Shown: piece by piece, positions 1-64,000 of the stretch
Layout of the letters: every line of letters starts with the position of its first letter
How positions within the stretch are numbered: position 1 is the first letter of the stretch
IMG/VR virus record: IMGVR_UViG_2623620512_000003
Span: 114 to 64,113 of that record
Length of the DNA stretch: 64,000 nucleotides
Direction: 5' to 3' (one strand)
Source: a virus
Lineage: Duplodnaviria > Caudoviricetes
Program-made: the position numbers and the translations under genes
Notes under the pieces: generated by a model
What the model was told of the DNA's origin: nothing
Databases searched by the model: none
Seen by the model: the letters and a program-made list of their open reading frames with translations, nothing else

Positions 1-1
1 G

Positions 2-379
2 AAGCGCCATAAGGACTTCGTTCGGAAGTTTGAGTACATGAAGACCAAGGCCAGTACTCTGTGCGACCAGATTGAAAAGGAGGTTGAGCTGAGCATCGAC
101 CCCGTGGAGATTATCCTGCCCTGGAAGACTGAGGCTTTCCAGCAGGCATGGCAGACATGGAAGGACTATCTTCTCGAACAGCACCATAAGACAATGAAGA
201 GCCGTATGGAATATGCGGCGCTGGCTTATCTGAAGAAGATTACGGAGGACAAGGAGACGACGGCTATCGAGTACCTGCAGTTCGCAATGGCCAACGGATA
301 TCCCCGGTTCTTCAAGGTGACGACCAAGAGTTACGAACAGCCAACTATTTCGGGAGGACGCAGTGATGGAGACTACTAA
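2..379 (+). CDS. Phage replication initiator-like protein, C-terminal part (5' truncated by window edge)
   Basis: Frame is open from base 2; FQQAWQTWKDY...AMANGY resembles initiator C-termini; overlaps a DnaC-like ATPase gene. Confidence 0.55.
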   Translation, partial: KRHKDFVRKFEYMKTKASTLCDQIEKEVELSIDPVEIILPWKTEAFQQAWQTWKDYLLEQHHKTMKSRMEYAALAYLKKITEDKETTAIEYLQFAMANGYPRFFKVTTKSYEQPTISGGRSDGDY

Positions 380-1091
380 GAATTACATGGATGAAATGGT
401 GAACAGAGCCGTTGAGCAGCAGCACCAGGAATACCTCGAGACTGCCAGTGACTTGAACGTCTGGCATTGTCCTTCCCTCACCCGTCAGCACTTCTGGAGT
501 CTGCTGAATGCTACCGCCCAGGCCATCATGGCACGGCGTGGCGTCTATCATACTTTTGTGGTGGATGACAACAACCGCGAGATAATCCGTCAGATGTGGC
601 TCTATATCGCAGGTTCCAAGGAATGCAAGTGGAATATCCACAAGGGTATTTATATCGGTGGAAAGGTTGGCTGCGGCAAGACGCTCTTGATGCAATCTTT
701 CTGCGAGATACTCCACTTGATTTCCGGAAGGACTGTAGAGATGATACCTGCTACCCTACTCTATGAACGGATTATCCACGACGGCATTGACCAGCTAGCT
801 AAGCGTCCGCTGTTCATTGATGAGCTTGGACGCGAACAGTTGGAGATATCAGCCTATGGAAACAAAATCCGACCGATTGCCGACTTGATGGCCCTGCGCT
901 ACAACAATGGTGCCAGGACCTTCTTCACGTCTAACTTCAAGTTGAAAACGCTTTCTAAAGGATATAATGAGAAAGGAGAACTCGTTGGCTACGGCCAGTA
1001 TATCGGCGAGCGTATTCAGGAGATGACCAATATCGTGGAAATGCCAGGCGAAAGCCGACGTGAGAAATGGGAGGAGGATAAAGCGGTATGA
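363..1091 (+). CDS. DnaC/IstB-like P-loop ATPase (putative helicase loader)
   Basis: Walker A GGKVGCGKT, Walker B LFIDELG, TFFTSN and ERIQEM motifs. Confidence 0.75.
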   Translation: MMETTKNYMDEMVNRAVEQQHQEYLETASDLNVWHCPSLTRQHFWSLLNATAQAIMARRGVYHTFVVDDNNREIIRQMWLYIAGSKECKWNIHKGIYIGGKVGCGKTLLMQSFCEILHLISGRTVEMIPATLLYERIIHDGIDQLAKRPLFIDELGREQLEISAYGNKIRPIADLMALRYNNGARTFFTSNFKLKTLSKGYNEKGELVGYGQYIGERIQEMTNIVEMPGESRREKWEEDKAV

Positions 1092-2347
1092 GCAAGACAG
1101 AGAGAAGACAACTGACTGCCACAGTATATAACGAATGTTCGCATACCCGCCTCGATGAGGTCACTGAGTGGCTGAATGCCAACTATGTGATTCGGGTCAA
1201 CCTCCTTGACCGCAGCAAGGTATCGCTGAGTCCCACGGAGGACTGCACCTTTCATTATGAGTATCCGGTCACGGAGGATGACATCCTTATTCATGCTTTC
1301 GCAGAGGAGGTGAAAATTCCGCGTAGTCTGCTGAAGGCGATACTGGCGAGTCCTAATCACATGCATTCCTTCAATCCCATAAAGGATTATCTGGAATCGC
1401 TGCGGGGGAAATATAAGGGTCCCTCGCAGATTGACATGTTATGTGCCTCGCTGCATTCGCCTAAGGAGACGGAGGAGTCAGCAAAGAGAACGAGCCATCT
1501 CCTGCGCAAGTGGCTCATTGCTACTGCTGCCTGTGCAATGGGAATCCGTCAGAACGACGTCGCCCTGGGGCTCGTCGGCGACAAGGCGGGTATCGGTAAG
1601 ACGTCCTTCTTTGAGATGCTGGTGCCGCCATGTCTCAATGAATATTATCAGGTGGCTCAGAAGGACGAGCGACTGTTCTCTATGCCCAACGGCTTCACGC
1701 AGCGTTTTATACTGAATTTCGATGAGTTCGCGGCCATCGGCAAGCACAACGAGGAGCTTTTCAAGATGTATATGTCGGCCAGCGAGATAGAAATCAAGCG
1801 CCCAGGATCCCGCTACGCAGAGAAGGCTCCGCGAGTGGCTTCCTGCTGCTTCACTTCTAATAAGAATCAGCGCATGGGTGGTTTCCTCAGCAAACCGGAC
1901 GCTGGTCTCATGCGTCGTCTAGCTGTCATCGAGGTGGATTTTATCGATGACTGCCGCAAGCGTCTTGACGTGGACCAGCTCTGGGCAGAGGCTGTCATGC
2001 TGCTCGATGGCCAGTATGACCCTCAATGGTCACAGCAGGAGTACCGACAGTTCGTGGACGAAAACCGCCAGTACGTCATCGAGACGAACGCTCTCCGCCT
2101 TATCCGTATCTACTATCGTAAGCCGGAGGAAGGCGAAGAGTGTCAGTTCATGACAGCCATGGAGGTCGTGCTGCAGCTGAAGAAGGAAAGGAAGATTTCC
2201 TCGGCCATGCAACAGGTCAACGAGGTGACTGTCGGCCAGGCGCTCACGGCCTTAGGCTATAAGTATTATACGAGGCGCTTCCCAGGGAAGACGCCTTATC
2301 ATGGTTATGACATCGTACCACTGTACGAAGCTCAGGGAAAAAAGTAG
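1088..2347 (+). CDS. VirE/VapE-family P-loop protein (helicase-like)
   Basis: FNPIKDYL, GDKAGIGKT, LNFDEF and DQLWAEA motifs; start overlaps previous stop. Confidence 0.75.
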   Translation: MSKTERRQLTATVYNECSHTRLDEVTEWLNANYVIRVNLLDRSKVSLSPTEDCTFHYEYPVTEDDILIHAFAEEVKIPRSLLKAILASPNHMHSFNPIKDYLESLRGKYKGPSQIDMLCASLHSPKETEESAKRTSHLLRKWLIATAACAMGIRQNDVALGLVGDKAGIGKTSFFEMLVPPCLNEYYQVAQKDERLFSMPNGFTQRFILNFDEFAAIGKHNEELFKMYMSASEIEIKRPGSRYAEKAPRVASCCFTSNKNQRMGGFLSKPDAGLMRRLAVIEVDFIDDCRKRLDVDQLWAEAVMLLDGQYDPQWSQQEYRQFVDENRQYVIETNALRLIRIYYRKPEEGEECQFMTAMEVVLQLKKERKISSAMQQVNEVTVGQALTALGYKYYTRRFPGKTPYHGYDIVPLYEAQGKK

Positions 2348-2380
2348 TATCATTTTGAAAGTTTTGAATATTTAGAGTTG

Positions 2381-2418
2381 AAGTCCGTTGGTTTGTGAAA
2401 ATCGGCGGACTTTTTTTT
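2381..2418 (+). terminator. Intrinsic terminator after replication genes
   Basis: aagtccgttggttt-gtga-aaatcggcggactt stem followed by a T-run. Confidence 0.75.
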
Positions 2419-2551
2419 GAAGCGATCTTTTTTATTTTCCGCGTCCACACATTATTTATATATAAGTTTCCCTCACCTTCGTGAAATCTTCAAAAAATGA
2501 AGATTGATAGTTAAAAACAATGCGCGAAAATTTTTCGAATCCTTTTTACCG

Positions 2552-2761
2552 CACTTGCTACACTTGCTACAAATGAGTACAAAAGCACCGCCATCCCTTT
2601 ATTTATCATCATCTCCAAGTAGCAACTATTATCCTCTCTACCCTCTCGAACCGCTTGTTTTGCCATGTTGCTACAAGGTACTACAATCTTTATTCTGCTA
2701 CATCAAAACACTCTTAGAATCCCCTGTACATCGGCATTTCTGCTGTTGTAGCATGTAGCAA
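2552..2761. repeat. TGCTAC/GTAGCA direct and inverted repeat cluster, putative replication origin
   Basis: cacttgcta tandem at 2552-2572; further copies near 2619, 2669, 2696; inverted tgtagcatgtagca near 2747-2760. Confidence 0.5.
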
Positions 2762-2769
2762 GAAGGTAT

Positions 2770-3452
2770 ATCACCACTTTTTTCTTTTCTTCCCACATAT
2801 ATTTTTTTTCATTGTATGGCTGCATCATCTATAGGCGTTCTAATTGTCCTAGCATCTAATGGTATGGTTCCGACATCTTTACTATAGTAGTTGGCTTACC
2901 TGTTACCTTCACATTTTCTATCCGGCTTTCACCTTTTTGAAGTCCTGCATAACGAATTTTCCTGTTTAACGTGACGCCCTCCTTTTTGGTGTACCAGACT
3001 TTTCCCGCTGCAAATTTAATGCTCGCCGTGCCCTGCAAGTACTGGTCACAAGTTCCCGATGTCTGCAGAAATTTTCCGGCAACCTTCCATCATTTGCGTG
3101 AGTCCACGAAAATGATGGTATTCCATAAAATTTCCTGGCCATTCCTTGCCTTTAAGCACTTCCCTCGCCCAATTTCCTAGGCATCGTAAAAAGTCCTCAA
3201 CACAGAGGGCATCACTTGAAGTTAAACAATTAAATTCATAAAGTTATGCAGAACAATATTTCATCAAAGTTTCAAAGCCTCGCTAAAGAGGAAAAGAATT
3301 ATCTCGGTAAGCTCTCTTTTCAGAAGATGTCAGTTGAGTATTATATGAATGATTGCAAGGACAGTCATCCCGCCGTTTACGTAGGTACATACGCCAAGTA
3401 CAATGATGGAAGTCTCTTTGGTATGTGGGTTGATATGGTAAAGTGTGGTGAT
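2770..3452. promoter_or_regulatory. Fold-back element 1: long imperfect inverted repeat whose right arm runs into ardA
   Basis: Reverse complement of 2770-2981 matches 3205-3452 in collinear blocks; central hairpin core shared with element 2. Confidence 0.75.
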
Positions 3453-3860
3453 TATGACACATTCATGGAAGTATGCCACAGCCTGCATGCTGATGAAGAA
3501 GATCCAGAGCTGATGTATCAGGATTACGAGTGTTTCCCCAGTTCATGGTATTCCGAAAGCGGTATCGATGAAGATACATTCGATAGAATCATCGAGTTCA
3601 CAGAGTTGGATGATGATGACAGGGATGCTTTCGAGGAGTTCTCGGATGCTTTCGGTAATGATTGCATTGAAAGCTTCCGTGATCGCTACATGGGCAAATG
3701 GGATTCTGAGAAGGATTTCGCTGAGCACATCGTTGATGAGTGCTACAATCTGGATAAGATGATGGGAAGTCTCGCATCATACTTCGATTACGAAGCATAC
3801 GCTCGTGATCTCTTTATCGATGATTACTATTTCACCAATGGCTATGTGTTCAGGAGATAA
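3246..3860 (+). CDS. ardA: Antirestriction protein ArdA (DNA mimic, type I R-M inhibitor)
   Basis: VYVGTYAKYNDGSLFGMW, DPELMYQDYE and YFDYEAYARDL motifs; very acidic. Confidence 0.9.
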   Translation: MQNNISSKFQSLAKEEKNYLGKLSFQKMSVEYYMNDCKDSHPAVYVGTYAKYNDGSLFGMWVDMVKCGDYDTFMEVCHSLHADEEDPELMYQDYECFPSSWYSESGIDEDTFDRIIEFTELDDDDRDAFEEFSDAFGNDCIESFRDRYMGKWDSEKDFAEHIVDECYNLDKMMGSLASYFDYEAYARDLFIDDYYFTNGYVFRR

Positions 3861-3921
3861 TCCTGGCACATAGTCTCTTTTCTCGATTTTTTTTCGTATC
3901 TTTGCATCTCAATTCATACAT

Positions 3922-4551
3922 ATGAGCAAGTATATTTCAGAAAAAACACTGAGAACCATCCAAATAAGGAATGCAAAGAGTAGAAGCCAGATAATGCGAA
4001 CTTACTGGATAGAACTGGTATGCAGAATAGCTATTACTTACCAGCATTATTTTGATATGCGAAAGACTGGAGAAGTCTCAACTATAAATGCAACTGTTCA
4101 AGAAATCGAGAAAAAAATTGATTTCGCTAACTCGGTTTTCGACATTGACATTACGCTTTCTGACATATATGATTTCCAGCGTAGAAGTGTTGATAGCAGC
4201 ATCCAACAGTACGAGCAATACAAGAAAATCCTGGAATTCCAAGCTAACGATATTTTCAAGCCTAAATTAGTGGATATGCTGTGCAAGGAGTTGTTCGAGG
4301 AAGATGGTGAAAATCCTATTAACACTTTCATCTTTGGATATTACAGTGAAGTTGCTATCTTGATACTAGATTACATGTGCGAAGGTTTGGACTATGATAC
4401 ATTTATGAAGAATCTATTGGCTATCAAACTAGTCCCACATCAAAAGCCCATCGATGGAACAATTCTAAGAAGAATGATTAGAACTGGCGATAAATGGGAA
4501 AAGCGCTATGCCAAACTCTTCAAAGAAGAACGAGCTAAAGGAAATATATAA
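3922..4551 (+). CDS. Hypothetical protein (moron with its own promoter)
   Basis: 209-aa ORF preceded by TATCTTTG at 3897. Confidence 0.6.
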   Translation: MSKYISEKTLRTIQIRNAKSRSQIMRTYWIELVCRIAITYQHYFDMRKTGEVSTINATVQEIEKKIDFANSVFDIDITLSDIYDFQRRSVDSSIQQYEQYKKILEFQANDIFKPKLVDMLCKELFEEDGENPINTFIFGYYSEVAILILDYMCEGLDYDTFMKNLLAIKLVPHQKPIDGTILRRMIRTGDKWEKRYAKLFKEERAKGNI

Positions 4552-4554
4552 AAT

Positions 4555-4893
4555 ATGACACTTCGAGAATTAATTATTTCCGTAGATTCTGAGCAGTACA
4601 ACGATTCATTGTTGTACCAGAAGCTCCGCGAGACGAAGCCTGAATATGGCGCCAGCCGACATATTCAGGTAACTGCAGTTCGCGGTGACATTGTCGTTAC
4701 GAACTGTCACGTCGGCTCACTGGGTGATATCCTCACCTATCCTATCGATGTCGCTCCTGAGTTGAATATCTCGAAGGTGCAGCTGCTGGATGCCATCCTT
4801 CACGAGCTTTCCTCAGAGGGCTTCACCGACGAAGAGCAGGATGAGTTCTGGGATGACTTCGACAACCTTCAGAAAGCAAAGATCATCCGATGA
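4555..4893 (+). CDS. Hypothetical protein
   Basis: 112-aa ORF closely spaced with neighbours, acidic C-terminus. Confidence 0.6.
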   Translation: MTLRELIISVDSEQYNDSLLYQKLRETKPEYGASRHIQVTAVRGDIVVTNCHVGSLGDILTYPIDVAPELNISKVQLLDAILHELSSEGFTDEEQDEFWDDFDNLQKAKIIR

Positions 4894-5126
4894 CCGACTA
4901 CGATTCCATATGGCGCACGCAGGATGAAATCCGGACGGTAGTGAATGCCGTTCTGGGTGAATGCATCTGGAATCTTAATTGGAACGACCCTCGGATGGCC
5001 ATCGAACTGGAACTGACCTTAACGCTCGACGACGATGAAATCGACAATCTTTGCTGCCAGTTCCCCATCACTGCAGACTACGATGGTGTAGGTTCGAGAG
5101 GGTCTAAATTCACGTTCTACTTATAA
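4890..5126 (+). CDS. Hypothetical acidic protein
   Basis: 78-aa ORF with ATGA overlap. Confidence 0.6.
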   Translation: MTDYDSIWRTQDEIRTVVNAVLGECIWNLNWNDPRMAIELELTLTLDDDEIDNLCCQFPITADYDGVGSRGSKFTFYL

Positions 5127-5220
5127 TCTTAGAAACATTTCCAACTTTTTTTATCTGATTTCAGCGATGATTTCGGAATAATTCATTTTTTGTTTGAAAT
5201 GTTCGATTTGTTTGTTTTGT

Positions 5221-5256
5221 GTCTTTTGTTATGTCATTGAAATTTAGTACCTTTGC
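5221..5256 (+). promoter_or_regulatory. Core-operon promoter motif GTCTTTT-N20-TAnnTTTGC, copy 1
   Basis: GTCTTTT at 5221, TACCTTTGC at 5248. Confidence 0.7.
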
Positions 5257-5280
5257 ACAAAGTTATTAAAGTAATACATC

Positions 5281-5781
5281 ATGAACGAAGTTTACGTATA
5301 CCTAAAGATGCCATCTTACCTTCGACAGTGGTTTATTCATCGCCACGGCGGTAATGACCCAGTAAAACTTATTCGTGGCTCCATCGAAAGCAAATTGCTG
5401 CAGCTTGCCACAACACCACGACCTTCTGGTGTGGCAGTTTTACCTAAGCAGGAAGATGAAGTTGCTATCCAACTCCCTTCTGTAAAGGGCCATGACCCTC
5501 ATACCTATAACTATCTCTCCCCAACGGCTAGAAACGCATTCCTGGCCCGCATCAAGAATGATTTCGACGTGGATGTATGGGACTTCCTGCATGACTTCGG
5601 AAAGATAGGAACACAGCAGAAGGACCTTATCTACCTCTTTATGGAACAAAGGGGTATCAAGGAGGACGGTACGTGCTGGGATGCTATCGCCAAGATATAC
5701 CAAAGACAACGCAACGTATATCTGCAAAAAATTCGCAGAAAAAATTGCACGACTTCAGCGCATTTTTCAGCGAAAAGTTGA
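5281..5781 (+). CDS. Phage hypothetical protein (possible regulator)
   Basis: 166-aa ORF after promoter motif; basic C-terminus. Confidence 0.65.
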   Translation: MNEVYVYLKMPSYLRQWFIHRHGGNDPVKLIRGSIESKLLQLATTPRPSGVAVLPKQEDEVAIQLPSVKGHDPHTYNYLSPTARNAFLARIKNDFDVDVWDFLHDFGKIGTQQKDLIYLFMEQRGIKEDGTCWDAIAKIYQRQRNVYLQKIRRKNCTTSAHFSAKS

Positions 5782-5813
5782 AATGTGTGTTTTGTTTGAT
5801 TTGTTTGAAAGCA

Positions 5814-6236
5814 ATGAGTAAGTGCTTATCTCTCCCTGGTATCCAGAAGGTCTGGTATATCCCCTGCAACCGTCTCCCCGACGACGTGGTCTATCGTGCC
5901 GTCGCAGGAATCCCTATTTCACTTCAAGAGACGCCCACCATTATCACATTGAATGGTGAAGCGGTCTGTGAAGTGGAACAGTCGTTCGATAACAACAGTT
6001 ATATAGAGAAGGCGAAGCTACAGTTCCTGACGCTGGACGACGTGCCGGCCGACCAGCATCCGACGTTCGTCATCAAGACAGCGAACAATGAGCTGTATCT
6101 GCTGGGAGCAAAGGAGCGGCCATACCCCACCGTCAAAATCACCAGTTCTACGGGTCAGCCTGATGGTGATGCCTCCGTCAGAAAGTACGAGGTTTCCTTC
6201 ACGGCAAGGAAAGCCCTGGCACTTTGTACTGGGTGA
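5814..6236 (+). CDS. Phage hypothetical protein
   Basis: ATG 5814 chosen inside ORF 5673..6236; lies just upstream of the head genes. Confidence 0.6.
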   Translation: MSKCLSLPGIQKVWYIPCNRLPDDVVYRAVAGIPISLQETPTIITLNGEAVCEVEQSFDNNSYIEKAKLQFLTLDDVPADQHPTFVIKTANNELYLLGAKERPYPTVKITSSTGQPDGDASVRKYEVSFTARKALALCTG

Positions 6237-6285
6237 TTTTCCTCACTCCTAAAGCTCCATAAGTGGCAAAGAGGCGTATTAGTCC

Positions 6286-6321
6286 GTCTTTTCGCCACTT
6301 TTTTCTTGTCTGTATCTTTGC
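6286..6321 (+). promoter_or_regulatory. Core-operon promoter motif, copy 2
   Basis: GTCTTTT at 6286, TATCTTTGC at 6313. Confidence 0.7.
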
Positions 6322-6340
6322 GCCATAATTCATACGCATT

Positions 6341-7453
6341 ATGGCAACCAACACAAAAACTACAGACTACCAACTTCACCTGAAGGGCTTCGTCGGAGGT
6401 TACGACTTCGATGCAGGCTATGTGGACTACGTTCTCTCTAAGAATGAGGGAAAGGAGGTCCGCGTCCTGATCGACTCGCTGGGAGGCAGGTCGAATACCG
6501 CCCTTTCTATTTTCTCGGCTTTCAAGCGCCATGGGAATGTGAACGTTCATTTCGTGGGCATGAACGCCAGTGCTGCTACAATCGCCTCACTCGGTGCCAA
6601 GCGCATCACAATGGACTCGTCAGCCATGTACCTTGTTCATAAATGTAGCGTGGGCTTCCTTGAATGGGGTCAGATGAACTCGGACGACCTCCAGGCGCTC
6701 ATCGACAACATCGAGCACCAGAAGGCCGACCTCGACAAGCTGGACGCTAACATCGCCCAGATGTATGCCACACGCTGCAAGAAGGACAAGGCTGACCTTC
6801 TCGACCTGATGAAGCAAGGTGGCTGGCTCACCGCTGAGGAAGCTCTTGCATGGGGCTTCGTGGACGAGCTGACTGACTACGAGGGCGAGGATGCACCGGT
6901 TCTGACCGACACGATGGCAAACGCCATGTCAGCAGCAGGAATCCCTGTCCCCAACATGCCCATATCGCCCAAATTGCCCACCATGTCGAAGCAGGACCAG
7001 TCGGCATTCATGAAGTTCCTGAGCGCATTGACCCAGTACTTCAGCACTTCAAAGCATCAAGAATCCATTAATTCACAAACCATCAACCCTATGAAGAAGA
7101 TTTTCACTTCCATTTGTGCCATCCTCTCATGTGAGCACCTGCTCAGTCAGGACGGCAAAATCACGCTTGATGACGCTCAGCTCGATACTATCGAGTCGGC
7201 CATCAGCGCAGACAAGCAGACAATCAACGACTTGAACGCTGAGATTCAGACGCTCAAGACCGAGAAACAGACCCTCTCGGATGCGAACGCTCAGCTGCAG
7301 AACGAGGTAAACACCCTGAAGCAGAAACCTGGCGACACCACAGCACACGTGGTGAACGATCAGCATCAGCAGCAGCGCACCGAGAAGACGGAGGCCGAAG
7401 AGTACTTCGAGTCACGTGCCAGTGCTCAGTCTCTTTTCGACTCTCTCCCCTAA
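6341..7453 (+). CDS. ClpP-like prohead protease with C-terminal coiled-coil scaffold region
   Basis: IDSLGG, NASAATI, YLVH and WLTAEEALAWGFVDE motifs; directly before capsid gene. Confidence 0.88.
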   Translation: MATNTKTTDYQLHLKGFVGGYDFDAGYVDYVLSKNEGKEVRVLIDSLGGRSNTALSIFSAFKRHGNVNVHFVGMNASAATIASLGAKRITMDSSAMYLVHKCSVGFLEWGQMNSDDLQALIDNIEHQKADLDKLDANIAQMYATRCKKDKADLLDLMKQGGWLTAEEALAWGFVDELTDYEGEDAPVLTDTMANAMSAAGIPVPNMPISPKLPTMSKQDQSAFMKFLSALTQYFSTSKHQESINSQTINPMKKIFTSICAILSCEHLLSQDGKITLDDAQLDTIESAISADKQTINDLNAEIQTLKTEKQTLSDANAQLQNEVNTLKQKPGDTTAHVVNDQHQQQRTEKTEAEEYFESRASAQSLFDSLP

Positions 7454-7499
7454 GACCTCTTAACAAACCGAATTAATCAACCATTTACCTTATCATTTT

Positions 7500-8498
7500 A
7501 TGGCAGGAAAACTACAATTTACTCTGGAGGAGTATCAGGACGCGGCTCGTAAGTACCGCAAGGATCTCCTCATGCTGCCCATCATCGGTATTCAGGACAC
7601 CTTGAAGTTCATGACTGGCCGACCGGGCATCCGTTACAAGGAAAGTGTGGCTGCTCTGAACGGCAACGCTCAGTTCGCGCCCTACAAGCCCTCACGTCGT
7701 TCAAACTTCAATCTGGACCTGGACTTCCGCACACTGGAGACCTTCTTCGGCTCCGTTGTTGCCCAGTTCGAGCCTAACAGCGCCATCTCGACCCTTCTTG
7801 GTGCCATCGGCGACACAAAGGGCGACGGCCAGATTCAGGCACCTACCGCCAAGCATGTGTTGGCCTTGATTGCCAAGTCACTTTCTGAGAACCTGAACAA
7901 CGCTATCTGGGCAGGTAAGCGCAACGCCTCTGGTGACACCACCCTCGACCTCTTCGACGGTTTCGACACCATCACCGCGCAGGAAATCAAGGAGGGCAAG
8001 ATTGCCAAGGAAGAGGGCAACTATATGAAGTTCACCGACGAAATCACGACCGCAAACGCCGTGGATATCGCCAAGCAGGTGCTCTTCTCCCTGGATCCTC
8101 ATCTTCGTGCGCAGACTTGTTACATGTACTGCTCACAGGACTTCGCCGACAAATACAACGAGGGTTATCTCCTGACTCACGCGGGTATCAACTACAACAA
8201 CCAGTATAATCAGAACGCCGTCGAAGGTTCTAACGGCAAGCTGATTCTCTGTCCGCTGGCTAACAAGGCTGATTCCAAGTTCATCCATGTTTCTCCAAAG
8301 ATCAACATGTTGGTCGGCTACGACCAGATGGGCGATACGGAGAATGTCATGGTTAAGGAGTACGAGCCGTTCATCCTCTCATATATCGCCACCATGTTCT
8401 TCGGCTGTCAGTTCGAGTCTATCGACAAGCGACGCCTGAAGGTTATCGAAATCGGCGGTTCATCCGCTCCTGCACAGGGAGGCGCAGGTGAAGGCTAG
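7500..8498 (+). CDS. Major capsid protein
   Basis: 332 aa; follows protease; LNNAIWAG...FDGFDT segment typical of HK97-fold capsids; terminator follows. Confidence 0.75.
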   Translation: MAGKLQFTLEEYQDAARKYRKDLLMLPIIGIQDTLKFMTGRPGIRYKESVAALNGNAQFAPYKPSRRSNFNLDLDFRTLETFFGSVVAQFEPNSAISTLLGAIGDTKGDGQIQAPTAKHVLALIAKSLSENLNNAIWAGKRNASGDTTLDLFDGFDTITAQEIKEGKIAKEEGNYMKFTDEITTANAVDIAKQVLFSLDPHLRAQTCYMYCSQDFADKYNEGYLLTHAGINYNNQYNQNAVEGSNGKLILCPLANKADSKFIHVSPKINMLVGYDQMGDTENVMVKEYEPFILSYIATMFFGCQFESIDKRRLKVIEIGGSSAPAQGGAGEG

Positions 8499-8565
8499 AG
8501 GATGTACATAGAATAGAATCTGTTTTTAACTTTCCATAGTCCGTTTTCATTTTTTCTGAGTTTTG

Positions 8566-8602
8566 GGGAGCCGGTACCTGTGAAGGCTCCGGTTCCCATT
8601 TT
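8566..8602 (+). terminator. Intrinsic terminator after capsid gene
   Basis: gggagccgg...ccggttccc stem followed by atttt. Confidence 0.65.
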
Positions 8603-8654
8603 AATCTCCAGGACGGATTCCTAATCAGATTATCAACATTAAAATATAAACATT

Positions 8655-9608
8655 ATGCCTGATTGTTCATCAGTACAGAAATCGCTCGCGTGGTGCCAAG
8701 GTCGCCCCGAGCTGCCCGGCGTCAAGCGCCGTATCTACTATATTTCAAAGTACGACGTACTTCAGTGGCCCAAACTTCTTCACGACGCAAACGGCCGACT
8801 GACATCTTCTTCGTATGCGGGTGACTTCGTTCTCCGTGCCGACAAGAAGTGGAAGTACATCGATATCATCTCCGACAAGTCGCAGCTGACTTCTGAGGCG
8901 CAGGGCGAATATCCCTCGCAGACGCAGCTGAACAAGCTGGTGGCCGTTCATCCCGGTGTGGGAAAGGAGGCTTCCGAGGCTGCTGCATACCTCAATAACA
9001 ATGACAACGTGTTCCTCGTCGAGAACATGCATGGTGATTTCCGCGTCGTAGGCTCTGACAAGTGGCCCACCAAGACGACTGTCGCCCAGGATCTGGGACA
9101 GGGCGCTACTGGTACCACTTCTACCACTATCAACGTGGAAGCTTCTGACGAGTGCCCCGCTCCTTTCTATGCAGGAAAGATTGCTACTGAGGACGGTGAC
9201 ATCAACCCTGACGGAAACCCTATCCAGGACACAAGTAGCGACGATAGCGGTAACAGCCAGAACAGTTCCTCTGCATCAGGTCCGGTTTACGACAGCAAGG
9301 TAGTTATCAACGGACAGGCGTACACTGTTTCAAAAGGCGGCACTATCAACGTCGAGGGCAATATCACCTCAATAAAGTTTACCGGTAAGAATATGGCATT
9401 CCTTTCATATTACGACGGAGCTGGTATGCCTTCTGAAATTACAATCAGCGGAGACGGCACCTCGGCTACACTCAGCGAGAAACTTACTGCCCCTGGCTCT
9501 GTAACGATTTATCGGAAGGAGACTGCAAATGCTGCAGAGGAAGAATGGTTCTATATCAAACTGACCAAGAGCAGCTCATCGAGCGAAGGTGGCCCAGTAA
9601 ATCCCTAG
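8655..9608 (+). CDS. Putative major tail (tube) protein with Ser-rich linker and C-terminal beta-rich extension
   Basis: Position after capsid; about 185-aa N-terminal domain, DTSSDDSGNSQNSSS linker, then an extra domain. Confidence 0.5.
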   Translation: MPDCSSVQKSLAWCQGRPELPGVKRRIYYISKYDVLQWPKLLHDANGRLTSSSYAGDFVLRADKKWKYIDIISDKSQLTSEAQGEYPSQTQLNKLVAVHPGVGKEASEAAAYLNNNDNVFLVENMHGDFRVVGSDKWPTKTTVAQDLGQGATGTTSTTINVEASDECPAPFYAGKIATEDGDINPDGNPIQDTSSDDSGNSQNSSSASGPVYDSKVVINGQAYTVSKGGTINVEGNITSIKFTGKNMAFLSYYDGAGMPSEITISGDGTSATLSEKLTAPGSVTIYRKETANAAEEEWFYIKLTKSSSSSEGGPVNP

Positions 9609-9673
9609 AGACGACGGAACTGAAGTTGAGTAATCGCTAAGAGACCCACTAGAAACAATTTACAGTCATAAGC

Positions 9674-10315
9674 ATGCGCACTCCCATAGATATGAGCGAC
9701 CTCCTGTCAGAGATAGAAGTCCCTGATATCGTGAGTGCGCAGCTTGCTCTTCAAGATATTCAGGCAAAGCGCGAGCAGGATATTTTTGCTGATGGGAAGC
9801 GCAAAGGATGGGATAAGACGGTGGAAGCGCGTTGCGACTTCACACCGCGCCCTCGCCTGACACACCGCTCAGGACTTTTCTTCCTCTCGTACTGGCAGAA
9901 GTCCGTCTATGGCCGAACGCTCACTGACATCAAGTCTGATGACAGTATGGTACTGTTCTTCGCCGAAGCGATGGTTTCGCTCATCCATGAAATCATCGGG
10001 CCGGACCTCTCTCAGGGCTGCTGGTGCATCATCACCACCCCCAAGCGCCGCCACCTCGTGAAGAACTTCGCCACGCGTATCTCAGAGCAGATTGCCGCCC
10101 GCCTCTCCATCCCGTTTTACGAGGATGTCTGCACCTGCAGGAACAGGCAGCGCGTTAATGCAATCTTCGATGTGAACATCGTTCCGAAGGAGCAGAATAT
10201 CATCTGCTTTGATGACTTCGTCACCACAGGTCAGACGCTTCAAGCTATGAAACGTGCGCTTGAATCATTTAATAAGAACATTCTGTTTATCAGTGGAATA
10301 AATAACAAGCTCTAA
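9674..10315 (+). CDS. Phosphoribosyltransferase-fold (ComF-like) protein
   Basis: PRPP-binding loop ICFDDFVTTGQTL. Confidence 0.75.
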   Translation: MRTPIDMSDLLSEIEVPDIVSAQLALQDIQAKREQDIFADGKRKGWDKTVEARCDFTPRPRLTHRSGLFFLSYWQKSVYGRTLTDIKSDDSMVLFFAEAMVSLIHEIIGPDLSQGCWCIITTPKRRHLVKNFATRISEQIAARLSIPFYEDVCTCRNRQRVNAIFDVNIVPKEQNIICFDDFVTTGQTLQAMKRALESFNKNILFISGINNKL

Positions 10316-10337
10316 AGTAAAACATAAACATTAGAAT

Positions 10338-11159
10338 ATGAATCAAGATTCACAATTCACTGCCAAGCTACAGGCCTGGGTGAACACGCCTGACCCTCAG
10401 AAGGATTGGGATGAAGGTGCCCTTCTACTGTTCCAGCTTTCGGGCAACCGTATCATGTACCACAACATCTCCATCAATCCCAAAGGCAAGGCAGAGTTCA
10501 TTAAAGGGCAGCTTCAGAAGTACCTGAACTTCCGCCTTCAGAAGCTCACCCGCGACCAAGTCTGCCAGATGCAGTCCGAGGTCGATGAAATCGTGAAAAA
10601 GGTCATCAAGCCCGCCGCCACTCCCGATGCATCTCCATCGGTTAAATCGGAGGAATTTGCCGATTTCAAGGCTGGCAAGCGTCCTGACCACGATGACCTT
10701 CCCGAGGAGATTCAGGCACTCTATGTGGAGAACCTGGACATCGTCCATCGTATGCGTGAGCTGCATCTGAAGCTGCGCTCGCTCAGTCTCGATAACGCTA
10801 CTTGCCCTGACAGCGAGCGATATCCCTTCCTGAAGGAAATCATCGCCCTCGACAAGAAGCGCGTTGAGAACTGGGATATCTATGACCACTATATCCCTGG
10901 TACGCCCGTAGCAGTCGAGTCCCCCACCCTCGAAAATACCGATTCCACCGAGGAAGAACCTGTTTCCGAGCAGCCCATCAAGGAGTCCGATACATCGGTT
11001 AATCCTAACGACGAATCGGTTAATCCTGCTGACACTTCGGTTAATCCCGAAGAATCAGCCGAATCTTCTGAGCAGTCTGCAGAGGCACCCGCTCCAGAGG
11101 CAAAGCCTAAGAAGACCACGGCTAAGCGTACCACGAAGAAGGCTACAAAGAAGCAGTAA
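10338..11159 (+). CDS. Phage hypothetical protein with low-complexity tail
   Basis: 273 aa; three SVNP repeats (tcggttaatcc, 21-bp period) and a Lys/Thr-rich end. Confidence 0.7.
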   Translation: MNQDSQFTAKLQAWVNTPDPQKDWDEGALLLFQLSGNRIMYHNISINPKGKAEFIKGQLQKYLNFRLQKLTRDQVCQMQSEVDEIVKKVIKPAATPDASPSVKSEEFADFKAGKRPDHDDLPEEIQALYVENLDIVHRMRELHLKLRSLSLDNATCPDSERYPFLKEIIALDKKRVENWDIYDHYIPGTPVAVESPTLENTDSTEEEPVSEQPIKESDTSVNPNDESVNPADTSVNPEESAESSEQSAEAPAPEAKPKKTTAKRTTKKATKKQ

Positions 11160-11192
11160 ATTTCAAACCTCAATCCTCAAACCTCAAACCCC

Positions 11193-11714
11193 ATGAAGCG
11201 TACCGCATCTATGGCTGACGTTGTGAAGCCGCTCTCTGAGTGCCCTTCACAAGCCTATCTCTCCAATGCCGTTCAGGTAGCAGACCTGCTTGAATGGATT
11301 CTCGAGCAGGTAGGCACAGCCAAGGTGTGGCAGACTTCATTCTCCATCTCCGAGGAGTTTCTGCGCCGCCTGTATTTTATCGAGAAAGGCGGCAAGGTCA
11401 GCGAGTTCAACCTGGTTCTTGACCACAAGGCCACGAACAAGACGCTCAAGCTCTGGTCATTCATGACGCAGGTCATTGAGCGTACCTTCCTCACTGACAA
11501 TCACTCGAAGATTCTGCTGGTACAGGCTGAGTCTGGTCAGACAGTCTCAGTCATTACCTCGCAAAACCTGACCCGAGGCAACCGCCACGAGTCAGCCTTC
11601 ATCTCTACTGATCCGGCCATTTTCGCCCGCTTGCACTCACAGGTAAAGGATTTAATTGACAACCACAGCGTTCCCCTGTATGACTTATTCTCACAGAGAA
11701 TCAATGGTACATAA
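11193..11714 (+). CDS. Phospholipase D-fold (HxK) protein, possible nuclease
   Basis: NHSKILLV...ITSQNLT...NRHE matches a single PLD motif. Confidence 0.65.
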   Translation: MKRTASMADVVKPLSECPSQAYLSNAVQVADLLEWILEQVGTAKVWQTSFSISEEFLRRLYFIEKGGKVSEFNLVLDHKATNKTLKLWSFMTQVIERTFLTDNHSKILLVQAESGQTVSVITSQNLTRGNRHESAFISTDPAIFARLHSQVKDLIDNHSVPLYDLFSQRINGT

Positions 11715-11803
11715 AAAAGCACTCTTCTCACGAAGAATGCTTTTGGGATCACACTGAAGTAAGACACTTCTTACTACACTATGAAAAAATCAAATTATTT
11801 CTT
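11715..11803 (-). ncRNA. Candidate small RNA of about 90 nt
   Basis: Minus-strand TACCTTTG at 11809-11816, no ORF, ends in GTGA-loop hairpin plus T-run at 11713-11744. Confidence 0.45.
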
Positions 11804-11866
11804 GGATGCAAAGGTACTAAAAAATCCAATGGTGTACAAATAAATTAAACATATTTAGAAAAAGAA

Positions 11867-12151
11867 ATGGCTCAATCAGTATATACAGAAGAAATTCTCC
11901 AACAAATAGAACAATATGCCTCGATTTATCTGAAAATTTCGGATATGGCTGTGCTTTTCGACATCCCCGCTGAACAGCTTCGCGAGGACATTGCCGACCG
12001 CTCTACCGAGGCCAGCAAGCGTTACCACAAGGGTAAGGCCGCTTCAAAGGTGAAGTTGCTGCATCAGGAAATGCAGCTAGCCTATGTCGGCTCTCCTCTC
12101 GCCCTCGAGAACGCCCAGAAGAACCTCATGGATATGGAGGATGACGAATAA
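11867..12151 (+). CDS. Small phage protein, HTH-like
   Basis: 94 aa; ISDMAVLFDIPAEQLRE resembles a helix-turn-helix. Confidence 0.55.
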   Translation: MAQSVYTEEILQQIEQYASIYLKISDMAVLFDIPAEQLREDIADRSTEASKRYHKGKAASKVKLLHQEMQLAYVGSPLALENAQKNLMDMEDDE

Positions 12152-12324
12152 AATCGTCGTTTCTTTCGTATATATGTTCATTTTTTCGTACCTTTGCATC
12201 GCTTTTGAGGAAAGGGCTGCGAAGACGGGCTGCATCTCGACATAAGGAAGTTATACTGCTCTCGTTTTTTCATAGTCTTTGTACGCAGATATAAATCAAT
12301 GTTAATCAACAAAATAAAAGCAAA

Positions 12325-12465
12325 GTGAAAACTAAGAAAGAGTACAGACGGCCCATGACGATGGTCGTCGAGTTAAGAGAGAAGTGCCAGATTCTGGCGG
12401 GGAGCGGCAGCGAGAGGACAGCTCCAGTAAACATGTCAGTAACTTATGAAGAGGAGGACATCTAA
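12325..12465 (+). CDS. 46-aa leader-like peptide (not in ORF track)
   Basis: GTG start; MKTKKEYRRPMTMVVELREKCQILAGSG...; stop is 1 nt before the lipoprotein ATG; promoter TACCTTTG at 12189. Confidence 0.65.
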   Translation: MKTKKEYRRPMTMVVELREKCQILAGSGSERTAPVNMSVTYEEEDI

Positions 12466-12466
12466 C

Positions 12467-14680
12467 ATGAAGTGTACAAAGATGCTGGGCTGGCTGGTCA
12501 TGGCCGCAGCCCTCTCATTCACAGCTTGCTCCAGTGAGAATGACTTGACCCAGGAACCGACGCCACAGCAGCAGGCGCAAACCATTCACATAAGCGTGGG
12601 TGCTGGTATTGACCCCGCAACGACCCGCTCGACAGTAGACTACAGCAACGGCGTGCGCACCCTACAGTTCACCACAGGCGACAGACTCTACGTCTGGGGA
12701 AGCTATGGCGAAATGGAGGAAGAACCAAGTGGGCAGGAATACTACCCCTACATTATTGCTGGCTATCTGGACTTAGATTCTGATAGCTTCGACCCCAGCA
12801 ATCCCACCAACGCGACATTCTCCGGCGACCTGACTGTCTATGAGTGGACTTACGAAGTAGGAGACTACGAAGATGAGTGGAATGAAGAAATTGAAGATTG
12901 GGAGAAGACCGGACAATATTTCGTTACAACCCCAGGTTATTATTCCCCTGTACTTAGTTCCCCCGGCTTCTTGACCAACGACCCACTGGCAGATTTCGAA
13001 GACGTGACGGCCACGCTGCTGCACAAGGATGCGGTGGAGGATGATGATTACGGCATTTTAGATAGAGACCTCCAGATTTACTATAGGCACAATTGTGCTA
13101 CCACGGTCGAGGAGCTGATGACCAAGCAACTGACGGTCTCCGGCGTCTACGACCCCAGCACAAAGAGCTTCGCGCTGACCAAGAATGCGAACCAGCCGAT
13201 ACTGAACTGCACCATCTCAGGACTGGAGGACGGTGTGTCGTACAAGGTGGACTACATTTACGGCGCGACAGCGGCGATGAGCGACCATTCGACGATTCTC
13301 TATAGCAGCTTGACGGCCACGAGCGGCACGCTCTCGTTCGCCTTCTTCGCCAAGCCAGCCAACTACTTCCACGGCATCCGCCTGACGAACACCGCCGACG
13401 CCAACGACACGTATGATGTCAATATCGGACAGAAGGCGTTCGACTCGAAGGTCTATAACCTCAGCCGATACTGGTACGGCGGGGCGATGCACCGGCTCGT
13501 GGACCTCGGCAACGTGAATACATCGACCCATCCCGACGGCCTGACGTTGCAGGACGGCGACGCTGTGACGGGATTGCTCGACGGCAATTCTAAGAACTCA
13601 CAACGCCTCCAAATCTCCATTGCTGACGGTGCGTCGGTAATACTCAAAGGCGTGGATATCCAAGGCTACAAAGGCGAAAACTATAAATGGGCGGGCCTTA
13701 CCTGCGCGGGCGATGCCACCATCATCCTGGCCGACGGCTCGACGAACACGGTGAATGGATTCTACCGTGATTATCCTGGCATCTTTATTGCCGAGGGTAA
13801 AACGCTCACCATCCAGGGCTCTGGCTCGCTCACGGCCACGAGCGGTGGCTCGGCAAATCCCTTTGGCGCGGGCATCGGCGGGGCCCGAAATATTGCTTGC
13901 GGAAACATCGTCATCGAGGGCGGCACCGTCACCGCCAAGGGCGGCACACAATGTGCGGGCATCGGCAGCGGAGGCAAAGCCTGCGGCGACATCAGCATCA
14001 GTGGCACTGCCAACGTCACGGCCACGGGCGGCTCCGGCGCGGGCATCGGCAGCGGCAAAAATGGCTCGTGCGGCACCATCACCATCAGTGGCACGGCCCA
14101 CGTCACGGCCACGGGCGGCGGCTCCGGCGCGGGCATCGGCAGCGGAGGCACAGCCTCCTGCGGCAACATCACCATCAGTGGCACGGCCCACGTCACGGCC
14201 AAGGGCGGCGGCTCCGGCGCGGGTATCGGCTCCGGCGTGGGCATCAGCAGCGGATCCAAAGCCTCCTGCGGCAACATCACCATCAGCGGCTCGGCCAACG
14301 TCGAGGCCACGGGCGGCGGCGACTCCGGCGCGGGTATCGGCAGCGGCAAATATGGCACCGTCAGCGGCACCATCAGCATCGAGGGCGGCACCGTCGAGGC
14401 CACAGCAGGCAGCGCTTATAGCGCGGGCATCGGCAGCGGCGAAGATGGCTCGTGCGGCGCCATCGTCATCGGCTCTGGCATCACCCAAGTCATCGCCAAA
14501 AAGATAGCCATAACTAGTGACATCGACATCATTGGCGCGGGCTATAATGGCACATACGGCACGGTGACCATCGACGGCGTGGCCGACGCTACCACGTCGA
14601 GCACGTTCCCACACCTGACCTCAGTCTTGACCAACAGTGATAAGATTTGGACGCTGACTCAAAAGAATCCTAACCCCTAA
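12467..14680 (+). CDS. Surface lipoprotein, fimbrillin-like N-terminus plus Gly-rich GAGIGSG repeats
   Basis: Lipobox FTAC, TRS processing-like site, about 7 repeats GAGIGSG...CGxIxISG; GC-rich 3' half. Confidence 0.75.
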   Translation: MKCTKMLGWLVMAAALSFTACSSENDLTQEPTPQQQAQTIHISVGAGIDPATTRSTVDYSNGVRTLQFTTGDRLYVWGSYGEMEEEPSGQEYYPYIIAGYLDLDSDSFDPSNPTNATFSGDLTVYEWTYEVGDYEDEWNEEIEDWEKTGQYFVTTPGYYSPVLSSPGFLTNDPLADFEDVTATLLHKDAVEDDDYGILDRDLQIYYRHNCATTVEELMTKQLTVSGVYDPSTKSFALTKNANQPILNCTISGLEDGVSYKVDYIYGATAAMSDHSTILYSSLTATSGTLSFAFFAKPANYFHGIRLTNTADANDTYDVNIGQKAFDSKVYNLSRYWYGGAMHRLVDLGNVNTSTHPDGLTLQDGDAVTGLLDGNSKNSQRLQISIADGASVILKGVDIQGYKGENYKWAGLTCAGDATIILADGSTNTVNGFYRDYPGIFIAEGKTLTIQGSGSLTATSGGSANPFGAGIGGARNIACGNIVIEGGTVTAKGGTQCAGIGSGGKACGDISISGTANVTATGGSGAGIGSGKNGSCGTITISGTAHVTATGGGSGAGIGSGGTASCGNITISGTAHVTAKGGGSGAGIGSGVGISSGSKASCGNITISGSANVEATGGGDSGAGIGSGKYGTVSGTISIEGGTVEATAGSAYSAGIGSGEDGSCGAIVIGSGITQVIAKKIAITSDIDIIGAGYNGTYGTVTIDGVADATTSSTFPHLTSVLTNSDKIWTLTQKNPNP

Positions 14681-14707
14681 ATTATCCATACATCTACATA
14701 CAATCAT

Positions 14708-14740
14708 TGGGTGCTCAGAAATCTGGGCACCCATTTTTTT
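14708..14740 (+). terminator. Intrinsic terminator
   Basis: tgggtgctcaga-aa-tctgggcaccca followed by a T-run. Confidence 0.8.
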
Positions 14741-14752
14741 GCCCTCATCCCT

Positions 14753-14788
14753 GTCTTTTCCCATATTCTGGCATATAGGTATCTTTGC
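14753..14788 (+). promoter_or_regulatory. Core-operon promoter motif, copy 3
   Basis: GTCTTTT at 14753, TATCTTTGC at 14780. Confidence 0.7.
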
Positions 14789-14814
14789 AATCAAATTGCA
14801 AGGATATCTACTAT

Positions 14815-15441
14815 ATGCCTTTACCATCAATCATAGACATAGCCCGAGCTGACCTCTACACCCAGCGTGAGGATTTGGAGGCCAAGTACGCCATCACACA
14901 GGTCGACCACATTCTCCGCCTGCGTGACATGGTCACGTGGTGCATCTCGAACTGCGACGCCAAGGACCGCCAGTTCGTCGATGAAATCATGCAGCGTTAC
15001 GGCATCTCGAAGGTCACTGCCTACGCTGACCTGAAAATCGTGAAGTCTCTCCTACCCAATCTCTCCGAGGCCTCACGTGATTATCACCGTTGGCGATATA
15101 ACGAGATGATCCTGGAGACATACCAGATGGCGAAGAAACGTAAGGATACGAAGACGATGGAGAAAGCCGCCACCTCATATGCGAAGTACAACCGCATCGA
15201 TGTCGAGGACGAAACGGCCGTACCGTATCACATGATTGTCGTGCAGCCCTTCTTCCCCACCACCGACCCGCGTGTCGTTGGTATTAATCCTGTGCCTAAC
15301 ATCGACGAGCGTATCAAGAAGCTCACCAAGGAATTGGGTGCTTCTAACCCTGATACGCTCAATATCGAGTACGAGGAAGCCGACATGAACTTTGAGGAAA
15401 TCTTTGACGACCCCAAGGAAGAATCAGAATCAACCAAATAG
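14815..15441 (+). CDS. Probable terminase small subunit
   Basis: HTH-like YGISKVTAYADL; directly upstream of TerL; ATG 14815 lies after the promoter. Confidence 0.55.
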   Translation: MPLPSIIDIARADLYTQREDLEAKYAITQVDHILRLRDMVTWCISNCDAKDRQFVDEIMQRYGISKVTAYADLKIVKSLLPNLSEASRDYHRWRYNEMILETYQMAKKRKDTKTMEKAATSYAKYNRIDVEDETAVPYHMIVVQPFFPTTDPRVVGINPVPNIDERIKKLTKELGASNPDTLNIEYEEADMNFEEIFDDPKEESESTK

Positions 15442-15456
15442 CCCATTAGCCCCATT

Positions 15457-17193
15457 ATGCCCACTAAGCCCACAATAGATACTAGCCTTTGGGATGCAGA
15501 AGCCCGCCAGCACGAGAAGCGCGTGTACTTTAACAAGCCCCAGTTGATGGCCCAGTACATCGGTGCCAAGACAACAGTCATTGTCGCTGGCCGACGTACA
15601 GGCAAGACGGACTCTATCGCCTCGCCATTCGTTCTGCGTAATATGCAGCGAATGCCGGGCTCTACTGGTGGTATAGTTGTTCCCACGTTCAAGCATGGCC
15701 TGACAAACACCATCCCTGGACTGTTGGCGGCATGGAAGCGCTGGGGCTACCTGAACGGCATCCACTATGTGGTAGGCCGTAAGCCGCCAAAGTCTTTCGG
15801 CAAGCCTATTACCGAACCTGCTGACTATGAGCATGTCATCACCTTCTACAACGGCTCCATCGCGGTCATCATCTCTCAGGACCGCCCTGGCTCTTCGAAC
15901 TCTCTGACCCTGTCTTGGCTCTTGATTGACGAGGCCAAGTTCATTGATTACAATAAGTTGAAGGACGAGACGCTTCCCGCCAACGGCGGCATTCGCTCGT
16001 ACTTCGGCCATCATTCGTTCAATCACGCCATGATGGTGCTTTCCGATATGCCCCAGACGCAGAAGGGCTCCTGGTTCCTGCATTATCGGGAGAAGATGGA
16101 TCCCCAGCTTATCGAGACGATTCAGGGCACCATCTACAAGATTTGGGATACAAAGGAGCGCATCGCCCGCATGAAGGAGCAGCACCAGCCCATTCCCCAG
16201 TACCTGAAGGGCTACTTGAAATGGCTCGACCAGTCGCTCAACAAGTTCCGCTCCGTGGCGGTGTACTATAAGGAGTACAGCACCATTGAAAACCTGCAGC
16301 TCCTGGGCGAAGAGTACCTGCGTCAGATGAAGCGTGACTTGACACCGAAGACCTTCCAGACCTCTATCCTCTGTCAGCGCATCGGCATCACTCATGACGG
16401 CTTCTACTCTTCCATGCAGGAGCATCACAAGTATGATGCCTCGAACTTTGCGTATCTCGACGAGCTGGGCTACGACAAGATCCTCAAAGAGACGAGCCAG
16501 CAGAACTACGACATCAAGGCAGCGTCGCAGTTCTCCACGCTCGGCAGCAGCATTGACTCCCGCGCCGACGAGGATGTGAATCCTCTGGCTCCCATCTGCA
16601 TCGGCATGGACTACAATGCCAATATCAACTGGATTGTAGCGGGCCAGCCAAGCGGCAACCGCTTGAACGTTCTCAAATCCTTCTACGTCAAGTTCGAGCG
16701 TAAGATTCCCGCCTTGGTCGATGATTTCTGCGCGTACTACGCTTATCATCAGAACAAGACGGTCATCTTCTACTACGATGCCACGGCCCTCGGCTCGAAC
16801 TATGCCGTGAACGACCAGGACTTCCGCTACGTCGTCGTCCATGAGTTTGAGCGCCACGGGTGGCAGGTACAGGATGTGTACCTGGGCAACCCGATGCGCC
16901 ACGACGAGAAGTACCTTCTCATCAATCAGGGCTTCGCGGGCAAGCAGCGCCTCATGCCGTTCTTCAACCGCCAGAACAACGATGACCTTATCCTGGCCAT
17001 CCAGTCTGCCGGTGTCGAACGCGGACGCAACGGCTTCCATAAGAACAAGTCTATGGAGAAGCAGCCTGAGTCCGAAGAGGACCTGCTTGAGCATCGTACT
17101 GACGGTACCGATGCTTTCGATACGCTGTACATCGGCTGTGAGAAGTTCCCCCAGCACGACGTCTACCCAATCGCCCTTGGTGGAGTTCTTTAG
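15457..17193 (+). CDS. terL: Terminase large subunit
   Basis: AGRRTGKT Walker A, LLIDEAK Walker B, nuclease motifs IGMDYN and DGTDAFD. Confidence 0.88.
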   Translation: MPTKPTIDTSLWDAEARQHEKRVYFNKPQLMAQYIGAKTTVIVAGRRTGKTDSIASPFVLRNMQRMPGSTGGIVVPTFKHGLTNTIPGLLAAWKRWGYLNGIHYVVGRKPPKSFGKPITEPADYEHVITFYNGSIAVIISQDRPGSSNSLTLSWLLIDEAKFIDYNKLKDETLPANGGIRSYFGHHSFNHAMMVLSDMPQTQKGSWFLHYREKMDPQLIETIQGTIYKIWDTKERIARMKEQHQPIPQYLKGYLKWLDQSLNKFRSVAVYYKEYSTIENLQLLGEEYLRQMKRDLTPKTFQTSILCQRIGITHDGFYSSMQEHHKYDASNFAYLDELGYDKILKETSQQNYDIKAASQFSTLGSSIDSRADEDVNPLAPICIGMDYNANINWIVAGQPSGNRLNVLKSFYVKFERKIPALVDDFCAYYAYHQNKTVIFYYDATALGSNYAVNDQDFRYVVVHEFERHGWQVQDVYLGNPMRHDEKYLLINQGFAGKQRLMPFFNRQNNDDLILAIQSAGVERGRNGFHKNKSMEKQPESEEDLLEHRTDGTDAFDTLYIGCEKFPQHDVYPIALGGVL

Positions 17194-17362
17194 TTTATAA
17201 TTAATTAGTTAGTACTTTTCCAACCAAATTGTAAGAGTTGCTCTCTATTGACGTAAATCAATCCAAAAATCTAAGAAACTTTCTCAAAAATTTCTGTTTT
17301 TGAACACTTTTTACTAATTTTGCGCTCCGATTTTTTGAGAACACAGATTAATTAGTTAAACA

Positions 17363-18097
17363 ATGGCAAACACAAAGAACTCATCAGCCCGCGAGATAAT
17401 CCTCGACAGGCTGCTGAAACATCGCTGCGGTTATTCCGTATATGAGTTATGCGATATGGTTAACCGCTCTTTACAGTTAGAGGGCTTCAGCCCTGTCACT
17501 CCTAACACTATTCGTAACGACCTTACCACCATCCATGAACAGTACAAGCGGGTTCTTCATGTGGAAAAACGAGGTTATGCGAAATATTACCGCTACAAAG
17601 ACACTAATTCTACCATTTTCACCAATGTACTGACACACGGCGAGATTCAACACCTGCGCTCGGCACTCTTGTGTATTCGCGCTTGCGACCAAATCCGTGG
17701 CTCGCTCATGTACCAGGACCTCACTAATCGTCTGTCCACCATCCTGAACATAGATTCAGCAAGTGACCCCATCGTTATCTACGAGAAGATTCCACCCATG
17801 AACGAAATAAAGAGGTTCAAGATTCTCTATGAGCATATCCAGTCCAAGACTCCAGCAAGAATCACCGTCTGCAGCAAGGAAGAAGACCACGAGAAAGTGA
17901 TTACCATCCATCCCTACTACTTATATCAGAAAGAAAACGAGTGGTCTCTCCTTTGTCATGATTCTACCAACGACAATCCTGCAGAGATACCACTTAAATG
18001 TATTCAGCGCCTAGTCTCTGCAGAGGAAATCGAATTCATTCCCAATCGTGATTTCCCCTTAAAGGACTTCTACGCCAAACATTTTTCAAGAGGTTAA
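17363..18097 (+). CDS. HTH plus WYL-domain transcriptional regulator
   Basis: N-terminal HTH (TIRNDL); IHPYYLYQKENEWSLLC WYL-like motif. Confidence 0.75.
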   Translation: MANTKNSSAREIILDRLLKHRCGYSVYELCDMVNRSLQLEGFSPVTPNTIRNDLTTIHEQYKRVLHVEKRGYAKYYRYKDTNSTIFTNVLTHGEIQHLRSALLCIRACDQIRGSLMYQDLTNRLSTILNIDSASDPIVIYEKIPPMNEIKRFKILYEHIQSKTPARITVCSKEEDHEKVITIHPYYLYQKENEWSLLCHDSTNDNPAEIPLKCIQRLVSAEEIEFIPNRDFPLKDFYAKHFSRG

Positions 18098-18310
18098 ATT
18101 CACATATAATTCCACTCCGCTATCATAGACAGAAGTTCTGAGATAGCGGAGTTTTCAACATGACTAACACCATTTAATGGGGCAATTCAGACGAAATGAT
18201 ACTCAAAAAATCCATTTTCTTAGTTTTTTTATTAAATATTTCTATTTAACTAACTAAGTTTGTAAAATATTTACTATATTTGTAGCCAATTACTACATAT
18301 ACAAATTGAA

Positions 18311-18496
18311 ATGCTCAAAACAAAAAACAAATACTTTCACCAAGACCGGCTTGCAATGCGCATAGCCTCACGCTACGGCCTTACATACGAGTATAAGCTT
18401 GCTCGCCGCAATCGTCTCTCTCCTATCGAGGCCTTAGAAGATTGGGACATGATGAAGTCTGAGGATTATGATTTAATTTCAGAATTAACAAACTAA
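18311..18496 (+). CDS. Small hypothetical protein
   Basis: 61-aa ORF after TATATTTG promoter-like box. Confidence 0.5.
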   Translation: MLKTKNKYFHQDRLAMRIASRYGLTYEYKLARRNRLSPIEALEDWDMMKSEDYDLISELTN

Positions 18497-18509
18497 AAAA
18501 TAAAATATT

Positions 18510-18962
18510 ATGAAAAAGACCTTTGCATTAACATTAGCTACAATCACAGCATCGAAGAGCTTTGCCTACTATGGTGATTACTCGTCATCAAGTACTGAAA
18601 TGCCTGGATGGCTTACCTTTATAGGTATAGTTATGATTGTCTGGGGGATTTTGGAAATCATTCTTTTCTTCAAGATATGGGGTATGACCAACGACGTAAG
18701 AAAACTAACTAAAAAAATATGTGTTCCAGAAAGTAAATCTCAAGTATCAATTGAAACTATGGGAGACAATGATGTTCTTGAGGGTGGAGATTACGACAAA
18801 CGCCTCGATTACATTAAATCAGGGGATAAGGTTTTGCGCAAGTCAGATGGAAAAATAATAGAAGTTGATTCTGTTGAAGGAAAAAGACTATTCTGTAAAT
18901 GCGGTTCATTTGAAGGTTATAAATGGTATCAAAAAAATAGTGTTGAATATATAGAGGATTGA
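18510..18962 (+). CDS. Membrane protein
   Basis: Signal-like N-terminus, one TM helix, FFKIWGMTNDV motif. Confidence 0.65.
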   Translation: MKKTFALTLATITASKSFAYYGDYSSSSTEMPGWLTFIGIVMIVWGILEIILFFKIWGMTNDVRKLTKKICVPESKSQVSIETMGDNDVLEGGDYDKRLDYIKSGDKVLRKSDGKIIEVDSVEGKRLFCKCGSFEGYKWYQKNSVEYIED

Positions 18963-19045
18963 CAAATGAGGACAAAAGGAGGATACAATCGGTATACTTA
19001 CGTAGAGTTTTCAATATATAATGAGCTAATATAGAGTTTAAGAAT

Positions 19046-19720
19046 ATGGCAGACAAAGAAACTGGCTACGTTTACATTCTCACCAATCCTAGTTTCAGAG
19101 AAGACTGGGTTAAAATCGGCAAAAGCTCGCGACCTGTTAACGTGAGAAGTAAAGAGCTTGACAACACTGCCGTTCCACTTCCCTTTGACATATATGCTAC
19201 AATGCAAACGGAGAAGTACAGCGAGGCAGAAAAAGTCATCCACAAACAGATAGACCGTTTGACTGATAGACGTATCCGTCAAAATAGAGAATTTTTTAAT
19301 CTTGAGCCAGCTATGGCTTTAGATATTATGCTCGACTTGGCAAGATTATCACCTGATGCTGTGGTAATGAAGTATGAGAATGGCGAGTCATTCCAAATTT
19401 ATCCGGTTATGGATGTTGTGATTAAGCATGGCAAGGATAAAAAAGAGCAGCGTCCACCCTTCGATTTCTCAATGGTTGGACTGACTATTGGTGACGAAAT
19501 AATCTTCGACGCCCTCCAATTGTCTGTTAAGGTTGCTGGCAAGAACAAGGTAGAATACGATGGTCGTCTTTGGAGTTTATCTGCTTTTTGCGGCACATAC
19601 CTACCAGAAGAAATGCATAATAAAAGCGAAGCCTATCAGGGGCCAAAATATTTTAGCTACAAAGGCCAAACACTTTGGGAAATTAGACTAGAGAAAGAGA
19701 AAAAAATAGCAAACATTTAA
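19046..19720 (+). CDS. GIY-YIG (T5orf172-type) nuclease with C-terminal accessory domain
   Basis: GYVYILTN...VKIGKS...R..EL and NREFF motifs. Confidence 0.8.
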   Translation: MADKETGYVYILTNPSFREDWVKIGKSSRPVNVRSKELDNTAVPLPFDIYATMQTEKYSEAEKVIHKQIDRLTDRRIRQNREFFNLEPAMALDIMLDLARLSPDAVVMKYENGESFQIYPVMDVVIKHGKDKKEQRPPFDFSMVGLTIGDEIIFDALQLSVKVAGKNKVEYDGRLWSLSAFCGTYLPEEMHNKSEAYQGPKYFSYKGQTLWEIRLEKEKKIANI

Positions 19721-19754
19721 ATCATATTAGAAATATAAATAATAAATATCTTCA

Positions 19755-22556
19755 ATGAATAAACAACAACTAGCAGCAAAGATATGGGCATCAGCAAATA
19801 AGATGCGTTCTAAGATTGAAGCTAATGAATATAAGGACTATATTCTTGGCTTTATCTTCTATAAATTCCTGTCTGACAAAGAAGTCAGATTTGCTACTAC
19901 TGAGGCAGCAATCTCAGTAGAGGACCTTCCAAAGTATCTTCAAGAGAGCGACGATGAGGAGCAAGCCGTAATGGTGGAGTATTTCCGCAATAATTTGGGA
20001 TATTTCATTTCTTACGATAACCTTTTCACCACTTGGCTTGACAAAAAGAGAGATTTTGACGTGAAGAACGTTTCAGATGCATTGTCTGCTTTTGAACGTC
20101 TTATACATCCAACCCATCAGAATGTTTTCAAAAACATCTTTAATACTCTTGAAGTTGGCTTGAAGAAACTGGGGTCTACCTCTAAGGATCAGACAGCTGC
20201 CATCAAAGGTTTGCTGAAATTGATAAAAGACATACCGATGGACGGTAAACAGGACTATGATGTGCTTGGTTTCATCTACGAATATCTGATTGGAAAGTTT
20301 GCTGCTAATGCCGGCAAGAAGGCAGGCGAGTTCTATACTCCACATGAAGTCTCAGTCTTGATGTCTGAAATCGTGGCTGATCACCTGAAAGACAGGAAGC
20401 ATATTGAGATTTATGATCCAACGAGCGGTTCTGGCTCATTACTGATAAACATAGGCAAAGCACTTTCCAAATATATGACCGATGAGAACGGCGTAGTCTA
20501 TTATGCTCAGGAATTGAAGGAAAATACCTACAACCTGACACGTATGAACTTAGTAATGCGTGGCATCATACCATCCAACATCTTTGTCCGCAACGGTGAT
20601 ACGCTGAAAAAGGATTGGCCTTTCTTTGAAGATGGGCCGGACGGCACATACGCTGACGACACGTACAAATATCATAGTGTAGATGCCGTGGTCAGTAATC
20701 CTCCATATTCCCAACCATGGGAAGCTAAGAATAAGAATAATGACCCTCGCTTCAAGGAATTTGGCGTAGCCCCCAAAGGAAAAGCTGATTATGCATTCCT
20801 CTTGCACGACCTCTACCACCTGAAAGGCGATGGAGTGATGACCATTGTATTGCCTCATGGTGTGTTGTTCCGTGGAAGCCCAGATGATGGCAGTGAAGGT
20901 AGCATCCGTAAGGAACTTGTTGAGGGTAATCATATAGAGGCAATTATCGGTTTACCTTCCGACATCTTCTATGGTACAGGCATTCCAACACTCGTCATGG
21001 TACTACGCAAGCAGCGAGCTGACGAGGGCATATTACTTGTGGACGCTTCAAGCTGCTACATAAAACAAGGCAAGAAGAATGTGCTCCGCACTTCTGACAT
21101 AAAGCGAATAGTCGACGTGGTGAGAAGTCGTGAAAGCAAAAAAGGATTCTCTTGTGTGGTAAGTAAAGAGCTGATTCGCAAGAATGACTACAACCTCAAT
21201 CTTCCCAGGTACATCAGTTCTACCAAACAACCCGAAACATGGGACATTTATGCCACAATGTTCGGGGGTATTCCTAATAGCGAAATCGACTTATTGAATA
21301 ACAAATGGGAGGCAATGCCTGGTCTCAGGCAACACCTCTTTACATCGGATGACACGCCATTTAGTCAAGTGGCTCATGATGATATTGAGAACGAGATAAT
21401 ACGGCATCCCTCTGTAATAGCCTATAAGCATGAGTTCGCACGAGCCATGCAGGGATTTGATGAATACCTTTTTGAGGAACTGCTACGACATCCAAAGAAA
21501 GTTAACATCACTGCTGAGGAACCAAAGATCAGCGAAGAGATTTTTTCTCGTCTGAAGGATGTGAAACTCATTGACTCGTACGATGCTTATCAGCTTCTCG
21601 ATGACGAGTGGACTACCATTGCTACCGACCTAGAAATTATACAGACCGAGGGTATGGATGCCTGCTTCGTTGTTGATCCCAACATGGTTACAAAGAAAAA
21701 GGATAACAAGGAAATTGAGGTTCAGGAAGGCTGGCTGGGCAGAGTTCTTCCATTTGAAATAGTGCAGCAGATGTTCCTCAAAGGGGATTACGATGCCCTT
21801 TGTGAAAAGCAGAAGAGTCTGAACGGTGTCTCCAACGACCTCACAGAATTGGTAGCATCAATAGCAGGATATGAGGATGGTGCGTCTGTGCTTAATGATG
21901 ACAACAATGCATTCGTAGCCAAGGAGGTTTCCGCAAAACTTGACTCTATCTATGAAAGCATCGACACAGACGAGACCAAGGCTCTGGAAGAATATCTCAC
22001 CCTGACAAAGAAAAACGAAAAACTGGCTTTTATTGCCAGTCACAAGGATGTTGATTGGAGTATCGGTGTCCCCAACAAAGATAACACATACAGTGCTAAA
22101 GCCGTACAGGCTATAATCAAGGATATCCGATCTAAAACTGAGTTTGAAGAAGATACTTTTGAGTATGACCTCGTAAAGGCAGAACAGTTGTTGGAGGAAG
22201 AAAAAAGGCTTAAAAGCGAATGTAAGAAAGATGCAGACGCCCTCCACCTCCTTACCAAGAAAACCATAGAGGAGGATTTAAACACAGAGGATGCCATCAA
22301 CATTCTTCAACAGAAATGGATAGCACCAGTGGTGAAGAATTTAGCTGCGATGCCAGACTGTGTAGTATTGGAACTATGTACCAGCATAAAAGCCCTAATA
22401 GACAAGTATGCCACCACAATGGTCGAGACCGAGCAGAGCATTAATGAGACAGAGCGCGAGTTAAACAAGATGTTGAGTAATCTTGTTGGCAATGATTTTG
22501 ACATGAAAGGTATAGGCGAGATTCAGAAACTTTTTAACCACAATGATTATGAGTAA
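19755..22556 (+). CDS. hsdM: Type I R-M methyltransferase subunit (long form)
   Basis: GEFYTP, DPTSGSGSLL, NPPY; about 400-aa C-terminal extension. Confidence 0.95.
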   Translation: MNKQQLAAKIWASANKMRSKIEANEYKDYILGFIFYKFLSDKEVRFATTEAAISVEDLPKYLQESDDEEQAVMVEYFRNNLGYFISYDNLFTTWLDKKRDFDVKNVSDALSAFERLIHPTHQNVFKNIFNTLEVGLKKLGSTSKDQTAAIKGLLKLIKDIPMDGKQDYDVLGFIYEYLIGKFAANAGKKAGEFYTPHEVSVLMSEIVADHLKDRKHIEIYDPTSGSGSLLINIGKALSKYMTDENGVVYYAQELKENTYNLTRMNLVMRGIIPSNIFVRNGDTLKKDWPFFEDGPDGTYADDTYKYHSVDAVVSNPPYSQPWEAKNKNNDPRFKEFGVAPKGKADYAFLLHDLYHLKGDGVMTIVLPHGVLFRGSPDDGSEGSIRKELVEGNHIEAIIGLPSDIFYGTGIPTLVMVLRKQRADEGILLVDASSCYIKQGKKNVLRTSDIKRIVDVVRSRESKKGFSCVVSKELIRKNDYNLNLPRYISSTKQPETWDIYATMFGGIPNSEIDLLNNKWEAMPGLRQHLFTSDDTPFSQVAHDDIENEIIRHPSVIAYKHEFARAMQGFDEYLFEELLRHPKKVNITAEEPKISEEIFSRLKDVKLIDSYDAYQLLDDEWTTIATDLEIIQTEGMDACFVVDPNMVTKKKDNKEIEVQEGWLGRVLPFEIVQQMFLKGDYDALCEKQKSLNGVSNDLTELVASIAGYEDGASVLNDDNNAFVAKEVSAKLDSIYESIDTDETKALEEYLTLTKKNEKLAFIASHKDVDWSIGVPNKDNTYSAKAVQAIIKDIRSKTEFEEDTFEYDLVKAEQLLEEEKRLKSECKKDADALHLLTKKTIEEDLNTEDAINILQQKWIAPVVKNLAAMPDCVVLELCTSIKALIDKYATTMVETEQSINETERELNKMLSNLVGNDFDMKGIGEIQKLFNHNDYE

Positions 22557-23763
22557 GAAGTTGGTACCAGACATCAGATTCAAAGGATTTGATGGAGAAT
22601 GGAATGAGTCGCTGCTGAATGAGAAACTTATTCCTTCGAGAGAAAAGAATATACAAGAACTCTTTTCGAAGGATGAAGTGCTTTCTGTGTCAGGGGATTA
22701 TGGTGTTGTGAATCAATTAAAATTTAAGGGAAGGTCATTTGCCGGTGTGTCTGTAGCTCCATACGGAGTAGTACATACGAATGATGTTGTCTATACAAAG
22801 TCACCGCTCAAAAAACAACCTTATGGCATTATTAAGACCAATAAGGGTGTAGATGGCATAGTTTCCACGCTCTACGCTATTTATTCTTGTGCCCAAGGAG
22901 TCTATCCTAATTTCGTAGAAGATTATTTCAATTCAGACGATAGATTGAATTCATATTTGCGTCCACTGGTTAGGAAAGGTGCAAAGAATGATATGAAGAT
23001 TTCTTTGGAAGGGGCATTGGCGGGGAAGGTGTGGTTTCCAGAATATAAAGAACAGAAGATGATTTCCAACTTCTTTGAGATTCTTGCTAAAGAAATATTA
23101 TCGGTTCAAACGAAGTTGGATAAGCTCTATGCCTTGAAGAAAACGATGCTTGTCAAAATGTTTCCGCAAGGTGATGCCCTTTTGCCTGAAATAAGGCTCA
23201 ATGGTTTTAAGGGGGAATGGAAATGTTCTCCTGCTAAAGAAATCTTTAAATCTGTAGCTGACAAGAATCATCCTGACCTTCCCGTACTGTCTGCCTCTCA
23301 AGAACTTGGTATGATAAAACGTGATGAGGTTGGCAAAATCGTAGCGCACGACAAATCTAACGAAGCAACATATAAAAGGGTTCTTCCTGGGCAGTTTGTT
23401 ATACATCTAAGATCGTTTCAGGGCGGATTCGCACATTCTGCCTACGAAGGTATTACTTCGCCAGCATATACTGTGATGGACTTTAAAGAGAAAGAATTAC
23501 ATGATGATATGTATTGGAAATATGTTTTCATGACAAAGATGTTTATTGTCAGATTGGAAACGGTTACTTACGGTATTCGTGATGGCAGAAGTATTAGCTT
23601 TGCCGATTTTTCCTCTTTGGAAATGAAATATCCAGATGTTAGAGAACAAGCAGCCATAGGTCTGTATTTCCAAACACTGGACAAGCAACTTCGTTTATAT
23701 GAACAGAAGCTGTCGAAACTAAAGAATCTGAAGTCAGCATTTCTTAAAAACATGTTTGTGTAG
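22543..23763 (+). CDS. hsdS: Type I R-M specificity subunit
   Basis: Two TRDs separated by conserved P.IRF/L.GF.GEW and EQ..I..FF/YF blocks. Confidence 0.92.
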   Translation: MIMSKKLVPDIRFKGFDGEWNESLLNEKLIPSREKNIQELFSKDEVLSVSGDYGVVNQLKFKGRSFAGVSVAPYGVVHTNDVVYTKSPLKKQPYGIIKTNKGVDGIVSTLYAIYSCAQGVYPNFVEDYFNSDDRLNSYLRPLVRKGAKNDMKISLEGALAGKVWFPEYKEQKMISNFFEILAKEILSVQTKLDKLYALKKTMLVKMFPQGDALLPEIRLNGFKGEWKCSPAKEIFKSVADKNHPDLPVLSASQELGMIKRDEVGKIVAHDKSNEATYKRVLPGQFVIHLRSFQGGFAHSAYEGITSPAYTVMDFKEKELHDDMYWKYVFMTKMFIVRLETVTYGIRDGRSISFADFSSLEMKYPDVREQAAIGLYFQTLDKQLRLYEQKLSKLKNLKSAFLKNMFV

Positions 23764-23766
23764 CCT

Positions 23767-26700
23767 ATGAAATTTGATGAAGAAAAATCATTTGAGGATG
23801 CCCTTGTTGCGCTGCTTGCTCCTTCGAAAGGATGGAACAAGAAGTTATTGATGTACCCCACAGAGGAGGATTTAATAGCGAATTGGGCACAGATTCTCTT
23901 TGAGAATAATCGCGAGATTGACTGTCTGAACGAGCAACCGCTGACAGACACAGAGATGGAACAGGTTCTTCAACAAGTGTATAATTTGAAGACTCCCATC
24001 AAATTAAATGGTTTCATTAATGGCAAAAGTGTGGCCATAATACGTGACAACAAGAACGATAAATTACACTTTGGAAAGGAAGTTCGTCTGAAAATCTATG
24101 ACCGCAACGAGATAGCCGGTGGCAAAAGCCGTTATCAAATTGCACGTCAGCCCAAATACAATAAGAAATGTCCTGTATTGCAAAATCGTCGTGGCGACAT
24201 TACACTTCTCATCAATGGTATGCCTGTGATACATATAGAACTGAAGCGTTCAGACACTCCTATCAGTAAGGCCATACATCAGATAGAGGAATATAGTCAT
24301 GAGGGCATTTTTACAGGAATCTTCTCTTTAGTACAGGTGTTTGTGGCGATGACCCCAGAAGAAACACTATACTTCGCCAATCCCGGTCCTGATGGAAAAT
24401 TCAATCCAAGTTACTACTTCCACTGGGCAGATTTCAACAACCAAGTAATCAATGAGTGGGAGAAGATTGCAGGCTTGTTATTATCCATTCCAAAGGCACA
24501 TCAACTAATAGGATTTTACACCGTAGCAGACAAATCGGACAACACGTTGAAAGTGATGCGTAGTTATCAGATTGAGGCAGCTGAGAATATCAGTGATGTG
24601 GTGAGGGATATTCACTGGGGCGAGAATAATCTCCGTGGTGGTTATATATGGCATACCACAGGAAGCGGCAAAACAATGACCAGTTTCAAGACCGCATGTC
24701 TCATAGCTGAAGCAGACAAAGCTGATAAGGTGATTTTCCTAGTTGACAGAATAGAATTAGCCACCCAGTCGACATTGAAATACCAGGGGTATGCAGATGC
24801 AGAAGGCGATGTTGTAGATACCGATGATTGCGAAGACCTGATAAGCAAGTTGAAGAACACAGAAGATGACTTGATCGTGACCTCTATTCAAAAGATGAGC
24901 CGAATAACTATTGGTGAATCAAAGAAGCGCGACCGCGACATTGAGAAGATTCAAAAGAAGCGAAAAGTGATCATTATCGACGAATGTCATCGCGATACTT
25001 TCGGTGATATGCTCATAAACATCAAGCAAACGTTTCCCGAATCGGTATTGTTTGGTTTTACAGGCACGCCTATTGATAAGGAGAACCAAAAGAAGCTGAA
25101 CACAACAGCCACCGTATTTGGTAACGAATTACACAGATACACATTGGCAGATGCCATAACCGATAAAAATGTTTTGGGATTTGACCCACGAATGGTGCTT
25201 ACTTACAAAGACAAAGATTTACGCAAAACCGTAGCACTGGAAAAAAGTAAGGCTAAGTCAGAAGAAGAAGCAATAAGCCATAAAGCCAAGGCCAAAGTGT
25301 TTTACCACTATATGAATGATGTGCCGATGGCTGGATATACGGACGAAACAGGCAAATACCATTCCGGCATAGAAGACCATATTCCATCCTCGCAATATAA
25401 GCTTGGCAAGCACCGAATCGCAGTTGTAAATGACATAAAAGACGGATGGCTGACACTAAGCCGCAACAACAAATTTCATGCGATACTGGCCACATCGAGT
25501 ATAGTCGAAGCTATAGCATATTACAGATTGTTCCGTGAACTCATGCCTTCGTTAAAAGTGACGGCACTTTTTGACTCTTCCGATAATCACAATGAGACTT
25601 CTATTGAAAAGATTGATGGACTGAAGGACATAATTCTTGATTATAATAGTTTCTATAGACAGAAGTTCTCGATTAGCAATTATGGCATGATGCGTAAGGA
25701 CATATCAGCCAGGATGTCGCATACAGAGCCTTATCTTGGACTACACAAAACGCCTGAGATGCAAATCAATCTGCTGATAGTAGTTGATCAGATGCTTACG
25801 GGTTTCGACTCAAAATGGGTAAACACTTTGTACTTAGACAAGATGCTGGAGCAGGAGCACCTGATACAGGCTTTTAGCCGTACCAACAGATTGTTTGGAC
25901 CAGACAAACCTTTCGGAAACATACGCTTTTATCGCAGACCGCACACTATGAAGCGTAATATAGACGAAGCAATATCACATTATAGCGGTGACCGCCCTCA
26001 AGGGTTGTTCGTGGAGCAGTTGGAATATAACCTGCACAAACTCAATGAGATATTCACAGACATTGATCATCTGTTCTCTACTTCTGGCATCAAGAAATTT
26101 GAAAGATTGCCAGATGATATAAGTGAGAGGCAAGAATTTGTAAAACTCTTCAACCAGTTTAATAAGTATTTAGAGGCTTCCAGGATTCAGGGATATATTG
26201 CATTCGAGAAGATGCAGAAGGTGGAGAAAGAGGAAGGTACAACAGTGATGGTTGAAATGTTGTTCGACGAAAACCAGTATAATGCCTTGCTTCAGCGCTA
26301 CAACGAGCTCTCGCATGGGGGCGGAGGTGGAGGCGATGAAGACGTGCCATACGACATTGAAACATATATTACGGAAATAGATACAGGCAAAATAGATGCC
26401 GACTACATGAACCACAAGTTTGACAAATGGCTCAAGGTACTTGCACAGCCTGATGTGACAGAAGAAGAGAAAAATGCTACGCTCGACGAACTGCACAAAT
26501 CCTTTTCCACTCTGACACAGGAAGAGCAAAACTACGCATATATCTTCTTGCACGATATAGAAAACGGTGATGTAAAACTAAAGCCTGGCAAGACTTTGCG
26601 TGATTACATAACCGAATATCTGACTCGCTCCCAGGATCGCCGTATTCACCATTTTGCAGAGACATTCGGTTTGGATGAGCAGCAACTGCGAGACATTATG

Positions 26701-26904
26701 CTGTCTGGGCCAACTACTGAAAATATTGACATTAGGGGAAGATTTACAAATCTTAAGAAAAGTGCAAATATAAATCTCGCCAAAAATTATTTTGAACAAG
26801 AGGAAAGGAGCAAATTTCCCACCCCTATAGTGATAGTGAAACTGGATAATCTACTTAGAAAATTCATTTTGGGAGAGGCTGATGAGAATTTTAACGACGA
26901 TTAG
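23767..26904 (+). CDS. hsdR: Type I R-M restriction subunit
   Basis: D...IELK nuclease motif, HTTGSGKT, DECH, FTGTP, QAFSRTNR. Confidence 0.95.
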   Translation: MKFDEEKSFEDALVALLAPSKGWNKKLLMYPTEEDLIANWAQILFENNREIDCLNEQPLTDTEMEQVLQQVYNLKTPIKLNGFINGKSVAIIRDNKNDKLHFGKEVRLKIYDRNEIAGGKSRYQIARQPKYNKKCPVLQNRRGDITLLINGMPVIHIELKRSDTPISKAIHQIEEYSHEGIFTGIFSLVQVFVAMTPEETLYFANPGPDGKFNPSYYFHWADFNNQVINEWEKIAGLLLSIPKAHQLIGFYTVADKSDNTLKVMRSYQIEAAENISDVVRDIHWGENNLRGGYIWHTTGSGKTMTSFKTACLIAEADKADKVIFLVDRIELATQSTLKYQGYADAEGDVVDTDDCEDLISKLKNTEDDLIVTSIQKMSRITIGESKKRDRDIEKIQKKRKVIIIDECHRDTFGDMLINIKQTFPESVLFGFTGTPIDKENQKKLNTTATVFGNELHRYTLADAITDKNVLGFDPRMVLTYKDKDLRKTVALEKSKAKSEEEAISHKAKAKVFYHYMNDVPMAGYTDETGKYHSGIEDHIPSSQYKLGKHRIAVVNDIKDGWLTLSRNNKFHAILATSSIVEAIAYYRLFRELMPSLKVTALFDSSDNHNETSIEKIDGLKDIILDYNSFYRQKFSISNYGMMRKDISARMSHTEPYLGLHKTPEMQINLLIVVDQMLTGFDSKWVNTLYLDKMLEQEHLIQAFSRTNRLFGPDKPFGNIRFYRRPHTMKRNIDEAISHYSGDRPQGLFVEQLEYNLHKLNEIFTDIDHLFSTSGIKKFERLPDDISERQEFVKLFNQFNKYLEASRIQGYIAFEKMQKVEKEEGTTVMVEMLFDENQYNALLQRYNELSHGGGGGGDEDVPYDIETYITEIDTGKIDADYMNHKFDKWLKVLAQPDVTEEEKNATLDELHKSFSTLTQEEQNYAYIFLHDIENGDVKLKPGKTLRDYITEYLTRSQDRRIHHFAETFGLDEQQLRDIMLSGPTTENIDIRGRFTNLKKSANINLAKNYFEQEERSKFPTPIVIVKLDNLLRKFILGEADENFNDD

Positions 26905-27018
26905 CCCAATAAGATTTTCTAGTAACTTAGGTATTTGTCAATATCATTGACTTAATAATATTAGTATGCAGAGGAGTGTTGGATAATTTGTTTAATTTTG
27001 TAATTTCATCACATTATT

Positions 27019-28983
27019 ATGACGGACTCAGAACTAACGAAAGTTTCCCAAGAAGAACTATCAAATATTGACGAATTTGATGAAAATGTTTATAGCAGTG
27101 ACTATAAGCGATTGATAAGATGCACTCCATGCCCAGAAGAAAATAATTTCCTTGTATGTGAATATGATTTCTCTGAAGTGTCTGTTATTTGCGACTACGC
27201 GTGTAGCGATAAAACATGTGGATATTTCTATCTTGACAAAGAAATAGAGGTTAATCTCCCAGAGGGTATTACGCATATAGGTGATTTTGCATTTAAAGGT
27301 AGAAACATTGATTGGCTTGAAATTCCTCATAGTCTGACCTATATGGGACGGGATCCTTTTGCATTGTCGTCAATTTATCGAATAGAGAATAAGAATGAGA
27401 TATTCGTTGTAAGAGACGGCAGTATTATCGATACACAAGAAAACAAACTAATACACAACATTTCATCTGAAGGAAAAGTTACAATTCCAGATGGTGTAGT
27501 TGAAATCGGAGAATACTCCTTTAGTAGACTAGAAATGCCGATGAAGCGAGACACATACTCGCACAAGAAAGAGAAAGATTTAACACTGATTATTCCTAGC
27601 ACCGTCCATACAATTGGTGACCATGCTTTCCAAAGAAACAATTTGAAAAGTATAACCTTTATTGGTATTCCTGAAACAATTGGCGAGGCGATTTTTGAAG
27701 AGTGTACTCTACTGGAAACCATCTACGTTCCCAAAGGAGCTAAAGCGAAGTTCTCGGAACTTTTGCCCGAATATGCCAGCATAATTGATGAAAGCGGAGA
27801 GGGTGTGAATCAAATAGTATATAGAAACTTCCTGAAAAGCAATGGTATAACTGATTTTTATCTCATCGATTACATGTGGAAATTCAACATATATGGTTAT
27901 ATTAAGGATGAGTTATTCCACTTTTCAGATGAGCAAGGAAACAACTTAAAGAGAGAAGATATAGGTATTCCCAATGGTGTAATCGTTTTCGACCTTGTTA
28001 ATGAAAAGTACCAATGGTTAAAAGAAAAGTCTTCATGCAAAGGCAAGGGAATTGCAGTTGACGGCAATAATCATATTTCATGGATTGGCCATAATGAGAA
28101 TTTTTATATTAAAGTTTCTACGAACCAAATAGTTATTCATAAATGTGAAGCCATCGATGACTTTGTAGAACAAGCACAGATAGGAAGGAACTACAATCAT
28201 CGAGCTCGTTTGTTTGGCGATAATAACGATTTACCAATCACTTCAATTGATGAAAGATGGTATTACTATACAAACAAGGGGAAGATAAAGATTATTTGTG
28301 ATGGTGACCTTCATCCCGACCAATTTGATAAAATAGAAGTAAAAAACTATAAAGTTGGCTTAAGCTGGAAACACTTTATAATTATATCTAAAGATTACAA
28401 ATGGGGATTTATTACATTAGACAACAAATATGTAAAACCGATATATTCCATGATTGAATGCTTAAACAATCCATATTTCTTTATTGTGCAGAAACCTGAT
28501 GGTTGTTTAGGTATTGCATCTGTGTATGGTGAGGAGATTCTTGGTACTACAAATAGATATTTGAATGTTGATGTAGTACATTGTCAGGGACTGGACTTAA
28601 TTGCCACAACAGAAAATAATATATATATACTGTGTTGCGAGCATGATTCAAGGGGGGAACATGATTATTCTTATCGCTGCTCATCTCTAGAAATAAAGCC
28701 TAGTGAAATTATGAAGTTAGAAATAGGTAATGTATATCGATTTAACTACGGCAGAAAACAAAAAACTCAATTTGTCTACATATTAAAGAAAGATGGAAAA
28801 CATCTAGTTTTTGACAACTATGGATATGATATAACTGACAGTGATGAGTATTACAAATGGAAAGAACATAATTGGGAGGTAAAAAATATCATATACGATA
28901 TTACTCCTAAAGAGGAAAAGAAAATAGACAATACGTTTGAAACATCAGAGCACTTAAATAGTGCTGATGATCTACCATTTTAG
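27019..28983 (+). CDS. BspA-type leucine-rich repeat protein with WG-like repeats
   Basis: LPEGITHIGDFAF, IPDGVVEIGEYSF, IPSTVHTIGDHAF repeats; KWGFI. Confidence 0.7.
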   Translation: MTDSELTKVSQEELSNIDEFDENVYSSDYKRLIRCTPCPEENNFLVCEYDFSEVSVICDYACSDKTCGYFYLDKEIEVNLPEGITHIGDFAFKGRNIDWLEIPHSLTYMGRDPFALSSIYRIENKNEIFVVRDGSIIDTQENKLIHNISSEGKVTIPDGVVEIGEYSFSRLEMPMKRDTYSHKKEKDLTLIIPSTVHTIGDHAFQRNNLKSITFIGIPETIGEAIFEECTLLETIYVPKGAKAKFSELLPEYASIIDESGEGVNQIVYRNFLKSNGITDFYLIDYMWKFNIYGYIKDELFHFSDEQGNNLKREDIGIPNGVIVFDLVNEKYQWLKEKSSCKGKGIAVDGNNHISWIGHNENFYIKVSTNQIVIHKCEAIDDFVEQAQIGRNYNHRARLFGDNNDLPITSIDERWYYYTNKGKIKIICDGDLHPDQFDKIEVKNYKVGLSWKHFIIISKDYKWGFITLDNKYVKPIYSMIECLNNPYFFIVQKPDGCLGIASVYGEEILGTTNRYLNVDVVHCQGLDLIATTENNIYILCCEHDSRGEHDYSYRCSSLEIKPSEIMKLEIGNVYRFNYGRKQKTQFVYILKKDGKHLVFDNYGYDITDSDEYYKWKEHNWEVKNIIYDITPKEEKKIDNTFETSEHLNSADDLPF

Positions 28984-29361
28984 AAATTTTGCAAAGGAAA
29001 GATAGAAGGTTCTGTAACAAACGATAGAATTCTAAAGTTGTATTGGGAATGCATGATAATCTCGAAGATTAAATATATCGAGTCGTGAGACTCTACTTTT
29101 TGCTAAAAGCGTGGGCATCGCTGACTTATTCTTTGGACTATGTCTTTGAAATTCCTGCGAGGCTTCTGGACGCTGAATAATAGCAAATGCTTTTATATTA
29201 CCCAAAAATCTGAGACGGAGAGCCGTGAGGTCCGATGTCTCCCTGTTCTAAAGTTTTATTTCATACAATCCTCTACGAGAACATCTAATTTCTTGAAATA
29301 CTGAGTATCAGCGACCTTCGCCCCATTAAAATATTTGTTTTCGATCATTGTAGAGTATCAT

Positions 29362-29886
29362 TTATAAAAGTTTTTCAATTACTCGGATTGCAGTATCCTT
29401 GGTAATGCCAGAGACAGTTTCCGTCAATACCACATGCTCTTTAAATACCGCAGGAAAATCATCTATGTCATCGAGGATTACGTATTTAAATTGAAAAGGA
29501 TTGTTTGTGGTATTTAAGCGAAGCCACTCTCCTATTTCAAGTCCTCTAGTCCCATGCGGATATACGGATTCACTGTACTCACGGCTTACGAGGTCTTGAA
29601 AACGGACGAACTCAAGACCTGGAGTAAAGCTGTAAATATATCCGGGCAACATTCGTTTCTCCCAGAGGTTATTCATCCATTCCCAACCCTTAAAACGCCA
29701 TGTGGACGATATAATTATCTTTAAATCCGGCACACTATTTACGATAGAAGCTAAGTTTTCGACAGCTTCGGGATCAAATATTGCACCATCTTCATCAATA
29801 TCGTCCATTTCATTGTCGATTAGAAAATTGCTGTAGCGTGCCGTATTTAGGACGCCATCTATATCAAGGAAGAGATATCTATGCAT
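29362..29886 (-). CDS. HAD-superfamily protein (HAD_SAK_2-like)
   Basis: FLDIDGVLN, ISSTWR and YVILDD motifs. Confidence 0.8.
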   Translation of the reverse strand: MHRYLFLDIDGVLNTARYSNFLIDNEMDDIDEDGAIFDPEAVENLASIVNSVPDLKIIISSTWRFKGWEWMNNLWEKRMLPGYIYSFTPGLEFVRFQDLVSREYSESVYPHGTRGLEIGEWLRLNTTNNPFQFKYVILDDIDDFPAVFKEHVVLTETVSGITKDTAIRVIEKLL

Positions 29887-29906
29887 ATTACTAGAAAAAT
29901 CTTAAA

Positions 29907-30749
29907 TTAAGCTCTATACATGTCACTCTGGTCATCAAGAGCTGCTTGAAACGGTTCATGAGCCTCTCTATATAGTTCAACATCCCGTTCACTCATTCCC
30001 GCTTTCTTGTATATAATATCCCAGTCGTGGCTAGAATAGTATCTATCTAGCTTACAAATCTCATCACAATAGGCATCACGAGATGCCAGTATTTTGTCTT
30101 TCCAAAGATTCTCGTAGAAATTTAGTCTTTCAATATCAATATGACACTTCACCTCATGAAGTTCACTTGTATTGAGTTGACTGACATTCTTTCCCAATTT
30201 CAATGCAAGTCGCTTTGAAGCCTTCGCTAATGCTAATTCAGTATTATAGACATTGTCCTCAGAACAGATGGATTCACCCAAAGTGATAACAACATTCGGA
30301 TATTCTTTCTTAGTCCACATGAAGTTGACATCACATTTGTTATTTGACAAGCCAATTATTTCATATACTTTTGATGAATTGAAATAAAGCTCCTCTATTG
30401 TGAAATGACCTGATTCTGCAAGTTTTTTTGCAAGTTCTTTAAACTCTGATGGAGTATCACACTTGTCTGAATAGCAATACCACAGGTATACACTAAGCCA
30501 AATGATTTTTCTATATTGGTTATATTCACAATAAACCTCTACGCTCCATATATCTTGATCATAAAGGGGATTGGAAATACTCATTGTGTCTACATCGATA
30601 ATACTATGCATTTTGTTATCCCCTTCAGGTTTACAATAGGTACAATAATTATGCATATTGTCCGAGAACATATCCACATTATCTCCAATCTTACAACCTG
30701 CGATGGATATCATACCATCTTCTTCTTTAACTAAATCAATGCATTTCAT
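29907..30749 (-). CDS. Hypothetical protein
   Basis: 280-aa AT-rich ORF; minus-strand TAAGTTTG promoter box near 30785-30792. Confidence 0.6.
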   Translation of the reverse strand: MKCIDLVKEEDGMISIAGCKIGDNVDMFSDNMHNYCTYCKPEGDNKMHSIIDVDTMSISNPLYDQDIWSVEVYCEYNQYRKIIWLSVYLWYCYSDKCDTPSEFKELAKKLAESGHFTIEELYFNSSKVYEIIGLSNNKCDVNFMWTKKEYPNVVITLGESICSEDNVYNTELALAKASKRLALKLGKNVSQLNTSELHEVKCHIDIERLNFYENLWKDKILASRDAYCDEICKLDRYYSSHDWDIIYKKAGMSERDVELYREAHEPFQAALDDQSDMYRA

Positions 30750-30829
30750 ATCATCGTGATTTTTAGAACTACCTTTTCGGATGCAAACTTAAGCATTTTC
30801 CGCAAATTTTCCAAACTTTTTTGTCATAC

Positions 30830-32030
30830 ATGCATTGAAAAATATCTCTTTTTTTACCATCATCATCTTATTCAAAAGGTATGCATGGCTCTGATGGGCC
30901 TCATTGTACGCCTGACGTTCTTCAAGTACCAGGATGTCACCATCCATTGTTTGCTCACTCTTGATGGACTTCACTTTACGTAAGTGGTTATTTGCTTCCA
31001 CATCATTTCTATAGCCATACTCCTTTCGTGATTTCTTCTGCTACCGACATCGATGTGTTATCTGCCTATAAAAGGTAGTAGTCATCCCCTCTGCTCTCTG
31101 TGGTAATAAATAGGTAATCCGCATCATACCACATACATGAAGAGGTAGCCATCCCAATCAGAAGAGGTACACCCTGGATATTGCCTAACAAGGTAGAGGC
31201 GAATAGAGCGCTTACTGTACCCGCTGCAGGTGAATGTTTGCGCATTCTGTGTCATTATCATTCTCCACGCTTGTTGGACTTCTTTTTTTAGCTACCTATA
31301 GGCCCTTTACTTATTTTTCCTTTGCAAATTTAGCGCAAGCCCGTGCCCTGCAAGTACTGGTCTCTATAGTTCCCGATTCCTGCACATAAATCACAGCAGC
31401 CTTCCGCATTTTCTTCTTCACGTCAGAGCCTAAAGAAAATGGGGTATTCCATGATTTTTGCTGGTAATTCCTTGCATTTACGCACTTTCCTCTTGCTGCT
31501 CTTCATTGCACGTAAAAATTACAAAAGCTCCTCGGAGCTAAATTAACAAGAAGTCAAACAATTAAAAAAATAAGAATTATGACACAGAATGTACAAACAT
31601 CAGTTTTCACCCACAGCAGGTTATACAGCAAGCGCTATTATGCAGGCAATATCTACAGTGTAGTTATCAATTGTGAGGATGGCGAGTATTACGAGTATGA
31701 GGTAGAAGCGGACACATTCGCTAAAGCCACAGAGATAGCAGAGAGCATGGCCAATGATCTGATGGCAGATATTACATTCATCGAAGTCTATAAGGCAGCA
31801 TAAATAAGTATCACAAAATAGAGTATTAACAATTTAAAGAAATAAGTATTATGGAAGCAAAAGTTATTATCGTTACAGAAGTGAAGTCTAACAAGAGTGA
31901 GAACAATGTTTGGATGGTGGCCATCACAGGTGAAGAACAAGGTCAGGCGTACTGCAAGAGTCCCTACAAGGCCATGCGTTTCGCTTTTCTCTTAAAGAAG
32001 CAGACAGGATTCCATATCGAGGATGCATCC
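30830..32030. promoter_or_regulatory. Fold-back element 2: about 1.1-1.2 kb imperfect inverted repeat whose right arm covers two genes
   Basis: Reverse complement of 30874-31293 is collinear with 31536-31988; core homologous to element 1. Confidence 0.8.
31579..31803 (+). CDS. Small acidic hypothetical protein
   Basis: 74-aa ORF with AT-rich initiation region after the fold-back core. Confidence 0.7.
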   Translation: MTQNVQTSVFTHSRLYSKRYYAGNIYSVVINCEDGEYYEYEVEADTFAKATEIAESMANDLMADITFIEVYKAA

Positions 32031-32228
32031 CTCAAGGCTCTCTCAGCGGAAATTGCTAAGGAAAAAGTAGCATCTGCTGAATCCGAGGCTGAGAAGCCTG
32101 CAGAGCAGGAGCCTCAGGTAGAGGAAAAGCCAAAGAAGCAGCGCAAGCCTCGCGCAAAGAAAGCCGAGGCTGAGTCTCAGGCATTAGCTCAGGTTGCCGA
32201 GCAAAAAGGATTGATAGCCTTCCTGTAA
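31851..32228 (+). CDS. Hypothetical protein with charged low-complexity tail
   Basis: 125-aa ORF in tandem with 31579..31803. Confidence 0.7.
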   Translation: MEAKVIIVTEVKSNKSENNVWMVAITGEEQGQAYCKSPYKAMRFAFLLKKQTGFHIEDASLKALSAEIAKEKVASAESEAEKPAEQEPQVEEKPKKQRKPRAKKAEAESQALAQVAEQKGLIAFL

Positions 32229-32239
32229 AGGGGGCTATC

Positions 32240-32321
32240 AAAAAAAAGAAGGCTCGCTTCACAGCGAACCTTCCTTATAATAAATTAATCAACCATAAAC
32301 CTTACCTTTTATAACCTTAAC
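32240..32321 (-). ncRNA. Candidate sRNA complementary to the capsid translation-initiation region
   Basis: Minus-strand TACCTTTG at 32327-32334; terminator 32248-32273 plus T8; 32283-32312 matches 7471-7501. Confidence 0.55.
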
Positions 32322-32447
32322 GTAGACAAAGGTACGATAATTATCCGAGAATTATGTTCAATAATTGTTATAAGAGGTTCAAAAATCATTAAATAATAGA
32401 TATCAGACCATTTCGAATGAATTTTCAACCGTGCCACTTCAAATTTT

Positions 32448-32483
32448 GTCTTTTCCCAGCCCCCCACCCTTTTGTATCTTTGC
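32448..32483 (+). promoter_or_regulatory. Core-operon promoter motif, copy 4
   Basis: GTCTTTT at 32448, TATCTTTGC at 32475. Confidence 0.7.
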
Positions 32484-32499
32484 ACAAAAAAGAAGCATC

Positions 32500-33594
32500 A
32501 TGGCCACTACCATCAATACCACATTTAGCAGCATTTTCCTCACGTCACATCTTCCGGAGGAGGTCAGCATCACCACGGACCAGCCATCCGTGGAGGTTTC
32601 TCTATTCCTGAATTCCTTAAAGGTGTTCTCGTCCGTCTATTACCCATACAAGGGAGAGGTCATCGTCCATGATATCCGTTCCATCATCGAGTCCCACATG
32701 TCGGAACTGCGATATTGTATGGCCACGTTGCGGATAGAGGCAAAGGAGCCGGAAGTCAAGCCCGAGACTGTCACGTACGATGAGGACGGCAACATGCACA
32801 TGTCATATGACGAGACTACCTCCGAGCCCGTCATCGCGGCGACAGACGATATCAACGTCATCTTCAGTCGGTTTAAGTCAACGGTCTCTACGGACGCTTT
32901 TCTTCGCACGCACTTCCTGACTACACGTAAGAGCGCACTCATTGCACGGCATGCTTCTATAAACCTCAGTTATTGCACCGACGATTCTGAGGAGGGCACC
33001 AACTACGCTATCATCCACTACTCCACCCCTACCCTCCCCGACAAGATTCTCACGTACAGGCGCCAGTTTGAGGGCTCGCTGTTTGACTCGAGTACAATTG
33101 TTTCCGACAGTCTCTCACATGCCTATTTCAAGTCTCAGGTTGACCGGGCTATGAAGGTTGACTGTCAGGTTCATGGTGTAGAGTATCACATCGGGAAACG
33201 GCATTTCAATCTCTTCTTTACGGATGAGCAACCGAGCGACTCTTTCACTTTCCTGAACGCCTTCAACATTCTCGAGACGGTGAATCTATTCGGTACTACC
33301 ACCATCAAGACAGAGGTAAACCATAGTGAGGCCATCTGTGGACGCAAGGCTCAGTTTTATGACGAGACCACCAGCATAAAGTACGAGGTAGAGACGGCTC
33401 CTTTAAGATACGACGAGGCAAAATGGCTTAGTGAGATGCTCGCTTCAAAGTATGTCACACGCCAGATAGACGCTTTCACCTCAGCCAAGGTTCTTATCAG
33501 CGATATCACATCCGAAGTAACCGATTCCGATAAAGACCTCATTCGCCTGAAGTTCACCTGGAAATATGCCGACGGCAGCCAATGGTTTAGATAA
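32500..33594 (+). CDS. Phage protein, possibly virion/tail associated
   Basis: ATG 32500 after promoter motif; FxFLNAFNILET motif; core-like codon usage. Confidence 0.55.
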   Translation: MATTINTTFSSIFLTSHLPEEVSITTDQPSVEVSLFLNSLKVFSSVYYPYKGEVIVHDIRSIIESHMSELRYCMATLRIEAKEPEVKPETVTYDEDGNMHMSYDETTSEPVIAATDDINVIFSRFKSTVSTDAFLRTHFLTTRKSALIARHASINLSYCTDDSEEGTNYAIIHYSTPTLPDKILTYRRQFEGSLFDSSTIVSDSLSHAYFKSQVDRAMKVDCQVHGVEYHIGKRHFNLFFTDEQPSDSFTFLNAFNILETVNLFGTTTIKTEVNHSEAICGRKAQFYDETTSIKYEVETAPLRYDEAKWLSEMLASKYVTRQIDAFTSAKVLISDITSEVTDSDKDLIRLKFTWKYADGSQWFR

Positions 33595-33658
33595 TATCTG
33601 TTATTCTGTTACTGTGTCTTTAAAAATATTGTGTCTTTAAAAGTTAAACTGTATCCCT

Positions 33659-33889
33659 ATGAACTCAATCCACATTTCCACAGCCCGACTGATTCTCAAC
33701 CGACCCGACCCAGTAGATATCCGTCTCTGGACATCCAAGGGCGAGATCCAGGAGTGGCGCCGATGCATCTGCATCAAGTACGACCACTACAAAGGTATCC
33801 GCAAGTTCAAGCTTCTCGACTCCAACCAGATCCGCCAGACCCGCGAGTGCTGCATATTCAGTCTGAACGGCCTGACTGTCTTCCTTTAG
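33659..33889 (+). CDS. Small phage hypothetical protein
   Basis: 76-aa ORF with core-like codon usage. Confidence 0.65.
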   Translation: MNSIHISTARLILNRPDPVDIRLWTSKGEIQEWRRCICIKYDHYKGIRKFKLLDSNQIRQTRECCIFSLNGLTVFL

Positions 33890-34443
33890 AGAAGTTTTCC
33901 TTGCAAATGCTGTGCTTTTCGGAATTTATTCGTATCTTTGCACCCAGAACGAGTTGTGAAGTGTCACGACCATTCTTACTGCCCCTGTATTCGTGCATCC
34001 GCAGTACTCTTTTTGAAACTGAAGCTGACGCGCTTCTGTCTTGTGTACCTGAATCTGGAAAATTCAAAATGCAAACAAGATGGGGGTTCGACAGTTCACG
34101 TATATACGTGGGCTTGTCGTCCTATTGTCTTTTTGCATGGCATTCCAGAGCCTAGGTACAGAGACGTGGGATACGCAGGTCCACGTTCTTTGTATCCCTA
34201 CTCTTTCTCGAAGTGCAAGCATGAGTATACCCATCAATGTCAGTCATACGAACATTGATACACGGTCATTGGTTTACTAAATTGACCAGTGTTCTAAAAA
34301 AATCGGAAACGAAGTGGCGATCTGTGAAGACCGCCACTTTATTTTTATTATTTTTCGCCAGCCAAATAGATATAAAGAATATTTTTTGTACCTTTGCATT
34401 CCGAAATTTTCAGATAACAAAAAACAAATAAATTATAGTATTT

Positions 34444-35439
34444 ATGGACGAAATACAAAATCAATTTTCAGGATCAATTTCAGTTTCAGGAGTAAATTTA
34501 CACAGTCATTATGTACCAGCTGAAAAGCCATATGCAGTCTACGCATATGTATGGGATGGCCCCACAGCTGCCATTGCGCAACATATAGGCACAATGTTGG
34601 TAGGCCATGTAAATAATAAAGGAAGATTGGTATTCGAAAGCAAGGGCGTTTATCGGATGCCCGAGAAACATATGCTCGACTTCGACCACTGCTTTATACC
34701 TGAGGATATGGGCGAGTTGGAAAACCACCCTATCCAACTTGGTTTCGTCGGAGACACCGTTGGAAAGGACACTTTGGTTAAAGTGGTTTGGATGGCGCTG
34801 GAAGACGCCGATAGTCATAGAGTAAAGTTCCTTCTCGAGAACATGCAGTTAGCTGGACTGAAGGTGGATTTGGGTGACAAATGTAAGATGCAGGATGTTG
34901 AAGGAAGAATTGAATCAAAATACAACCCCTTTAAAGAAAAGAATGAATATTACCTGACTGTCGACGATAATATAGCTCTGAGAATATATCTAGGGGATAA
35001 CAAAGGGCAAAGTGATAGTGCGATAGAGGTGGTAAACCAATTATGGGAACAAATAAAGGCATGGAAGGAGGTTGGAGTATCCTTCGAAAGCATAAAGATG
35101 AATGACCAGAATAAAGACTACCAAGATCAGATGGACGAACTGTTAGAACTGACAAGACTCTACGGAAAACTTAGGGAGACAGAGGATAAGTCCTATGATA
35201 TATTTAGTCTGTTTATGTGTCGGGAAACCATCGGTAAAGACCGTTGTTTCTACGAAGACTTCGTAATGGGTATGAAAAAAGTACACTGGGACGATTATTC
35301 CGACTCTGATAAGGACCTGCAATGGGCTATCAGCGTCGGTCTGGCGACACGCGATGGCAACATCATCCAATTCTCTCCTGAGTTTGAGCGTATAGCCACA
35401 TGGAAGTGGACGTGGAAACACGGAGAAGACAAAAAATAG
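34444..35439 (+). CDS. Hypothetical cargo protein (moron)
   Basis: 331 aa; own TACCTTTG at 34389 and terminator at about 35469-35509. Confidence 0.65.
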   Translation: MDEIQNQFSGSISVSGVNLHSHYVPAEKPYAVYAYVWDGPTAAIAQHIGTMLVGHVNNKGRLVFESKGVYRMPEKHMLDFDHCFIPEDMGELENHPIQLGFVGDTVGKDTLVKVVWMALEDADSHRVKFLLENMQLAGLKVDLGDKCKMQDVEGRIESKYNPFKEKNEYYLTVDDNIALRIYLGDNKGQSDSAIEVVNQLWEQIKAWKEVGVSFESIKMNDQNKDYQDQMDELLELTRLYGKLRETEDKSYDIFSLFMCRETIGKDRCFYEDFVMGMKKVHWDDYSDSDKDLQWAISVGLATRDGNIIQFSPEFERIATWKWTWKHGEDKK

Positions 35440-35511
35440 CCAATCAAGCAATAGCAATAATCTCACAGGAGGGTGCGTTCAATCAAATTGTGACGCGCCC
35501 TCTTCTTTTGT

Positions 35512-35547
35512 GTCTTTTCTCATACGCACCCACCTTCATATCTTTGC
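35512..35547 (+). promoter_or_regulatory. Core-operon promoter motif, copy 5
   Basis: GTCTTTT at 35512, TATCTTTGC at 35539. Confidence 0.7.
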
Positions 35548-35564
35548 ATCAAAAACGCTAAGAT

Positions 35565-36929
35565 ATGAACCAGCCACAAAACTTTAACTATTCCTTCAAC
35601 TCCGTTGAAAACATTCCTGACTTGAAAGCCAGTGCTGCTTTCACCGCCAGTTCGTCCGAGGTCTTCCGCGAACAGTCGGATATCCTTCCTGTGCCTCTCG
35701 ACGAGGGCTATCAGTATATGCCCTGGGGTGCTGACAACCAGATGCCCTACAAAATCCTTGAGCTTATAGAAAGCGACGAGACGCTTTCCACCTGCCAGAT
35801 CTTCAATGCCGAGGTTTGCTATGGCTCCGGCCTGGTCTATGACACATCGGAAGCCAAAGCAGACGTCAGAAAGGACGTCGACCATTACCTCATGGACAAC
35901 GACCTTCCCTCCTATTTCCTCGGCGTCTGTCAGGACTTCAAGCACTTCGGATTCTGCGTCAGTATCATCATCCTCAGTGCCGACGCATCCCGCATCGTCC
36001 GCATTCTTCGCAAGGAGGCCTGCTACTGTCGTTTTGCCCCAGCAGAGAAGGACGGCCGTATCCCCTACCTTCTCTATGCTAACTGGCGGAAGACTATCTC
36101 CAGCAAGGAGCAGGTCGAGAAAATCGAGATGCTCGACACCCATTCTCCCTGGACTGATTTGAACAGTCGTTTAGGCAAGTCCCCCACATCGCCCATGAAG
36201 CCCAACAAGCCTATGACGAAGTGCCGCAAGTTCGCCATCGTCAGCCGCGTTCCTACCCCAGACAGCACCTACTACCCCATCCCCTACTATGGCTCTCTCT
36301 TCAAGGGAAATTGGTACAACATCAAGAAGCTCATCGGTATGGCCAAGGAGGCGAAGCTGAAGAATTCGGCACCCATCAAATATCACATTGAGATTGCCAA
36401 CCGCTTCTGGGACGGTATCTTCAAGGCCGAAGGCATTACCGACCGCAAGAAGCAGATGGATCGCGTCGTTGAGGAAAAGGAGAAGATTATCAACTTCCTC
36501 ACAGGCATGGAGAACTCCGGCAAGGTGCTCTTTTCTACGTTCTATGTCAATCCCAACGGCGAGGAGCAGCATGACGTGGTCATCAATAAGGTAGAGACCG
36601 ACAAGGAAGGTGGCGACTGGTCTACCGATATCATCGAGGCCGTCAATATGATGTGTTTTACGATGCGAGTCCATTCAAACCTTGTCGGCTCAGTACCAGG
36701 AAAGTCCCAGACCAACAATTCCGGAAGCGACAAGCGCGAGTTATATACGATTGCCCAGGCCTTACAGAAACCGTATCATGACCTCCTTTTCACCGTCCAT
36801 AATATAATAATAAGGTATAACGGATGGGACGGAGTTCATCCCGACTGCCCCTTCATCATGCTATCGACGCTCGATGAGAAAAGAGACGCAAAGCTCGTGA
36901 CTCCTAACAAGACCATTGACCCCGAATAA
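35565..36929 (+). CDS. Portal protein
   Basis: 454 aa; PWGADNQMP, YYPIPYY, LTGMENSGK and SGSDKRE motifs typical of Bacteroidales phage portals. Confidence 0.72.
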   Translation: MNQPQNFNYSFNSVENIPDLKASAAFTASSSEVFREQSDILPVPLDEGYQYMPWGADNQMPYKILELIESDETLSTCQIFNAEVCYGSGLVYDTSEAKADVRKDVDHYLMDNDLPSYFLGVCQDFKHFGFCVSIIILSADASRIVRILRKEACYCRFAPAEKDGRIPYLLYANWRKTISSKEQVEKIEMLDTHSPWTDLNSRLGKSPTSPMKPNKPMTKCRKFAIVSRVPTPDSTYYPIPYYGSLFKGNWYNIKKLIGMAKEAKLKNSAPIKYHIEIANRFWDGIFKAEGITDRKKQMDRVVEEKEKIINFLTGMENSGKVLFSTFYVNPNGEEQHDVVINKVETDKEGGDWSTDIIEAVNMMCFTMRVHSNLVGSVPGKSQTNNSGSDKRELYTIAQALQKPYHDLLFTVHNIIIRYNGWDGVHPDCPFIMLSTLDEKRDAKLVTPNKTIDPE

Positions 36930-37009
36930 AGTTACCCAAGTTCAGTATGCTGCTATGCTATAGCAGCTCTAGCCCATTATCCCCATTCACCCCATTAATC
37001 CCATAAAGA

Positions 37010-37858
37010 ATGAAATTAATCACATCCGACGACCAGCTCCGCCTGCTCATCCCTAACGTCCTCGCCACCGTAGAGGGCGAGCCCACCTTGATAGAAAAGC
37101 TTTACCCATATCTCGAATCTGCTGAGCAATGGGCAATAGATACCTTCGTTCCTGAAGCTATCTTTGACGAGATTGCTGCAGCCGACAGCTTCGGTCCTAA
37201 CGAGCGTTTCCGTTTCCCCTTGGAAAAGCTGGTTGCCTGTCATGCCTATATGACCGCCATCCCTTCCTTGGACTTGATTCTCACGCCCAACGGCTTCGGC
37301 ATCGTCTCGAACCAGAACGTGGTTCCTGCTTCTCGTGAGCGCGTCGACGCCCTGATTACCTCTCTCGAGTCTCAGCGCGACGCCGCCATTGAAGCCCTCA
37401 TCCTTCGCCTCTCCAGCCGCTCCGACTGGCGCGAATCTCCCCAAGGTCAGTACTTCGCCGCCACGATGTTCCCGTTCCTGAACCTCTGCCGCCGCCTCGC
37501 CATCCGTGACCACATCTGGGACAGCTACCAGCAGCTGCGCGAACGTCTCATAAAGATTGAAGCCGTTCTGGCCGACACCTACTTCTCCCATCCCCAGATG
37601 GAAGTCTTCCGCTCCCACGTCATCACTCAGGACCGCACCGCTTCTGACCTCGAATCTCAGGTCATCCGCTCCCTGCAGTCCTACGAACTCCAGTTACTCA
37701 CCGACATTCAAGTCCATCCCCAATGTTACTACGACCTGGTCACCATCATCCGCGAACACGAAGATGTTTTCCCCGCCTGGCACAGTTCACCAGTCGCCGA
37801 ACTATTCACACCAAAAGTCTTCAAAAACACAAAAAATTCATCCGCTTATTGGTTTTAA
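37010..37858 (+). CDS. Phage protein downstream of portal (DUF6712-like, possible head-tail connector)
   Basis: LDLILTPNGFGIVSN motif; position after portal; terminator at 37840-37872 overlaps stop. Confidence 0.55.
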   Translation: MKLITSDDQLRLLIPNVLATVEGEPTLIEKLYPYLESAEQWAIDTFVPEAIFDEIAAADSFGPNERFRFPLEKLVACHAYMTAIPSLDLILTPNGFGIVSNQNVVPASRERVDALITSLESQRDAAIEALILRLSSRSDWRESPQGQYFAATMFPFLNLCRRLAIRDHIWDSYQQLRERLIKIEAVLADTYFSHPQMEVFRSHVITQDRTASDLESQVIRSLQSYELQLLTDIQVHPQCYYDLVTIIREHEDVFPAWHSSPVAELFTPKVFKNTKNSSAYWF

Positions 37859-38014
37859 GCGGATTTTTTTTTATCTTTGCACCCAAACATTACCATATGC
37901 ATAACTTATTATTGGATGTAACAATTATGCTATATAGATAAGATCCATTCATGAGAGATGCAAAATGTGATAACAAACATGTCATACAACAAAACCTAAA
38001 ATATAGTTATAATT

Positions 38015-39595
38015 ATGAACATACTACGCCTATTTATAATCTTTCTTTTCTGCATTTTTAGCTTTTCAGAAGCAAAAGGGCAGTATATTGTGAAAATTTA
38101 TGTATCTGATGAATCTACAAATCCATGCACAAATATTGACAATGCCATAGTGCTAATAGACGACAAAGAGAAGTTAAGGACAGGAACTGATGGTATGATA
38201 ATTCATTTATTATCATCGGGTAAACACAAAATAAGAGTTAGTCACAAATTCTATGAACCTATCGAATTCGAGGTTGAGAAATCGTCTTTTTGTATGGTTG
38301 AATTACAACGAAAGTCTGGCGGGGAAGGGCGAGCGGGATACTACATTACAACAGATGAGGGCCAAACATTTGGAAAAATATGGTCCTATACAAATATAAA
38401 GAGTATGGCCGATTCATTATACGAAATTGGACAAAAATATTACGATATATCTATTGAGGCTGAAGAAAGAAAGGAAAAAGAAATTAATTATAATAAAGCA
38501 ATTTCTTATTTCACAGAAGCTGCAGAGTTGAATCATCCAATAGCAACTTTTTATATAAATCAACATTTCTATGAGAATAACTTAAGAGAAGAAGGTCTTC
38601 AATGGTTACAGAAAGTAGCAAATAATGGAAATACAAAAGCGATGTTTTACTTAGGGCTATATCATTTGGAATGTAAGAACTATACCTTAGCACTCGAATT
38701 ATATCAGAAAGGAGCAGATTTAAACGACATTGATTGCCAAATGGAATTAGCTGAGATGTACGAAAAAGGGCTTGGTGTAGAAAAAGATATAAATAAGGCT
38801 ATGAAGTGGTACAGAATGGCTAAAGGAGTCAATGATGATGTAAGTACGCAATTATCTATACCAGCATCCACAAAACCTCTTCCCATCTTACCCCAACAAA
38901 AGCGCCTCGCATTATTAATTGGAAATAGTGATTATCAGACAGGAAGGCTTTTATGCGTTGGAAAAGACGTTAAAGACATGAAAGCTAAATTGGAAGAGCT
39001 TGGCTTTGAAACAATGTATTGTCCAAATGTCGAATTGATGGAGTTTCTGCAGGTTATTTCTAGGTTCTGCAAAAAAGCTCGTGAGGGGGAATATGACGCA
39101 ATGTTATTTTACTTTGCAGGTCATGGGATTCAATGTCAAGGAGAAAACTACCTTGTACCCATAGGAGATTTCTACGATGATGATATTTTGGTAAAAAAGA
39201 TGTACATTGGAATGAACGATGTTCTCAACGAGACTGCAAAAACTGGCGTAAAAACCAGAATATTTATCCTTGACGCATGCCGTGAACAACCAGTAGCATT
39301 TACACGTAGCATATCAAAGGGACTTGTTGGATTGGGTAACACACCTGGTGTTTTCATGGCCTATTCCACGATGGCAGGTAAAACTGCAAAAGACAATGGA
39401 GGAGATGGCAATAGTCCATACATCAAAGAGTTGTTAGAAGAACTTAACGTACCGCAGAGACCAATTAATGATGTTTTTGAGAACGTCAAAAGGCGAGTTA
39501 GTCAAAAAACAGGTGGAAAGCAACAGCCTAGCCACGTTAATGATCTTGACGTCAGTAATGACGAGATTATATATCTTAATAGGAACAATAAATAA
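38015..39595 (+). CDS. Exported SEL1-repeat plus caspase-like (C14) peptidase
   Basis: Signal peptide, PEGA-like segment, SEL1 repeats, ALLIGNSDY, catalytic FYFAGHG and ILDACR. Confidence 0.85.
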   Translation: MNILRLFIIFLFCIFSFSEAKGQYIVKIYVSDESTNPCTNIDNAIVLIDDKEKLRTGTDGMIIHLLSSGKHKIRVSHKFYEPIEFEVEKSSFCMVELQRKSGGEGRAGYYITTDEGQTFGKIWSYTNIKSMADSLYEIGQKYYDISIEAEERKEKEINYNKAISYFTEAAELNHPIATFYINQHFYENNLREEGLQWLQKVANNGNTKAMFYLGLYHLECKNYTLALELYQKGADLNDIDCQMELAEMYEKGLGVEKDINKAMKWYRMAKGVNDDVSTQLSIPASTKPLPILPQQKRLALLIGNSDYQTGRLLCVGKDVKDMKAKLEELGFETMYCPNVELMEFLQVISRFCKKAREGEYDAMLFYFAGHGIQCQGENYLVPIGDFYDDDILVKKMYIGMNDVLNETAKTGVKTRIFILDACREQPVAFTRSISKGLVGLGNTPGVFMAYSTMAGKTAKDNGGDGNSPYIKELLEELNVPQRPINDVFENVKRRVSQKTGGKQQPSHVNDLDVSNDEIIYLNRNNK

Positions 39596-40782
39596 TGAAA
39601 AAGAAATTAATTAGCTATCTGCGTAATAAGAAGCGGCATCTAATAGTTGCTACATTGATGGCTATATTTGCAATAACAGTAGGCTATTGGACCATGAACT
39701 GGTCCGTAACATTGAGCTCAGAGAAGGCAAACCTGCAATTATTAGAGTATATCCGTCAGCAAATCTTTGGTGCAAATATATCACATGCATCAGACTCCAT
39801 TCTTATGGTAGATGTGCACTATGATAAGGTCATGGTACCAGAACATAAGAAGTCGGCTGATGGAACTCAATTAGAATTAGGTCAAGTGCCTGTGACAGAC
39901 CGTGACAAATTACTTCGTCTGCTTAAACAGCTGCAGTTAAAAAAAGACTACCGCTATGTGATACTTGACGTCCGTCTAGAAGAGTCTACAAGTCAGTCTG
40001 AAGATTCTGCATTATGGCAAACAATTTCAGAGATGCCACGACTTGTACTTGCAAACCCTGTGGGCACACAGATTGCAAGTCCAATTCTAAATAAAAAAAC
40101 TGCTGCAGCACAGTACCAGACAGCACTGTGGGAAACAGACTTCGTAAAATACCCTTTCTATGCAGATACTATTCCTAGTATGGCTTTGACAATGTATAGA
40201 GAGATTACAGGACATGACATCCAACGCCAAGGTCCTCTGTGGATGGACGGATATCAATTATCTAGACGCAGTATACTATTGACCTGGGATTTTTCCGACT
40301 ACAGAGAACGTTTTTATCTAGGTGATTTACTTGAAGAACTTGGGGAAGGTGATGAAGAAGACTGGGCAGGAAACCCTTCGGGGAAATATATACTCATTGG
40401 GGACTTTGAAGATGATATTCATCCAACATTCTTAGGCGAGATACCGGGAACTTTGTTAATTTACAATGCCTTCTCTTCACTTTTACACAAACGCCACGTA
40501 TTATCACTAAGCTTTTTATTTTTACTCTTTTGCATATACTTCGCGTTAGCATGGCTCACACTCTCACACAATAGCAGATTTAAATGGATATGCTCATTTT
40601 TGGGTTATACAGGTTTCCTTTTTATCGTGAGCATCATTACATATTTGGCTTTTAACGAAGTCTATGACATTTTGATAACTGCCCTTCTTTTCACAGGGTT
40701 GAACAAAATAGTGGGAATGACCAATAGCCGCAACAAAATTAAACAATACCTAGTACGAATCAAAAAACATTTCTCAAAATGA
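39595..40782 (+). CDS. CHASE2-like membrane sensor without output domain
   Basis: N-terminal TM, ILMVDV, TDRDKLLRLL, VILDVRL, GKYILIG..EDDIHPT..GEIPG, then about 3 TM helices. Confidence 0.65.
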   Translation: MKKKLISYLRNKKRHLIVATLMAIFAITVGYWTMNWSVTLSSEKANLQLLEYIRQQIFGANISHASDSILMVDVHYDKVMVPEHKKSADGTQLELGQVPVTDRDKLLRLLKQLQLKKDYRYVILDVRLEESTSQSEDSALWQTISEMPRLVLANPVGTQIASPILNKKTAAAQYQTALWETDFVKYPFYADTIPSMALTMYREITGHDIQRQGPLWMDGYQLSRRSILLTWDFSDYRERFYLGDLLEELGEGDEEDWAGNPSGKYILIGDFEDDIHPTFLGEIPGTLLIYNAFSSLLHKRHVLSLSFLFLLFCIYFALAWLTLSHNSRFKWICSFLGYTGFLFIVSIITYLAFNEVYDILITALLFTGLNKIVGMTNSRNKIKQYLVRIKKHFSK

Positions 40783-41408
40783 AAAGAAAACGCATAATTC
40801 TCACCTTGCTGATGCTCATACCGGCCGTAGTTAAATTGCAGGCTGGGGAACCAGAGAAGTATCGGATAGAATTCATGAATTGCAAACGAATTCTTGTAGG
40901 TAACAAATGGCTTAAGAAAAACGACACCTTTGAAGACCCTATGACAATTCATTGGAAGAATGGAAAGCAGTATTTACGTGTCCGTAGCTTAAAGACACAA
41001 AAAGAATATGGTCTCAATATGGATGCATTTATAGAAGCAAAAGTTCAAAACCTTCGCGATTTTCTAATTAAGACAAACAGTGTAAGTACCCGCGGGCGTT
41101 CAAAATTTCGTCATTATAGCCAAGTAGTTCATTATTTGGTGGATTCATTACATTTTCAGGCATTCGAGGAACCACAACTGGATGTCGTAACAGAAGCCAT
41201 ATGGCAGCGTAACGGTAGAAAACATGTAACCCCAATTCAAAGAACACCAGATAATAAATTCTATATTATCACAAGGGATATTCTTGGTGCAGAAAACCAA
41301 CCGGATAGTCTCTTGTTAGATATTCAAGAACGATCAATAAAGGAGAATTGGAGGAACCGCGTATATCGAAAAATACCAATTCGATGTCTTCCCATAGAAG
41401 TGGAATAA
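40779..41408 (+). CDS. Exported hypothetical protein
   Basis: Signal peptide; ATGA overlap with CHASE2-like gene; STRG motif. Confidence 0.65.
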   Translation: MKRKRIILTLLMLIPAVVKLQAGEPEKYRIEFMNCKRILVGNKWLKKNDTFEDPMTIHWKNGKQYLRVRSLKTQKEYGLNMDAFIEAKVQNLRDFLIKTNSVSTRGRSKFRHYSQVVHYLVDSLHFQAFEEPQLDVVTEAIWQRNGRKHVTPIQRTPDNKFYIITRDILGAENQPDSLLLDIQERSIKENWRNRVYRKIPIRCLPIEVE

Positions 41409-41437
41409 AGGGAATACGACATTTATAAATAATATCT

Positions 41438-42208
41438 ATGACATACTTATATCCCTTTGGTCAACAAGTACACACACTTGTTCAGCAAGACCGAACACCC
41501 AAAAAGGTTTTCGTTCTTGGAGTATATGCAAGTGCCGTTCATGCCCGCTGGAAGAAGGATGGCAAAACAGTTTGCACTGCTCTTGCCGTAGCAAGTGAGC
41601 CCCGCATCTTCTGGGACGGCAACATCGAGGAAGCAAAGGAAATCATCAGTAAGATTTCCATTCCCGAAGAGGTTGGTACATTGGAGCCTGCAGGCAGTCA
41701 TCTCAATGGTCCATCCGCAAAAGTCCTCGATGAACATATCCTTGGTACACTGGGGTACACAAGGAAGGACGCATGGCTTTGCGACCTTCTTCCCGAGACG
41801 CGTCTGAACTCAGGTCAGGTCAAGGTTATCACCGATCGCTACAATCCGCTGATTAAGCAGTATGGATTAAATGAAGTGACTATCCCGGAGCGTCCAACTG
41901 TATTCTGCGACGCTCAGCGATGCCAGAAGATTTTGTCCGAACTTAAAGAGTCACAGGCTAGCCTTTTAGTTCTGCTTGGTGACATTCCCATTGCACAGTT
42001 CCTTAATTCTGTGGCAGACGTACCATATAAGTCACTTCAGGAATACGTCGAACTGTATGGCTATGGAAAAGCTACAGCAGCTACCATAGACGGCCACACC
42101 ATAAATGTTCTCCCATTGGCGCATCCGCGCCAAATAGGAGCGCTTGGGGCACACAGCAAGGAATGGAACATACGCCATCAGGAGTGGGAATCAAACATTT
42201 ATAAATAA
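41438..42208 (+). CDS. Uracil-DNA-glycosylase-superfamily-like protein
   Basis: KVFVLG, LLVLLGD and PLAHPR resemble UDG-fold motifs. Confidence 0.45.
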   Translation: MTYLYPFGQQVHTLVQQDRTPKKVFVLGVYASAVHARWKKDGKTVCTALAVASEPRIFWDGNIEEAKEIISKISIPEEVGTLEPAGSHLNGPSAKVLDEHILGTLGYTRKDAWLCDLLPETRLNSGQVKVITDRYNPLIKQYGLNEVTIPERPTVFCDAQRCQKILSELKESQASLLVLLGDIPIAQFLNSVADVPYKSLQEYVELYGYGKATAATIDGHTINVLPLAHPRQIGALGAHSKEWNIRHQEWESNIYK

Positions 42209-42243
42209 CCCCTGAACAGTTCGGGGATGGAATGAATTTGAAC

Positions 42244-42402
42244 ACATCCAAGTTTACCCTCTATGTTACTACGACCTGGTCACCATCATACACGAACTCG
42301 TAGATACATTCCCCGCCTGGCATACCTCTCCAGTCGCCGAGTTGTACAGGCCAAAAGTCTTTGAGAACAAAAAAATCATCCGCTTATTGGTTTTAAGCGG
42401 AT
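42244..42402 (+). pseudogene. Diverged duplicate of the 3' end and terminator of gene 37010..37858
   Basis: Translates IQVYPLCYYDLVTIIHELVDTFPAWHTSPVAELYRPKVF versus IQVHPQCYYDLVTIIREHEDVFPAWHSSPVAELFTPKVF; same atccgcttattggttttaagcggat hairpin. Confidence 0.85.
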
Positions 42403-42432
42403 GATTAACGTATATAACAATAAATATAATAA

Positions 42433-43287
42433 TCAGTTCTCAGGAAAAAACAAATTGTAAATATACTCATAAGCGGATTCTGAATCAGCTCCAGTTTGTT
42501 CCATATAGTATTTGCCTGCTTCATTAAACATATCATCAGCTAAAAGGTTTATGATAACTTCCTCCATAGTTTTACCTTTTAAGGTATATGGCAGTTTTGC
42601 TTTCTGTATTCCTTCTGCTGAAAGCATCCATATATTTTCACTTTTAGATGAAATAACATCTTCCTTTCGTAGTTCTTCTTCAGACAAAAGAGATCTACGT
42701 TTACGCTCTTTTTCCAAAGCAGTTTGAGTTTTCTCTTTCAAAATACGTTCCTCTTCAACCTTTTTCGCATGTAATTTAACATCATTAGCCAAAAAGTTTT
42801 CTGAGTTATTTTGAATCTGATTTTTTTCATATTCATATTGCTCCTGTGTCAGTAAACCATCTTTGAGATAGGTATTTAGATTATGAAGCTTTTCATAAAT
42901 CTCGTACCTATCAGGTTCAATAACTACAGCAGTACCAATACACGATACCATAAACATACTCATGCCCTTACCAGAAATCTCATCAAAATCAATGCGGTAC
43001 CCAATAATAGCATTAGCTCCTATTGCTTCTGCATTTTCAGAGAGCTGATTTCTAACATCTTCACAAAGAAGTTCTAACTTTTCTCTATAAGCTCCTGATG
43101 TTCCTCCTAAAACGTCAGTAAAACCCGCAAGGAATTCAGCAAACACATTTGTTCCAATAACCTGATGGGCAGTAACCATTCCTCGATACTCTTTTATCGA
43201 ATAATGAGCGATACTCTCCGTATTTACAATTATGATACTCATAATATAAGCTTTTAACGCTAAAAATATACATAATAATGATTTCAT
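42433..43287 (-). CDS. YbjQ/UPF0145-family protein with SHOCT-like extension
   Basis: GANAIIGYRIDFDEI...GTAV; DGLLTQEQYEYEK. Confidence 0.8.
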   Translation of the reverse strand: MKSLLCIFLALKAYIMSIIIVNTESIAHYSIKEYRGMVTAHQVIGTNVFAEFLAGFTDVLGGTSGAYREKLELLCEDVRNQLSENAEAIGANAIIGYRIDFDEISGKGMSMFMVSCIGTAVVIEPDRYEIYEKLHNLNTYLKDGLLTQEQYEYEKNQIQNNSENFLANDVKLHAKKVEEERILKEKTQTALEKERKRRSLLSEEELRKEDVISSKSENIWMLSAEGIQKAKLPYTLKGKTMEEVIINLLADDMFNEAGKYYMEQTGADSESAYEYIYNLFFPEN

Positions 43288-43301
43288 TAATACTAATGAA
43301 A

Positions 43302-43664
43302 TTAGAATATAACATCTGACTTGCGGTGGAATCGCTCCTTACACGTATTATAAACGTCACCAGACTCATTATACCAATGCACCAGTTCTATAAAAGAAGG
43401 AAACGATTTTATTATATAGCCATATTTGGTGCTACCATCAGAGTCTGTTAAAGTTCCTCTTAAGTGAGCAGATCCGTCAGATTCAACTTTTACACAAAGT
43501 GAAATACTATCAAATAATGAATCATTTTGTGGCGCAGAAGAAAACTTCGTTCTCAACATACAATCAACCATATTTTCTTGTAATTGAAATTCTTGAAGGA
43601 CTCCTCTCAATGCATCGACTTGACTTTCAATAGCCCATTCTAATTCCATTTCATATGCACTCAT
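43302..43664 (-). CDS. Hypothetical protein
   Basis: 120-aa ORF in minus-strand operon. Confidence 0.55.
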   Translation of the reverse strand: MSAYEMELEWAIESQVDALRGVLQEFQLQENMVDCMLRTKFSSAPQNDSLFDSISLCVKVESDGSAHLRGTLTDSDGSTKYGYIIKSFPSFIELVHWYNESGDVYNTCKERFHRKSDVIF

Positions 43665-43678
43665 AAAATACGATTTAA

Positions 43679-44206
43679 TTATTTATGCCATGACTTATCA
43701 TGTGGGCAATGTTTACAAGTAGTAATTGTACGGCCTTCACTAAATCCTGGGCAACCTCCAAGCTTAGAACAAGTACTTGCGCCTATAGGATAAGTACATT
43801 TTCTTTCACCATGAGTGGTAGTTCCATCAATTGAGAATCCATATTGAGCCTTTTTCAAATTCCAATCTTTTTGAGGGATAACATTAGCAGACAATCCTAT
43901 TTTTAAGTTTTGACATACCATGTAATTCCCAGAATAAGTTAAATAGCAAACGGAAGGAAGCCAGCCATTTACAGATGGATTCGAGGTACTTATTGTTGAA
44001 TAACTACCATAATTTTTAAAATAAGCATCATAGACACAATTACCAACATTTGAAACAACCTTGCATTTACCATAACTACCGTCTAATACACACAACGCAG
44101 CATAATTATATCCATTAACACCATAAAACATTTCAATTACAAGTGTTTGCGATTTACAAACTAAGCAGAAAAAAAGGAAAAGGAAAGATAATGCGGAAAT
44201 TTTCAT
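43679..44206 (-). CDS. Exported protein with Cys/His-rich C-terminus
   Basis: Signal peptide; C..C..CPGF...CKHCPH...H. Confidence 0.6.
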   Translation of the reverse strand: MKISALSFLFLFFCLVCKSQTLVIEMFYGVNGYNYAALCVLDGSYGKCKVVSNVGNCVYDAYFKNYGSYSTISTSNPSVNGWLPSVCYLTYSGNYMVCQNLKIGLSANVIPQKDWNLKKAQYGFSIDGTTTHGERKCTYPIGASTCSKLGGCPGFSEGRTITTCKHCPHDKSWHK

Positions 44207-44367
44207 AATCGTATACCCTGATTCGTGTCGGGCACAACTGTTAACAAATTTAGGTTAGTAATTATTCTCGTTTGCAAAAATACGAAAAAAAAAAAAGAAA
44301 TAATACTATTTCCGTGATAAAAAATTCAATTAGTAAAAAAATAAAATCCAAATAGACAGTAAAGAAT

Positions 44368-44403
44368 GTCTTTTCACGCAGTAATAATAAAACATATTTT
44401 TGC
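44368..44403 (+). promoter_or_regulatory. Core-operon promoter motif, copy 6
   Basis: GTCTTTT at 44368, TATTTTTGC at 44395; ATG follows at 44407. Confidence 0.7.
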
Positions 44404-44406
44404 ACC

Positions 44407-45159
44407 ATGGAAACATTCAATATCACTTTGCCCACATGTTGGGATGACCTTTCCGACAAGCAACTCCTGATGGTCTATAGCCTCTTCAGCCGCGACTTGG
44501 CAACTGCAGAGGTCAAGACCCTCTGCCTCATGAAGTGGAATCAATTGAAGGTGCTTGCCACCCTACCCGCCCATCGTTTCCTCATTAAGAGGAAAAAGGA
44601 GCAGGTTGTGCTCAGTACGAGGCAGATTCAGCAAGCCAACTCAGTCCTAGATTACTTGGATTCATTCGCCCCAATGCCTGTTCGTATCTCACGAATCGGC
44701 AAATACCGTGCTTTGCCTGCAGACTTCGAGAAGGTGCCGTTTGAGCAGTATCTGTTTGTTGACAACCTGTTCCAGGGTTATCTCAACACACAGTCGGACG
44801 AGCTGCTGCTTCAGATTGCGCAGGTGTTATACGCCAGCGACGATGTGAAGCCTTCCAAGGCGCACCTCGTAGGCATCTTCTACTGGATGGCCTCGCTCAA
44901 ACAGTACTTCGCTTCGCTTTTTCCGAACTTCTATAAGCCTGCATCCGCTATGGGCGAAACTAACCTTCTGGGCAGTGGTCAGCAGGATATCTACAGCCAG
45001 CTTCGTGAGTCCACGAATGCTATGATCCGAGCTCTAACTGGTGGCGATATCACCAAAGAATCTGCCATCATGAAGATGGACACTTGGCGTGCGCTTACCG
45101 AGCTGGACGCTAAGGCAAAGGAAGTAGAAGAGCTTCGAAAGGCTTATAAGAAGCCTTGA
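44407..45159 (+). CDS. Phage protein (tail assembly region)
   Basis: LPTCWDDLS and RALTGGDITK motifs; core-like codon usage. Confidence 0.6.
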   Translation: METFNITLPTCWDDLSDKQLLMVYSLFSRDLATAEVKTLCLMKWNQLKVLATLPAHRFLIKRKKEQVVLSTRQIQQANSVLDYLDSFAPMPVRISRIGKYRALPADFEKVPFEQYLFVDNLFQGYLNTQSDELLLQIAQVLYASDDVKPSKAHLVGIFYWMASLKQYFASLFPNFYKPASAMGETNLLGSGQQDIYSQLRESTNAMIRALTGGDITKESAIMKMDTWRALTELDAKAKEVEELRKAYKKP

Positions 45160-45233
45160 TTCGTTTCTTGTGTTGTTATTTTATAACAATTTCCAAATCA
45201 ATCGTTTACAACAAACCACTTACATAATTACTT

Positions 45234-45773
45234 ATGATTCCTTTTCATCCGCAAACTCCGGAAAAGCCAACAACAGTTCCCAACAACGACACCTTCAACT
45301 GGGATGCCACATCGTTCTTTGAAGGCCTGACCAAGCGCAACAAGTTCGCTCAGTCCAAGCACTTCACTTTCTGCCGCGTCTCAGGGCTTGACGGCTTCGA
45401 AGAAGCACTGGCCAAGATGCTGACGAAAACGGCTTTCGTCTGTGTGTCCGACATCTCTCAGGGATTTACGGACATCAACAACACACCGCACACTCGCCGA
45501 GTGAAGACGGTGTTCCTGGCCATGCGCCACACACTTGACAATATGGTGGCCCGCCAGTCCTGTATGGATGCGATGCGCGAGCTATTCCGACAGTTCATGT
45601 CCGTCCTGATCCAGGAACAAACACGTCTGCAGCAGCACTCCATCTACATCGACCCCCGCATCTCATTCCAGGAAATAGACCGCTATTTCTTCTCTGGATG
45701 CGCTTGTGCCTACTTCCAAATCGCTGTTGACACGTATACAGACCTTCAATACAATCAAGAGGAATGGACTTGA
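45234..45773 (+). CDS. Phage protein, possible tail terminator
   Basis: 179 aa; position in the neck/tail region. Confidence 0.5.
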   Translation: MIPFHPQTPEKPTTVPNNDTFNWDATSFFEGLTKRNKFAQSKHFTFCRVSGLDGFEEALAKMLTKTAFVCVSDISQGFTDINNTPHTRRVKTVFLAMRHTLDNMVARQSCMDAMRELFRQFMSVLIQEQTRLQQHSIYIDPRISFQEIDRYFFSGCACAYFQIAVDTYTDLQYNQEEWT

Positions 45774-46192
45774 ATCAGCATCCCAATCCACAAGGCGAGC
45801 GCGAGAAATATGTCCTCGCCTTCAATGACACCATGCTCAAAATCTGGCAGGAACAAATCACCCTGTTAGGAGTCATCGACACTGGCCGCTTGCTGCACTC
45901 CGTCAGCGCTCTCCCAGTTCGTGCTGACGGTCGTTTCATAGAAATCGGCCTCTCCCAAGCTTTCCTCGAATACGGACTGTGGCAGGATTTTGGCACAGGA
46001 AAAGAAATACCCAGAGGAAACAATGGCGACATCGGACGTGAAAAGCGCCGTGTCGCCAAAAAGTGGTTCTCTCGAAAGTATTATTCCTCAGTCCTCAACC
46101 TCCGTGACTTCCTGGCTGATAACATCGGCCAGTCATTCGTTGGTGTTGTAGCCCAGGCCCTCGATGACAACTTCCGTCGATATCACCATTGA
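45764..46192 (+). CDS. HK97 gp10-like neck/tail completion protein
   Basis: IDTGRLLHSV and YGLWQDFGTG motifs. Confidence 0.55.
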   Translation: MDLNQHPNPQGEREKYVLAFNDTMLKIWQEQITLLGVIDTGRLLHSVSALPVRADGRFIEIGLSQAFLEYGLWQDFGTGKEIPRGNNGDIGREKRRVAKKWFSRKYYSSVLNLRDFLADNIGQSFVGVVAQALDDNFRRYHH

Positions 46193-46195
46193 AGA

Positions 46196-46417
46196 TTATT
46201 CTTCTTTATTTTTCAATTCTTCTTTATTTTTCAATTCTTCTATATTTTTCAATTCTTCAACCCTTCGAATTAGAGAATCAAATCTAAATCTCATATAATG
46301 TACATCTTTTGCTATCTGAAAAAATTTAATCACCATGAAAACGAATAAAACAAAGAAGCCGAAATATACGAAACCAAAGTATGCATAAATAGGTTCTGTA
46401 CTCAACAAAATATTCAT
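46196..46417 (-). CDS. Small membrane protein with EELKNK repeats
   Basis: One TM helix; three 18-bp tandem repeats. Confidence 0.55.
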   Translation of the reverse strand: MNILLSTEPIYAYFGFVYFGFFVLFVFMVIKFFQIAKDVHYMRFRFDSLIRRVEELKNIEELKNKEELKNKEE

Positions 46418-46492
46418 AGTTATTCAATTTAATAGATTAATACTTTTGAAATAAAGAACTGACTTAAGATGTGGAAAATCGAGCGAGACAAG

Positions 46493-46810
46493 TTATTTTA
46501 AAAAATCATTTGCAACCCAAACCTCTTTTCCATCTTGCAATCGAATTTTTACTTTAGCGAAGTCTACTTCAGTTACAACTCCTGTATCTCCCCTATAGAG
46601 GATTCCAATTTCCCCTCTACTATCCATTCTTTCCAACGCAGCTTCATCTCGTCTATTACAATATTTGGTCATTTCGTCATACGCTCCTTCACTAGAAGCA
46701 TATATACATCGTTCTGAAACAGTCACTTGTTGACCGTGTTTAAATCCACCACTACAAGAGCAAGCTGACAATGTAAGAATCGCGAAAAAAGCTAAAAATA
46801 ATTTCTTCAT
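46493..46810 (-). CDS. Small lipoprotein, SH3-like C-terminus
   Basis: Lipobox LSAC; VKIRLQDGKEVWV. Confidence 0.65.
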   Translation of the reverse strand: MKKLFLAFFAILTLSACSCSGGFKHGQQVTVSERCIYASSEGAYDEMTKYCNRRDEAALERMDSRGEIGILYRGDTGVVTEVDFAKVKIRLQDGKEVWVANDFLK

Positions 46811-46887
46811 GATAGTATTTATTTAAGATTTCAATAATGCTTTAAAAATCATAACTGCATTTCATAGACTACGAACAAACAAATCAA

Positions 46888-47244
46888 TTAAAATTTGTGT
46901 TTGTTCCAGTAATCATATGCAAATGACATTTCCCTCGATACGAACTGTTTCTTGTCCATAAAAGTTGGAATAAACCTTCCCAACTCTTCTGCCATCGTAA
47001 AAAAACCAGGTCCTGGCAATCCATCTTCATGCTGAATAAAAACAGAAAGAAGTGGTTTCCTCTCAGAATGCTCCGATTCGGAGATCTCGCCTAAGATTTT
47101 CCCAATTTTCTTCCTATCTTCCACATCTTGCATATCATATCCAAGCTGGAAAGTATCACAAAATTCTTGATACCGCATATGTTCCTTATTCTTAGCTAGA
47201 TTTACAAGACATTTTTTCATGCTCTTTTTTAAAATCTCATCCAT
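46888..47244 (-). CDS. Hypothetical protein
   Basis: 118 aa; PLLSV...GLPGPGFF; own minus-strand TACTTTTG box near 47277. Confidence 0.6.
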   Translation of the reverse strand: MDEILKKSMKKCLVNLAKNKEHMRYQEFCDTFQLGYDMQDVEDRKKIGKILGEISESEHSERKPLLSVFIQHEDGLPGPGFFTMAEELGRFIPTFMDKKQFVSREMSFAYDYWNKHKF

Positions 47245-47353
47245 TCATTAAATCGTTTTAGGTTACTAACTTGATACAAAAGTACATCTTTAATCGTACA
47301 ATACCAAATAAAACAATAAAAAAATTAAAAAAAGAATCACCTGTTCTATTCTA

Positions 47354-47722
47354 CTAGTTATTTCTGACCATGGTAATATCACCTGGCAGTTCCCTTTTCT
47401 TTCCGCCTTGTGACCATGCCTTGAAGGTTTCCTGTACTTTTCTTCTCAGCTCTTCTTCGCTGTCGGCTTCCAAGTCCAGTTCGGCATGCTTCGTCTTGTT
47501 CCGCACGTTGGCCACAAAGCGGTTATCTATCTTGTAGGCGAATCTAACTTCATCCCCTTCGGAAACGGGTTTAACTCCGAGTTCTATGTATGGTCCGTCT
47601 ATCACGACCTTGACCTTCCCCCTTCGTCTGTTCTTCACTTCCTTCAGAACAAACACAAGAATGAGCACAATTAGGAAGATACCTAATAGGCCATTGATTT
47701 CTGGAAGGAAGAAATTTTGCAT
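47354..47722 (-). CDS. Single-TM hypothetical protein
   Basis: Start placed at MQNFF after minus-strand TACCTTTG at about 47740-47747. Confidence 0.5.
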   Translation of the reverse strand: MQNFFLPEINGLLGIFLIVLILVFVLKEVKNRRRGKVKVVIDGPYIELGVKPVSEGDEVRFAYKIDNRFVANVRNKTKHAELDLEADSEEELRRKVQETFKAWSQGGKKRELPGDITMVRNN

Positions 47723-47797
47723 AAATCTGTAATTTTCGGCAAAGGTACAAAAATCCAAGATTACTACCTATCTTTTCCCTGTATTTTTCTCAAACGT

Positions 47798-48550
47798 TCA
47801 GAAATCTATCGTTTCTCCCTCTTTCTTGATTTCCCAGAAGGAGATTCCTTTTTCATCTGTGAACTCCTTCATGCGCCATGCGGACTCGAAGCCGCTGGCC
47901 ACGAAGTGCATGGGGACAAAGAGACCAACTTTGAAGCGCTCGATAAACTGTCGGGCTCCAAGGGTATAGCCGTTGCCGATGCGCCCATCAACTGGGAACA
48001 TCACCACATCAAAACTATCGGTAATCTTGCGGATATCTTTCAGCTCGCCCAAGTATTGCTTTTCATGGGCTATGGGGTCAATTTCTTCGTCAAACTCCTC
48101 ACTATAGATGGTCTCGCCAGGCACGGCTTCTGGCAGGAACCGCGCATACCAGTTGTTCAAGTCGCCGGCATGGAAGATACGTTTACCCTCTGTCTCTACT
48201 ATCCACGAAACACCGCTGTCTGTGCTGCCTAATGCCCATACGGACAAAGTGTCGTCTGACCACGCTCCGCCCTTGGCCAGCCATACGTCTGCATCTTCCT
48301 TGTTGGCTCTTCGATGCTTGTAGATGTCCTTAGAGAGTATATAGGTGATGGCCTCGTGTTGCTTTCTCCATTCAAAGATAGCACTATTGAAATGGTCTTC
48401 GTGAAAGTGGCTGGAGAATACATAGATGGGCTTGTCCTTCGTCAGGAACGGTGGCACGACACCATTCAAGTCCAGCCAGTAATCAAATATCAGAATGGAC
48501 TTTTCCGTTTCCAGCACAAAACCGCTATGGAAGATGTAGGTCAGCGTCAT
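47798..48550 (-). CDS. MBL-fold metallo-hydrolase
   Basis: HSGF, SHFHEDH, FHAGD and PMH motifs. Confidence 0.88.
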   Translation of the reverse strand: MTLTYIFHSGFVLETEKSILIFDYWLDLNGVVPPFLTKDKPIYVFSSHFHEDHFNSAIFEWRKQHEAITYILSKDIYKHRRANKEDADVWLAKGGAWSDDTLSVWALGSTDSGVSWIVETEGKRIFHAGDLNNWYARFLPEAVPGETIYSEEFDEEIDPIAHEKQYLGELKDIRKITDSFDVVMFPVDGRIGNGYTLGARQFIERFKVGLFVPMHFVASGFESAWRMKEFTDEKGISFWEIKKEGETIDF

Positions 48551-48780
48551 TGTTGTAGCATTTCACAAAGCGTATCTTCTCTGATGACCTTAGGAGCTGC
48601 TTTACCAGCAAGCACCAACACCTTCTTGCCGTTGCGATAGATATGAAGCTGGCGGGAGCGGACTACAGCCGTCACCTCAGCATCGTCCTGCATGGCTATC
48701 CAAAGAGGATGATAGATTCCATCCTCTTCAAACAGCTTCTTCTGTAGGTGCGAGCACATGTTGGTGGTATCGATGGTCAT
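48547..48780 (-). CDS. Small hypothetical protein
   Basis: 77 aa; stop overlaps the MBL start. Confidence 0.6.
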   Translation of the reverse strand: MTIDTTNMCSHLQKKLFEEDGIYHPLWIAMQDDAEVTAVVRSRQLHIYRNGKKVLVLAGKAAPKVIREDTLCEMLQQ

Positions 48781-48791
48781 ATCTCTAATAG

Positions 48792-49076
48792 TTATTTTTT
48801 TAATTGTATATCTTTAAAATACCAAAAGGTCTTGGCATTCTTCCGTTCAGCATAAGCATAGGGAATCCAATCAAGCCGGCCATCTTCATCAAGTTCTTTT
48901 AATACATTACGAATAGGCTGACCATCTTTATCATTTCTTTTAAACAAGCCTACCTTCATGAACTCATCCATCAGGTCTTTGGCCAAAATAGTTTCTCCAG
49001 GATGCTTGCAGAAGTATTCTTTTAGTACCTCGTTAATATATGGAACTTTAACGTAATTTGCGATTGAATTCTTCAT
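48792..49076 (-). CDS. Hypothetical protein
   Basis: 94 aa after minus-strand TAATTTTG box near 49108. Confidence 0.55.
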   Translation of the reverse strand: MKNSIANYVKVPYINEVLKEYFCKHPGETILAKDLMDEFMKVGLFKRNDKDGQPIRNVLKELDEDGRLDWIPYAYAERKNAKTFWYFKDIQLKK

Positions 49077-49146
49077 TATATTAAATCTAACTCTATCTTT
49101 AATTCTGCAAAATTACAAAATTCAACTGAAACGCCATCCTATTTAT

Positions 49147-49182
49147 GTCTTTTTAAGATTGAAACACATCACATACCTTTGC
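49147..49182 (+). promoter_or_regulatory. Core-operon promoter motif, copy 7
   Basis: GTCTTTT at 49147, TACCTTTGC at 49174. Confidence 0.7.
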
Positions 49183-49208
49183 GCCATCAACATCCAAACC
49201 GACACATC

Positions 49209-49457
49209 ATGACTAAAGAAACTAGGACTGACATCCAAATCTATTCTGCCATCGCAATGCTGATGGCTGGAGTAGGACTCGCCACAGCGGGCTTCATCGT
49301 ACCGCCCACAGGCGAGATATCTGACTCTGTGCTCTTGTTCTTCGCACAATGTCTTGTATACGCTGGCTCAATATTCGGTGTGAGCATTTATATCCACACC
49401 AAGTTCGCAGAGCTCAAATCTGAAATCGACGCTAAAGAGGAAGGAGGCGAGCAATGA
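49209..49457 (+). CDS. Putative holin
   Basis: Two TM helices around PPTGEISDSVL; overlaps amidase start. Confidence 0.65.
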   Translation: MTKETRTDIQIYSAIAMLMAGVGLATAGFIVPPTGEISDSVLLFFAQCLVYAGSIFGVSIYIHTKFAELKSEIDAKEEGGEQ

Positions 49458-49966
49458 CACGCGAGATTCGTGAGATTATCGTCCATTGCACGGCTACGCC
49501 AGAAGGTCGCGAGATGACCGTCAAGCAGATTGACGACATCCACCGCACCCAGAACAAATGGCGCTGCATCGGCTATCACAAAGTGATTTACCTCGACGGC
49601 ACCATTCACGACGGCCGGCCCATCGATATGGTGGGCGCCCATTGCTCTGAGGATGGGCACAACCGCCATAGCATCGGCATTGTCTATGTCGGAGGCTGTG
49701 CCAAGGATGGCAAGACGCCCAAGGATACGCGAACGCCCGAACAGAAGGTAGCGTTGGCAAATCTTTTGGAAGAGCTTCACAAGATGTTTCCGGGCGCCAC
49801 CTTACACGGACATCGTGAGCTGGTCTGCAGTCTGAAGAAGAAAGATCCCCATCATCCCTGCAGCCGCTGCAAAGGCTACCCTGCCCTCTGCATCTATGCC
49901 AAGAAATCATGTCCGTCGTTTGACGTTCACGAATACGATTACATCTTTAAATCACACTCAAAATGA
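49454..49966 (+). CDS. Endolysin, N-acetylmuramoyl-L-alanine amidase (T7 lysozyme-like)
   Basis: IIVHCTAT, IGYH, GAHC, SIGIVYVGG, HGHRE, CPSF. Confidence 0.9.
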   Translation: MTREIREIIVHCTATPEGREMTVKQIDDIHRTQNKWRCIGYHKVIYLDGTIHDGRPIDMVGAHCSEDGHNRHSIGIVYVGGCAKDGKTPKDTRTPEQKVALANLLEELHKMFPGATLHGHRELVCSLKKKDPHHPCSRCKGYPALCIYAKKSCPSFDVHEYDYIFKSHSK

Positions 49967-50598
49967 AATACTTCACTCGCTTTATAATACTTATTTTCAT
50001 CGTTTGTTTGACGTCACTTACTTCCTGCAGGACGATGCGCACGTCCGAAAAGACGGTAAGTGAAAGTGAGACGGCCTCCGTGACGGCATCCCGTCTCACT
50101 TTTTACCGCACTCTCGATTCTCTCTCCAGACAGTTCCGCCTGTCTGCAGACAGCATCATCATGATATTTGCCACGTCGCCGGAGTCTCCAAGGGAGTACC
50201 CATCTGGGATGGAATGTCCCTTGGAGACTCCGTCTGACTCGCAATCCATCCCGCATAATCCAGCCCGCAAGCGCATCCGAAACGCTTCGCGTTCCGCATC
50301 CGCTACGCGGCCTTCACAAGTTCCTTCATACCTGCTGCCCCCATCAGGGCCTTCAGCTCTCAAAATCTACGGACTACACATCGCTGACAACAGCGAAGAG
50401 AAGTCCTTCTTCAACGCCGATTTGAAGGACAGCATGGCTCTGGCCACCCAGTCCCAGAAATCAAAATCGGCCATTAAGCAGAAAACTACTCCTTCAGCCA
50501 CTTTTAAGTGGCTCGTCATCATCCTGACTGCTTTCATCTGCATCAGCTTCGCACTCATTCTGATTCGTTTCATACACAAACATACGTTTCTAGCATAA
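49963..50598 (+). CDS. Putative spanin (lipoprotein with C-terminal TM helix)
   Basis: Lipobox LTSC, C-terminal hydrophobic helix, third gene of the lysis cassette. Confidence 0.55.
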   Translation: MKYFTRFIILIFIVCLTSLTSCRTMRTSEKTVSESETASVTASRLTFYRTLDSLSRQFRLSADSIIMIFATSPESPREYPSGMECPLETPSDSQSIPHNPARKRIRNASRSASATRPSQVPSYLLPPSGPSALKIYGLHIADNSEEKSFFNADLKDSMALATQSQKSKSAIKQKTTPSATFKWLVIILTAFICISFALILIRFIHKHTFLA

Positions 50599-50660
50599 TC
50601 TGTGTTCATTACCGATAAAGTTCTTTTTTCATAACTTCGATTCGAAATTTCTATTCATAT

Positions 50661-50694
50661 TGGGCTGTCCGTGAGGATCGCCCAATATTTTTTG
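50661..50694 (+). terminator. Terminator-like hairpin after lysis cassette
   Basis: tgggctgtcc-gtga-ggatcgccca followed by atattttttg. Confidence 0.6.
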
Positions 50695-50699
50695 CCCCA

Positions 50700-51430
50700 C
50701 CCCATACCCCTGCGGGCTTACAATCATCACCTTATCGATGATAGGCTTGTGCTGTTGGCTCGGCTGGTCACTCGCTACAGGGCTGACAGTTAAAGAGCCT
50801 GTGCACTGCCTAAGCGGTGAGCGGTATGGCTTCAAAGAAGTAAGTATGTACTTGCTCAGGGCTGTCACACGTGCCCGCTCAGATCAAGTCCACACACACT
50901 CCCTTGCCCTGCCATAGGCTGGGACAGCCATGCTGCTCGCCGCGCAGCACCCATGCACTTCACACCAGCCCCCACGAGTGGCACAGCGTCGCCAACACCG
51001 CACAAGCGATGAACTTGTCAGTCCATCAAGCCCTTGCCATAAAGCCTTCGGCTCATAATCGTATGAAAAGTCATCCCGCCGAAAAAGGCAGCAAATAATG
51101 CAGCCACATTCGGCTGTTTCTCATGCAGAAGTGAATAGTCAGAAATAAAATCTGAGGCACGTTAAGGCTCCGCGAGCCACACTCTGCCGCAGATTTTCTT
51201 TATGCCCATTCACACCTGCCAGTACCGCACTTTATGCGCATTCTTTAGCATCACGCTCTGCAATGATGCCACTCTATCCTTGCAAGCAAGTACATAGGTT
51301 AGGCAGACAAACATTGGCTATGATTTCAATCAGATTGATTGAGGTCATATCCAAAGATTGTCTTGATGCCCATTCCACATGCACAACACGAAACCCTCGA
51401 CACGTCGGAGGGATTTCGTGTTGCGCCCGT
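50700..51430. ncRNA. Large structured non-coding element (candidate ncRNA)
   Basis: Many nested long-range stems and no credible ORF. Confidence 0.5.
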
Positions 51431-51968
51431 GGCTCTTTACCGCACATTCTTGTCTAAATGGCTCAAGCATCGTGAGGGGGCTCTATCAACATAAGGCGAC
51501 CTTTTGCCCTATTTTTCGCCTCAAATACCCGCTTTCATATCATAGTGCGACCCTTTGCCTTTTTTTTCGCTATTATCGTGAATTTATTGCTAATAATGGC
51601 TATTTATGGCACTTTTGAGATAGTGCGAGACTCTGAGGTCATAATTAACAAAAGAGACTTTTATCCCCAATTTCTTTAACATTCGTTTACACTCTCAGCA
51701 TATTCCGCACGGCTTTAAGGTTGGAAGAGGTTCGAGGAGGACAGGGCGCGTGGGGGGTCTCTACTCCGAGGGGTTAAGGGCTCTGCCCTTAACAATCCCG
51801 TAAGTCATTGAAAATCAGCACCAGAAACAGTTATTAACTTAACTATTTCTGGAATTAACAAAAACGTCCCCATATACGGACGTTTTTACGTTATGCTGAC
51901 AATGACTGGTGCCCGCTGTCATCCCCAGTCTTCGTCCAGTCAAGTCTCAGTACTGGGGCATCGTTCAC

Positions 51969-52004
51969 GTCTTTTCTAACCTGTACGCGTGTATATAACT
52001 TTGC
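51969..52004 (+). promoter_or_regulatory. Core-operon promoter motif, copy 8
   Basis: GTCTTTT at 51969, TAACTTTGC at 51996. Confidence 0.7.
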
Positions 52005-52027
52005 GGCATAAATCATAAACGCATATT

Positions 52028-55000
52028 ATGTCATCAATCAACACAAACGCAACTGTCACCCTGACCGTCAATGGTAAGCAGGCGCAGGACATGCTCGATA
52101 GCCTAAAGAAGAAGTCGCAGGATTTGGAGAAGGCTATCGAGAATGCTGCAAAGGCAGGAAATAAATCTGATTTAAAGAGGCTGCAGAGGGAGCTAAGGCA
52201 GACCAACCGCCAGATATCGCAGATAGAATCGGCGACTGTCGGTGTGGAGAAGGTGCTGAAGAACCTCGATAAGGCTACACCAAAGGAGTTAAACAAGACG
52301 CTCTACACCTTGAAGCAGCAGCTCAACGGTATAGAGCGTGGTACCGTGGAATGGAACCGTCAGGCAGAAGCCATCAAGCGTGTAAAGGCGGAGATAGCCC
52401 GCGTGAATGCTGACCTTATCGAGGGTGAAGGCTTCTGGGACCGCTTCAACCGCAAGATGAACGACTGGCAAACAACCCTGATGGGTATGATTGCCGCCAT
52501 TACTGGCCTAATAATGGCCGGACGTTCAGCAGTCAAGGCGTTTGCTGACATGGACGCGGAGATGGCCAATGTCCGCAAGTTCACGGGAATGACAGAGGAA
52601 CAGGTGGAGGACTTGAACGATGAGTTCAAGAAGATGGATACCCGTACCGCCCGTGAACAACTGAACGTACTTGCGGAGGATGCGGGAAAGCTGGGAAAGC
52701 AGTCCAAGGAGGATGTTCTGGGCTTCGTGAGAGCCGCTGACAAGATAAACGTGGCACTCGATGAACTCGGAGATGATGCCACCTTGACGCTTTCGAAGCT
52801 GACCACAATCTTCGGCGACGAAAAGCGTCTGGGAACAGAGAAAGCCCTGCTATCCGTTGGTTCTGTCATCAACGAGCTCTCACAGAACTGTACGGCTGCA
52901 GCACCTTACCTGGCCAACTTCGCCAAGCGAATGGCAGGTGTCGGTGCCCAGGCTGAGATGACTATCCCGCAGATCATGGGCTTTGCAGCCGTGCTGGATA
53001 GTCAGGGACAAGCGGTAGAGATGTCGGCTACAGCCGTTTCCAAGCTCATCATGGATATGTTCAAGCAGCAGGATAAGATTATCAAGGCAACGGGCATGAA
53101 TGCGGAGAAATTCAAGGAGGCTCTTTCCCGCAGTACCAACGAAGGCCTTCTGATGCTGCTTGATACCTTGAACAAACTGGGCAACATCGATGTGCTGGCT
53201 CCAGTATTCAAGGATATGGGCGAGAACGGTGCCCGCGCAGCGCAGGTCATCTCCGCACTCGCTGGTAATTTGAATATGGTGAAGTGGGAACAGGAGGAAG
53301 CTGCCAGAGCTTTTGAGGAAGCAACATCCGTCACCAAGGAATACAACGTTCAAAACACGACTGTTCAGGCCAGTCTTGACAAGGCCAGAAAGCGTGTTAC
53401 CGAGATGGCTGTCGAGCTGGGTGAGAAGCTGCAGCCTGTGATGAAGCATGTGCTTTCATCTACTACGATGCTCCTGAAGTTCCTGTCTGCCTTGGTGGAC
53501 TTCATAGTAAAGTACAAGGTAGAGATAGCCAGCGTCACAGTCAGCATCATTGCATATAACGTAGCCATTAACCTGGCCACGATACGTACGAAGGCTGCAG
53601 CTGCAGCACACGTACTTATGAACGCAGCCCTGAAGACGGGTCATGCCCTGATGATTGCCGGACGACTGGCTCTGCTTGCTCTCGGCATTGCATATGACTT
53701 GGTTACGGGCAATGCGCTCCGTGCAGCTCTGGCAACGAAGGTGTTCACAACAGCCATCAAGGCAAATCCCATAGGTCTTTTGGTTACTACCTTGACCGCC
53801 GCCGTAGCTGCTATTATCGCATGGCAGGCCAAGGTACGCTCAGCACGTGAGGAGCAGGAGCGTTTGAACCGGGAGGCACGACAGGCTGCAAGGGAGATTC
53901 GTGACGTGGAGGCAAGCATCGCGGAAGAGACTTCGACTGTCAAGCGCCTGAAGGACGCCATTGACAGCGAGAACGTCGGAAGCCGAAAGCGCAACGCCTT
54001 GATTAAGGAGTTCAACAGTAAGTTCGGTTCATACCTCTCGAACCTGCTGAACGAGAAATCTACGGCGCAGGATCTGGCGGATGCCTACAAGGAGGTCGTG
54101 AAAAACCTCAGGGCCAAAATGGTTCTCGAGGCCAAGGAAAAGGACATGAAGAAGAATGCGGGCGTTCGCTATGGATGGGAGGCCAAGAAGCTCTCTGACT
54201 ATGACAAGATAGCCCGTGAAAAGAAGTCGGCGATGACAGGGGCATGGCTGAAAGCGGCTGTAGACGAGGAATTTGAGAAGATGCAGAAGGAAGGAAAGGC
54301 TGTATCAGCTAAGGACTTGTCGAAGGCAGTGTTCAGTCATCATATCGCACCGCAGCGTGTCCGTGAAGGGTATTACAATTCTGAAGAGAACCAGCTGGAC
54401 ACGTCGATGGGTGAGGCAATTGAATCCTTTATCAAACAGTATGTAAGCACACGTGCCTATGAGCAGCGGGTAAACAAGAAGTGGGCGCCATATTCCAAGG
54501 AGATAGACTATGCTATTGAGCAGGGCATGAATCTGGAAGACGCTGGTGATAGCGGATTAACGCCGGAGCCTGAGCCAGAGAAGGACACCAAGACACAAAA
54601 AGACCGCTTCAAGACAGAAAAGGAGTGGAAGGCCAAAGAGGAGGCGATGAACCGAATCAGCTATGCCACAGGTAAGGAGAACTATGAGCAGTACCAGAAG
54701 CGCATTCTCGAGATTGAGGTTGAGTACCAGACGAAGATTCTGAATCGAAGCGACCTGACAGACCAGGAGCGTCTTACGGCTCAGGCTGAATACTACGAGA
54801 CGAAGAAAAAACAGACTGAGCAGGGTGAGAAGATAACTGTTGAACAGGAGACGCAGCTATATAACGAGGCTATTTCCATTCAGAAGCAGCGTTATATCGA
54901 TGGAGAAATTAGCACAGAGACGTATCAACAGACGCTTGAGATACTGGAATTGAACCATCTTCGACGCATGACCACCATCACGGAGGAGGGCTCAAAGGAG

Positions 55001-56245
55001 AATATCGAGGCACAAAAGGCGTATCAGGATAAACTCATTGCCGACCAGAAGAAGCGTCAGCAAGAGACGGAATCTGCCGAGAAGAAGCACCAGGATCACC
55101 TGAAACAGCTCAAAAAGGACTATTTCGGTGATAATAAAGGTGAGCGTGTCAGCAAATATATGGCTGATTTAGAGGCACTTCGAGAGGTGTATAATCTCGA
55201 GGTGAAAGCAGCGGGCGACAGTGCTGAGGAGAAGCTTCGTATCGAAGAGGCATACCAGAAGGCAAAGAAGGCCTTGCGCAAGAAATATGGCATGGACGAA
55301 CTGGATGAGAATAAGAGTTTCCTTGAAGAATGGAACGAGGACATGCAGGAGTGGCTGCAGTCTGATATGGGCAAGGCCGTCACTGGTTCCTTGGAGGTTA
55401 TCAGCTCAGGCATGAGCAGTATCTTCCAGCAGATGTCCTCATTGGTTCAGGCCGAGGCTGACATTCAGGTAGCAGCCATTGAGAAGCGCTACAAAACGGA
55501 AATCTCCAATGCAGAGGGCAACAACTATCAGGTGAAGAAGATTGAAGAGAAGAAAGAAAAGGAGGTTGCCAAGGTCAAGAACGATGCCAACAAGAAGATG
55601 TATAAGATGCAGGTCATGCAGGCCATCGCGCAGACGGCCACGGCTGCACTGAATGCCTATAGCTCTGCAGCTGCAGTACCTGTCATCGGTTACATCCTGG
55701 CACCTATTGCCGCAGCCACGGCAGCAGCTGCAGGTCTGATGCAGGTGGAAGCCATCAAGAAGCAGCAGGAAGCGTCGAGCGCACAAGGTTATTCGAAGGG
55801 TGGCTTCACACCTGAGGGAGGAAAGTACGAGGTAGCCGGCGTCGTTCATAAAGGTGAATGGGTAGCTTCACAGGAGTTGCTGCATTCGCCCGTAGCCCGC
55901 CCGATGATTGAAGCCCTGGACTATGCGCAGCGAACGAACACAATAGGATCGTTACGCTCGGAGGATGTTTCAAGAAGCATCGTAGCTCCAAGCGTTTACG
56001 CACAGTCCGGCCAACCAACGCCAACCGTCATTGTGCAGCAGCCTGGATCTGATGCACAAGCCGAGATTGCAGCAACACACGCCGTCATGAAGGAGTATGC
56101 GACTGTTATCCGTCAGCTCAAGGAACGTCTGGACGAACCTTTCGTGACTGTCAACACCGTTACTGGTGATACAGGCATCAAGCAGGCTCAGGATGAATAT
56201 GAGCAGTTGATGCGTAATAAGACACCTAAATCAAGGAGAAAGTAA
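52028..56245 (+). CDS. Tail tape measure protein
   Basis: 1405 aa, helical and Ala-rich; TP901-type core (MANVRKFTG...), ANPIGLL, GGFT...AGVVHKGEWV. Confidence 0.92.
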   Translation: MSSINTNATVTLTVNGKQAQDMLDSLKKKSQDLEKAIENAAKAGNKSDLKRLQRELRQTNRQISQIESATVGVEKVLKNLDKATPKELNKTLYTLKQQLNGIERGTVEWNRQAEAIKRVKAEIARVNADLIEGEGFWDRFNRKMNDWQTTLMGMIAAITGLIMAGRSAVKAFADMDAEMANVRKFTGMTEEQVEDLNDEFKKMDTRTAREQLNVLAEDAGKLGKQSKEDVLGFVRAADKINVALDELGDDATLTLSKLTTIFGDEKRLGTEKALLSVGSVINELSQNCTAAAPYLANFAKRMAGVGAQAEMTIPQIMGFAAVLDSQGQAVEMSATAVSKLIMDMFKQQDKIIKATGMNAEKFKEALSRSTNEGLLMLLDTLNKLGNIDVLAPVFKDMGENGARAAQVISALAGNLNMVKWEQEEAARAFEEATSVTKEYNVQNTTVQASLDKARKRVTEMAVELGEKLQPVMKHVLSSTTMLLKFLSALVDFIVKYKVEIASVTVSIIAYNVAINLATIRTKAAAAAHVLMNAALKTGHALMIAGRLALLALGIAYDLVTGNALRAALATKVFTTAIKANPIGLLVTTLTAAVAAIIAWQAKVRSAREEQERLNREARQAAREIRDVEASIAEETSTVKRLKDAIDSENVGSRKRNALIKEFNSKFGSYLSNLLNEKSTAQDLADAYKEVVKNLRAKMVLEAKEKDMKKNAGVRYGWEAKKLSDYDKIAREKKSAMTGAWLKAAVDEEFEKMQKEGKAVSAKDLSKAVFSHHIAPQRVREGYYNSEENQLDTSMGEAIESFIKQYVSTRAYEQRVNKKWAPYSKEIDYAIEQGMNLEDAGDSGLTPEPEPEKDTKTQKDRFKTEKEWKAKEEAMNRISYATGKENYEQYQKRILEIEVEYQTKILNRSDLTDQERLTAQAEYYETKKKQTEQGEKITVEQETQLYNEAISIQKQRYIDGEISTETYQQTLEILELNHLRRMTTITEEGSKENIEAQKAYQDKLIADQKKRQQETESAEKKHQDHLKQLKKDYFGDNKGERVSKYMADLEALREVYNLEVKAAGDSAEEKLRIEEAYQKAKKALRKKYGMDELDENKSFLEEWNEDMQEWLQSDMGKAVTGSLEVISSGMSSIFQQMSSLVQAEADIQVAAIEKRYKTEISNAEGNNYQVKKIEEKKEKEVAKVKNDANKKMYKMQVMQAIAQTATAALNAYSSAAAVPVIGYILAPIAAATAAAAGLMQVEAIKKQQEASSAQGYSKGGFTPEGGKYEVAGVVHKGEWVASQELLHSPVARPMIEALDYAQRTNTIGSLRSEDVSRSIVAPSVYAQSGQPTPTVIVQQPGSDAQAEIAATHAVMKEYATVIRQLKERLDEPFVTVNTVTGDTGIKQAQDEYEQLMRNKTPKSRRK

Positions 56246-56248
56246 TAT

Positions 56249-58216
56249 ATGGAAATCATCATCAACGGCCAGCAGGCCTATCTGAAGAAGAACACGTCGT
56301 TTGAATATATCAGCGAGAACCCGCTGTTTACAGGTTCTGACAGCTATACGCTGACAATCACCTTTCCGCTGAAGGACTGCCCGCAGAACATCCGTATCTT
56401 CGGGCATCTGCATCGTCAGGACGTGGAGAAGAACAAGGTGGTCTTTGACTGTGACATCAGGGACAAGGACTTTTTCAAGTCTGGTTCCATCGTCATCACC
56501 CAGATATCAGAGGTAGAGGTGAAGACGCAGTTCTTGGAGGGACGCTCTGAGCAGAACTTCGACGAGACGTTCGACGATGTGTACCTGAATCAGCTGAACC
56601 TGGGCTATCCTGATGCAGAGCAGCGCAAACCGTCAAGCATGGATGCACAGACAGCATGGTATGTCGGCTATCCCGTGAGGAAATGGGTACCGCTGCCATG
56701 GGTGAACAACACGTCAGGGAATCTGCAGAATGCCGTAGAGAAAGATAGCAACGGGAAGTTCCATTGGGCTAGTGATCTCAGGACATTAACGTTCCAGCCA
56801 TATCTGCTTCATATCCTAAACAAGATATGCCAGGTCACGGGATATCAGGGGTATTTCGAGGCATTGGAGAAGAGTCGGTATAAATACATGATTATCTGCA
56901 ATACGCTGCCAGCTCCTTGGGGGGCGTGGAATTTTGCATTGGCCCTACCCCATTGGTCTCTGACAGAGTTCTTTGAAGAACTGGAGAAACTGACCGGCGG
57001 TGAGTTCTCCATCAATCACAAGGCAAAGACAATCACGTTTGAGTTCTCACACAAGCTGGCTTACAAGACAAAGGATGTGCATATCGAGAAGGTGGTCAGT
57101 AAGTACACGGTGGATGTGTCCAGAGAATACAAGTCTGACTATTTAGGTTCCGTGAATCGGTCCTACGTGGAGAATGACAACAGGATGTGGGCTTACCTGA
57201 GCTGCCAGTGGTATATTGAGGAGCACAAGAAAAGTGCGAAGGTATATGATACGCTGAACGAACTCCTGGACTATGCCATGACAAAAAAGGAATGTGGCGT
57301 AGAGACGCACGCCACGGGAAGAGGAGGCACCAGCACATCATACTCCCGTGGATATCCTGGAGGTTCTGAAGCACATGGGCTGTTCTACGCCAAGGATGTG
57401 GATACGTACTTCATTTTCTGGTGCTACAAGAGTGAATTAGTCCATTCTGTCCATTTGTCGGGCTCGAATACAGACTACAAGTATTACAAGTACACGAACC
57501 GCCTGATACCTGTCAATCAGTTCGGAAAGCTTCTGGTCGACAAGAAAGCGGATACCGTGGAGATGAATATCGTTCCTGCATGGCTGGATTATACCGACGA
57601 GGAAATGGGCATCTGCCTGTTCCTCGAATGTGGGGAAATGGGAAGTGCCGTCACGTGGACTGAAGAGACAGACCAGGAAGGAAATACGACAGTCAGCAAA
57701 GACGGCAACAATGGCCGTCGTCGAGCTATGGGCAACGGCAGGGTTTCCGACTCTTCGGAACCGGATGAGGAGGAATATAACGATGGAGCCCTGGCTCAGA
57801 CGAAAACAGGAAGAGCCATCGCAAAGGGAGAGCAGAAGAAGACAGACGCTTACTTCGATAAGCTCTATGTCGGATTCTGGATGAACCGAAACGCCCAGGC
57901 TAATGGAGGCTTGCCCCACCCTATGGTTGACAAGATAGAAATCAACGATGACTTCTCTGTAAACCATGGCTCGTACTCGCTCAGAATCAACCAGCAGGAA
58001 GAGAAGGATAAGGACGGCGTGCCGCTTAAATACACCTATGACATTGACAACAGGAAGAAATATTCATTTTCTTTCTTGTCCGATGAGATACCTGATGCAA
58101 GGGCGCTTTTCTACATTGAGGGCAGGAAGTATGTCTGCGAGAAAATAACTGCGACCTTCCATGAGGGTTCAGGAAGGTCGCAGCTACTGAAGGGTGTGTT
58201 CTACCGTGTTATTTGA
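56249..58216 (+). CDS. Tail tip/minor tail protein
   Basis: Directly after tape measure; ENPLFTGSDSYTLTITFP N-terminus. Confidence 0.6.
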   Translation: MEIIINGQQAYLKKNTSFEYISENPLFTGSDSYTLTITFPLKDCPQNIRIFGHLHRQDVEKNKVVFDCDIRDKDFFKSGSIVITQISEVEVKTQFLEGRSEQNFDETFDDVYLNQLNLGYPDAEQRKPSSMDAQTAWYVGYPVRKWVPLPWVNNTSGNLQNAVEKDSNGKFHWASDLRTLTFQPYLLHILNKICQVTGYQGYFEALEKSRYKYMIICNTLPAPWGAWNFALALPHWSLTEFFEELEKLTGGEFSINHKAKTITFEFSHKLAYKTKDVHIEKVVSKYTVDVSREYKSDYLGSVNRSYVENDNRMWAYLSCQWYIEEHKKSAKVYDTLNELLDYAMTKKECGVETHATGRGGTSTSYSRGYPGGSEAHGLFYAKDVDTYFIFWCYKSELVHSVHLSGSNTDYKYYKYTNRLIPVNQFGKLLVDKKADTVEMNIVPAWLDYTDEEMGICLFLECGEMGSAVTWTEETDQEGNTTVSKDGNNGRRRAMGNGRVSDSSEPDEEEYNDGALAQTKTGRAIAKGEQKKTDAYFDKLYVGFWMNRNAQANGGLPHPMVDKIEINDDFSVNHGSYSLRINQQEEKDKDGVPLKYTYDIDNRKKYSFSFLSDEIPDARALFYIEGRKYVCEKITATFHEGSGRSQLLKGVFYRVI

Positions 58217-59354
58217 GGATGTGCAGATTCTCCGTGACCGACTCCTCAACGTTCTTCTTAAGAATCTTGGCGTATATCTGAGTTGTCGCAATGTTCTTAT
58301 GTCCGAGCATTCTCTTCACCTTCTCAATGGGGATGTTATAGGAAAGCATCAGCGTAGCAAAGGAGTGACGGGCGATATGGCAGGATATCGGTTTGTTAAT
58401 GTGTAAGTCTGCCTCCATGACGTGCATATAGTCATTTGCTTTCTGGTTGCTGATCAAGGGCAATTTATAATTGTACTTCTTCAGCACTTCCATGGCTGGA
58501 GGCAGAATCGGAGTGAAAAAATTGGAGCCCGTTTTCAAGCGGCTGCCGTCAATATAGGTATAGTCCTGGTGTTGCTCCGTCATCGTATCAAAATTGAACG
58601 CAGCCATATCACAATAGGCCAGTCCTGTATATGCCATGAATACGAACAAGTCACGCGCACGCTCGATATGTCCCGTATACTTGGCATTACGCATCTTCAG
58701 GAGCTCTTCTTCGATTAGTGGATTACGCTCCTTGTTCTTTCCCTTGGGGAATTTCACATGGGCATATGGATTTGATGAAATCATCTCCAGTTGCCACAGG
58801 ATCTTTGTGTATTTGGATACCTTCTTATGATAGCCATTGATGGTATAGTCCGTTCTGGTGTTGTTCCTACGAAGCCAGGCATCATAGGCACAGACATTTG
58901 CAGGGGTAAGGTCAGCCAGTGTCATCAGGATACCGGACTCTTCGAGACTGTCGAATACGACATTAAAACCCTTGACTGAGTTCTTGGCAAGGTTTTCACT
59001 CTTCATATGTTCACGGCAGAATTCCACGAAGCTCTGGCGCAGGTCATTTCCATTATAAATATTAGAAGGAGCTTGTTTGGGATGTTCATCCGTGAAGATG
59101 TGCTTCGTGAAGTTGTCAATGGTCATTTCTTCATTCAGCATCTCCATGGCACTGATAATCTGTTCATAGTGCTTTTTCCTTGATTGGATGTTCTTACCAA
59201 GGGCGACGGACTCCCATGAGGCTGAGTCTGACTCTCCAACTACCTCATACTTCTTTTCACCTCTTGAAAGGTAAATGTACAACTCAATTTTTCCAGTTCC
59301 ATTCTTTTCTGCCTGTCCCTTGCGGTCGAAGACAATTTTCACGTTTTGCTTCAT
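58209..59354 (-). CDS. int: Tyrosine integrase
   Basis: YTGLAYCD, HIARHSFAT, LGHKNIATTQIYA; adjacent to tRNA. Confidence 0.93.
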   Translation of the reverse strand: MKQNVKIVFDRKGQAEKNGTGKIELYIYLSRGEKKYEVVGESDSASWESVALGKNIQSRKKHYEQIISAMEMLNEEMTIDNFTKHIFTDEHPKQAPSNIYNGNDLRQSFVEFCREHMKSENLAKNSVKGFNVVFDSLEESGILMTLADLTPANVCAYDAWLRRNNTRTDYTINGYHKKVSKYTKILWQLEMISSNPYAHVKFPKGKNKERNPLIEEELLKMRNAKYTGHIERARDLFVFMAYTGLAYCDMAAFNFDTMTEQHQDYTYIDGSRLKTGSNFFTPILPPAMEVLKKYNYKLPLISNQKANDYMHVMEADLHINKPISCHIARHSFATLMLSYNIPIEKVKRMLGHKNIATTQIYAKILKKNVEESVTENLHILK

Positions 59355-59421
59355 AATTTTTGGTTTTTATGCAGCCAGACAGATAAAAATGGAGTAAGAG
59401 GAAAGCTGGAAAGGCGTATTC

Positions 59422-59504
59422 GGTAGAAAAAATCCGTTTCCGAGTAAACTATTGCGGTATCTGGTAGAACATTTCTGAGAGGCGGTAGAACATTTGGTAG
59501 AACA
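59422..59504 (+). repeat. GGTAGAA(CATTT) direct repeats, putative integrase arm-binding sites
   Basis: Copies at 59422, 59463, 59484 and 59496, between int and tRNA. Confidence 0.55.
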
Positions 59505-59643
59505 ACCTTCATTAATTAGTTAACTGCAATTCCTGATAGCTCTGTTATTACCCAGCCAAGCTGCGTGGTTCAACATTGTTTCTAACGTGACAGAACTATC
59601 GTGAAATTAGTTAGTTAGCAGTACCCTAACCGCTATTTAACAC

Positions 59644-59679
59644 AAAATCGACGAACCTTATATGTTCGTCGATTCTTTT
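59644..59679. terminator. Hairpin 3' of tRNA
   Basis: aatcgacgaac-cttatat-gttcgtcgatt. Confidence 0.65.
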
Positions 59680-59684
59680 GCTTG

Positions 59685-59757
59685 TACACCCGCAGAGGTT
59701 CGAACTCTGGACACCCTGATTAAGAGTCAGGTGCTCTACCAACTGAGCTACGGGTGC
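59685..59757 (-). tRNA. tRNA-Lys(CTT), probable attachment site
   Basis: GCACCCGTAGCTCAGTTGGTAGAGCACCTGACTCTTAATCAGGGTGTCCAGAGTTCGAACCTCTGCGGGTGTA cloverleaf; promoter TACCTTTG at 59781-59788 on minus strand. Confidence 0.96.
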
Positions 59758-59907
59758 ATCGTTTTCTTGTTTAGCGGGTGCAAAGGTAGTCATTTTTTTT
59801 CTTACCCACAAATTTTGAGACTACTTTTTTTCCTGACGACAACATTTTTAAGCAAGGTGGGCAAGGGACGGTCTCACAGGCCGCGCCGACCGTCCCTCCC
59901 CCCTTTT

Positions 59908-60366
59908 TCACCTGATGGTGATCCAGACGGGCTCACCCCTACCCTTTGCCTCAACAATTTTCTGCTTGAGACGATGGGTCCATATGCGGCTGTCCACCAC
60001 CTGCCCCACCAGTTTGTTCTTGCCCACCAGTATGCAACCTTCGGTATCCTTGGCCGTGTTGCCCGCATGGATGCGTATGCCCTGCCATTTGCGGTTGAAC
60101 TCAGGGCCACCAAGCAGGATGGGCAGCCACTGCTTGAACTTGGGCGAATACGAGATAACCACTGCGTAGCGACCTTCGGGGATGGCCGAGCGACCTTTCA
60201 CCTTGTAGGCCCCGTTCTTGTAGTCGCGCCAGGTAGGTTCCAGTGTGTCGCAAAAATAGTCATCGGCTGTGCCGCTCAGATATTCATCCACCACTTGGCG
60301 GCGTATGTACAGACGACCTATCGTGTAGGTCCTGCGTTTTGCTATACGTTCTAAAATCAATTCCAT
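59908..60366 (-). CDS. DUF5675-like protein
   Basis: YTIGRL, CDTLE, AIPEGRY, IRIHAGN...DTEGCILVG. Confidence 0.75.
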   Translation of the reverse strand: MELILERIAKRRTYTIGRLYIRRQVVDEYLSGTADDYFCDTLEPTWRDYKNGAYKVKGRSAIPEGRYAVVISYSPKFKQWLPILLGGPEFNRKWQGIRIHAGNTAKDTEGCILVGKNKLVGQVVDSRIWTHRLKQKIVEAKGRGEPVWITIR

Positions 60367-60459
60367 AAATGCTTAATGTTACAATGTTACAAAGTTACTT
60401 TGTTACAAAGCGGAAGCCGCTCGAGCTCTGCTCGCTTTTACAAAGCGGAAGCAAATTTT

Positions 60460-62709
60460 TCACTTTTCACTATTCACTTTTACCTTACTCCAGTGGTAGC
60501 GGTCGGTTTTGCTAATCCATCCGTCGCGCATCCATCGAGAGATAATCATGCGCATGGCCGATTCCGAGCAGTAGCCGCACTTCAAGGCTCGCAGGTCGTC
60601 GAGGGTAAAAGTGGGTGCAAGCTGGTCGAACACGGAGTGGTTGGCTCCATATCGCTGACACTCCTCATGAGCATCAACATATTGATTCTGTAATGCCTCG
60701 CCGAATGCTTTTATCTGCTGAGAAAGGCAATACTCGGCCATCATCAGTGCGAAGTCTATACAAGCCTTGGATTCCTTGAGGTTTGAGGTTTGAGATTTGA
60801 GGTTTCTCGCCCCCATGGAGAGCAGGTGGAACACAACCCCGCACCGGAAACCGATGACGGCAGCACGCTTACGATAAGTATCCTTCACGTGGTCGATATC
60901 CTTGGCAGCCTCTACGCGTTTCTGCTCCACCCACTGCTCGATGGCCTTGCGCAGACGCGGGGTGTCAATGAGTCCGGAGAACGCACGCAGACGGGTGACG
61001 GCCTCTTGTATCATGGCTTCATCCCCGGCCGAACGACGGCCAAACTTGGGCATCTTCGAGAAACTGCTGTCGGGCATCTCGGCCACGAGGATTCGGCTAG
61101 AAAGCCCGTTCTCTATGTTGTCCGACTTAAAGCACTTTCTGAGTGCTCCGTTGGTGCCGAGCATCGTCCAGTTGTAGGCCACCTTCACCACTCCCGACTC
61201 TGCGGCATCCGAGTTGTAATCCTGCCCCCACTCACCCTTGTCAAAGCTCAGGCGGTAGATGTCGTACTTTGAGCTCCACGAGCCGGCACCGTTGGTTTTA
61301 CGCAGGGTGTCGAGTTCCTCACCAAAGCTGTAGAGCGTGTGACCCTGAGCATTCTTGAAGCGCTTGAGCAAAGTAGAACACGAGACCGTCACCGGCACCA
61401 TCCTTATCAGCACCTTCGGGTCGTCGGGCGCCTTCTCGTTGGCCTTGCGCCCCTTCTTGCGCTCCTTCCACTCCTCCTCACGCTTTCGGGCAAGGGCGTC
61501 TTCTTCATCGAACTGACGCTTCCATACATCGATGGCATTCTTCACCACCGACTTGTTAGAAGCCTGTTCACCACGTATAATCGACATCAGTCCCAGGTGC
61601 TGCAAGTTGCCGTCGCAATACTCCACCATCACCTGGTCGGCATAGGCCGCTGCAATGGGCAGCACACCACAGAGCACCGGCATGTGCATCGACACGGGCA
61701 CACCCGTCAGCGACTCTTTAAGGCCCATTGGCAAAGCTTTGACATTGACCTTCACACCAGTCTCTGCCCGAACCGCCTCGGCATCCTCGATTTCGTCTGA
61801 AGAGATACCCATTTCCAGCGCACTTACAATGCCTTGCATCATCTTTGAAATGCCCTTGGGCGTCTCCTTGCAAGCCGAGTCGACCACGCTGCGAAGTTCA
61901 ACGTCGGAGAGTCCGAATCGGGGCATCACCTGCATCAGCACCTCTTTCTTGTTGTCGCAGATAGCACGAAGACTGACGGCCAACTTGTGCAGTTTCACGT
62001 TGCGCTCGCCTTCGGCCGGCTCTCCGCCGTTGCGATGCCACCACTCTGCTATAATAGAGGTATAAGGGATGCCCTTGAACATCAGTTCCGTATGGGGCTC
62101 TTGTGCGGCTTCGGATGTAGGCAGGCTCTTCTGCTCGCAGCCCTCATCGGAAGTCGGCTGACTTTTGCGCTCACAGTCCTCAGAGACCTCAAACAGCTTG
62201 TCGCTGACATACTTCGTATGGTCCTCGGGCACCATGTAGATGCACCTCGAAACATCCTTCACCGCGGCATCCGGCTCAAAGCCCGTAGCCTCCTGCATCA
62301 GCTGCTGAGCCTGCTCGGCCGTCATGCCGTCGGGCAACTCAACGAGCACATGAGTGCCACGACGAACGCTTTCCTCTATCAGCAGCGGCACCAACGGCGA
62401 CTGCTCCAAGAGTCGGGCACAGATTTCGTCCGTGTGACCCTTCTCGTCAAAATCCAGCATCAGTCGGTTCAGCGGACGCACCGCATCGGCAATGGCACGA
62501 TGATTATTCTTGAACTCAGCGCAGTGGGGTGTCCACACCGGCAGCCGATGCTTCAACTGCTCGTCGCCACGCTCTATCCTTTCACACATCTCTTTCAGCC
62601 AAGGCTCGCGGCGAAGTTTTTCCCAATCCTCGCGGTTGGCTGGTAAGCAAGGGGCGCCGTGTCCCTTGCCTATGCATGTAAACATCAATCGTTCCAAAAT
62701 CATTTCCAT
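60460..62709 (-). CDS. Bacteroidales primase-like protein (VirE_N, PriCT-like and DUF3987-like regions)
   Basis: KHRLP, MLDFD, KDVSRCIY, EGERN..L, EELDTL, NGLSSR motifs. Confidence 0.65.
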   Translation of the reverse strand: MEMILERLMFTCIGKGHGAPCLPANREDWEKLRREPWLKEMCERIERGDEQLKHRLPVWTPHCAEFKNNHRAIADAVRPLNRLMLDFDEKGHTDEICARLLEQSPLVPLLIEESVRRGTHVLVELPDGMTAEQAQQLMQEATGFEPDAAVKDVSRCIYMVPEDHTKYVSDKLFEVSEDCERKSQPTSDEGCEQKSLPTSEAAQEPHTELMFKGIPYTSIIAEWWHRNGGEPAEGERNVKLHKLAVSLRAICDNKKEVLMQVMPRFGLSDVELRSVVDSACKETPKGISKMMQGIVSALEMGISSDEIEDAEAVRAETGVKVNVKALPMGLKESLTGVPVSMHMPVLCGVLPIAAAYADQVMVEYCDGNLQHLGLMSIIRGEQASNKSVVKNAIDVWKRQFDEEDALARKREEEWKERKKGRKANEKAPDDPKVLIRMVPVTVSCSTLLKRFKNAQGHTLYSFGEELDTLRKTNGAGSWSSKYDIYRLSFDKGEWGQDYNSDAAESGVVKVAYNWTMLGTNGALRKCFKSDNIENGLSSRILVAEMPDSSFSKMPKFGRRSAGDEAMIQEAVTRLRAFSGLIDTPRLRKAIEQWVEQKRVEAAKDIDHVKDTYRKRAAVIGFRCGVVFHLLSMGARNLKSQTSNLKESKACIDFALMMAEYCLSQQIKAFGEALQNQYVDAHEECQRYGANHSVFDQLAPTFTLDDLRALKCGYCSESAMRMIISRWMRDGWISKTDRYHWSKVKVNSEK

Positions 62710-63146
62710 AGCGTTTCCTCCTTGCGTGTTTTAAAGTAAGACATAATCTCGTCGGCCTCCTCCTCGTAGAGGGCCTTGGTCAGCGCCAGTCCGTATTTCT
62801 TCGGGAACTTGAACATGACATAGACGTATTCCTCGTTAATGCGTCGGTGACCATCGCTGGGACGTATTTGAGGACGAGTCATCTTCACTGCTCCGTGGGC
62901 AGTCTCGTAGAGGGTCTCGTGGAGTGGTCCCTTGCTGCCGACCTTGTAGCGCTTCACTCTGGTGCGACCGTCGGCATCCACCTCGATGCCACCACGGTAG
63001 CGCACACGCTCACCGTTGGTCACCTCCTTCTCGTCCTCCCACGGGCACGGCACTATCAGCATGTTGCCGTTCAACTGGAAGTTAACACTTGCGTCCATCT
63101 GGACTGCGTTGTTCAAAATCTGTGGTCTAAAAAAAGTTGGTTCCAT
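62700..63146 (-). CDS. Hypothetical protein
   Basis: 148 aa; overlaps the primase start. Confidence 0.6.
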   Translation of the reverse strand: MEPTFFRPQILNNAVQMDASVNFQLNGNMLIVPCPWEDEKEVTNGERVRYRGGIEVDADGRTRVKRYKVGSKGPLHETLYETAHGAVKMTRPQIRPSDGHRRINEEYVYVMFKFPKKYGLALTKALYEEEADEIMSYFKTRKEETLWK

Positions 63147-63376
63147 TTTGCTTGCTGATTCGGCTTCGAAGAAGTTCCAGTCGTCCGATGGCCATCTTTC
63201 ACGTGAAAACTCCCTTCACTCCGTCTCAGCACCCCACTGCCTTTTCAGCGGGCTTTAAATTGTTTGACGATGCAAAGTTAAGCACAACAAAAAGAAGCGG
63301 CGGTCACTTCCGTAACCGCCGTATAATGTCCGTATAAAGTCCGTAAATTATTGTCTCTTAATACGGAAATTCCGTA

Positions 63377-64000
63377 TTACAACATCTTTTCTATTGCGTA
63401 CCAAAGTTCTTCGCAGAAGTCCTCTTGGGGATTGTTTTTCATGTCATAGTAAGCCTCATTTCTATCACGAGGGTCGGTAATCACTTTTGTAAAGTTCTTC
63501 ATGGTACTTTCACTGATATGCAGTCTGTCAGGGAACTCTTCGGGTGTAATGCCGCCAGCCATATTCACAAAGTCCGTTTGAGTAAAGCCAGCCTTTTCCA
63601 GGCTGTCGCGTACAACCAGAAACGTTCCTATCCAATGATTTTTTGTCGTAAACAGTTTTCTGTTATACATATCCAATAGAGCCGACTTTAATAGCTCTGT
63701 ACGAGCCGCTATGTCCAAACGACGATACTTGGCTCTGGGGTCTTGATCAAATTGTTGAGGGCGTAGCAGTTCATGGGACTCACCAGGAAGACTGACTTCG
63801 TTAAAGCGTCTTTGCTTGACGATGCGAGCCACAAAATCAATGATGTAAAGATCAGTAGGATTGCAGTTATAGGCATAAATCAGCAGTGCATCGGTGTACA
63901 TGGTCTTACCGATGTTGTACTGTGCCTGTTTCATAATAGTCGCTATGCTTACAGGCGCAGAATCGATTTCAAGAAACTCCTTGTCGTAGTCCTTTCTCAT
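63377..64000 (-). CDS. Hypothetical protein (may extend beyond window)
   Basis: ORF runs to the window edge. Confidence 0.55.
   Translation of the reverse strand: MRKDYDKEFLEIDSAPVSIATIMKQAQYNIGKTMYTDALLIYAYNCNPTDLYIIDFVARIVKQRRFNEVSLPGESHELLRPQQFDQDPRAKYRRLDIAARTELLKSALLDMYNRKLFTTKNHWIGTFLVVRDSLEKAGFTQTDFVNMAGGITPEEFPDRLHISESTMKNFTKVITDPRDRNEAYYDMKNNPQEDFCEELWYAIEKML

What the first reader, a model, noticed from the sequence alone, without database searches (positions are those of the whole stretch)
2770..3452. Second, independent fold-back arm mirrors the 5' third of ardA
Seen: the reverse complement of 2981->2770 gives gagggc.tcac, gttaaaca, aaattc, gttatgcag, aaagcc, ggtaagc, aagatgtc, aggaca, tacaatga, tatgtggg, gtggtgat, collinear with 3205-3452 (ardA leader and roughly the first 69 codons). 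This arm is unrelated to the 31-kb arm, so each arm matches its own gene. That argues for a selected architecture rather than an accident. Established: ArdA must act immediately on DNA entry and lies behind ssDNA promoters in plasmid leading regions. Inference: these are entry-phase anti-defence expression units, making 31579..31803 (small, acidic) and 31851..32228 candidate new anti-defence proteins.
Basis: partly seen in the sequence, partly recalled or inferred. Interest (0 to 1): 0.88.

Follow-up and report, generated by a model that had tools for sequence, protein, structure and literature searches.

The report
Fold-back hairpin promoter cassette before ardA
The stretch is the left half of a long imperfect DNA palindrome whose centre is a conserved hairpin carrying a host-type promoter that points away from the anti-restriction gene ardA, a layout that would read ardA only from folded single-stranded DNA.

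Summary
The reverse complement of 2770-2981 aligns with 3205-3452 (score 34 against 12.3±1.8 in shuffles, 0/500). The mirror runs on to 2501, matching ardA to 3751.

Between the arms lies a ~195-nt module (2991-3186), repeated at 31314-31510. It is itself an imperfect hairpin with compensatory base changes. The only Bacteroidetes-type promoter box in the 900-nt gap (TAAATTTG, 3018→3011) points away from ardA.

I found 79 distinct copies by pattern, and more with a covariance model in 21 of 151 sampled Prevotellaceae genomes.
- The intact gene is always on the same side, about 70-125 nt away.
- None of 59 copies with long flanks is flipped.
- Cargo includes ArdA, SSB, PcfK-like and methylase-type genes.
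- Some copies lie in conjugative elements.

Best reading (about 0.5): a Prevotellaceae counterpart of Frpo/ssi single-strand promoters. In a fold-back of the template strand, the "wrong-way" promoter faces the real gene's template.

The queried arm is a broken mirror copy of ardA that lengthens the stem. Its conservation tracks ardA's, but its mismatches look neutral. The main gap is that this element is a tailed dsDNA prophage, so the source of single strands is unknown.

The scan had already noted the 31-kb copy in this genome (e1-6224087).

The parts
2380..2421 (+). Intrinsic-terminator-like hairpin plus T-run that ends the upstream replication operon (VapE-like gene 1088-2347), before the left arm begins
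   Evidence: 15-pair stem at 2380-2413 followed by a T-run.
2501..2988 (-). Left arm: a degenerate mirror copy of the ardA leader and about the first 169 codons, broken by stops and frameshifts.
   Evidence: score 60 against 16.2±2.3, 0/300; no intact ORF; protein-level score of left arms to ArdA is 26-45, against 689 or more for right arms.
2991..3186 (.). Conserved central module. It is an imperfect hairpin in its own right; a second copy lies at 31314-31510.
   Evidence: direct-repeat score 92 against 12.4±1.9; compensatory changes; ssDNA fold -60.4 against -33.0±3.8 kcal/mol.
3011..3018 (-). Bacteroidetes-type -7 box TAAATTTG (matches TAnnTTTG), pointing away from ardA. In the predicted fold it is paired at 6 of 8 positions with 3171-3181.
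   Evidence: it is the only such box between 2200 and 3896 on either strand; pair list; present in 77 of 79 copies.
3036..3041 (-). -33-like TTG (minus strand TACTTG), 17 nt upstream of the -7 box. In the fold it is paired with 3143-3148, part of the conserved ATTCCTTGC.
   Evidence: helix 10 has 6 invariant pairs. The motif CTGCAAGTA was part of my search pattern, so its invariance among the 79 copies is by construction.
3087..3118 (.). Tip hairpin of the module (CCATCATTT...AAAATGATGG). The loop length varies among copies and the stem co-varies.
   Evidence: inverted repeat I10; alignment..
3187..3245 (+). ardA leader with a small co-varying hairpin (about 3194-3209). Under the single-strand model, the predicted start of the ardA transcript is near 3188-3192.
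   Evidence: the hairpin keeps its stem with different sequences (CCTC/GAGG, GCTCC/GGAGC, GCCCC/GGGGC, AGCAC/GTGCT); partner positions. The start site is inferred.
3246..3860 (+). ardA, the intact cargo gene. Its first 3198-3751 form the right arm.
   Evidence: Pfam ArdA E=1.2e-33; dN 0.02-0.25 against dS 0.29 to over 2 among 7 orthologues..
30874..31318 (-). Left arm of the second cassette: a mirror copy of 31514-31988 (leader, all of gene 31579-31803, and the start of 31851-32228)
   Evidence: score 115 against 17.5±2.9.
31314..31510 (.). Second copy of the module, in the same orientation. Its -7 box TAAATTTG runs 31332→31325 on the minus strand.

Best explanation
Window 2501-3751 is one long imperfect palindrome, built around a conserved hairpin-promoter cassette that Prevotellaceae mobile elements place in front of establishment and anti-defence genes.

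The cassette carries a good host-type promoter (-33 TTG, -7 TAnnTTTG). It sits on the arm of the hairpin far from the gene, so in duplex DNA it fires away from ardA.

If the template (minus) strand is single-stranded and folds back, the promoter's non-template strand lies opposite the template strand of the real gene. RNA polymerase would then start near 3188-3192 and make ardA mRNA. This is the geometry of Frpo/ssi single-strand promoters of conjugative plasmids. Expression would be limited to times when this strand is single-stranded: transfer, or in this phage probably replication.

The queried arm (2770-2981, really 2501-2988) is a mirror duplicate of ardA that has lost all coding capacity and prolongs the stem past the start codon. 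It probably arose by template-switch extension of the palindrome. It may serve as a stand-in non-template strand.

Shown: the palindrome, its conservation and co-variation, the promoter's fixed orientation, the cargo spectrum, and copies inside conjugative elements.

Inferred: activity on single strands, the start site, the origin of the arms and their role.
For: (1) Predicted fold.
- The minus strand of 2940-3260 folds as ssDNA into one hairpin: -60.4 against -33.0±3.8 kcal/mol, 0/100 shuffles.

(2) The hairpin is kept by compensatory changes.
- On 20 copies, 71.9% of cells are paired against 65.0±0.5 in shuffles (0/500) and 39-45% when slid. 43 of 106 pairs have double changes.
- On 35 distinct, more distant copies, 84.0% are paired against 66.4±1.1. 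9 of 9 pairs of the central helix have double changes.

(3) The promoter.
- The only TAnnTTTG box in the ardA upstream gap faces away from ardA, and likewise at 31 kb.
- It is kept in 77 of 79 pattern-found copies and 24 of 29 model-found copies.
- The mirror position facing the gene is never a canonical box in the 20 aligned copies.
- Both boxes lie in paired stretches of the fold.

(4) No other promoter is in sight. A terminator at 2380-2413 ends upstream transcription. At 31 kb the upstream gene is on the other strand.

(5) Orientation is fixed. The intact cargo is on the same side in 59 of 59 copies with 400 nt or more of flank, and 0 are flipped. The ATG lies 68-127 nt from the module in 24 of 29 distant copies.

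(6) Cargo matches that of plasmid leading regions: ArdA (4e-32), SSB (2e-16, 2e-13) and PcfK-like (1e-54); YodL and a methylase-type/DUF4942 protein in a contig with four co-oriented modules.

(7) Copies lie in conjugative elements.
- L184 is next to DUF4134 x2 and TraG (8.5e-123).
- G140 is next to two ArdC-N genes.
- In G254:C1 and G278:C16, modules lie 23-52 kb from TraG and relaxase, on the same strand.

(8) ardA is under purifying selection in the phage clade, so it is used.

(9) Arm and gene are coupled.
- Column conservation of the left arm follows that of the right arm: r=0.30 (0/378 shifts) on a joint alignment, and r=0.19 (0/389) with the arms aligned apart.
- Matched changes in both arms across loci number 131 against 70±20 (6/300) for ardA, and 1970 against 803±151 (0/300) for the acidic-gene family.

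From passages I read, known ssDNA promoters are ~300-nt hairpins with -35/-10 boxes in the stem, are inactive as duplex, and drive ssb, psiB, ardA and methylase genes (PMC11541004; PMC12672017).
Against: - The element is a tailed dsDNA temperate phage. No stage with a free single template strand is known, so the key condition is unshown.
- The strand that folds is not resolved. The minus strand folds better in 20 of 20 copies, but shuffles show most of this is base composition, and z-scores are alike in the 11 of 20 copies tested.
- Arm mismatches show no wobble bias: 386 against 407 transitions of the two kinds, and 1364 transversions.
- Arm identity is flat at 0.6-0.69 along the arm. Both this and the mismatch spectrum look like neutral decay of a duplicate.
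- The arm evolves at roughly a third to three quarters of ardA's synonymous rate, so constraint is at most weak.
- Fold energies of 320-350-nt windows are -46 to -72 kcal/mol. This is below the -75 threshold used for plasmid ssDNA promoters in PMC12672017.
- Palindrome homogenisation by template switching could mimic co-variation without any function.
- An RNA-library contig from a relative covers about 3036-3071 plus 3206-3350, which is upstream of the predicted start. It is at depth 4.3 and could be DNA.
Confidence: 0.5

Rival explanations
1. Inert relic. An old inverted duplication around an ordinary regulatory region is decaying. The outward promoter makes a leftward non-coding or antisense RNA in duplex DNA. 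ardA is read from a promoter that my consensus search does not recognise.
For: - The left arms are wholly broken as genes.
- The mismatch spectrum is neutral-like and arm identity is flat.
- 6 of 7 ardA left arms form one clade behind a long stem (0.69), as expected for one old event.
- In L184 the same promoter faces a tra operon, so it may be an ordinary duplex promoter.
Against: - It does not explain why the promoter facing the broken copy is kept in 77 of 79 copies while the one facing the working gene is never canonical.
- It does not explain the compensatory changes inside the module.
- Mirror arms appear for four cargo lineages: phage ardA, L219 ArdA, SSB and the acidic gene.
- It does not explain the arm-to-gene coupling.
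- Several hundred nt of junk would be unusual to keep across a phage clade whose ardA dS reaches 2.
Confidence: 0.2
2. RNA-level fold-back. A plus-strand transcript spanning arm, module and gene folds so that the arm hides the ardA start region (as in IS10 fold-back inhibition, recalled), or it makes double-stranded RNA for processing.
For: The same palindrome would fold as RNA, at -92 to -131 kcal/mol. An RNA-library contig of a relative joins part of the module to ardA's 5' part.
Against: - A terminator at 2380-2413 stops upstream transcription, and there is no plus-strand promoter box between 2200 and 3896.
- At 31 kb the upstream gene is divergent.
- There is no excess of G-U over A-C mismatches on either strand in sequence-based arm alignments.
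- The conserved outward promoter is left unexplained.
Confidence: 0.1
3. The folded single strand serves DNA transactions rather than mRNA synthesis. It could be a priming site for complementary-strand synthesis (like ssi/sso sites or the M13 minus-strand origin, recalled), or a folded recombination site of gene cassettes (like integron attC, recalled).
For: - The hairpin has co-variation.
- Copies are co-oriented and repeated along elements: four in L172, pairs in many genomes, and two copies 28 kb apart here.
- The same module stands before unrelated genes.
- By passages read, Frpo transcripts also act as primers (PMC7736820; PMC12672017).
Against: The tight spacing to the cargo start codon (68-127 nt in 24 of 29) and the leader conserved with it point to gene expression. 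A priming role could coexist with the main reading. No recombinase is linked to the copies apart from element integrases.
Confidence: 0.1
4. Invertible promoter (inverton). Recombination between the arms flips the module so that the promoter faces ardA in a subpopulation.
For: - Inverted repeats flank a promoter that faces the wrong way.
- 13 of 79 copies lie within about 150 nt of a contig or locus end, as happens at variable or repeated sites.
- Invertons are common in Bacteroidales (recalled).
Against: - 0 of 59 copies with long flanks have the module flipped relative to the intact gene.
- No inversion joint was found in the one DNA run laid, though it holds contigs only.
- The longest exact inverted words here are 8-9 nt.
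- There is no serine recombinase, and only the prophage integrase 55 kb away.
- An inverton needs no internal palindrome with compensatory changes.
Confidence: 0.04

Closest known systems
Frpo / ssi single-stranded DNA promoters of IncF and IncI1 plasmids (F, ColIb-P9, pESBL)
   Same: - Both are a long imperfect hairpin of a few hundred nt with host promoter boxes in the stem.
- By geometry, the boxes lie on the arm away from the gene, so the template of the gene is read only in the folded single strand.
- Copies are repeated and co-oriented before ssb, ardA, methylase and similar genes.
- Some copies lie in conjugative elements.
Sources: passages of PMC11541004, PMC12672017 and PMC7736820, and my.
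   Different: - The boxes are Bacteroidetes-type (-33 TTG / -7 TAnnTTTG), not sigma-70 -35/-10.
- No sequence likeness was tested.
- The promoter is a full consensus that should also fire, outwards, in duplex DNA.
- The queried copy sits in a tailed dsDNA prophage.
- In four cargo lineages the stem runs on for 380-650 nt into the coding region as a broken mirror gene, which I have not seen described for Frpo.
Single-strand origins of rolling-circle plasmids and the M13/f1 minus-strand origin (recalled, not read here)
   Same: Both are folded single strands that host RNA polymerase recognises as a promoter, and that work in one orientation only.
   Different: Those make short primers for DNA synthesis and have no cargo gene at a fixed distance. 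Here a leader and start codon follow at 68-127 nt.
Hairpin promoters of phage N4 virion RNA polymerase (recalled, not read here)
   Same: A phage uses a DNA hairpin, helped by SSB, to time early transcription.
   Different: N4 hairpins are 5-7 bp stems extruded from supercoiled duplex and read by a phage enzyme. Here the hairpin is a 150-700-nt imperfect palindrome with host-type boxes.
Invertible promoters (invertons) of Bacteroidales (recalled)
   Same: Both have a promoter flanked by inverted repeats and facing away from a gene.
   Different: No flipped copy was found in 59. The segment between the repeats is itself a co-varying hairpin. The arms are gene-length and degenerate.
Quasipalindrome template-switch mutation and palindrome extension (recalled)
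   Same: It would explain the repeated, lineage-specific creation or renewal of mirror arms around a hairpin.
   Different: It is a mutational process, not a function. Whether it acted here is inferred.

Membership tests
Frpo/ssi-type single-strand promoter | The single strand folds into a long imperfect hairpin, more stable than composition predicts | tested here: met
   Searches give z of -7.3 and -6.8. One search gives z of -2.9 to -8.9 for the minus strand in the 11 of 20 copies tested. The 31-kb copy is weaker (z -2.5). Energies are below the -75 kcal/mol used in PMC12672017.
Frpo/ssi-type single-strand promoter | Host promoter boxes lie in the stem, on the arm 3' of the loop in the template strand, reading out of the hairpin base towards the cargo | tested here: met
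   The -33 is nearer the loop and the -7 nearer the base. Both are in paired stretches. The cargo template is the opposing arm.
Frpo/ssi-type single-strand promoter | Sequence homology to known Frpo/ssi elements | not tested
   I held no Frpo sequence. Supplementary Table 2 of PMC11541004 lists them, but supplements were closed. Different promoter boxes make homology unlikely.
Frpo/ssi-type single-strand promoter | Lies in the leading region of a conjugative element, with the transferred strand as template | tested here: not met
   The window is a tailed prophage. Relatives of the module do lie in conjugative elements, but oriT and the transferred strand were not determined.
Frpo/ssi-type single-strand promoter | Active on single-stranded DNA and not on duplex DNA | not testable with these tools
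   This needs in vitro transcription or 5' end mapping.
Inverton (invertible promoter) | Both orientations occur in populations | tested here: not met
   0 of 59 copies are flipped. There is no inversion joint in run X6, which holds contigs only.
Inverton (invertible promoter) | A dedicated invertase is nearby | tested here: not met
   There is one tyrosine integrase at 58209-59354 and no serine recombinase.
ArdA anti-restriction protein (the cargo) | Match to Pfam PF07275 over its full length, above the curated cut-off | tested here: met
   117.4 bits against a cut-off of 27, profile positions 1-154 of 155.
Curated RNA family (Rfam 15) | Any match in 2200-3600 at E of 1 or less | tested here: not met
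   0 matches.

The most novel reading that the evidence does not exclude
A tailed dsDNA prophage uses a promoter that works in two modes. On folded single-stranded template DNA (at replication forks or some entry intermediate) it reads ardA and a small acidic protein gene. On duplex DNA the same boxes fire outwards into a broken mirror gene, keeping the real genes silent in the lysogen, which carries its own type I restriction system. The gene-length mirror arm acts as a stand-in non-template strand that frees the 5' end of the mRNA for ribosomes. The cassette would be the Bacteroidota answer to Frpo, shared between conjugative elements and phages.
Probability: 0.3. Interest if true: 0.9.

Novelty: new variant of a known kind. 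Interest (0 to 1): 0.78.

Why it matters
Single-strand promoters are known from a few enterobacterial plasmid groups. My library searches found none described for Bacteroidota, and none in tailed phages.

If this cassette works as proposed, three things follow.
- It gives a sequence-and-structure signature for finding establishment and anti-defence genes in Prevotellaceae mobile elements. A covariance model found copies in 21 of 151 sampled genomes.
- It would show that a dsDNA phage can tie anti-restriction to the single-stranded state of its DNA.
- It would explain how ardA and a type I restriction system coexist in one prophage.

The many unnamed small genes behind the cassette become a ready list of anti-defence candidates to test.

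Tried and rejected
- A hidden gene in the arm: no intact minus-strand ORF in the window or in 6 relatives. Pfam finds nothing in the two short ORFs.
- A known RNA family: none.
- Phage records by blastn: no match.
- A 14-nt motif search gave 118 or more mostly chance loci. Only known relatives matched by blastn, so I dropped it for a 25-base gapped pattern.
- Strand choice from fold energies: the minus strand is better in 20 of 20, but shuffles of 11 of the 20 copies show this is largely composition. Unresolved.
- Wobble bias: the count on the W-derived structure (170 A-C against 106 G-U) is biased by how the structure was derived. The unbiased arm alignments show none.
- A gradient of identity along the arms: none.
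- Reads: the runs hold contigs only. X15 and X16 gave identical tables and are probably one data set.
  - RNA-library contigs of a near-identical strain cover 3921-4973 and none covers ardA.
  - The joint 3071→3206 is a diverged stretch of a relative, not splicing.
  - There is no inversion joint in DNA run X6.
- BLAST of L184's module region against five genomes that carry modules found nothing, because that copy is too diverged.
- I did not fold or search the two 31-kb proteins further, as another agent followed that locus. Pfam and PHROGs gave nothing above cut-off.
- Supplementary files of the papers were not opened. Supplementary Table 2 of PMC11541004 (Frpo sequences) could bear on the homology row.

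Papers:
- PMC11541004, PMC12672017 and PMC7736820: passages found by term search only.
- All other titles: search listings only.
- Masai & Arai 1997, IS10, N4, sso/M13, attC and inverton facts are recalled.
Full report
**What is there**

ardA is at 3246-3860 (Pfam ArdA, E=1.2e-33). It follows a 900-nt gap after the replication genes: an AFG1/DnaC-like gene at 363-1091 and a VapE-like gene at 1088-2347.

It scores 34 against 12.3±1.8 in dinucleotide shuffles, 0/500.

The mirror does not stop there. revcomp(2450-2769) matches 3453-3860 on its own (29 against 13.8±2.3, 0/300). The full arms are 2501-2988 and 3198-3751. So the left arm is a mirror copy of the leader and about 169 of ardA's 204 codons.

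It has stops in every frame. At the protein level, left arms score 26-45 against ArdA, where right arms score 689 or more (23 loci).

**The centre**

Between the arms lie about 195 nt (2991-3186) that are better conserved among relatives than the coding sequence. A second copy stands at 31314-31510 in the same orientation.

That second copy is flanked by its own mirror. revcomp(30874-31318) against 31514-31988 scores 115 against 17.5±2.9. The arms of the two loci are unrelated to each other.

The module is itself an imperfect palindrome, and its tip is a small hairpin (3087-3118).
- Folded as single-stranded DNA, 2940-3260 forms one hairpin (-60.4 against -33.0±3.8 kcal/mol).
- The 31-kb copy is weaker (z -2.5).

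**The promoter**

The only match to the Bacteroidetes -7 consensus TAnnTTTG between 2200 and 3896, on either strand, is TAAATTTG. It is on the minus strand (3018→3011), with TTG 17 nt upstream, and it faces away from ardA. The 31-kb copy is the same.

A terminator at 2380-2413 ends the upstream operon. ardA therefore has no recognisable promoter of its own. The next gene (3922) does have one, at 3897.

**How widespread**

A 25-base gapped pattern from the module found 19 stretches in viral contigs, 7 in species genomes (all Prevotella or Prevotellaceae by record title) and 59 in metagenome contigs. Together with the window's two copies, that makes 79 distinct copies.
- The outward -7 box is present in 77 of 79. 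The other two have TTACTTTG.
- Of the 67 copies with 150 nt or more on both sides, 64 have a significant flanking mirror (z of 6 or more).
- Of the 59 copies with 400 nt or more on both sides, 23 carry ardA and 33 carry the 73-74-aa acidic protein gene. The other 3 are one truncated module, one other cargo and one broken ardA.
- In none of these is the intact gene on the promoter's side.

A covariance model of the module core (R1) matched 2 of 151 sampled genomes of the order and 21 of 151 of the family. Both counts include the seed genome.

In 24 of the 29 model hits I analysed, the outward box is present. Also in 24 of 29, a start codon follows at 68-127 nt.

**Cargo and context**

The cargo includes ArdA, SSB (five loci, two checked by Pfam) and a PcfK-like protein. 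6 of the 10 proteins scanned have no family.

One metagenome contig holds four co-oriented modules about 3 kb apart. It also carries a YodL-like gene and a methylase-type gene with DUF4942.

Some copies sit in conjugative elements:
- beside DUF4134 x2 and TraG in L184;
- beside two ArdC-N genes in G140;
- 23-52 kb from TraG and relaxase, on the same strand, in G254:C1 and G278:C16.

Wherever several copies share a stretch of up to about 35 kb, they are co-oriented.

**Structure is selected**
- On 20 copies, the long hairpin has 71.9% of cells paired, against 65.0±0.5 after shuffling partners (0/500) and 39-45% when partners are slid. 43 of 106 pairs have changes on both sides. That structure was derived from this window, which favours it.
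- On 35 distinct, more distant copies aligned to the model, 84.0% are paired against 66.4±1.1. All 9 pairs of the central helix have double changes. That alignment is fitted to the model.
- RNAalifold found the central helix on its own.

**Most likely mechanism**

In the folded minus strand, the arm that carries the promoter's non-template sequence lies opposite the minus strand of the leader and gene. That strand is the template of the real mRNA. The -33 is nearer the loop and the -7 nearer the base.

Polymerase bound there would read out of the hairpin base into ardA, starting opposite 3001-3004, which is near 3188-3192. In duplex DNA the same boxes drive transcription leftwards into the broken copy.

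This is the logic of Frpo/ssi promoters. According to the passages I read, those are ~300-nt hairpins with -35/-10 boxes in the stem. They are inactive once duplex, and they drive ssb, psiB, ardA and methylase genes of plasmid leading regions.

This reading also accounts for three things:
- the promoter facing the broken copy is the one that is kept;
- the opposite side is conserved but never a promoter;
- the spacing to the start codon is fixed.

I then tested its geometry, structure and cargo predictions myself.

**What the queried arm adds**

Most cargo genes have the hairpin with only 55-100 nt of flanking repeat, which ends before the start codon. Gene-length mirrors occur for the phage ardA, a second ArdA lineage (L219: 655 nt, 82% identity in aligned columns), SSB (about 380 nt, 78-80%) and the acidic gene.

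Trees give two patterns. 6 of 7 ardA left arms form one clade (support 100, stem 0.69), which points to one old event. In the acidic family, left arms group with the right arms of their own sub-lineage, which points to renewal or gene conversion.

Arm and gene change together more than label-permuted controls: 131 against 70±20 (6/300), and 1970 against 803±151 (0/300). Left-arm conservation follows right-arm conservation (r=0.30 jointly aligned, r=0.19 aligned apart; no circular shift reaches either value).

Against selection for pairing:
- mismatches show no wobble bias and are mostly transversions;
- identity is flat along the arm;
- the arm evolves at roughly a third to three quarters of ardA's synonymous rate.

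My reading is that the arms arise by template-switch extension of a hairpin-prone site. They are weakly maintained, perhaps because a longer stem gives polymerase a non-template strand past the start codon. This part is inference.

**Weak points**

The window is a temperate tailed phage. It has a Clp protease, a large terminase, a tape measure protein and an integrase. It also carries a type I restriction system at 19755-26904.

Such phages inject duplex DNA, so the single strand would have to come from replication or another intermediate. Nothing here shows that.

The folding strand is not resolved. The only RNA data are low-depth contigs.

ardA is nonetheless under purifying selection in the phage clade (dN 0.02-0.25, dS 0.29 to over 2), so the cassette must allow its expression somehow.

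**Rivals**
- An inert relic with an unrecognised duplex promoter (0.2).
- An RNA fold-back (0.1). It is weakened by the terminator and the lack of a plus-strand promoter.
- A priming or recombination site on folded single strands (0.1). This could coexist with the main reading.
- An inverton (0.04). It is weakened by 0 of 59 flipped copies.

**Novelty**

Searches for ssDNA promoters with Bacteroid* (0 papers), and for Frpo or single-strand promoters with phage or hairpin, gave no description of such an element in Bacteroidota or in tailed phages within the library held. I class it as a new variant of a known kind.

Noticed in passing
window 2550-2770: Iteron-like repeats of TTGCTACA / GTAGCAA (eight or more, on both strands) lie inside the decayed distal part of the left arm. 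They are conserved in 5 of 7 aligned relatives and replaced by other sequence in L005 and L006. They could be a replication origin or an operator next to the replication genes.
   Followed up: partly
window 2477-2497: A perfect 8-bp palindrome, AATCTTCA-AAAAA-TGAAGATT, is conserved in 5 of 7 relatives. No T-run follows it, so it looks more like an operator than a terminator.
   Followed up: no
window 19755-26904 and 3246-3860: One prophage carries a complete type I restriction-modification system (HsdM, HsdS, HsdR by Pfam) and ArdA, an inhibitor of that enzyme class.
   Followed up: partly
window 3897-4973: A canonical -7 box, TATCTTTG, sits at 3897. RNA-library contigs of a near-identical strain from rumen samples run from 3921 to 4973, so the two genes after ardA are probably transcribed there. 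Gene 3922-4551 has a weak, below-cut-off match to the Enc34 ssDNA-binding protein family (E=0.0017).
   Followed up: partly
L172 (metagenome contig), 456-598, 3509-3652, 6132-6274, 9446-9569: Four co-oriented copies of the module lie about 3 kb apart, each before a short operon. One operon holds a YodL-like protein and a 495-aa methylase-type protein with DUF4942.
   Followed up: partly
L184 373-536 and 874-5509: Here the module's outward promoter faces a conjugative tra operon (two DUF4134 genes, TraG) about 370 nt away. In this element the same boxes may drive tra genes in duplex DNA.
   Followed up: partly
13 of 79 module copies (for example L157, L174, L202, L211, L213): The contig or stored locus ends within about 150 nt of the module. 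Three ArdA-found viral contigs (L003, L004, L008) likewise start at or just before ardA. This is probably assembly breakage at the palindrome.
   Followed up: no
L144 3804-3911: In this copy the module's right half is replaced just after ATTCCTTGC by unrelated sequence. It has no mirror arms and no cargo at the usual distance, so it looks like a recombination scar.
   Followed up: no
window 59662-64000: Genes beyond the integrase (58209-59354) include a 749-aa protein with a weak DUF3987 match. Whether this end belongs to the prophage or to a neighbouring element was not settled.
   Followed up: no

Follow-up and report, generated by a model that had tools for sequence, protein, structure and literature searches.

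With single-strand promoters, conjugative plasmids can express their anti-defence genes while the incoming strand has yet to be copied. To our knowledge, the cases so far have been a few enterobacterial sequences whose promoter words are of the sigma-70 type. In Frpo, mispairs lie in the -10 melting element. At the minus-strand origin of M13/f1 and at the sso of rolling-circle plasmids, too, folded single-stranded DNA imitates a promoter from which host RNA polymerase starts. The early promoters of coliphage N4 are template-strand hairpins that depend on supercoiling and SSB; they have stems of 5–7 bp and a loop of 3 nt, and are read by the virion RNA polymerase.

The closest described counterparts of the element studied here are the Frpo/ssi elements of conjugative plasmids. 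Those of F and ColIb-P9 (ssi) are reported to control the leading-region genes ardA, ssb and psiB: a few hundred nucleotides of the template strand fold into a long, imperfectly paired hairpin and so restore a host promoter whose duplex form is inactive or points the wrong way (PMC11541004, PMC8708921). Our element shares with them the hairpin, the wrong-way promoter in duplex DNA and the anti-restriction, SSB and methylase genes downstream, and some of its relatives lie near relaxase genes. It differs in its promoter words (-33 TTG / -7 TAnnTTTG here, -35 TTGACA / -10 TATAAT in Frpo/ssi), in a stem that reaches into the coding region, and in its setting, a tailed prophage with two copies per genome in which no relaxase was found (Mob_Pre, PF03432). 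On balance, and with restrained confidence, we favour the reading that these hairpins form a Bacteroidales promoter family working only or mainly in single-stranded DNA, the functional counterpart of Frpo/ssi in Bacteroidota.

The window, i.e. the whole stretch of DNA that was analysed (64,000 nucleotides), is a tailed prophage of Prevotella type with a large terminase, a head protease and a tape measure. The features of its two copies of the element are as follows.

Copy A
~2941..3254, minus: whole imperfect palindrome (extended hairpin), outermost arm pair 2942-2953/3243-3254
3008..3192, minus: conserved core hairpin, aligned with 51 other distinct copies and covarying
3011..3018, minus: -7 box TAAATTTG, 17 nt past the TTG, at the hairpin base and predicted to be partly unpaired
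3036..3038, minus: -33-like TTG within the invariant GCAAG/CTTGC helix
3185..3192, plus: (nearly) invariant CGTAAAAA, predicted initiation region of the rightward transcript from its presumed position relative to the -7 box
3193..3210, plus: small stem-loop GTCCTC...GAGGGC where the ArdA mRNA is predicted to begin, read by eye
3246..3860, plus: ArdA anti-restriction gene (Pfam PF07275, E 1.2e-33; PHROG anti-restriction protein, E 1.2e-26)
3922..5126, plus: three small genes past ArdA (3922-4551, 4555-4893, 4890-5126)

Copy B
31124..31261, minus: degenerate 45-aa mirror ORF formed by the left palindrome arm, its first residues copying those of the 74-aa protein
~31166..31664, minus: whole imperfect palindrome, outermost arm pair 31168-31186/31644-31662
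31322..31518, minus: conserved core hairpin, from alignment and covariation
31325..31353, minus: promoter, with TTG at 31351-31353, N18 and TAAATTTG at 31325-31332
31511..31518, plus: CGTAAAAA, putative initiation region
31526..31539, plus: 5'UTR stem-loop AGCTCC-TC-GGAGCT, read by eye
31579..31803, plus: gene for a conserved 74-aa protein, first of a plus-strand gene row

The 22-mer CCGTGCCCTGCAAGTACTGGTC occurs at exactly two sites in the window, 3026-3047 and 31341-31362, while none were expected (100 shuffles), and BLAST aligns the two copies over 167 nt at 72% identity. An earlier note on this DNA had listed words common to both cores, all of which were found where it had placed them. It had also described apical stems that are unlike in sequence yet paired in both copies; these are 93% complementary in copy A (3087-3100/3105-3118) and 92% in copy B (31404-31415/31433-31444). 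The cores that it delimited, 3008-3192 and 31322-31518, are real, but each is the inner part of a larger imperfect palindrome rather than the whole element. In copy A the right arm of the larger palindrome takes in the 5'UTR of ArdA with its start codon; in copy B it covers the 5'UTR of the 74-aa gene together with some 28 of its codons. The 45-aa mirror ORF opposite is the palindrome arm and no conserved gene, and left-side ORFs vary among relatives. At the position of the 5'UTR stem-loop, relatives have a stem of other sequence (read by eye).

As single-stranded DNA, the minus strand folds at -60.4 kcal/mol (z -7.10) over 2935-3260 and at -91.7 kcal/mol (z -7.66) over 31160-31670. The plus strand reaches -49.0 and -82.1 kcal/mol, so that the minus strand of the extended hairpins is the more stable by 11.4 (copy A) and 9.6 kcal/mol (copy B). 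The cores alone gave weaker z values, -2.4 and -2.9 for copy A and -1.5 and -1.0 for copy B. A long imperfect hairpin in one strand, as in Frpo/ssi, is thus present at both loci. It is unlike the short 5–7 bp stem of the N4 type, since it measures 180–500 nt and carries host-type -33/-7 words. What it would share with N4 is the use of phage hairpins in the template strand as promoters, and the dependence on DNA state that holds for N4 is proposed here.

Bayley and colleagues are said to have described the -33 TTG / -7 TAnnTTTG consensus of Bacteroidetes promoters in 2000. The earlier note had placed such a -7 box on the minus strand of each core with TTG 17–18 nt upstream, and we found TTG-N17-TAAATTTG at 3011-3038 and TTG-N18-TAAATTTG at 31325-31353. 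In the whole 64 kb, TTG-N16-20-TAnnTTTG occurs at only 10 sites on both strands together; six of these were compared with nearby genes, and all six lie directly upstream of genes or a tRNA. No such site stands on the plus strand of the window before ArdA or the 31579 gene. The genes at 3922..5126 probably form an operon with ArdA; downstream of them, a canonical promoter is first met again at 5226-5255.

Across the relatives, TTG-N16-19-T[AT]nnTTTG stands at the 3' base of the minus strand in 50 of the 52 copies, with spacers of 17 nt (21 copies), 18 nt (12), 19 nt (9) and 16 nt (8). The stem thereby rebuilds both host promoter elements on the template strand, as in Frpo/ssi. The columns GCAAA and A at the -7 box are invariant in all 52 sequences. 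The -33 helix (alignment columns 44-49/203-208) is 93.3% paired, and the -33 element has a pairing probability of 0.94. Along the -7 box T A n n T T T G, the predicted probabilities are 0.76, 0.23, 0.39, 0.62, 0.69, 0.73, 0.87 and 0.96. The box had been called imperfectly paired, and it is predicted to be partly open, with 0.23–0.39 at 'A n' and 0.69–0.96 at TTTG. The predicted start region is paired as well; CGTAAAAA at 3185..3192 pairs with TTTTT(C)C at 3000-3007 (helix 1).

Because the gene is on the plus strand, the minus strand is its template. In the hairpin of that strand, the -33/-7 sequence occupies the 3' arm and would therefore act as the non-template strand towards the gene. This is the geometry that the earlier note had drawn, and read from the sequence it is correct: in duplex DNA the promoter is directed away from the gene, and in the folded template strand towards it.

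A Bacteroidetes promoter that lies between inverted repeats and faces away from its gene also resembles the invertible promoters for which Bacteroides is known. Had the core been a phase-variable segment, as the earlier note suggested as an alternative, recombination at the outer inverted repeats would flip it towards the gene, and repeats that could serve are present at 31234-31258/31576-31600 (88% complementary). However, the flipped orientation was seen in 0 of the 52 distinct copies, and no flank repeats exist in 6 of the 51 copies tested (the four DUF2958-operon copies, L072 and L073). The region as a whole forms a single continuous palindrome in which internal pairs covary; an invertible segment would not require this. 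There is no adjacent recombinase gene, and a DNA run (X11) showed no joint and no strand change over 2000-5000 at the level of contigs. We regard inversion as very improbable.

The 52 distinct relatives come from Bacteroidales proviruses, mobilizable elements and one plasmid. They were collected by nhmmer profile and pattern searches, and their structure was assessed by RNAalifold and by counting pairs against shuffles. Over 54 pairs in the 52 copies, 85.8% of cells were paired compared with 72.0 ± 0.5% in shuffles, and none of 500 shuffles reached the observed share. Both sides had changed in 35 of the 54 pairs, a number reached by 2 of 500 shuffles. The covariation score was 0.337, as against 0.116 in shuffles (0/500) and at most 0.119 in slid controls. 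RNAalifold applied to the first 14 copies yielded 25 pairs, of which 15 showed compensatory changes. With a MAFFT alignment of 31 sequences, poor alignment of the apical region held the yield to 12 pairs, and the stem was obtained in full once Ribosum scoring was used. The covariation that the earlier note had asked for is therefore strong, with the qualification that the 52 sequences are related and hence non-independent, and that inverted repeats can stay complementary by gene conversion or template switching without selection on the fold.

This qualification bears on a second explanation, in which the promoter is an ordinary leftward one within a head-to-head duplication of promoter region, 5'UTR and gene start. 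The left copy would then be a working duplex promoter for a leftward RNA or gene, the right-hand genes would be transcribed otherwise, and the arms would be maintained by gene conversion or template switching. In keeping with this, the motif in duplex DNA is a perfect minus-strand promoter, and the 5'UTR and first codons on the right recur as a mirror image in the left flank. An AbiEi-like gene runs leftward 128–313 nt to the left of the four DUF2958-operon copies and of the related copy L072, and the duplex promoter could serve it. RNA-library contigs from two studies match 2476-2912, left of copy A, at full identity; they are strandless and may reflect DNA carry-over. Yet fixed differences between the arms run through the 52 copies, for instance some 9 additional nt in the 3' arm and a -7 box confined to one of the two, and simple homogenization would erase them. 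The mismatches between arms are likewise asymmetric (40 A:C vs 21 G:T). Viral copies have no conserved leftward gene: in 6 of 31 the left side has no ORF of at least 25 aa, and the others have ORFs of 26–130 aa that are unlike among relatives. The minus-strand gene 29907-30749 already has its own promoter at 30784-30814, and under this reading no canonical promoter would remain for the right-hand operons. A duplication of this kind seems unlikely to us, though less so than the other alternatives.

If the element acted as RNA, its plus strand should be the one that folds. In that case a rightward transcript started upstream would form the hairpin, which would be cut (e.g. by RNase III) or would hide the start codon so that read-through transcripts go untranslated. 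The ArdA start codon does lie within the stem, where 2942-2953 pairs with 3243-3254, and covariation suits any single-stranded nucleic acid. The minus strand, however, folds better in 28 of 31 copies. Its energy advantage is 4.11 (DNA) and 7.38 (RNA) kcal/mol, compared with 2.42 and 6.02 in dinucleotide shuffles; the advantage is thus mostly base composition, and the strand test only leans to the minus strand. Wobble pairs are biased in the same direction. Among the 50 pairs in both strands' consensus folds, 40 cells are A:C, which is G:T on the minus strand, and 21 are G:T; on the minus-derived structure, the counts are 49 G:U and 166 A:C. In the extended hairpins, the minus strand has the more G:T pairs (9 vs 1 in copy A, 9 vs 3 in copy B). 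This bias is wrong for a plus-strand RNA.

An RNA element would also leave unexplained the invariant TTG / TAnnTTTG at promoter spacing. Minus-strand genes lie upstream of copy B; therefore, a nearby plus-strand transcript would need its own promoter. No described RNA motif matched: at the gathering threshold, Rfam 15 reported one tRNA only for the whole window, and around both copies, with E up to 10, it gave chance snoRNA and sRNA matches only. In favour of an RNA element, and against our preferred reading, one 160-nt RNA-library contig of a relative covers ~3147-3306, from about 40 nt upstream of the predicted start across some of the 3' arm to the beginning of ArdA (depth 3.7; it may derive from DNA). 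Most of ArdA and the hairpin core had no cover in three RNA libraries, which at contig level is no evidence of silence, and the RNA-run shares were small (0.09–0.17). We judge an RNA element to be quite improbable.

The genes that follow the hairpin are not a random set. The commonest neighbour is a protein of 71–76 aa (24 of the 52 copies), whose function is not assignable from homologues. ArdA follows in 10 copies, a 100-aa protein with a DUF2958 operon in four, a ComF-like protein in three, SSB in two (Pfam E 2.8e-8 and 1.5e-7) and an SNF2 helicase/N6 methylase in one; six copies have other genes, and two have no gene or too short a flank (some of the classes were assigned by eye). Genes for anti-restriction, SSB and methylases are typical of single-strand-promoter regulons, and Frpo-controlled leading regions are reported to hold ArdA, SSB and orphan methylases (PMC11541004). 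Establishment or anti-defence genes as in Frpo/ssi thus follow the hairpin in the ArdA, SSB, methylase-helicase and DUF2958-operon copies. For the 74-aa protein of the window, searches of Pfam, PHROGs and NCBIfam gave nothing above the cut-off and only a weak PurS-like match (E 0.009); its relatives form 88 clusters, none informatively named. The 3922-4551 product has a match below the cut-off to the Enc34 ssDNA-binding protein (E 0.0017).

All 31 viral copies have an intact gene on the side without a canonical promoter, and in them the hairpin lies 41–100 nt from the conserved 5'UTR, stem-loop and start codon. In the six records with two copies, both have the same orientation (6/6), which likewise favours our preferred reading. 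The fixed distance weighs against a single-strand origin or priming signal, in which the folded strand would recruit RNA polymerase to make a primer for the complementary strand and gene expression would be secondary. At the M13/f1 origin and sso, a short primer is made and no gene stands at a fixed distance, whereas a conserved 5'UTR and a gene of a conserved class follow here, and where a genome has two copies each precedes an operon. The architecture expected of such a signal is the same as in our preferred reading, and an iteron-like cluster at 2556-2760 lies beside replication genes about 250 nt from copy A; none were found near copy B. Masai and Arai's title of 1997 reportedly names both transcription and primer synthesis. 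Since Frpo is reported to do both, priming overlaps with the single-strand promoter; as the main role, we think it has little likelihood.

For the reading as a single-strand promoter, we propose the following course. The minus strand, template of ArdA and of the 74-aa gene, would fold into the long imperfect hairpin when single-stranded. Its 3' arm would supply a host-type promoter as non-template strand (TTG, 16–19 nt, TAnnTTTG), with the 5' arm as template, the -33 element fully paired and the -7 box partly open. RNA polymerase would presumably start at the invariant CGTAAAAA and move past the base of the hairpin into the gene. Since the stem of the prophage copies runs on through the 5'UTR and first codons, the polymerase would meet ordinary duplex DNA during promoter clearance. 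In duplex DNA the promoter points the opposite way, and the right-hand gene is without a canonical promoter. The logic of a promoter activated in single-stranded DNA, put forward in the earlier note, thus agrees with the covariation, the gene set, the geometry and the lack of an Rfam match. On the other side stand a strand test that only leans and a tailed prophage in which no Mob_Pre or PF03432 relaxase was found.

The setting differs from that of Frpo/ssi. Tailed phages inject double-stranded DNA. Neither a Mob_Pre nor a PF03432 relaxase was found in the window's record, and the window shows no conjugative leading region. Possible sources of single-stranded DNA in a prophage would be exposure of the lagging-strand template in replication, rolling-circle replication, transfer by helper conjugation, or extrusion of the hairpin. 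More tentatively, and with more doubt than belief, we suggest that in tailed temperate phages the physical state of the DNA sets the direction of the promoter. Duplex DNA, as in the lysogen, would fire leftward into non-coding DNA by the origin, and the folded template would fire rightward into ArdA and the second operon. If so, Prevotella phages pass through a stage with an exposed minus strand, whether by replication-coupled expression, rolling-circle replication or ssDNA transfer, and Bacteroidota have evolved their own plasmid-type single-strand promoter, common to conjugative elements and phages.

Single-strand promoters of this kind are not known to have been described in Bacteroidota or in a tailed phage: judged by title, no literature linking ssDNA promoters or Frpo to Bacteroidota was found, and the candidate table of PMC11541004 may list non-Proteobacteria. 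A family with structural support and the Bacteroidetes -33/-7 words would extend the principle to a second phylum with a different promoter grammar. It would also provide a model with which gut and rumen Bacteroidales elements could be searched for leading regions and early anti-defence genes, and it would raise the question of why two such promoters exist in a tailed prophage genome thought to enter as duplex.

The distribution of the element was followed in several collections, and isolates that carry it exist. In viral contigs, an exact 18-mer had no match and a looser 3'-arm pattern found 33 stretches. Copy A had no blastn match in phage and plasmid collections, including 72,556 plasmid records; within these records, no DNA similarity to a plasmid, and hence no sequence likeness to Frpo/ssi elements, was found. 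A strict pattern was present in at least 3 of 401 genomes sampled from the family, centre genome included, and its reversed control gave 0. Relaxase genes lie within 3.3–5 kb of relatives in two contexts, and such occurrence in transferable elements speaks for our preferred reading. A Bacteroides faecis copy stands about 5 kb from a Mob_Pre relaxase and beside two ArdC-like genes, on a contig from which a TraJ-type conjugation gene (PF07863) is absent. Among the plasmid records, the B. faecis-type copy matched a Phocaeicola plasmid alone, and this record carries one copy of the element. A Prevotella MAG has two copies, the first of them before an SSB gene, and an ORF for a PF03432 relaxase follows on the same strand 3.3–4.5 kb downstream of them.

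Two hairpin cores had been described in an earlier note on this DNA (copy A, 3008-3192; copy B, 31322-31518). Copy A is upstream of ArdA and copy B upstream of a 74-aa gene. Both cores are real: the listed words are common to the two, and a 22-mer present in both occurs exactly twice in the window, where 0 occurrences are expected. The copies are 72% identical across 167 nt, and their apical stems, as had been noted, are unlike in sequence while both pair. The core is the inner part of a bigger element, with inverted-repeat arms extending outward in both copies. The outermost arm pairs are:

2942-2953 and 3243-3254, inverted-repeat arms of copy A
31168-31186 and 31644-31662, inverted-repeat arms of copy B

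Since the arms of copy A reach 3243-3254, its right arm includes the 5'UTR and start codon of ArdA. The right arm of copy B reaches about 28 codons into the 74-aa gene; its left arm even reads as a degenerate ORF of 45 aa, the first residues of which copy those of the 74-aa protein. Folded as minus-strand ssDNA, the extended elements reach -60.4 kcal/mol (copy A, z -7.10) and -91.7 kcal/mol (copy B, z -7.66).

Each core carries on its minus strand, as reported previously, a TTG followed after 17 or 18 nt by TAAATTTG (3011-3038 and 31325-31353). When both strands of the 64 kb were scanned for TTG-N16-20-TAnnTTTG, only 10 sites were found. Six of the eight remaining sites adjoin a gene or tRNA, immediately upstream:

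5226-5255, ahead of the gene at 5281
11809-11839, counted among the six sites just upstream of a gene or tRNA
30784-30814, ahead of the minus-strand gene ending at 30749
37849-37879, ahead of the gene at 38015
47277-47307, ahead of the gene at 47244
59781-59811, ahead of a tRNA

The positions of these six sites give meaning to a simple motif scan in this genome, and in the window the scan found no + strand match ahead of ArdA (3246) or the gene at 31579. The sites in the cores could represent an ordinary leftward duplex promoter within an inverted duplication. This would account for the motif, and perhaps for the AbiEi-like genes left of four copies preceding a DUF2958 operon and of a related copy, L072. 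However, the right-hand operons would then lack a promoter, the fixed asymmetry of the arms goes unaccounted for, and the 31 viral copies share no conserved gene running leftward.

Because the genes are on the + strand, their template is the minus strand. The arm bearing the promoter words is the 3' arm of the minus-strand hairpin; in the folded strand it would take the non-template role in a duplex, and the template arm of that duplex would continue into the gene. With moderate confidence, we read the hairpin as a single-strand promoter, in which folded minus-strand ssDNA rebuilds a Bacteroidetes -33/-7 promoter facing the right-hand gene. This interpretation, already offered in the earlier note, is the best supported. 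Among 52 distinct copies, 50 have TTG-N16-19-T[AT]nnTTTG at the minus-strand 3' base; in their alignment GCAAA, the A of the -7 box and most of CAAGTA vary little or not at all. The -33 TTG lies within the best-kept helix (93.3% paired; pairing probability 0.94), while the -7 box is predicted to be partly open (pairing probability 0.23-0.39 at 'A n' and 0.69-0.96 at TTTG). Six to eight nt beyond the -7 box, an invariant CGTAAAAA read on the template arm is the predicted transcription start region. It is followed by a small stem-loop in every subfamily, each with its own sequence, then by an A-rich leader and an ATG 41-100 nt off, an order that would be expected of a real mRNA 5' end. A priming signal would be compatible with the single-strand promoter.

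The consensus structure, obtained by RNAalifold on the 52 distinct copies, comprised 54 pairs in 10 helices. It was compared with 500 shuffles, and the values below are to be read knowing that the 52 sequences are related and that inverted repeats can be homogenised without selection on folding.

Pairing in the consensus structure (observed; shuffled; shuffles reaching the observed value)
Cells paired: 85.8%; 72.0 +/- 0.5%; 0/500
Pairs changed on both sides: 35; 29.9; 2/500
Covariation score: 0.337; 0.116; 0/500

Sliding the partners by 1-3 columns gave covariation scores of at most 0.119. The apex varies in length and sequence and keeps its pairing, and quite different sequences retain a small side hairpin (helix 7) that separates the -33 word from the main stem. 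Of 51 copies, 45 have the flank palindrome (z above 3); it was missing from the four DUF2958-operon copies, L072 and one further copy, L073. The core is therefore the common unit.

A hairpin of this kind might instead be an RNA leader. Folding energy favours the minus strand in 28 of 31 copies, a bias that dinucleotide shuffles also give (2.42 of 4.11 kcal/mol with DNA parameters, 6.02 of 7.38 kcal/mol with RNA parameters). Across the 50 pairs common to the consensus folds of both strands, 40 cells are A:C (G:T on the minus strand) versus 21 G:T; for the 54 minus-derived pairs, a structure itself biased to that strand, the numbers are 166 versus 49. The extended hairpins have more G:T pairs on the minus than on the plus strand (9 versus 1 in copy A, 9 versus 3 in copy B). 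An RNA leader leaves the promoter words unaccounted for, and the wobble bias is contrary to it. The folding evidence thus leans towards the minus strand and against a + strand RNA, and is not decisive.

Relatives of ArdA led to nine related viral records, all of which contain the element; five of them carry both copies. Three conserved words of the 3' arm, used as a pattern, matched 33 stretches in viral contigs, giving 31 distinct full-length elements. A similar word pattern, run on 185,579 species genomes, matched 33 stretches there. Of these loci, 26 were hit by a profile of the 31 elements, at 27 places (E 2e-15 or better), all from Prevotella, Prevotellaceae, Xylanibacter, Segatella, Bacteroides, Bacteroidaceae and Ca. 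Aphodosoma, plus one bin labelled Oscillibacter. Seven pattern loci from unrelated phyla had no profile match, save one marginal (E 5.6e-4). When 401 genomes of the family were sampled, the strict pattern matched 3. An invertible promoter, the other possibility raised in the earlier note, is unlikely because 0 of the 52 copies are flipped; in records with two copies, these are co-oriented in 6/6.

Genes downstream of the 52 copies (some classes assigned by eye)
71-76 aa protein: 24
ArdA: 10
100-aa gene, then DUF2958 protein (E 7.6e-5): 4
ComF-like phosphoribosyltransferase: 3
SSB (Pfam E 2.8e-8 and 1.5e-7): 2
SNF2 helicase / N6 methylase giant: 1
Other: 6
Gene absent or flank too short: 2

PMC11541004 names ArdA, SSB and orphan methylases among the classes of leading regions under Frpo control; ArdA, SSB and methylase classes are also found downstream of hairpin copies. 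In L072 (element at 7497-7675, a Bacteroidaceae bin), an ORF with FtsZ-like first residues (by eye) comes about 200 nt after the element in place of the usual DUF2958 operon, which may reflect an element boundary or a rearrangement. An AbiEi/AbiEii-type toxin-antitoxin pair runs leftward, 128-313 nt from the hairpin, at the four DUF2958-operon copies (L063, L083, L086 and L089) and at L072, and its AbiEi is of two different types. In locus L079 a partial copy (6623-6770, profile positions 2-151) precedes dnaN (beta clamp, 7048-7998) by about 280 nt.

Three relatives are situated in transferable DNA. The B. faecis copy, matched at 96% identity by a 'Bacteriophage sp.' contig that carries no annotation, lies about 5 kb from a Mob_Pre relaxase, near two ArdC-like genes, a Toprim protein and a cell-wall hydrolase. 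Another copy is on a Phocaeicola massiliensis plasmid record. A Prevotella MAG (L064) has two co-oriented copies 1 kb apart, 3.3-4.5 kb upstream of a same-strand relaxase ORF:

1148-1345, hairpin element ahead of SSB
2117-2297, hairpin element in the same orientation

The leading region and tra genes of the F plasmid have the same order. In the literature searched, nothing tied single-strand promoters to Bacteroidota. On our reading, such promoters extend to a new phylum whose promoter grammar differs, and their presence in tailed prophages is unexpected.

Tailed phages inject their DNA as a duplex. Despite this, more than 30 prophage variants retain the element with compensating changes, and it is also retained as co-oriented pairs. 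Single-stranded DNA might come from the minus strand while it serves as lagging-strand template, from rolling-circle replication, or from mobilisation via a helper conjugation system; hairpin extrusion is another possible answer for the prophage copies. The + strand is C-rich across most of the genome, which would fit leftward forks, although transcription can also give C-richness. Neither of the two relaxase families searched (Mob_Pre, PF03432) was found in the record, a 64,113-bp IMG/VR provirus with the genes of a tailed prophage:

363-1091, DnaC-like loader
1088-2347, VapE-type primase/helicase
6341-7453, head maturation protease
15457-17193, large terminase (weak match)
19755-26904, complete type I restriction-modification system (HsdM 19755-22556, HsdS-like 22543-23763, HsdR 23767-26904)
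49454-49966, amidase
52028-56245, tape measure
58209-59354, integrase
59685-59757, tRNA

Downstream of copy A are ArdA (Pfam E 1.2e-33) and three small genes; copy B is followed by the 74-aa protein, which has no assigned function, and a row of + strand genes. ArdA inhibits type I systems, and one genome thus holds both. A T5orf172 gene precedes the type I system (region 19046-26904).

RNA evidence came from contigs of three rumen RNA libraries, in which strand and ends are unreadable and DNA is possibly present. At full identity, such contigs from two studies cover the gene-free 2476-2912, which lies to the left of copy A. This would fit leftward transcription in lysogens, though not strongly, and the RNA could be a non-coding transcript that the hairpin promoter sends leftward, or could stem from transcription of the origin. 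A single 160-nt contig of a relative covers about 3147-3306 and would argue, again not strongly, against a start at CGTAAAAA.

TGCTACA occurs 13 times in the window, six of them clustered in both orientations at 2556-2760, past the DnaC-like and VapE-type genes and about 250 nt left of hairpin A. The cluster is conserved in relatives and is probably an iteron-type origin. At 38015-40782, behind its own canonical promoter (37849-37879), a caspase-domain protein bearing Sel1/TPR repeats comes first and a CHASE2-domain protein second, a pair that looks like defence or abortive-infection cargo. Past the tRNA and outside the prophage, a 749-aa minus-strand ORF (60460-62709) with a sub-threshold DUF3987 match may be part of a second integrated element.

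Follow-up and report, generated by a model that had tools for sequence, protein, structure and literature searches.

The stretch of 64,000 nucleotides that we analysed (the window) is a rumen Prevotella prophage in which a broken mirror-image copy of two small genes, g1 and g2, lies beside a host-type promoter that points the wrong way. We tentatively propose, as a reading that we hold to be somewhat short of probable, that a hitherto undescribed Bacteroidota class of single-strand-sensing switch, built from such a backward host promoter and a decayed mirror, occurs both in temperate tailed phages and in integrative elements of rumen Prevotellaceae. Only the folded template strand would give real mRNA from this switch, and the mirror would act as a co-evolving surrogate for the non-template strand.

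A repeat search retrieved collinear inverted blocks on the two sides of the promoter (31234-31258/31576-31600, 25 nt, 88%; 30954-30976/31879-31901, 23 nt, 91%; 30906-30923/31935-31952, 18 nt, 89%; 31271-31287/31545-31561, 17 nt, 88%). Gapped local alignment of the reverse complement of 30800-31300 with 31530-32260 joined all four in a single alignment, 31293->30874 against 31536->31988, with 324 matches in 384 aligned columns and a score of 273, as compared to 55.5 ± 9.8 (maximum 107) for 200 shuffles. The direct orientation of the arm against the genes (score 34) and the reversed-only orientation (52) were at the level of noise. As judged from the alignment, the ORFs and the relatives, the left arm of this cassette (cassette B; 30874..31293, minus strand) mirrors the leader, g1, the spacer and some 46 codons at the start of g2 in a degenerate, non-coding form; it is interrupted by frameshifts and stops, with minus-strand ORFs of only 45, 59, 38 and 70 aa. 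The right arm (31536..31988, plus strand, from the alignment) is the real copy and extends from the leader through g1 and the spacer into the 5' part of g2. With stringent, blastn-like scoring the arm was recovered as 30883-31258 against 31576-31978 (286/346, 83%); permissive scoring over-extends alignments in long windows, and arm ends are therefore approximate, to about ±30 nt.

When folded as single-stranded DNA, the region 30800-32050 reached a minimum free energy of -208.8 kcal/mol for the plus strand and -229.1 kcal/mol for the minus strand, while dinucleotide shuffles (8 per strand) gave -129.6 ± 3.5 and -135.5 ± 5.0, respectively (z -19 to -22). Since most of the predicted pairs are long-range, with ~290 of 400 spanning more than 250 nt, either strand is predicted to fold into one rod. 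The whole unit of left arm, core and right arm forms one imperfect palindrome of 1.1-1.3 kb, capped by an apical hairpin seen in both the sequence and the folds (31407..31441; 9-bp stem CATTTTCTT / AAGAAAATG, 17-nt loop, symmetry centre near 31424). By eye, the apical stems of other lineages and of a second cassette in the window (copy A, see below) differ from this one, yet they pair too. A sequence-only reading of this region had described blocks mirrored in the same order as the genes, an arm that pairs with both genes and their spacer but is broken by indels and stops, and a rod that continues into a central hairpin; the collinear repeats, the alignment with its broken ORFs, and the folding of both strands against shuffles, respectively, bear this description out.

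The arm was present in all 46 distinct related loci, where own scores ranged from 175 to 480 and shuffle maxima did not exceed 92 (stringent scoring misses it in ~8 of the 46). Dropped before counting were L077, L079 and L080, which had partial or weak g1 matches, seven loci with less than 1300 nt upstream, and ten duplicates. In none of the 46 loci did the arm encode an intact copy of g1 or g2, and a protein-level paralogy was rejected, as tblastn of the own g1 and g2 against the own arm gave 8 weak hits, all with stops. All-against-all scoring showed that the arm fits its own genes best in 30/46 loci and in 28/32 lineage representatives (median z 3.8). Isolated lineages were the clearest; the arm of L033, for example, scored 256 with its own genes and at most 104 with every other right arm. 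We used these scores instead of a site-wise covariation count, which is biased in that the arm is aligned to its own gene. The sequence-only reading had named homologues without an arm as evidence against it and had expected the arm to co-vary with the gene sequence; no armless homologue was found, and the expected co-variation was. Together with the recurrence of the architecture at ardA and ssb (see below), these counts led us to reject a decayed, lineage-specific inverted duplication.

The core between the arms holds the inverted host-type promoter, P_L, identified by its motif (31325..31354, minus strand). It consists of a -7 box TAAATTTG (31332->31325) and a -33 TTG (31353->31351) separated by an 18-nt spacer, in the form TTG-N18-TAAATTTG, and we take these boxes to match the -33/-7 type promoter consensus of the Bacteroidota known from the Bacteroides promoter literature. 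P_L is the most invariant block of the core, and in duplex DNA it is directed away from g1 and g2. The minus strand carries the motif TTG-N16-21-TAnnTTTG in 45/46 loci, the plus (gene) strand in 0/46, so that a canonical rightward duplex promoter, which the sequence-only reading had set against itself, did not appear in any locus; an invariant CGTAAAAAT box could be a non-canonical one. The nearest upstream ORF of at least 90 aa is on the plus strand in 39/46 loci, running toward P_L and into the arm, which leaves no gene for P_L to drive in duplex DNA. Genes upstream of the cassette are variable cargo that shares no target.

On the gene side of the core, the mirror of the promoter start region (31511..31539, plus strand) contains an invariant CGTAAAAATTAC followed by a hairpin, AGCTCC-TC-GGAGCT (31526-31539), and the base opposite the P_L start falls within this segment in the predicted fold. 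The sequence (C/T)GTAAAAAT occurs no more than 120 nt upstream of g1 in 46/46 loci, and is present in the ardA and ssb cassettes too. The hairpin at 31526-31539 was listed as terminator-like on the minus strand, and compensatory variants of its stem were noted by eye. The search for a structured RNA in the core gave it no support: in Rfam only a tRNA scored above the gathering score in the window, with nothing credible at E<=5 in 30700-32300, and RNAalifold gave no consensus (energy -0.66), which is weak evidence since the MAFFT alignment of the variable middle is poor.

A promoter between inverted repeats in a mobile or variable locus is also the phase-variable layout of Bacteroides (cf. passages of PMC7641763), in which case recombination between the arms would flip the core and P_L would drive the genes or the mirror by turns. 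This explanation is hardly credible and we rejected it, because one orientation was seen in all loci examined (46/46 B, 7/7 A and all ssb cassettes). Moreover, the arms are only ~80% alike, with many indels, and no invertase or recombinase lies beside the cassette, whereas in the Bacteroides invertible promoters the repeats are short and near-perfect, an invertase lies nearby and populations contain both orientations.

The core is not confined to g1 and g2. As BLAST with the core had retrieved only B-type copies, in five isolate genomes, a core model was built from sequence alone, with L098 and L114 left out of the arm scan that used it since their flanks are too short. In the window, nhmmer found two core copies only, the second of which (3003..3245; E 2.7e-46) has 72-78% identity to 31313-31580, carries an inverted -7 box TAAATTTG at 3018->3011, and folds as a single hairpin (z -6.7). 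It separates the left arm of cassette A (2486..3002, minus strand), which mirrors ardA together with its leader in degenerate form (score 181, shuffles 57 ± 11, maximum 93), from ardA itself (3246..3860, plus strand; paired region ~3190-3760). The encoded anti-restriction protein belongs to Pfam PF07275 (E 1.2e-33, 117 bits against a cut-off of 27) and phrog_2059. This arm was kept in 6/6 testable relatives, and a primase-like gene upstream on the plus strand runs into it. In other Prevotellaceae elements the core also precedes ssb (SSB, PF00436; E 2e-16, 8e-16 and 2e-13), in the context of an integrative element that encodes an integrase, AbiE, a ParA-like ATPase and a UmuC-like protein. At ~29 kb from the ssb cassette there is a relaxase, which may or may not be part of the same element, and the ssb elements are at most candidates for conjugative transfer. 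The g1/g2, ardA and ssb cassettes thus have the core in common while their arms are unrelated, left arm A scoring 64 against left arm B, which is noise.

Mirror arms might nevertheless be functionless. An inverted duplication could have been seeded by the apical palindrome through fold-back or template-switch replication, its dispensable copy decaying while template switching or short-patch conversion kept the arms alike, and P_L would then be an ordinary promoter or an insulator. Passages in PMC7202029 and PMC8604942 indeed describe imperfect inverted arms that exchange sequence by template switching and are thereby homogenized. Consistent with this, between close relatives the divergence of left arms is near the synonymous rate, arm identity differs among lineages (L109, for example, scores 735), and the co-variation in one close clade consists of scattered single sites next to sites that do not follow. 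Template switching has been described for short repeats, however, and accounts neither for promoter polarity nor for gene association or arm retention. Here the arm, although non-coding and residing in phage genomes, was lost in none of the 46 B, 7 A and 7 ssb cassettes; mirror arms face three unrelated genes with the promoter polarity always alike; and the match density is flat to ~440 nt from the start codon, with no fading away from the apex. In addition, 17 weaker matches to the core model, which resemble ordinary promoters of similar motif, have no arms (z <=4.0). We therefore regard a functionless structure as unlikely.

Synonymous divergence was also compared between paired and unpaired genes. 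In the window's group the mean pS of the paired gene parts was 0.54 and 0.51, as compared to 0.77 and 0.79 for downstream genes. In the close clade the paired parts (0.07 and 0.06) were not clearly below the next gene (0.07), which counts against the single-strand reading; the upstream 539-aa gene stood at 0.33 in this clade, so that mosaic recombination confounds the comparison.

The two strands of the cassettes differ in predicted stability. The minus (template) strand was the more stable one in 28/32 B lineages, by a mean of -13 kcal/mol, and the template strand was favored in 5/6 A and 7/7 ssb cassettes as well. A single mismatch class, arm G opposite gene A (291 vs 110), underlies this bias, the other transition class showing none (108 vs 116), and a mutational bias could therefore yield the same result. 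In the predicted minus-strand fold the -33 element is 90% paired, the spacer 77% and the -7 box 72%, and in 31/31 lineages the base opposite the approximate P_L start falls 55-66 nt before the ATG (L057, having no strict motif, was left out of this count). P_L is predicted to face the real genes only in the folded template strand. Mismatches between arm and gene comprised 796 transversions and 625 transitions, and a wobble test showed no clear enrichment of the types that would form G-U pairs in the plus strand (226 vs 399). The presence of all mismatch classes and of many indels, and the absence of a reverse transcriptase among 60 window queries against Pfam, led us to reject a diversity-generating retroelement, in which template and variable repeats differ at adenines and a reverse transcriptase lies nearby.

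These data also bear on a fold-back insulator acting in RNA. Rightward read-through RNA would carry the arm as an antisense that pairs with the leader and start codons of g1/g2 or of ardA, making the RNA untranslatable or exposing it to a double-strand RNase, so that expression would come only from a start inside the core. The plus-strand ORFs that run into the arm in most B loci, and the primase-like gene that does so at cassette A, would supply such transcripts, and both start codons lie inside paired blocks. RNA-library contigs cover the core (31270-31531; 31340-39) and g1 at a depth of 2-3, as this explanation would have it. The left arm is represented in these runs by one 64-nt piece (X22), a scarcity that does not count as a finding; the data are Logan contigs of four runs, from which strand, ends and level are not readable, and run X19 is probably DNA. 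The coverage of the core conflicts with the single-strand model, which leaves the core untranscribed, but it may reflect DNA carry-over or read-through. Against an insulator stand the lower stability of the plus strand in most cassettes of each kind, the preponderance of transversions and the lack of an excess of plus-strand G-U types. It would also leave the invariant outward promoter unexplained, and a T-run hairpin, noticed by eye at the left arm's inner end, would keep such transcripts from reaching the core. We consider this explanation unlikely, a little more so than a functionless structure. The sequence-only reading had left open whether the fold serves transcription from single-stranded DNA or the silencing of read-through RNA. 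The former has gained from the inverted P_L, the link to ardA and ssb and the stability of the template strand, and the latter is weakened because the plus strand is the less stable one.

Alternatively, the pseudo-mRNA transcribed from P_L may itself be the functional product, either as a decoy that resembles the real mRNA in its 5' part and sequesters a repressor, RNase or small RNA, or as an antisense to the convergent upstream operon at its 3' end. In favor of this, P_L is both canonical and invariant, the mirror retains the hairpin of the leader, the A-rich leader itself and the two start-codon blocks, and a mimic too would have to track its own gene. We know of no partner molecule, however, and the variable upstream genes share no target for an antisense. 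A mimic would need likeness in sequence but not collinear pairing through a central hairpin, and neither the strand bias nor the link to ardA and ssb would be explained. A functional pseudo-mRNA thus appears improbable.

To the reading that the cassette is an Frpo-like, single-strand-activated promoter of Bacteroidota design, in which the second arm has been lengthened over the gene, we would give not quite an even chance. In duplex DNA, P_L would transcribe leftward into the broken mirror and yield a useless pseudo-mRNA, and the real genes, having no canonical promoter, would stay silent. Once single-stranded, the minus strand, which is the template for g1/g2 or, in the other cassettes, for ardA or ssb, would fold back on itself, and the P_L boxes would then face the true template in the role of the non-template strand. 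From the apex, RNA polymerase would move outward and copy the real genes, with a start near the invariant GTAAAAAT, ~55-66 nt before the ATG. Along the gene the mirror arm would stand in for the non-template strand, forming a pseudo-duplex from which the transcript would be displaced and translated, and the arm would track its own gene because it must keep pairing with it as it evolves. Single strands might be supplied by conjugative or mobilized transfer, by strands displaced in rolling-circle or strand-displacement replication, or by resected ends.

The phage in the window carries a complete type I restriction-modification system, and ardA should therefore be silent in the lysogen. Several observations nevertheless count against the single-strand reading. 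The window has the hallmarks of a tailed prophage, including a tape measure protein, a ClpP-like protease, an amidase and an integrase beside a tRNA, and tailed phages are known to inject duplex DNA. Indeed, we know of no single-stranded stage of a tailed prophage, which is a weak point of the proposal. A relaxase was found neither in a six-frame search of the record (PF03432) nor among the 60 window queries against Pfam.

As described in parts of two papers (PMC11541004, PMC6294495), a hairpin of one strand in the Frpo/ssi elements presents host promoter boxes, so that the template is transcribed before its complement is made. Those of F, ColIb-P9 and pESBL are silent as duplex and lie directly upstream of ssb, psiB and ardA-type genes, and ardA, psiB and ssb are reported there to be under ssDNA promoters in F and ColIb-P9. 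The likeness to our cassettes is one of architecture and gene association, not of sequence comparison: in our model, host promoter boxes lie in the stem of a folded strand and face the downstream gene, ardA and ssb are among the cassette genes, and the duplex has no canonical promoter on the gene strand. The cassettes differ in that the paired region is ~1.1-1.3 kb long, with an arm that runs 400-570 nt over the coding sequence as a decayed gene copy, whereas Frpo-type promoters are 50-350-nt non-coding hairpins (according to parts of PMC11541004). The known elements also have sigma-70 -35/-10 boxes instead of the Bacteroidota -33/-7 type, and lie on the transferred strand in conjugative leading regions, while two of the three cassette kinds here are in a relaxase-less tailed prophage. 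A gene-length arm on a single-strand promoter is, to our knowledge, without precedent, and among the titles and abstracts that the literature search covered, no paper was found that links Frpo-type promoters with Bacteroidota.

Single-strand hairpins also act at the single-strand origins of rolling-circle plasmids, at the minus-strand origin of M13 and as the early promoters of phage N4. As we propose for the cassette, RNA polymerase reads a folded strand in these systems, and N4 is a tailed phage whose early promoters take hairpin form. These hairpins, however, are short, make primers or use a phage polymerase, and none of them is known to be built from a mirror of the downstream gene.

The proteins encoded in cassette B are a 74-aa acidic protein with 57-95% identity across relatives (g1; 31579..31803, plus strand) and a 125-aa protein whose N-terminal domain is folded and is followed by a Lys/Glu/Ala/Pro-rich tail and a hydrophobic C-terminus that is conserved (g2; 31851..32228, plus strand). 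Neither has a Pfam or PHROG family. The AlphaFold model of g1 (pLDDT 68) has a beta-beta-alpha-beta fold with no significant PDB match in Foldseek, the best weak rows being T7 Gp2 (E 0.15) and phi29 p56; that of g2 (pLDDT 70) had no PDB match in Foldseek, and g2 is not SSB-like by hhalign. Given the cassette that carries them, g1 and g2 are likely to act early or in anti-defence.

Whatever its function, the co-evolution of a non-coding arm with coding sequence across 46 lineages points to an unusual selection on long-range self-complementarity. If the cassette is a single-strand promoter, its gene-length surrogate non-template strand would be a new design feature among such promoters, and a single-strand switch would explain how the phage can carry ardA together with its own type I restriction system. 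The cassette is therefore a testable candidate for the switching on of anti-restriction and ssDNA-handling genes at the arrival of Bacteroidota mobile elements. Whether a single-stranded stage has a function in some tailed phages is a question that the cassette raises as well; if the proposal is true, the tailed phages that carry it would pass through a physiologically important single-stranded stage, during entry, mobilization or replication, in which ArdA and two early proteins are made.

The fold-back proposed in the sequence-only reading, in which non-coding DNA is a mirror image of two downstream genes, was confirmed: the reverse complement of 30874-31293 is collinear with 31536-31988, a right arm that comprises a leader, g1 (31579-31803), a spacer and g2 (31851-32228) up to about codon 46. 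The arms of this unit (cassette B) aligned with 324 matches over 384 aligned columns and a score of 273, as compared to 55.5 ± 9.8 (maximum 107) for 200 shuffles, and direct and reversed-only orientation controls stayed at noise level. The mirror copy is degenerate, as claimed, with many indels and stops. Folding of 30800-32050 predicted the suggested single rod on each strand, with minimum free energies of -208.8 (+) and -229.1 (-) kcal/mol; eight dinucleotide shuffles of each strand averaged -130 and -136. The central hairpin expected to continue the arms was also recovered, with the ~250 nt between them forming one long imperfect hairpin alone (z -2.6; apical stem 31407-31441). Since this centre folds as a continuation of the arms, cassette B amounts to a single quasi-palindrome of 1.1-1.3 kb whose loop measures 17 nt, and not to a spacer flanked by repeats.

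At the outer end of the left arm, visual examination revealed a canonical-looking promoter (TTTG-N20-TAAGTTTG, 30783-30815, minus strand) preceding a leftward 280-aa cargo gene; also by eye, cargo varies among relatives at this outer boundary. Just downstream of g2 lie a strong terminator-like hairpin on the minus strand (32245-32276; 14 pairs plus a T-run) and a weak, sub-threshold Rfam FopS-like match (32238-32283; 21 bits versus a gathering score of 56).

Homologues of g1/g2 were gathered from viral contigs and a genome set with a single representative of each species; omitting three partial matches, 7 loci short of upstream DNA and 10 duplicates left 46 distinct loci. The homologues keep the arm, with a significant inverted arm in 46/46 (own score 175-480; shuffle maxima ≤92), and none of the 46 has an intact g1-like or g2-like frame within it. 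Purifying selection acts on g1 and g2. Aligning all left arms to all right arms by one identical procedure uncovered the co-variation that the sequence-only reading had proposed to look for: the own right arm was the best partner in 30 of the 46 loci; among 32 lineage representatives it was so in 28 (chance 1 in 32 each), and relatives' right arms outscored it in the four exceptions. In one of these four, L024, g2 is gone from the gene side, yet the mirror arm still mirrors g2, scoring 406 against the g2 of its relative L055 and 234 against its own right arm; an arm can therefore outlast replacement of the gene side. Own-arm preference is clearest in isolated lineages (L033, 256 versus ≤104 for all other right arms; L057, 480 versus ≤148 for others). 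One old duplication decaying independently predicts no such preference.

In one close clade, the mirror arm shows a matching change for about a third of recent substitutions in the gene arm (small numbers), as scattered single sites next to sites that did not follow. Moving away from the start codon, match density stays level for about 440 nt. Likeness of the arms might alternatively be maintained by template switching in a functionless quasi-palindrome, which we consider unlikely. Mosaicism confounded the comparison of synonymous rates by which we asked whether the paired parts of the genes are under additional constraint. In a close clade (L027-L034, L058, L060, L073), a 539-aa gene with no Pfam family ends about 840 nt upstream of g1; its much higher synonymous divergence (0.11-0.39, versus 0.00-0.30 for everything to its right) suggests that it is frequently exchanged.

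The same core is found upstream of ardA, ssb and g1/g2, each time with mirror arms unrelated to the other two sets. The core of cassette B (31313-31580) has one paralogue in the window (about 2945-3250), with ardA directly downstream (3246-3860; Pfam ArdA, E 1.2e-33). In the non-coding DNA at 2486-3002, the leader and coding sequence of ardA are mirrored in degenerate form (score 181 versus 57 ± 11, maximum 93), and this left arm of cassette A is unrelated to that of B (score 64). The arrangement is present in 6/6 testable relatives, and its own arm is the best partner in 6/7, window included. By eye, a GCTACA-like word recurs several times and in either orientation within non-coding DNA (2540-2780) between the primase-like gene and cassette A; these repeats may form an iteron-type origin.

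Searching 151 host-family genomes with a model of the core's left half, built from sequence alone, retrieved 28 matches in 23 genomes, 26 of them testable for arms. Strong fold-backs were found at 9/26 (z 8.7-71), with ssb following in seven of these nine (Pfam SSB E 2e-16, 8e-16, 2e-13). The other 17 (z ≤4.0), all but L120 (E 6.5e-6) being weak matches (E 2.9e-5 or worse), look like ordinary promoters and were used as negative controls. The surroundings of ssb were scanned in two genomes, G013 and G105. The G105 cassette belongs to an integrative element that also carries genes for a tyrosine integrase, AbiE, a ParA-like ATPase and a UmuC-like protein; a relaxase is encoded about 29 kb from it, past two further integrases, and is a putative member of the element at most. 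G013 has two tandem SSB-family genes behind one cassette (L125 8931-9833, minus strand), only the second of which ends in an acidic ...DMPF tip. At a B-type locus, L109 (G129:C14:56981-60048), the arms are far more alike than at any other locus (score 735, z 71), and the mirror copy is nevertheless frameshifted.

The most invariant block of the core is TTG-N18-TAAATTTG on the minus strand (31353-31325), which we take to fit the Bacteroidota -33/-7 consensus. The motif of this promoter (P_L), which points away from g1/g2, occurs on the minus strand in 45/46 loci, in copy A (3018-3011) and, exactly or with one mismatch, in the ssb cassettes. In keeping with the sequence-only reading, a rightward promoter of this motif type was found on the gene strand in 0/46 loci. 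Inversion of the promoter appears very improbable. The gene-side mirror of P_L is crippled, with no consensus at its -7 equivalent and its -33 equivalent (CTTGCA) 37 nt away. Among upstream ORFs of at least 90 aa, the closest is convergent with P_L in 39/46 loci, and P_L in duplex DNA therefore transcribes only the broken mirror; that this leftward RNA acts as a decoy or antisense seems improbable.

The mirror of the start region, CGTAAAAAT, is invariant across all three cassette kinds. The predicted minus-strand fold places the promoter in a stem, with the -33 element 90%, the spacer 77% and the -7 box 72% paired. In this predicted fold, the base opposite the expected start precedes the g1 start codon by 55-66 nt in 31/31 lineages, and therefore lies inside CGTAAAAAT. 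On the folded minus strand, a polymerase leaving the apex would read the true template, yielding gene-sense RNA with a short A-rich leader. The same logic, a folded strand directing polymerase onto the true template, applies to the Frpo-type promoters of conjugative plasmids; ardA, psiB and ssb are expressed from such promoters in F and ColIb-P9 (PMC11541004, PMC6294495). Alternatively, CGTAAAAAT could be an unusual duplex promoter. RNA-library contigs match the core and g1, with 31270-31531 present in two runs of separate studies and both 31340-31539 and 31530-31797 in another run; their depth is 2-6, with strand and transcript ends not readable from them, and they speak against the single-strand reading.

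Since Watson-Crick stacks are identical, only mismatches and loops can make one strand more stable than the other. By prediction, the minus strand is the stabler in 28/32 B lineages (mean -13 kcal/mol), 5/6 A and 7/7 ssb cassettes. This modelled bias favours a template-strand fold and argues against selection on read-through plus-strand RNA; an RNA fold-back insulator is unlikely, the minus and not the plus strand being the stabler in most cassettes of all three kinds. A single class of mismatch, with G in the arm opposite A in the gene (291 versus 110), accounts for the bias; the complementary transition class is unbiased (108 versus 116) and transversions are common (796). Because it is confined to this class, the signal could be mimicked by biased mutation, such as transcription of the arm might cause.

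The window covers nearly all of a 64,113-nt IMG/VR provirus record and encodes a tailed temperate phage, including a VapE-like primase with DUF3874 (1088-2347), a ClpP-like protease (6341-7453), an amidase (49454-49966), a tape-measure protein (52028-56245) and a tyrosine integrase (58209-59354, minus strand) adjoining a tRNA (59685-59757). Its cargo comprises a complete type I R-M system (19755-26904; HsdM 19755-22556, HsdS 22543-23763, HsdR 23767-26904), a BspA-type LRR protein, a HAD protein and a caspase/CHASE2 unit. The latter, a Sel1/TPR-caspase (Peptidase_C14) gene followed by one for a CHASE2-domain protein (38015-40782), looks like a defence-type cargo unit. Relatives occur in rumen Prevotella, Xylanibacter ruminicola and other Prevotellaceae.

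The fold-back is a genuine, ancient and recurrent feature that is under selection. Tailed phages are known to inject duplex DNA, and neither a relaxase nor an SSB was found in the record, both of which speak against a single-strand reading. So does the difference from known single-strand promoters, described in the available text of PMC11541004 as short and non-coding. In the literature, judged largely from abstracts, we found only plasmid work and no description of such cassettes. The most likely reading, which we put forward tentatively, is that of a Bacteroidota single-strand-activated promoter, with the decayed gene mirror as a surrogate non-template strand. The prophage holds ardA together with a complete type I R-M system, and ardA should therefore be off in the lysogen.

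Follow-up and report, generated by a model that had tools for sequence, protein, structure and literature searches.

The window analyzed here consisted of 64,000 nucleotides (positions 114 to 64,113) of a Caudoviricetes provirus record, IMG/VR record IMGVR_UViG_2623620512_000003, with a total length of 64,113 bases. The left part of the window contained genes for a DnaC-like loader, a helicase/primase, a PHROG anti-restriction protein (3246 to 3860), a head maturation protease, and the large terminase. Cargo genes followed, including a complete type I restriction-modification system in the same prophage (HsdM, HsdS, and HsdR; 19755 to 26904) and a Peptidase_C14 (caspase) protein with Sel1/TPR repeats adjoining a CHASE2-domain protein (38015 to 40782), possibly a defense or signaling pair. 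These were followed by a block of minus-strand genes and then by the lysis cassette. Between the 211-amino-acid (aa) ORF of this cassette and the tape-measure gene lay a noncoding gap of 1.43 kb (50599 to 52027), the features of which are listed in Table 1. Conserved noncoding blocks extended to approximately position 51960, beyond the region that was noted in the first-pass annotation. The PhageMin_Tail protein of 1,405 aa was a distant relative of tape-measure proteins of Flavobacterium and other phages. On the 3' side of its gene were a 655-aa ORF, a minus-strand tyrosine integrase gene, and then a tRNA-Lys gene approximately 8 kb from the noncoding locus. When the whole window was scanned against Rfam at gathering score, the sole match was a tRNA at 59685 to 59757. 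A DUF3987 protein (749 aa; 60460 to 62709) was encoded just past the tRNA-Lys gene, beyond the prophage end, and could be part of another integrated element. At a distance of 5.8 kb upstream of the tape-measure gene lay two plus-strand ORFs of 179 and 142 aa that overlapped by 10 nt (45234 to 46192). No family matches supported a chaperone identity for these two ORFs; if they do form a tail chaperone pair, an insertion between chaperones and tape measure would have brought in the noncoding locus together with the lysis cassette and the minus-strand genes.

Table 1. Features of the noncoding gap and its borders, with RNA-library contigs that matched it (positions are those of the window)
Feature	Position	Strand	Description	Basis
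Lysis cassette	endolysin 49454-49966; 211-aa ORF ending 50598		92-aa ORF, Amidase_2 endolysin, 211-aa ORF	
Terminator-like hairpin with T6 run	50657-50694	+	14-nt arms, 86% complementary; closes the lysis cassette, directly before block A	I13
Block A	50695-51060		Branched long hairpin, ~360 nt	MFE/z, alignment, covariation, RNA-library contigs
Block A outer helix	50714-50719 / 51028-51033		Encloses small hairpin, long arm, and 3' hairpin	
Block A small hairpin	~50723-50743			
Block A long arm	50745-51007		Imperfect, ~260 nt	
Block A 3' mini-hairpin	51043-51053		AGCC-TTC-GGCT	
Blocks B1/B2	51075-51450		Four hairpins in total, two in each	
Block B1	51075-51230		Hairpin 51078-51114 and 95-nt hairpin 51125-51219	I1, alignment A4, covariation, RNA-library contigs
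Middle part of B	51226-51300		With small CCGCAC...GTGCG-type hairpin	Alignment A4
Block B2	51305-51449		Hairpins 51305-51363 and 51375-51432	I2, I4
Recurrent end motif of B2	51436-51449		TTTACCGCACATTC	
Block V	51490-51640		Degenerate direct repeats, 51-nt spacing	D1/D2
Block C	51700-51855		Near-invariant sequence	Alignment A2, 46 sequences
Block C palindrome	51774-51792		Perfect, 8 bp, TTAAGGGC-N3-GCCCTTAA; arms invariant, spacer free to vary	
Block C inverted repeat	51821-51852			
Terminator-like hairpin	51860-51892	+	10-nt arms, 100% complementary; A-run before, T-run after	I24
P hairpin	51924-51959		Fixed loop core, 58-61 nt upstream of the tape-measure -7 box	
Promoter box	51996-52003	+	TAACTTTG, matches TAnnTTTG; 25 nt before the tape-measure ATG	
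Tape-measure gene	52028-56245		ATG at 52028; PhageMin_Tail, 1,405 aa	
X17 contig, 448 nt	50658-51061		7 differences; extends by 15 and 29 nt of window-unlike sequence	
X18 contig, 240 nt	50695-50934			
X15 and X16 contig, 332 nt	50803-51134		Bridges the A/B1 junction	
X15 and X16 contig, 178 nt	touches 51174-51221			

No credible ORF occupied the gap, as the first-pass annotation had claimed: none exceeded 79 aa, and no frame was kept among homologues. All three stop codons were found in all six frames of the gap, so that no single stop reassignment would open it, and recoding of TAG, TGA, or TAA was rejected accordingly. Neither a conserved reading frame nor the remnants of one stayed open among the homologues. 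Block A was G+C rich, and stop-free runs of at least 40 codons covered most of it in most copies; the longest frame differed even between the window and a copy with 98% identity. The translations of these ORFs shared no peptide beyond what nucleotide identity imposes, 10 of them produced no matches in Pfam, and insertions and deletions in block A did not occur in threes. A conserved small ORF or type I toxin peptide was also considered and rejected, with no candidate of consistent length or sequence.

The nested stems described in the first-pass annotation were read in the sequence at their reported positions. These were gggctt (50714) with aagccc (51028), gcttgtgc (50745) with gcacaagc (51000), cactcg (50769) with cgagtg (50975), gggctg (50781) with cagccc (50966), and gagcggtatggct (50819) with agccatgctgctc (50926); the further hairpins that it listed were recovered as inverted repeats I1, I2, and I4. 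Folding energies were compared with those of shuffled sequences, and both structured regions were better than their shuffles on both strands. The minimum free energy (MFE) of 50700 to 51040 was -141.8 kcal/mol on the plus strand (z = -5.61) and -159.6 kcal/mol on the minus strand (z = -4.67), with none of 100 shuffles as good on either strand, and z scores for 51065 to 51440 were -7.69 (plus) and -6.49 (minus). A piece of the endolysin gene of equal length, used as a control, had a z score of -1.82 (plus). Among homologues of block A, all 12 diverse copies folded better than shuffles on both strands (z < 0). Consensus folds of blocks A and B comprised one four-way junction and serial hairpins, and the mismatches and internal loops of the long imperfect duplex in block A were themselves conserved. 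A UNCG tetraloop in the plus-strand 3' mini-hairpin of block A was rejected, with a 3-nt loop found in 23 of 30 copies. The loop reads TNC on the plus strand and GNA on the minus strand, and a 3-nt loop of this kind does not settle the strand.

Relatives of the locus were collected at two levels. The neighboring 211-aa protein, used as a query, identified three related viral contigs, in which the gap DNA was 76 to 82% identical to that of the window, versus 54 to 64% for the protein. A larger collection was obtained with a 21- to 25-nt word from block C, the most conserved block, and every locus in it was thus ascertained through block C. The word was found in 10 viral, 10 species-genome, and 44 metagenome loci, which together with the window made 65 sequences, of which 53 were distinct (52 other distinct loci). 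The named genomes were those of rumen Prevotella, Xylanibacter ruminicola, and Prevotellaceae. Distribution was very narrow, with the core word in only 10 of the species genomes scanned and a block A match in 2 of 401 family genomes sampled. Deposited phages had no match to the region by blastn, and a gapped pattern for block A matched viral contigs at only two loci, both already known, and by chance at three unrelated ones.

Coverage and profile searches of the relatives revealed that the modules were separable, each being present, absent, or duplicated independently of the others. Block A was present in 32 of the 53 loci and was absent from at least 8 loci with 2.8 kb of upstream sequence, indicating that it is dispensable; it occurred twice in L026. 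Its upstream flanks varied widely among relatives, and in some cases a copy followed a different gene or a B1 fragment. B1 was duplicated in L011/L015 and in L027, and 51226 to 51300 was missing in some relatives (nhmmer coverage gaps at model positions 169 to 228). The most widespread folded module was B2, covered in 48 of 52 homologues (BLAST). All 30 block A copies and all same-strand B matches had the orientation of the tape-measure gene. These separable modules, together with RNA-library contigs that fell only on A and B1 (see below), did not bear out the single unit of about 750 nt proposed in the first-pass annotation.

Cargo genes were observed between or inside the modules of several relatives. 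In L020, a 1.76-kb insertion interrupted block A at its apex, with a gene for an M6-peptidase-like secreted protein (2959 to 4491) in the apical loop. A conserved 137-aa protein of no family (L009, 5779 to 6192) was encoded by an ORF with its own promoter box approximately 28 nt after block A in 11 loci. Others included a lipocalin-like lipoprotein (L011, 3438 to 3887) and a Sel1-repeat protein (L026, 764 to 2320). The motif TTTACCGC(A/C)CATTC recurred at module boundaries, at 51223 to 51241 and 51436 to 51449 in the window and upstream of block A in L014, L016, and L048. It was often completed to a CCGCAC...GTGCG hairpin, as if punctuating the modules.

Counts of covariation among the homologues showed that helices of both block A and block B were kept by compensatory changes. 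In an alignment of 30 distinct block A copies (alignment A3), 90.9% of cells were paired, versus 82.4% when shuffled. Both sides had changed in 43 of 94 pairs (27.3 when shuffled; 10 to 17 pairs in slid controls) and in 253 cells (89.3 when shuffled), and none of 500 shuffles reached the observed paired percentage, pair count, or cell count. Similarly, 97.5% of cells were paired in 25 copies of block B (92.9% when shuffled), and 30 of 82 pairs were compensatory (10.0 when shuffled; 2 to 7 in slid controls), values again reached by none of 500 shuffles. Helices 9 and 10, which belong to B2, contained 7 and 4 compensatory pairs, respectively.

These results bear on the possibility, raised in the first-pass annotation, that the gap is debris, either a decayed gene or a foldback or MITE-like mobile element. 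Block A is indeed missing from some loci, occasionally duplicated, and in one case interrupted by an insertion, and the stop-free stretches of at least 40 codons over most of it could be taken as traces of a gene. However, the open frames shift among close relatives and share no conserved peptide, Pfam matches are lacking, indels do not occur in threes, and paired columns covary. Dispersed copies, as a MITE or foldback element would have, were not found; block A had a single match in each of the five host genomes and occurred in only the two family genomes mentioned above, at a constant locus and in a constant orientation. The debris or mobile-element reading is thus largely refuted and is considered hardly credible.

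Six metatranscriptome runs shared a small part of the words of 50600 to 52100, and four of these were compared with 49000 to 53000. Contigs from these four runs, representing at least three coded studies, matched block A and B1 (Table 1); they were assembled and give neither strand nor ends, and those of X15 and X16 were identical and may be one data set. Blocks A and B1 are therefore present in RNA libraries and can share one molecule, with the limit that libraries of this kind can contain DNA and the contigs are no strict proof of an RNA template. The 448-nt X17 contig passed through the hairpin at 50657 to 50694 into block A. Across 49080 to 53000, no contig from the four runs fell on the lysis genes, B2, V, C, or the tape-measure gene; relatives there may differ by more than 12%, so these contig-free stretches were not counted as silence, though a discrete A-B1 transcript predicts them. 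A separate X17 contig (2,204 nt; depth, 26.5) had its end approximately 24 nt beyond 49079, adjacent to a TAATTTTG box on the minus strand (49108 to 49115). This end is consistent with a start site of the minus-strand gene block at 46.5 to 49.1 kb but is suggestive only.

The ambiguity of strand described in the first-pass annotation was real and persisted, with wobble counts favoring the minus strand and z scores favoring the plus strand. Consensus energy was -196.9 on the minus strand versus -171.1 on the plus strand. A.C was the majority at 12 pair positions in block A and 5 in block B, whereas G.T was the majority at 2 and 3, respectively; an A.C on the plus strand is a G.U on the minus strand. 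When the pair set was chosen regardless of wobble, the counts were only 189 A.C versus 111 G.T, and a local plus-strand excess of C over G could produce part of the A.C bias by mutation alone. In favor of the plus strand, the mean dinucleotide-corrected z score of 12 diverse block A copies was -6.94, versus -5.24 on the minus strand, and conserved G.U pairs were found in one long helix of block A and one B2 hairpin. The evidence leans slightly toward the minus strand. Conservation of both A.C and G.T mismatches would likewise be compatible with constraint on the DNA itself or on both strands. No canonical promoter box for block A or B was found on either strand. A minus-strand TAnnTTTG inside B2 (model position ~235) was considered and rejected; it occurred in some 7 to 8 relatives, and the window reads AATGTTTG.

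Plus-strand synthesis would be expected if blocks A and B were a cis-acting 3' extension of the lysis mRNA, reached by read-through of the hairpin at 50657 to 50694. The long duplex might then be a processing or stability element analogous to lambda sib, leaving a stable structured fragment. The sib element of lambda mediates retroregulation through RNase III, which cuts long imperfect duplexes, and the long imperfect duplex of block A resembles that type of substrate. In both lambda and the present locus, the terminator of a phage operon is followed directly on its 3' side by a large hairpin in the same strand orientation. Block A begins within a few bases of the terminator-like hairpin of the lysis cassette and has the same orientation in 30 of 30 copies, no promoter box lies between the two, the X17 contig crosses from one into the other, and z scores are better on the plus strand. 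However, the hairpin with its T6 run resembles an efficient stop (it was not flagged by a consensus scan), the majority A.C positions (12 versus 2 for G.T in block A) fit the minus strand better, and block A has different upstream flanks among relatives, including other genes and a B1 fragment. The element also differs from sib in being 10 times larger, in consisting of several modules, and in lying behind different upstream genes in relatives. On balance, this cis-acting extension is regarded as unlikely.

The part of the gap downstream of B2 differed in character from blocks A and B. In block V, tandem repeats finder (TRF) detected only a weak 10-nt repeat in the window. Relatives carried tandem arrays between B2 and C that differed in period and copy number, such as 57 nt by 3.7 copies (L002, 5379 to 5590) and 39 nt by 3.9 copies (L004, 5375 to 5524). 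The V core, TTGCC-T-run-CG, was complementary to the 5' arm of the first B1 hairpin (51080 to 51095; I15/I16), and the array could be a set of iterons or an alternative pairing partner. A roughly 90-nt near-invariant stretch (51742 to 51815) surrounded the 8-bp palindrome of block C. None of the 24 pairs predicted in block C was compensatory in the 46-sequence alignment, and an impression by eye of compensatory changes in the inverted repeat at 51821 to 51852 was refuted (79.0% paired cells versus 79.2% when shuffled). Block C was thus conserved as sequence, without covariation, as a protein-binding site would be, with the caveat that every locus had been ascertained through a word within this block. 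To judge from these sequence comparisons, block C looks more like an operator or other sequence-specific site than a folded RNA. The hairpin following block C varied in sequence among relatives and was missing in some, with the A-run and T-run kept (alignment columns 176 to 205).

Upstream of the tape-measure gene, 39 of 53 loci contained the loop core of the P hairpin. The stem of this hairpin came in two mutually compensated versions, CCCCAGT/ACTGGGG and CCCATAC/G(C/G)(A/T)ATGGG, and the hairpin may be a site for an activator or a repressor. The Bacteroidetes -7 promoter consensus is TAnnTTTG, for which the only match within the gap began at 51996; a match occurred at the equivalent relative place in most relatives. 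Blocks C and P, conserved in sequence rather than in structure, are more likely to bind proteins as DNA or to act as a sequence-specific leader in the control of the tape-measure operon.

The same features allow a broader reading in which the hairpins and repeats act as DNA, as a single-stranded initiation or replication signal, as a packaging- or partition-type site with V as iterons, or as operators. Conserved A.C and G.T mismatches are found as if neither RNA strand were selected, V varies in period and copy number as iterons do and its core can pair with the first B1 hairpin, and block C, with its invariant palindrome arms and free spacer, behaves like a protein-binding site. Loops of the GNA type are known for stable DNA mini-hairpins, and the block A mini-hairpin has such loops on the minus strand. 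However, compensatory changes over at least 70 bp would require a single-stranded state, and contigs from RNA libraries fall on A and B1. Genes for replication (the DnaC-like loader and helicase/primase) and the large terminase gene are approximately 35 to 50 kb away; at this distance, the locus is not expected to serve as an origin or a packaging site, and no rolling-circle Rep or partition gene was found among the ORFs scanned. A DNA-level function for the hairpins and repeats as a whole is considered quite improbable.

Comparison with known systems yielded no family to which the locus could be assigned. Rfam 15, assumed to contain GOLLD, ROOL, 6S, HEARO, and phage antisense RNAs, produced no match at gathering score in the region; 11 matches to 50300 to 52200 were returned at E ≤ 10, the best with E = 1.2, at 12 to 20 bits versus gathering scores of 36 to 100. 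RNAs of the 6S kind are rod-like and sequester proteins. Block A resembles them in forming a long rod that is largely double-stranded and keeps its internal loops, a likeness that may suggest protein capture; unlike 6S RNA, it has no 6S-type match in Rfam, its arm is about twice as long, and a central-bubble signature was not established. In type III toxin-antitoxin systems, an RNA repeat array (ToxI) lies directly upstream of a gene for a ToxN-family endoribonuclease. Block V resembles ToxI in being a short tandem array (units of 39 to 57 nt in 2 to 4 copies) that is followed by a terminator-like hairpin. Unlike in ToxIN, invariant block C lies between the array and the hairpin, and the next gene encodes the PhageMin_Tail tape measure rather than a ToxN-type nuclease, which ruled out membership in this class.

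The first-pass annotation had also pointed to large structured prophage RNAs such as GOLLD and ROOL. In two papers that describe them (PMC5737381 and PMC12286853), GOLLD and ROOL are structured noncoding RNAs (ncRNAs) of several hundred nucleotides and unknown function, often carried by prophages and located close to tRNA genes; cow rumen data were the source of the first ROOL examples. Both have ornate folds with several multistem junctions and pseudoknots, according to PMC5737381. Compared with these descriptions, the present locus is similar in being carried by a rumen prophage close to (~8 kb from) the tRNA-Lys gene. It differs in having no covariance-model match and in forming, in pseudoknot-free fold predictions, a chain of long imperfect hairpins in place of multistem junctions and pseudoknots. 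It also differs in its modularity, with modules that are individually dispensable, and in its very narrow distribution. No relation to GOLLD and ROOL was found beyond this prophage setting. The element was not described in the full-text literature searched; the supplementary motif lists of PMC5737381, which lay outside that search, might hold a partial match.

Because blocks A and B are noncoding, conserved, and covarying, have contigs in RNA libraries in the case of A and B1, and correspond to no Rfam family, a new structured RNA is the best reading, and the locus probably encodes such an ncRNA. On these same grounds, the large ncRNA proposed in the first-pass annotation is supported in part, though not as a single RNA of 750 nt. 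With modest confidence, the gap as a whole is interpreted as a conserved, modular noncoding locus of a lineage of temperate tailed prophages of rumen Prevotella and Xylanibacter, in which A and B encode a structured RNA of a new family. The RNA from A and B1, perhaps also including B2, would be one transcript of at least 0.45 to 0.7 kb or a few adjacent ones, and C and P would form a separate regulatory region for the tape-measure operon with its own promoter. The discrete single transcript, its strand, its timing, and its binding partner are putative elements of this interpretation.

The structured RNA may be the RNA counterpart of a phage “moron,” since the locus sits in a hotspot of variable prophage cargo genes. 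The long imperfect duplex with conserved mismatches and internal loops, together with the single-copy, modular occurrence, suggests a stable prophage-made RNA that would act in trans as a scaffold or decoy for proteins. More specifically, and only tentatively, A and B may be a large modular RNA moron of lysogens (~0.45 to 0.75 kb) that diverts a protein of the host or a rival phage, such as a nuclease, polymerase, or immune sensor. No partner protein or gene was identified for the A-B RNA. Antisense targets in the rest of the window were limited to chance matches of 11 to 13 nt (E of about 1 to 15), and a 15-nt complementarity between 51335 to 51349 and the tape-measure start (I11) was rejected, as it was not kept in relatives when inspected by eye.

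Bacteria and phages have only a small number of large structured RNAs to which no function is assigned, and every one of these has been a source of unexpected biology. The locus described here is suited to follow-up, as its helices have strong comparative support, cultured rumen isolates carry it, and natural variants lack or duplicate single modules. A cis-acting RNA would show how these phages switch a tape-measure operon that stands apart from the rest of the structural genes. An RNA that acts in trans in lysogens would bring RNA into the set of prophage cargo that alters the behavior of rumen hosts. Should the RNA moron reading be true, the locus would rank with GOLLD and ROOL as the source of a large orphan RNA but would differ from them in its architecture of rods and hairpins, built of units that can be duplicated, lost, or interrupted by cargo.
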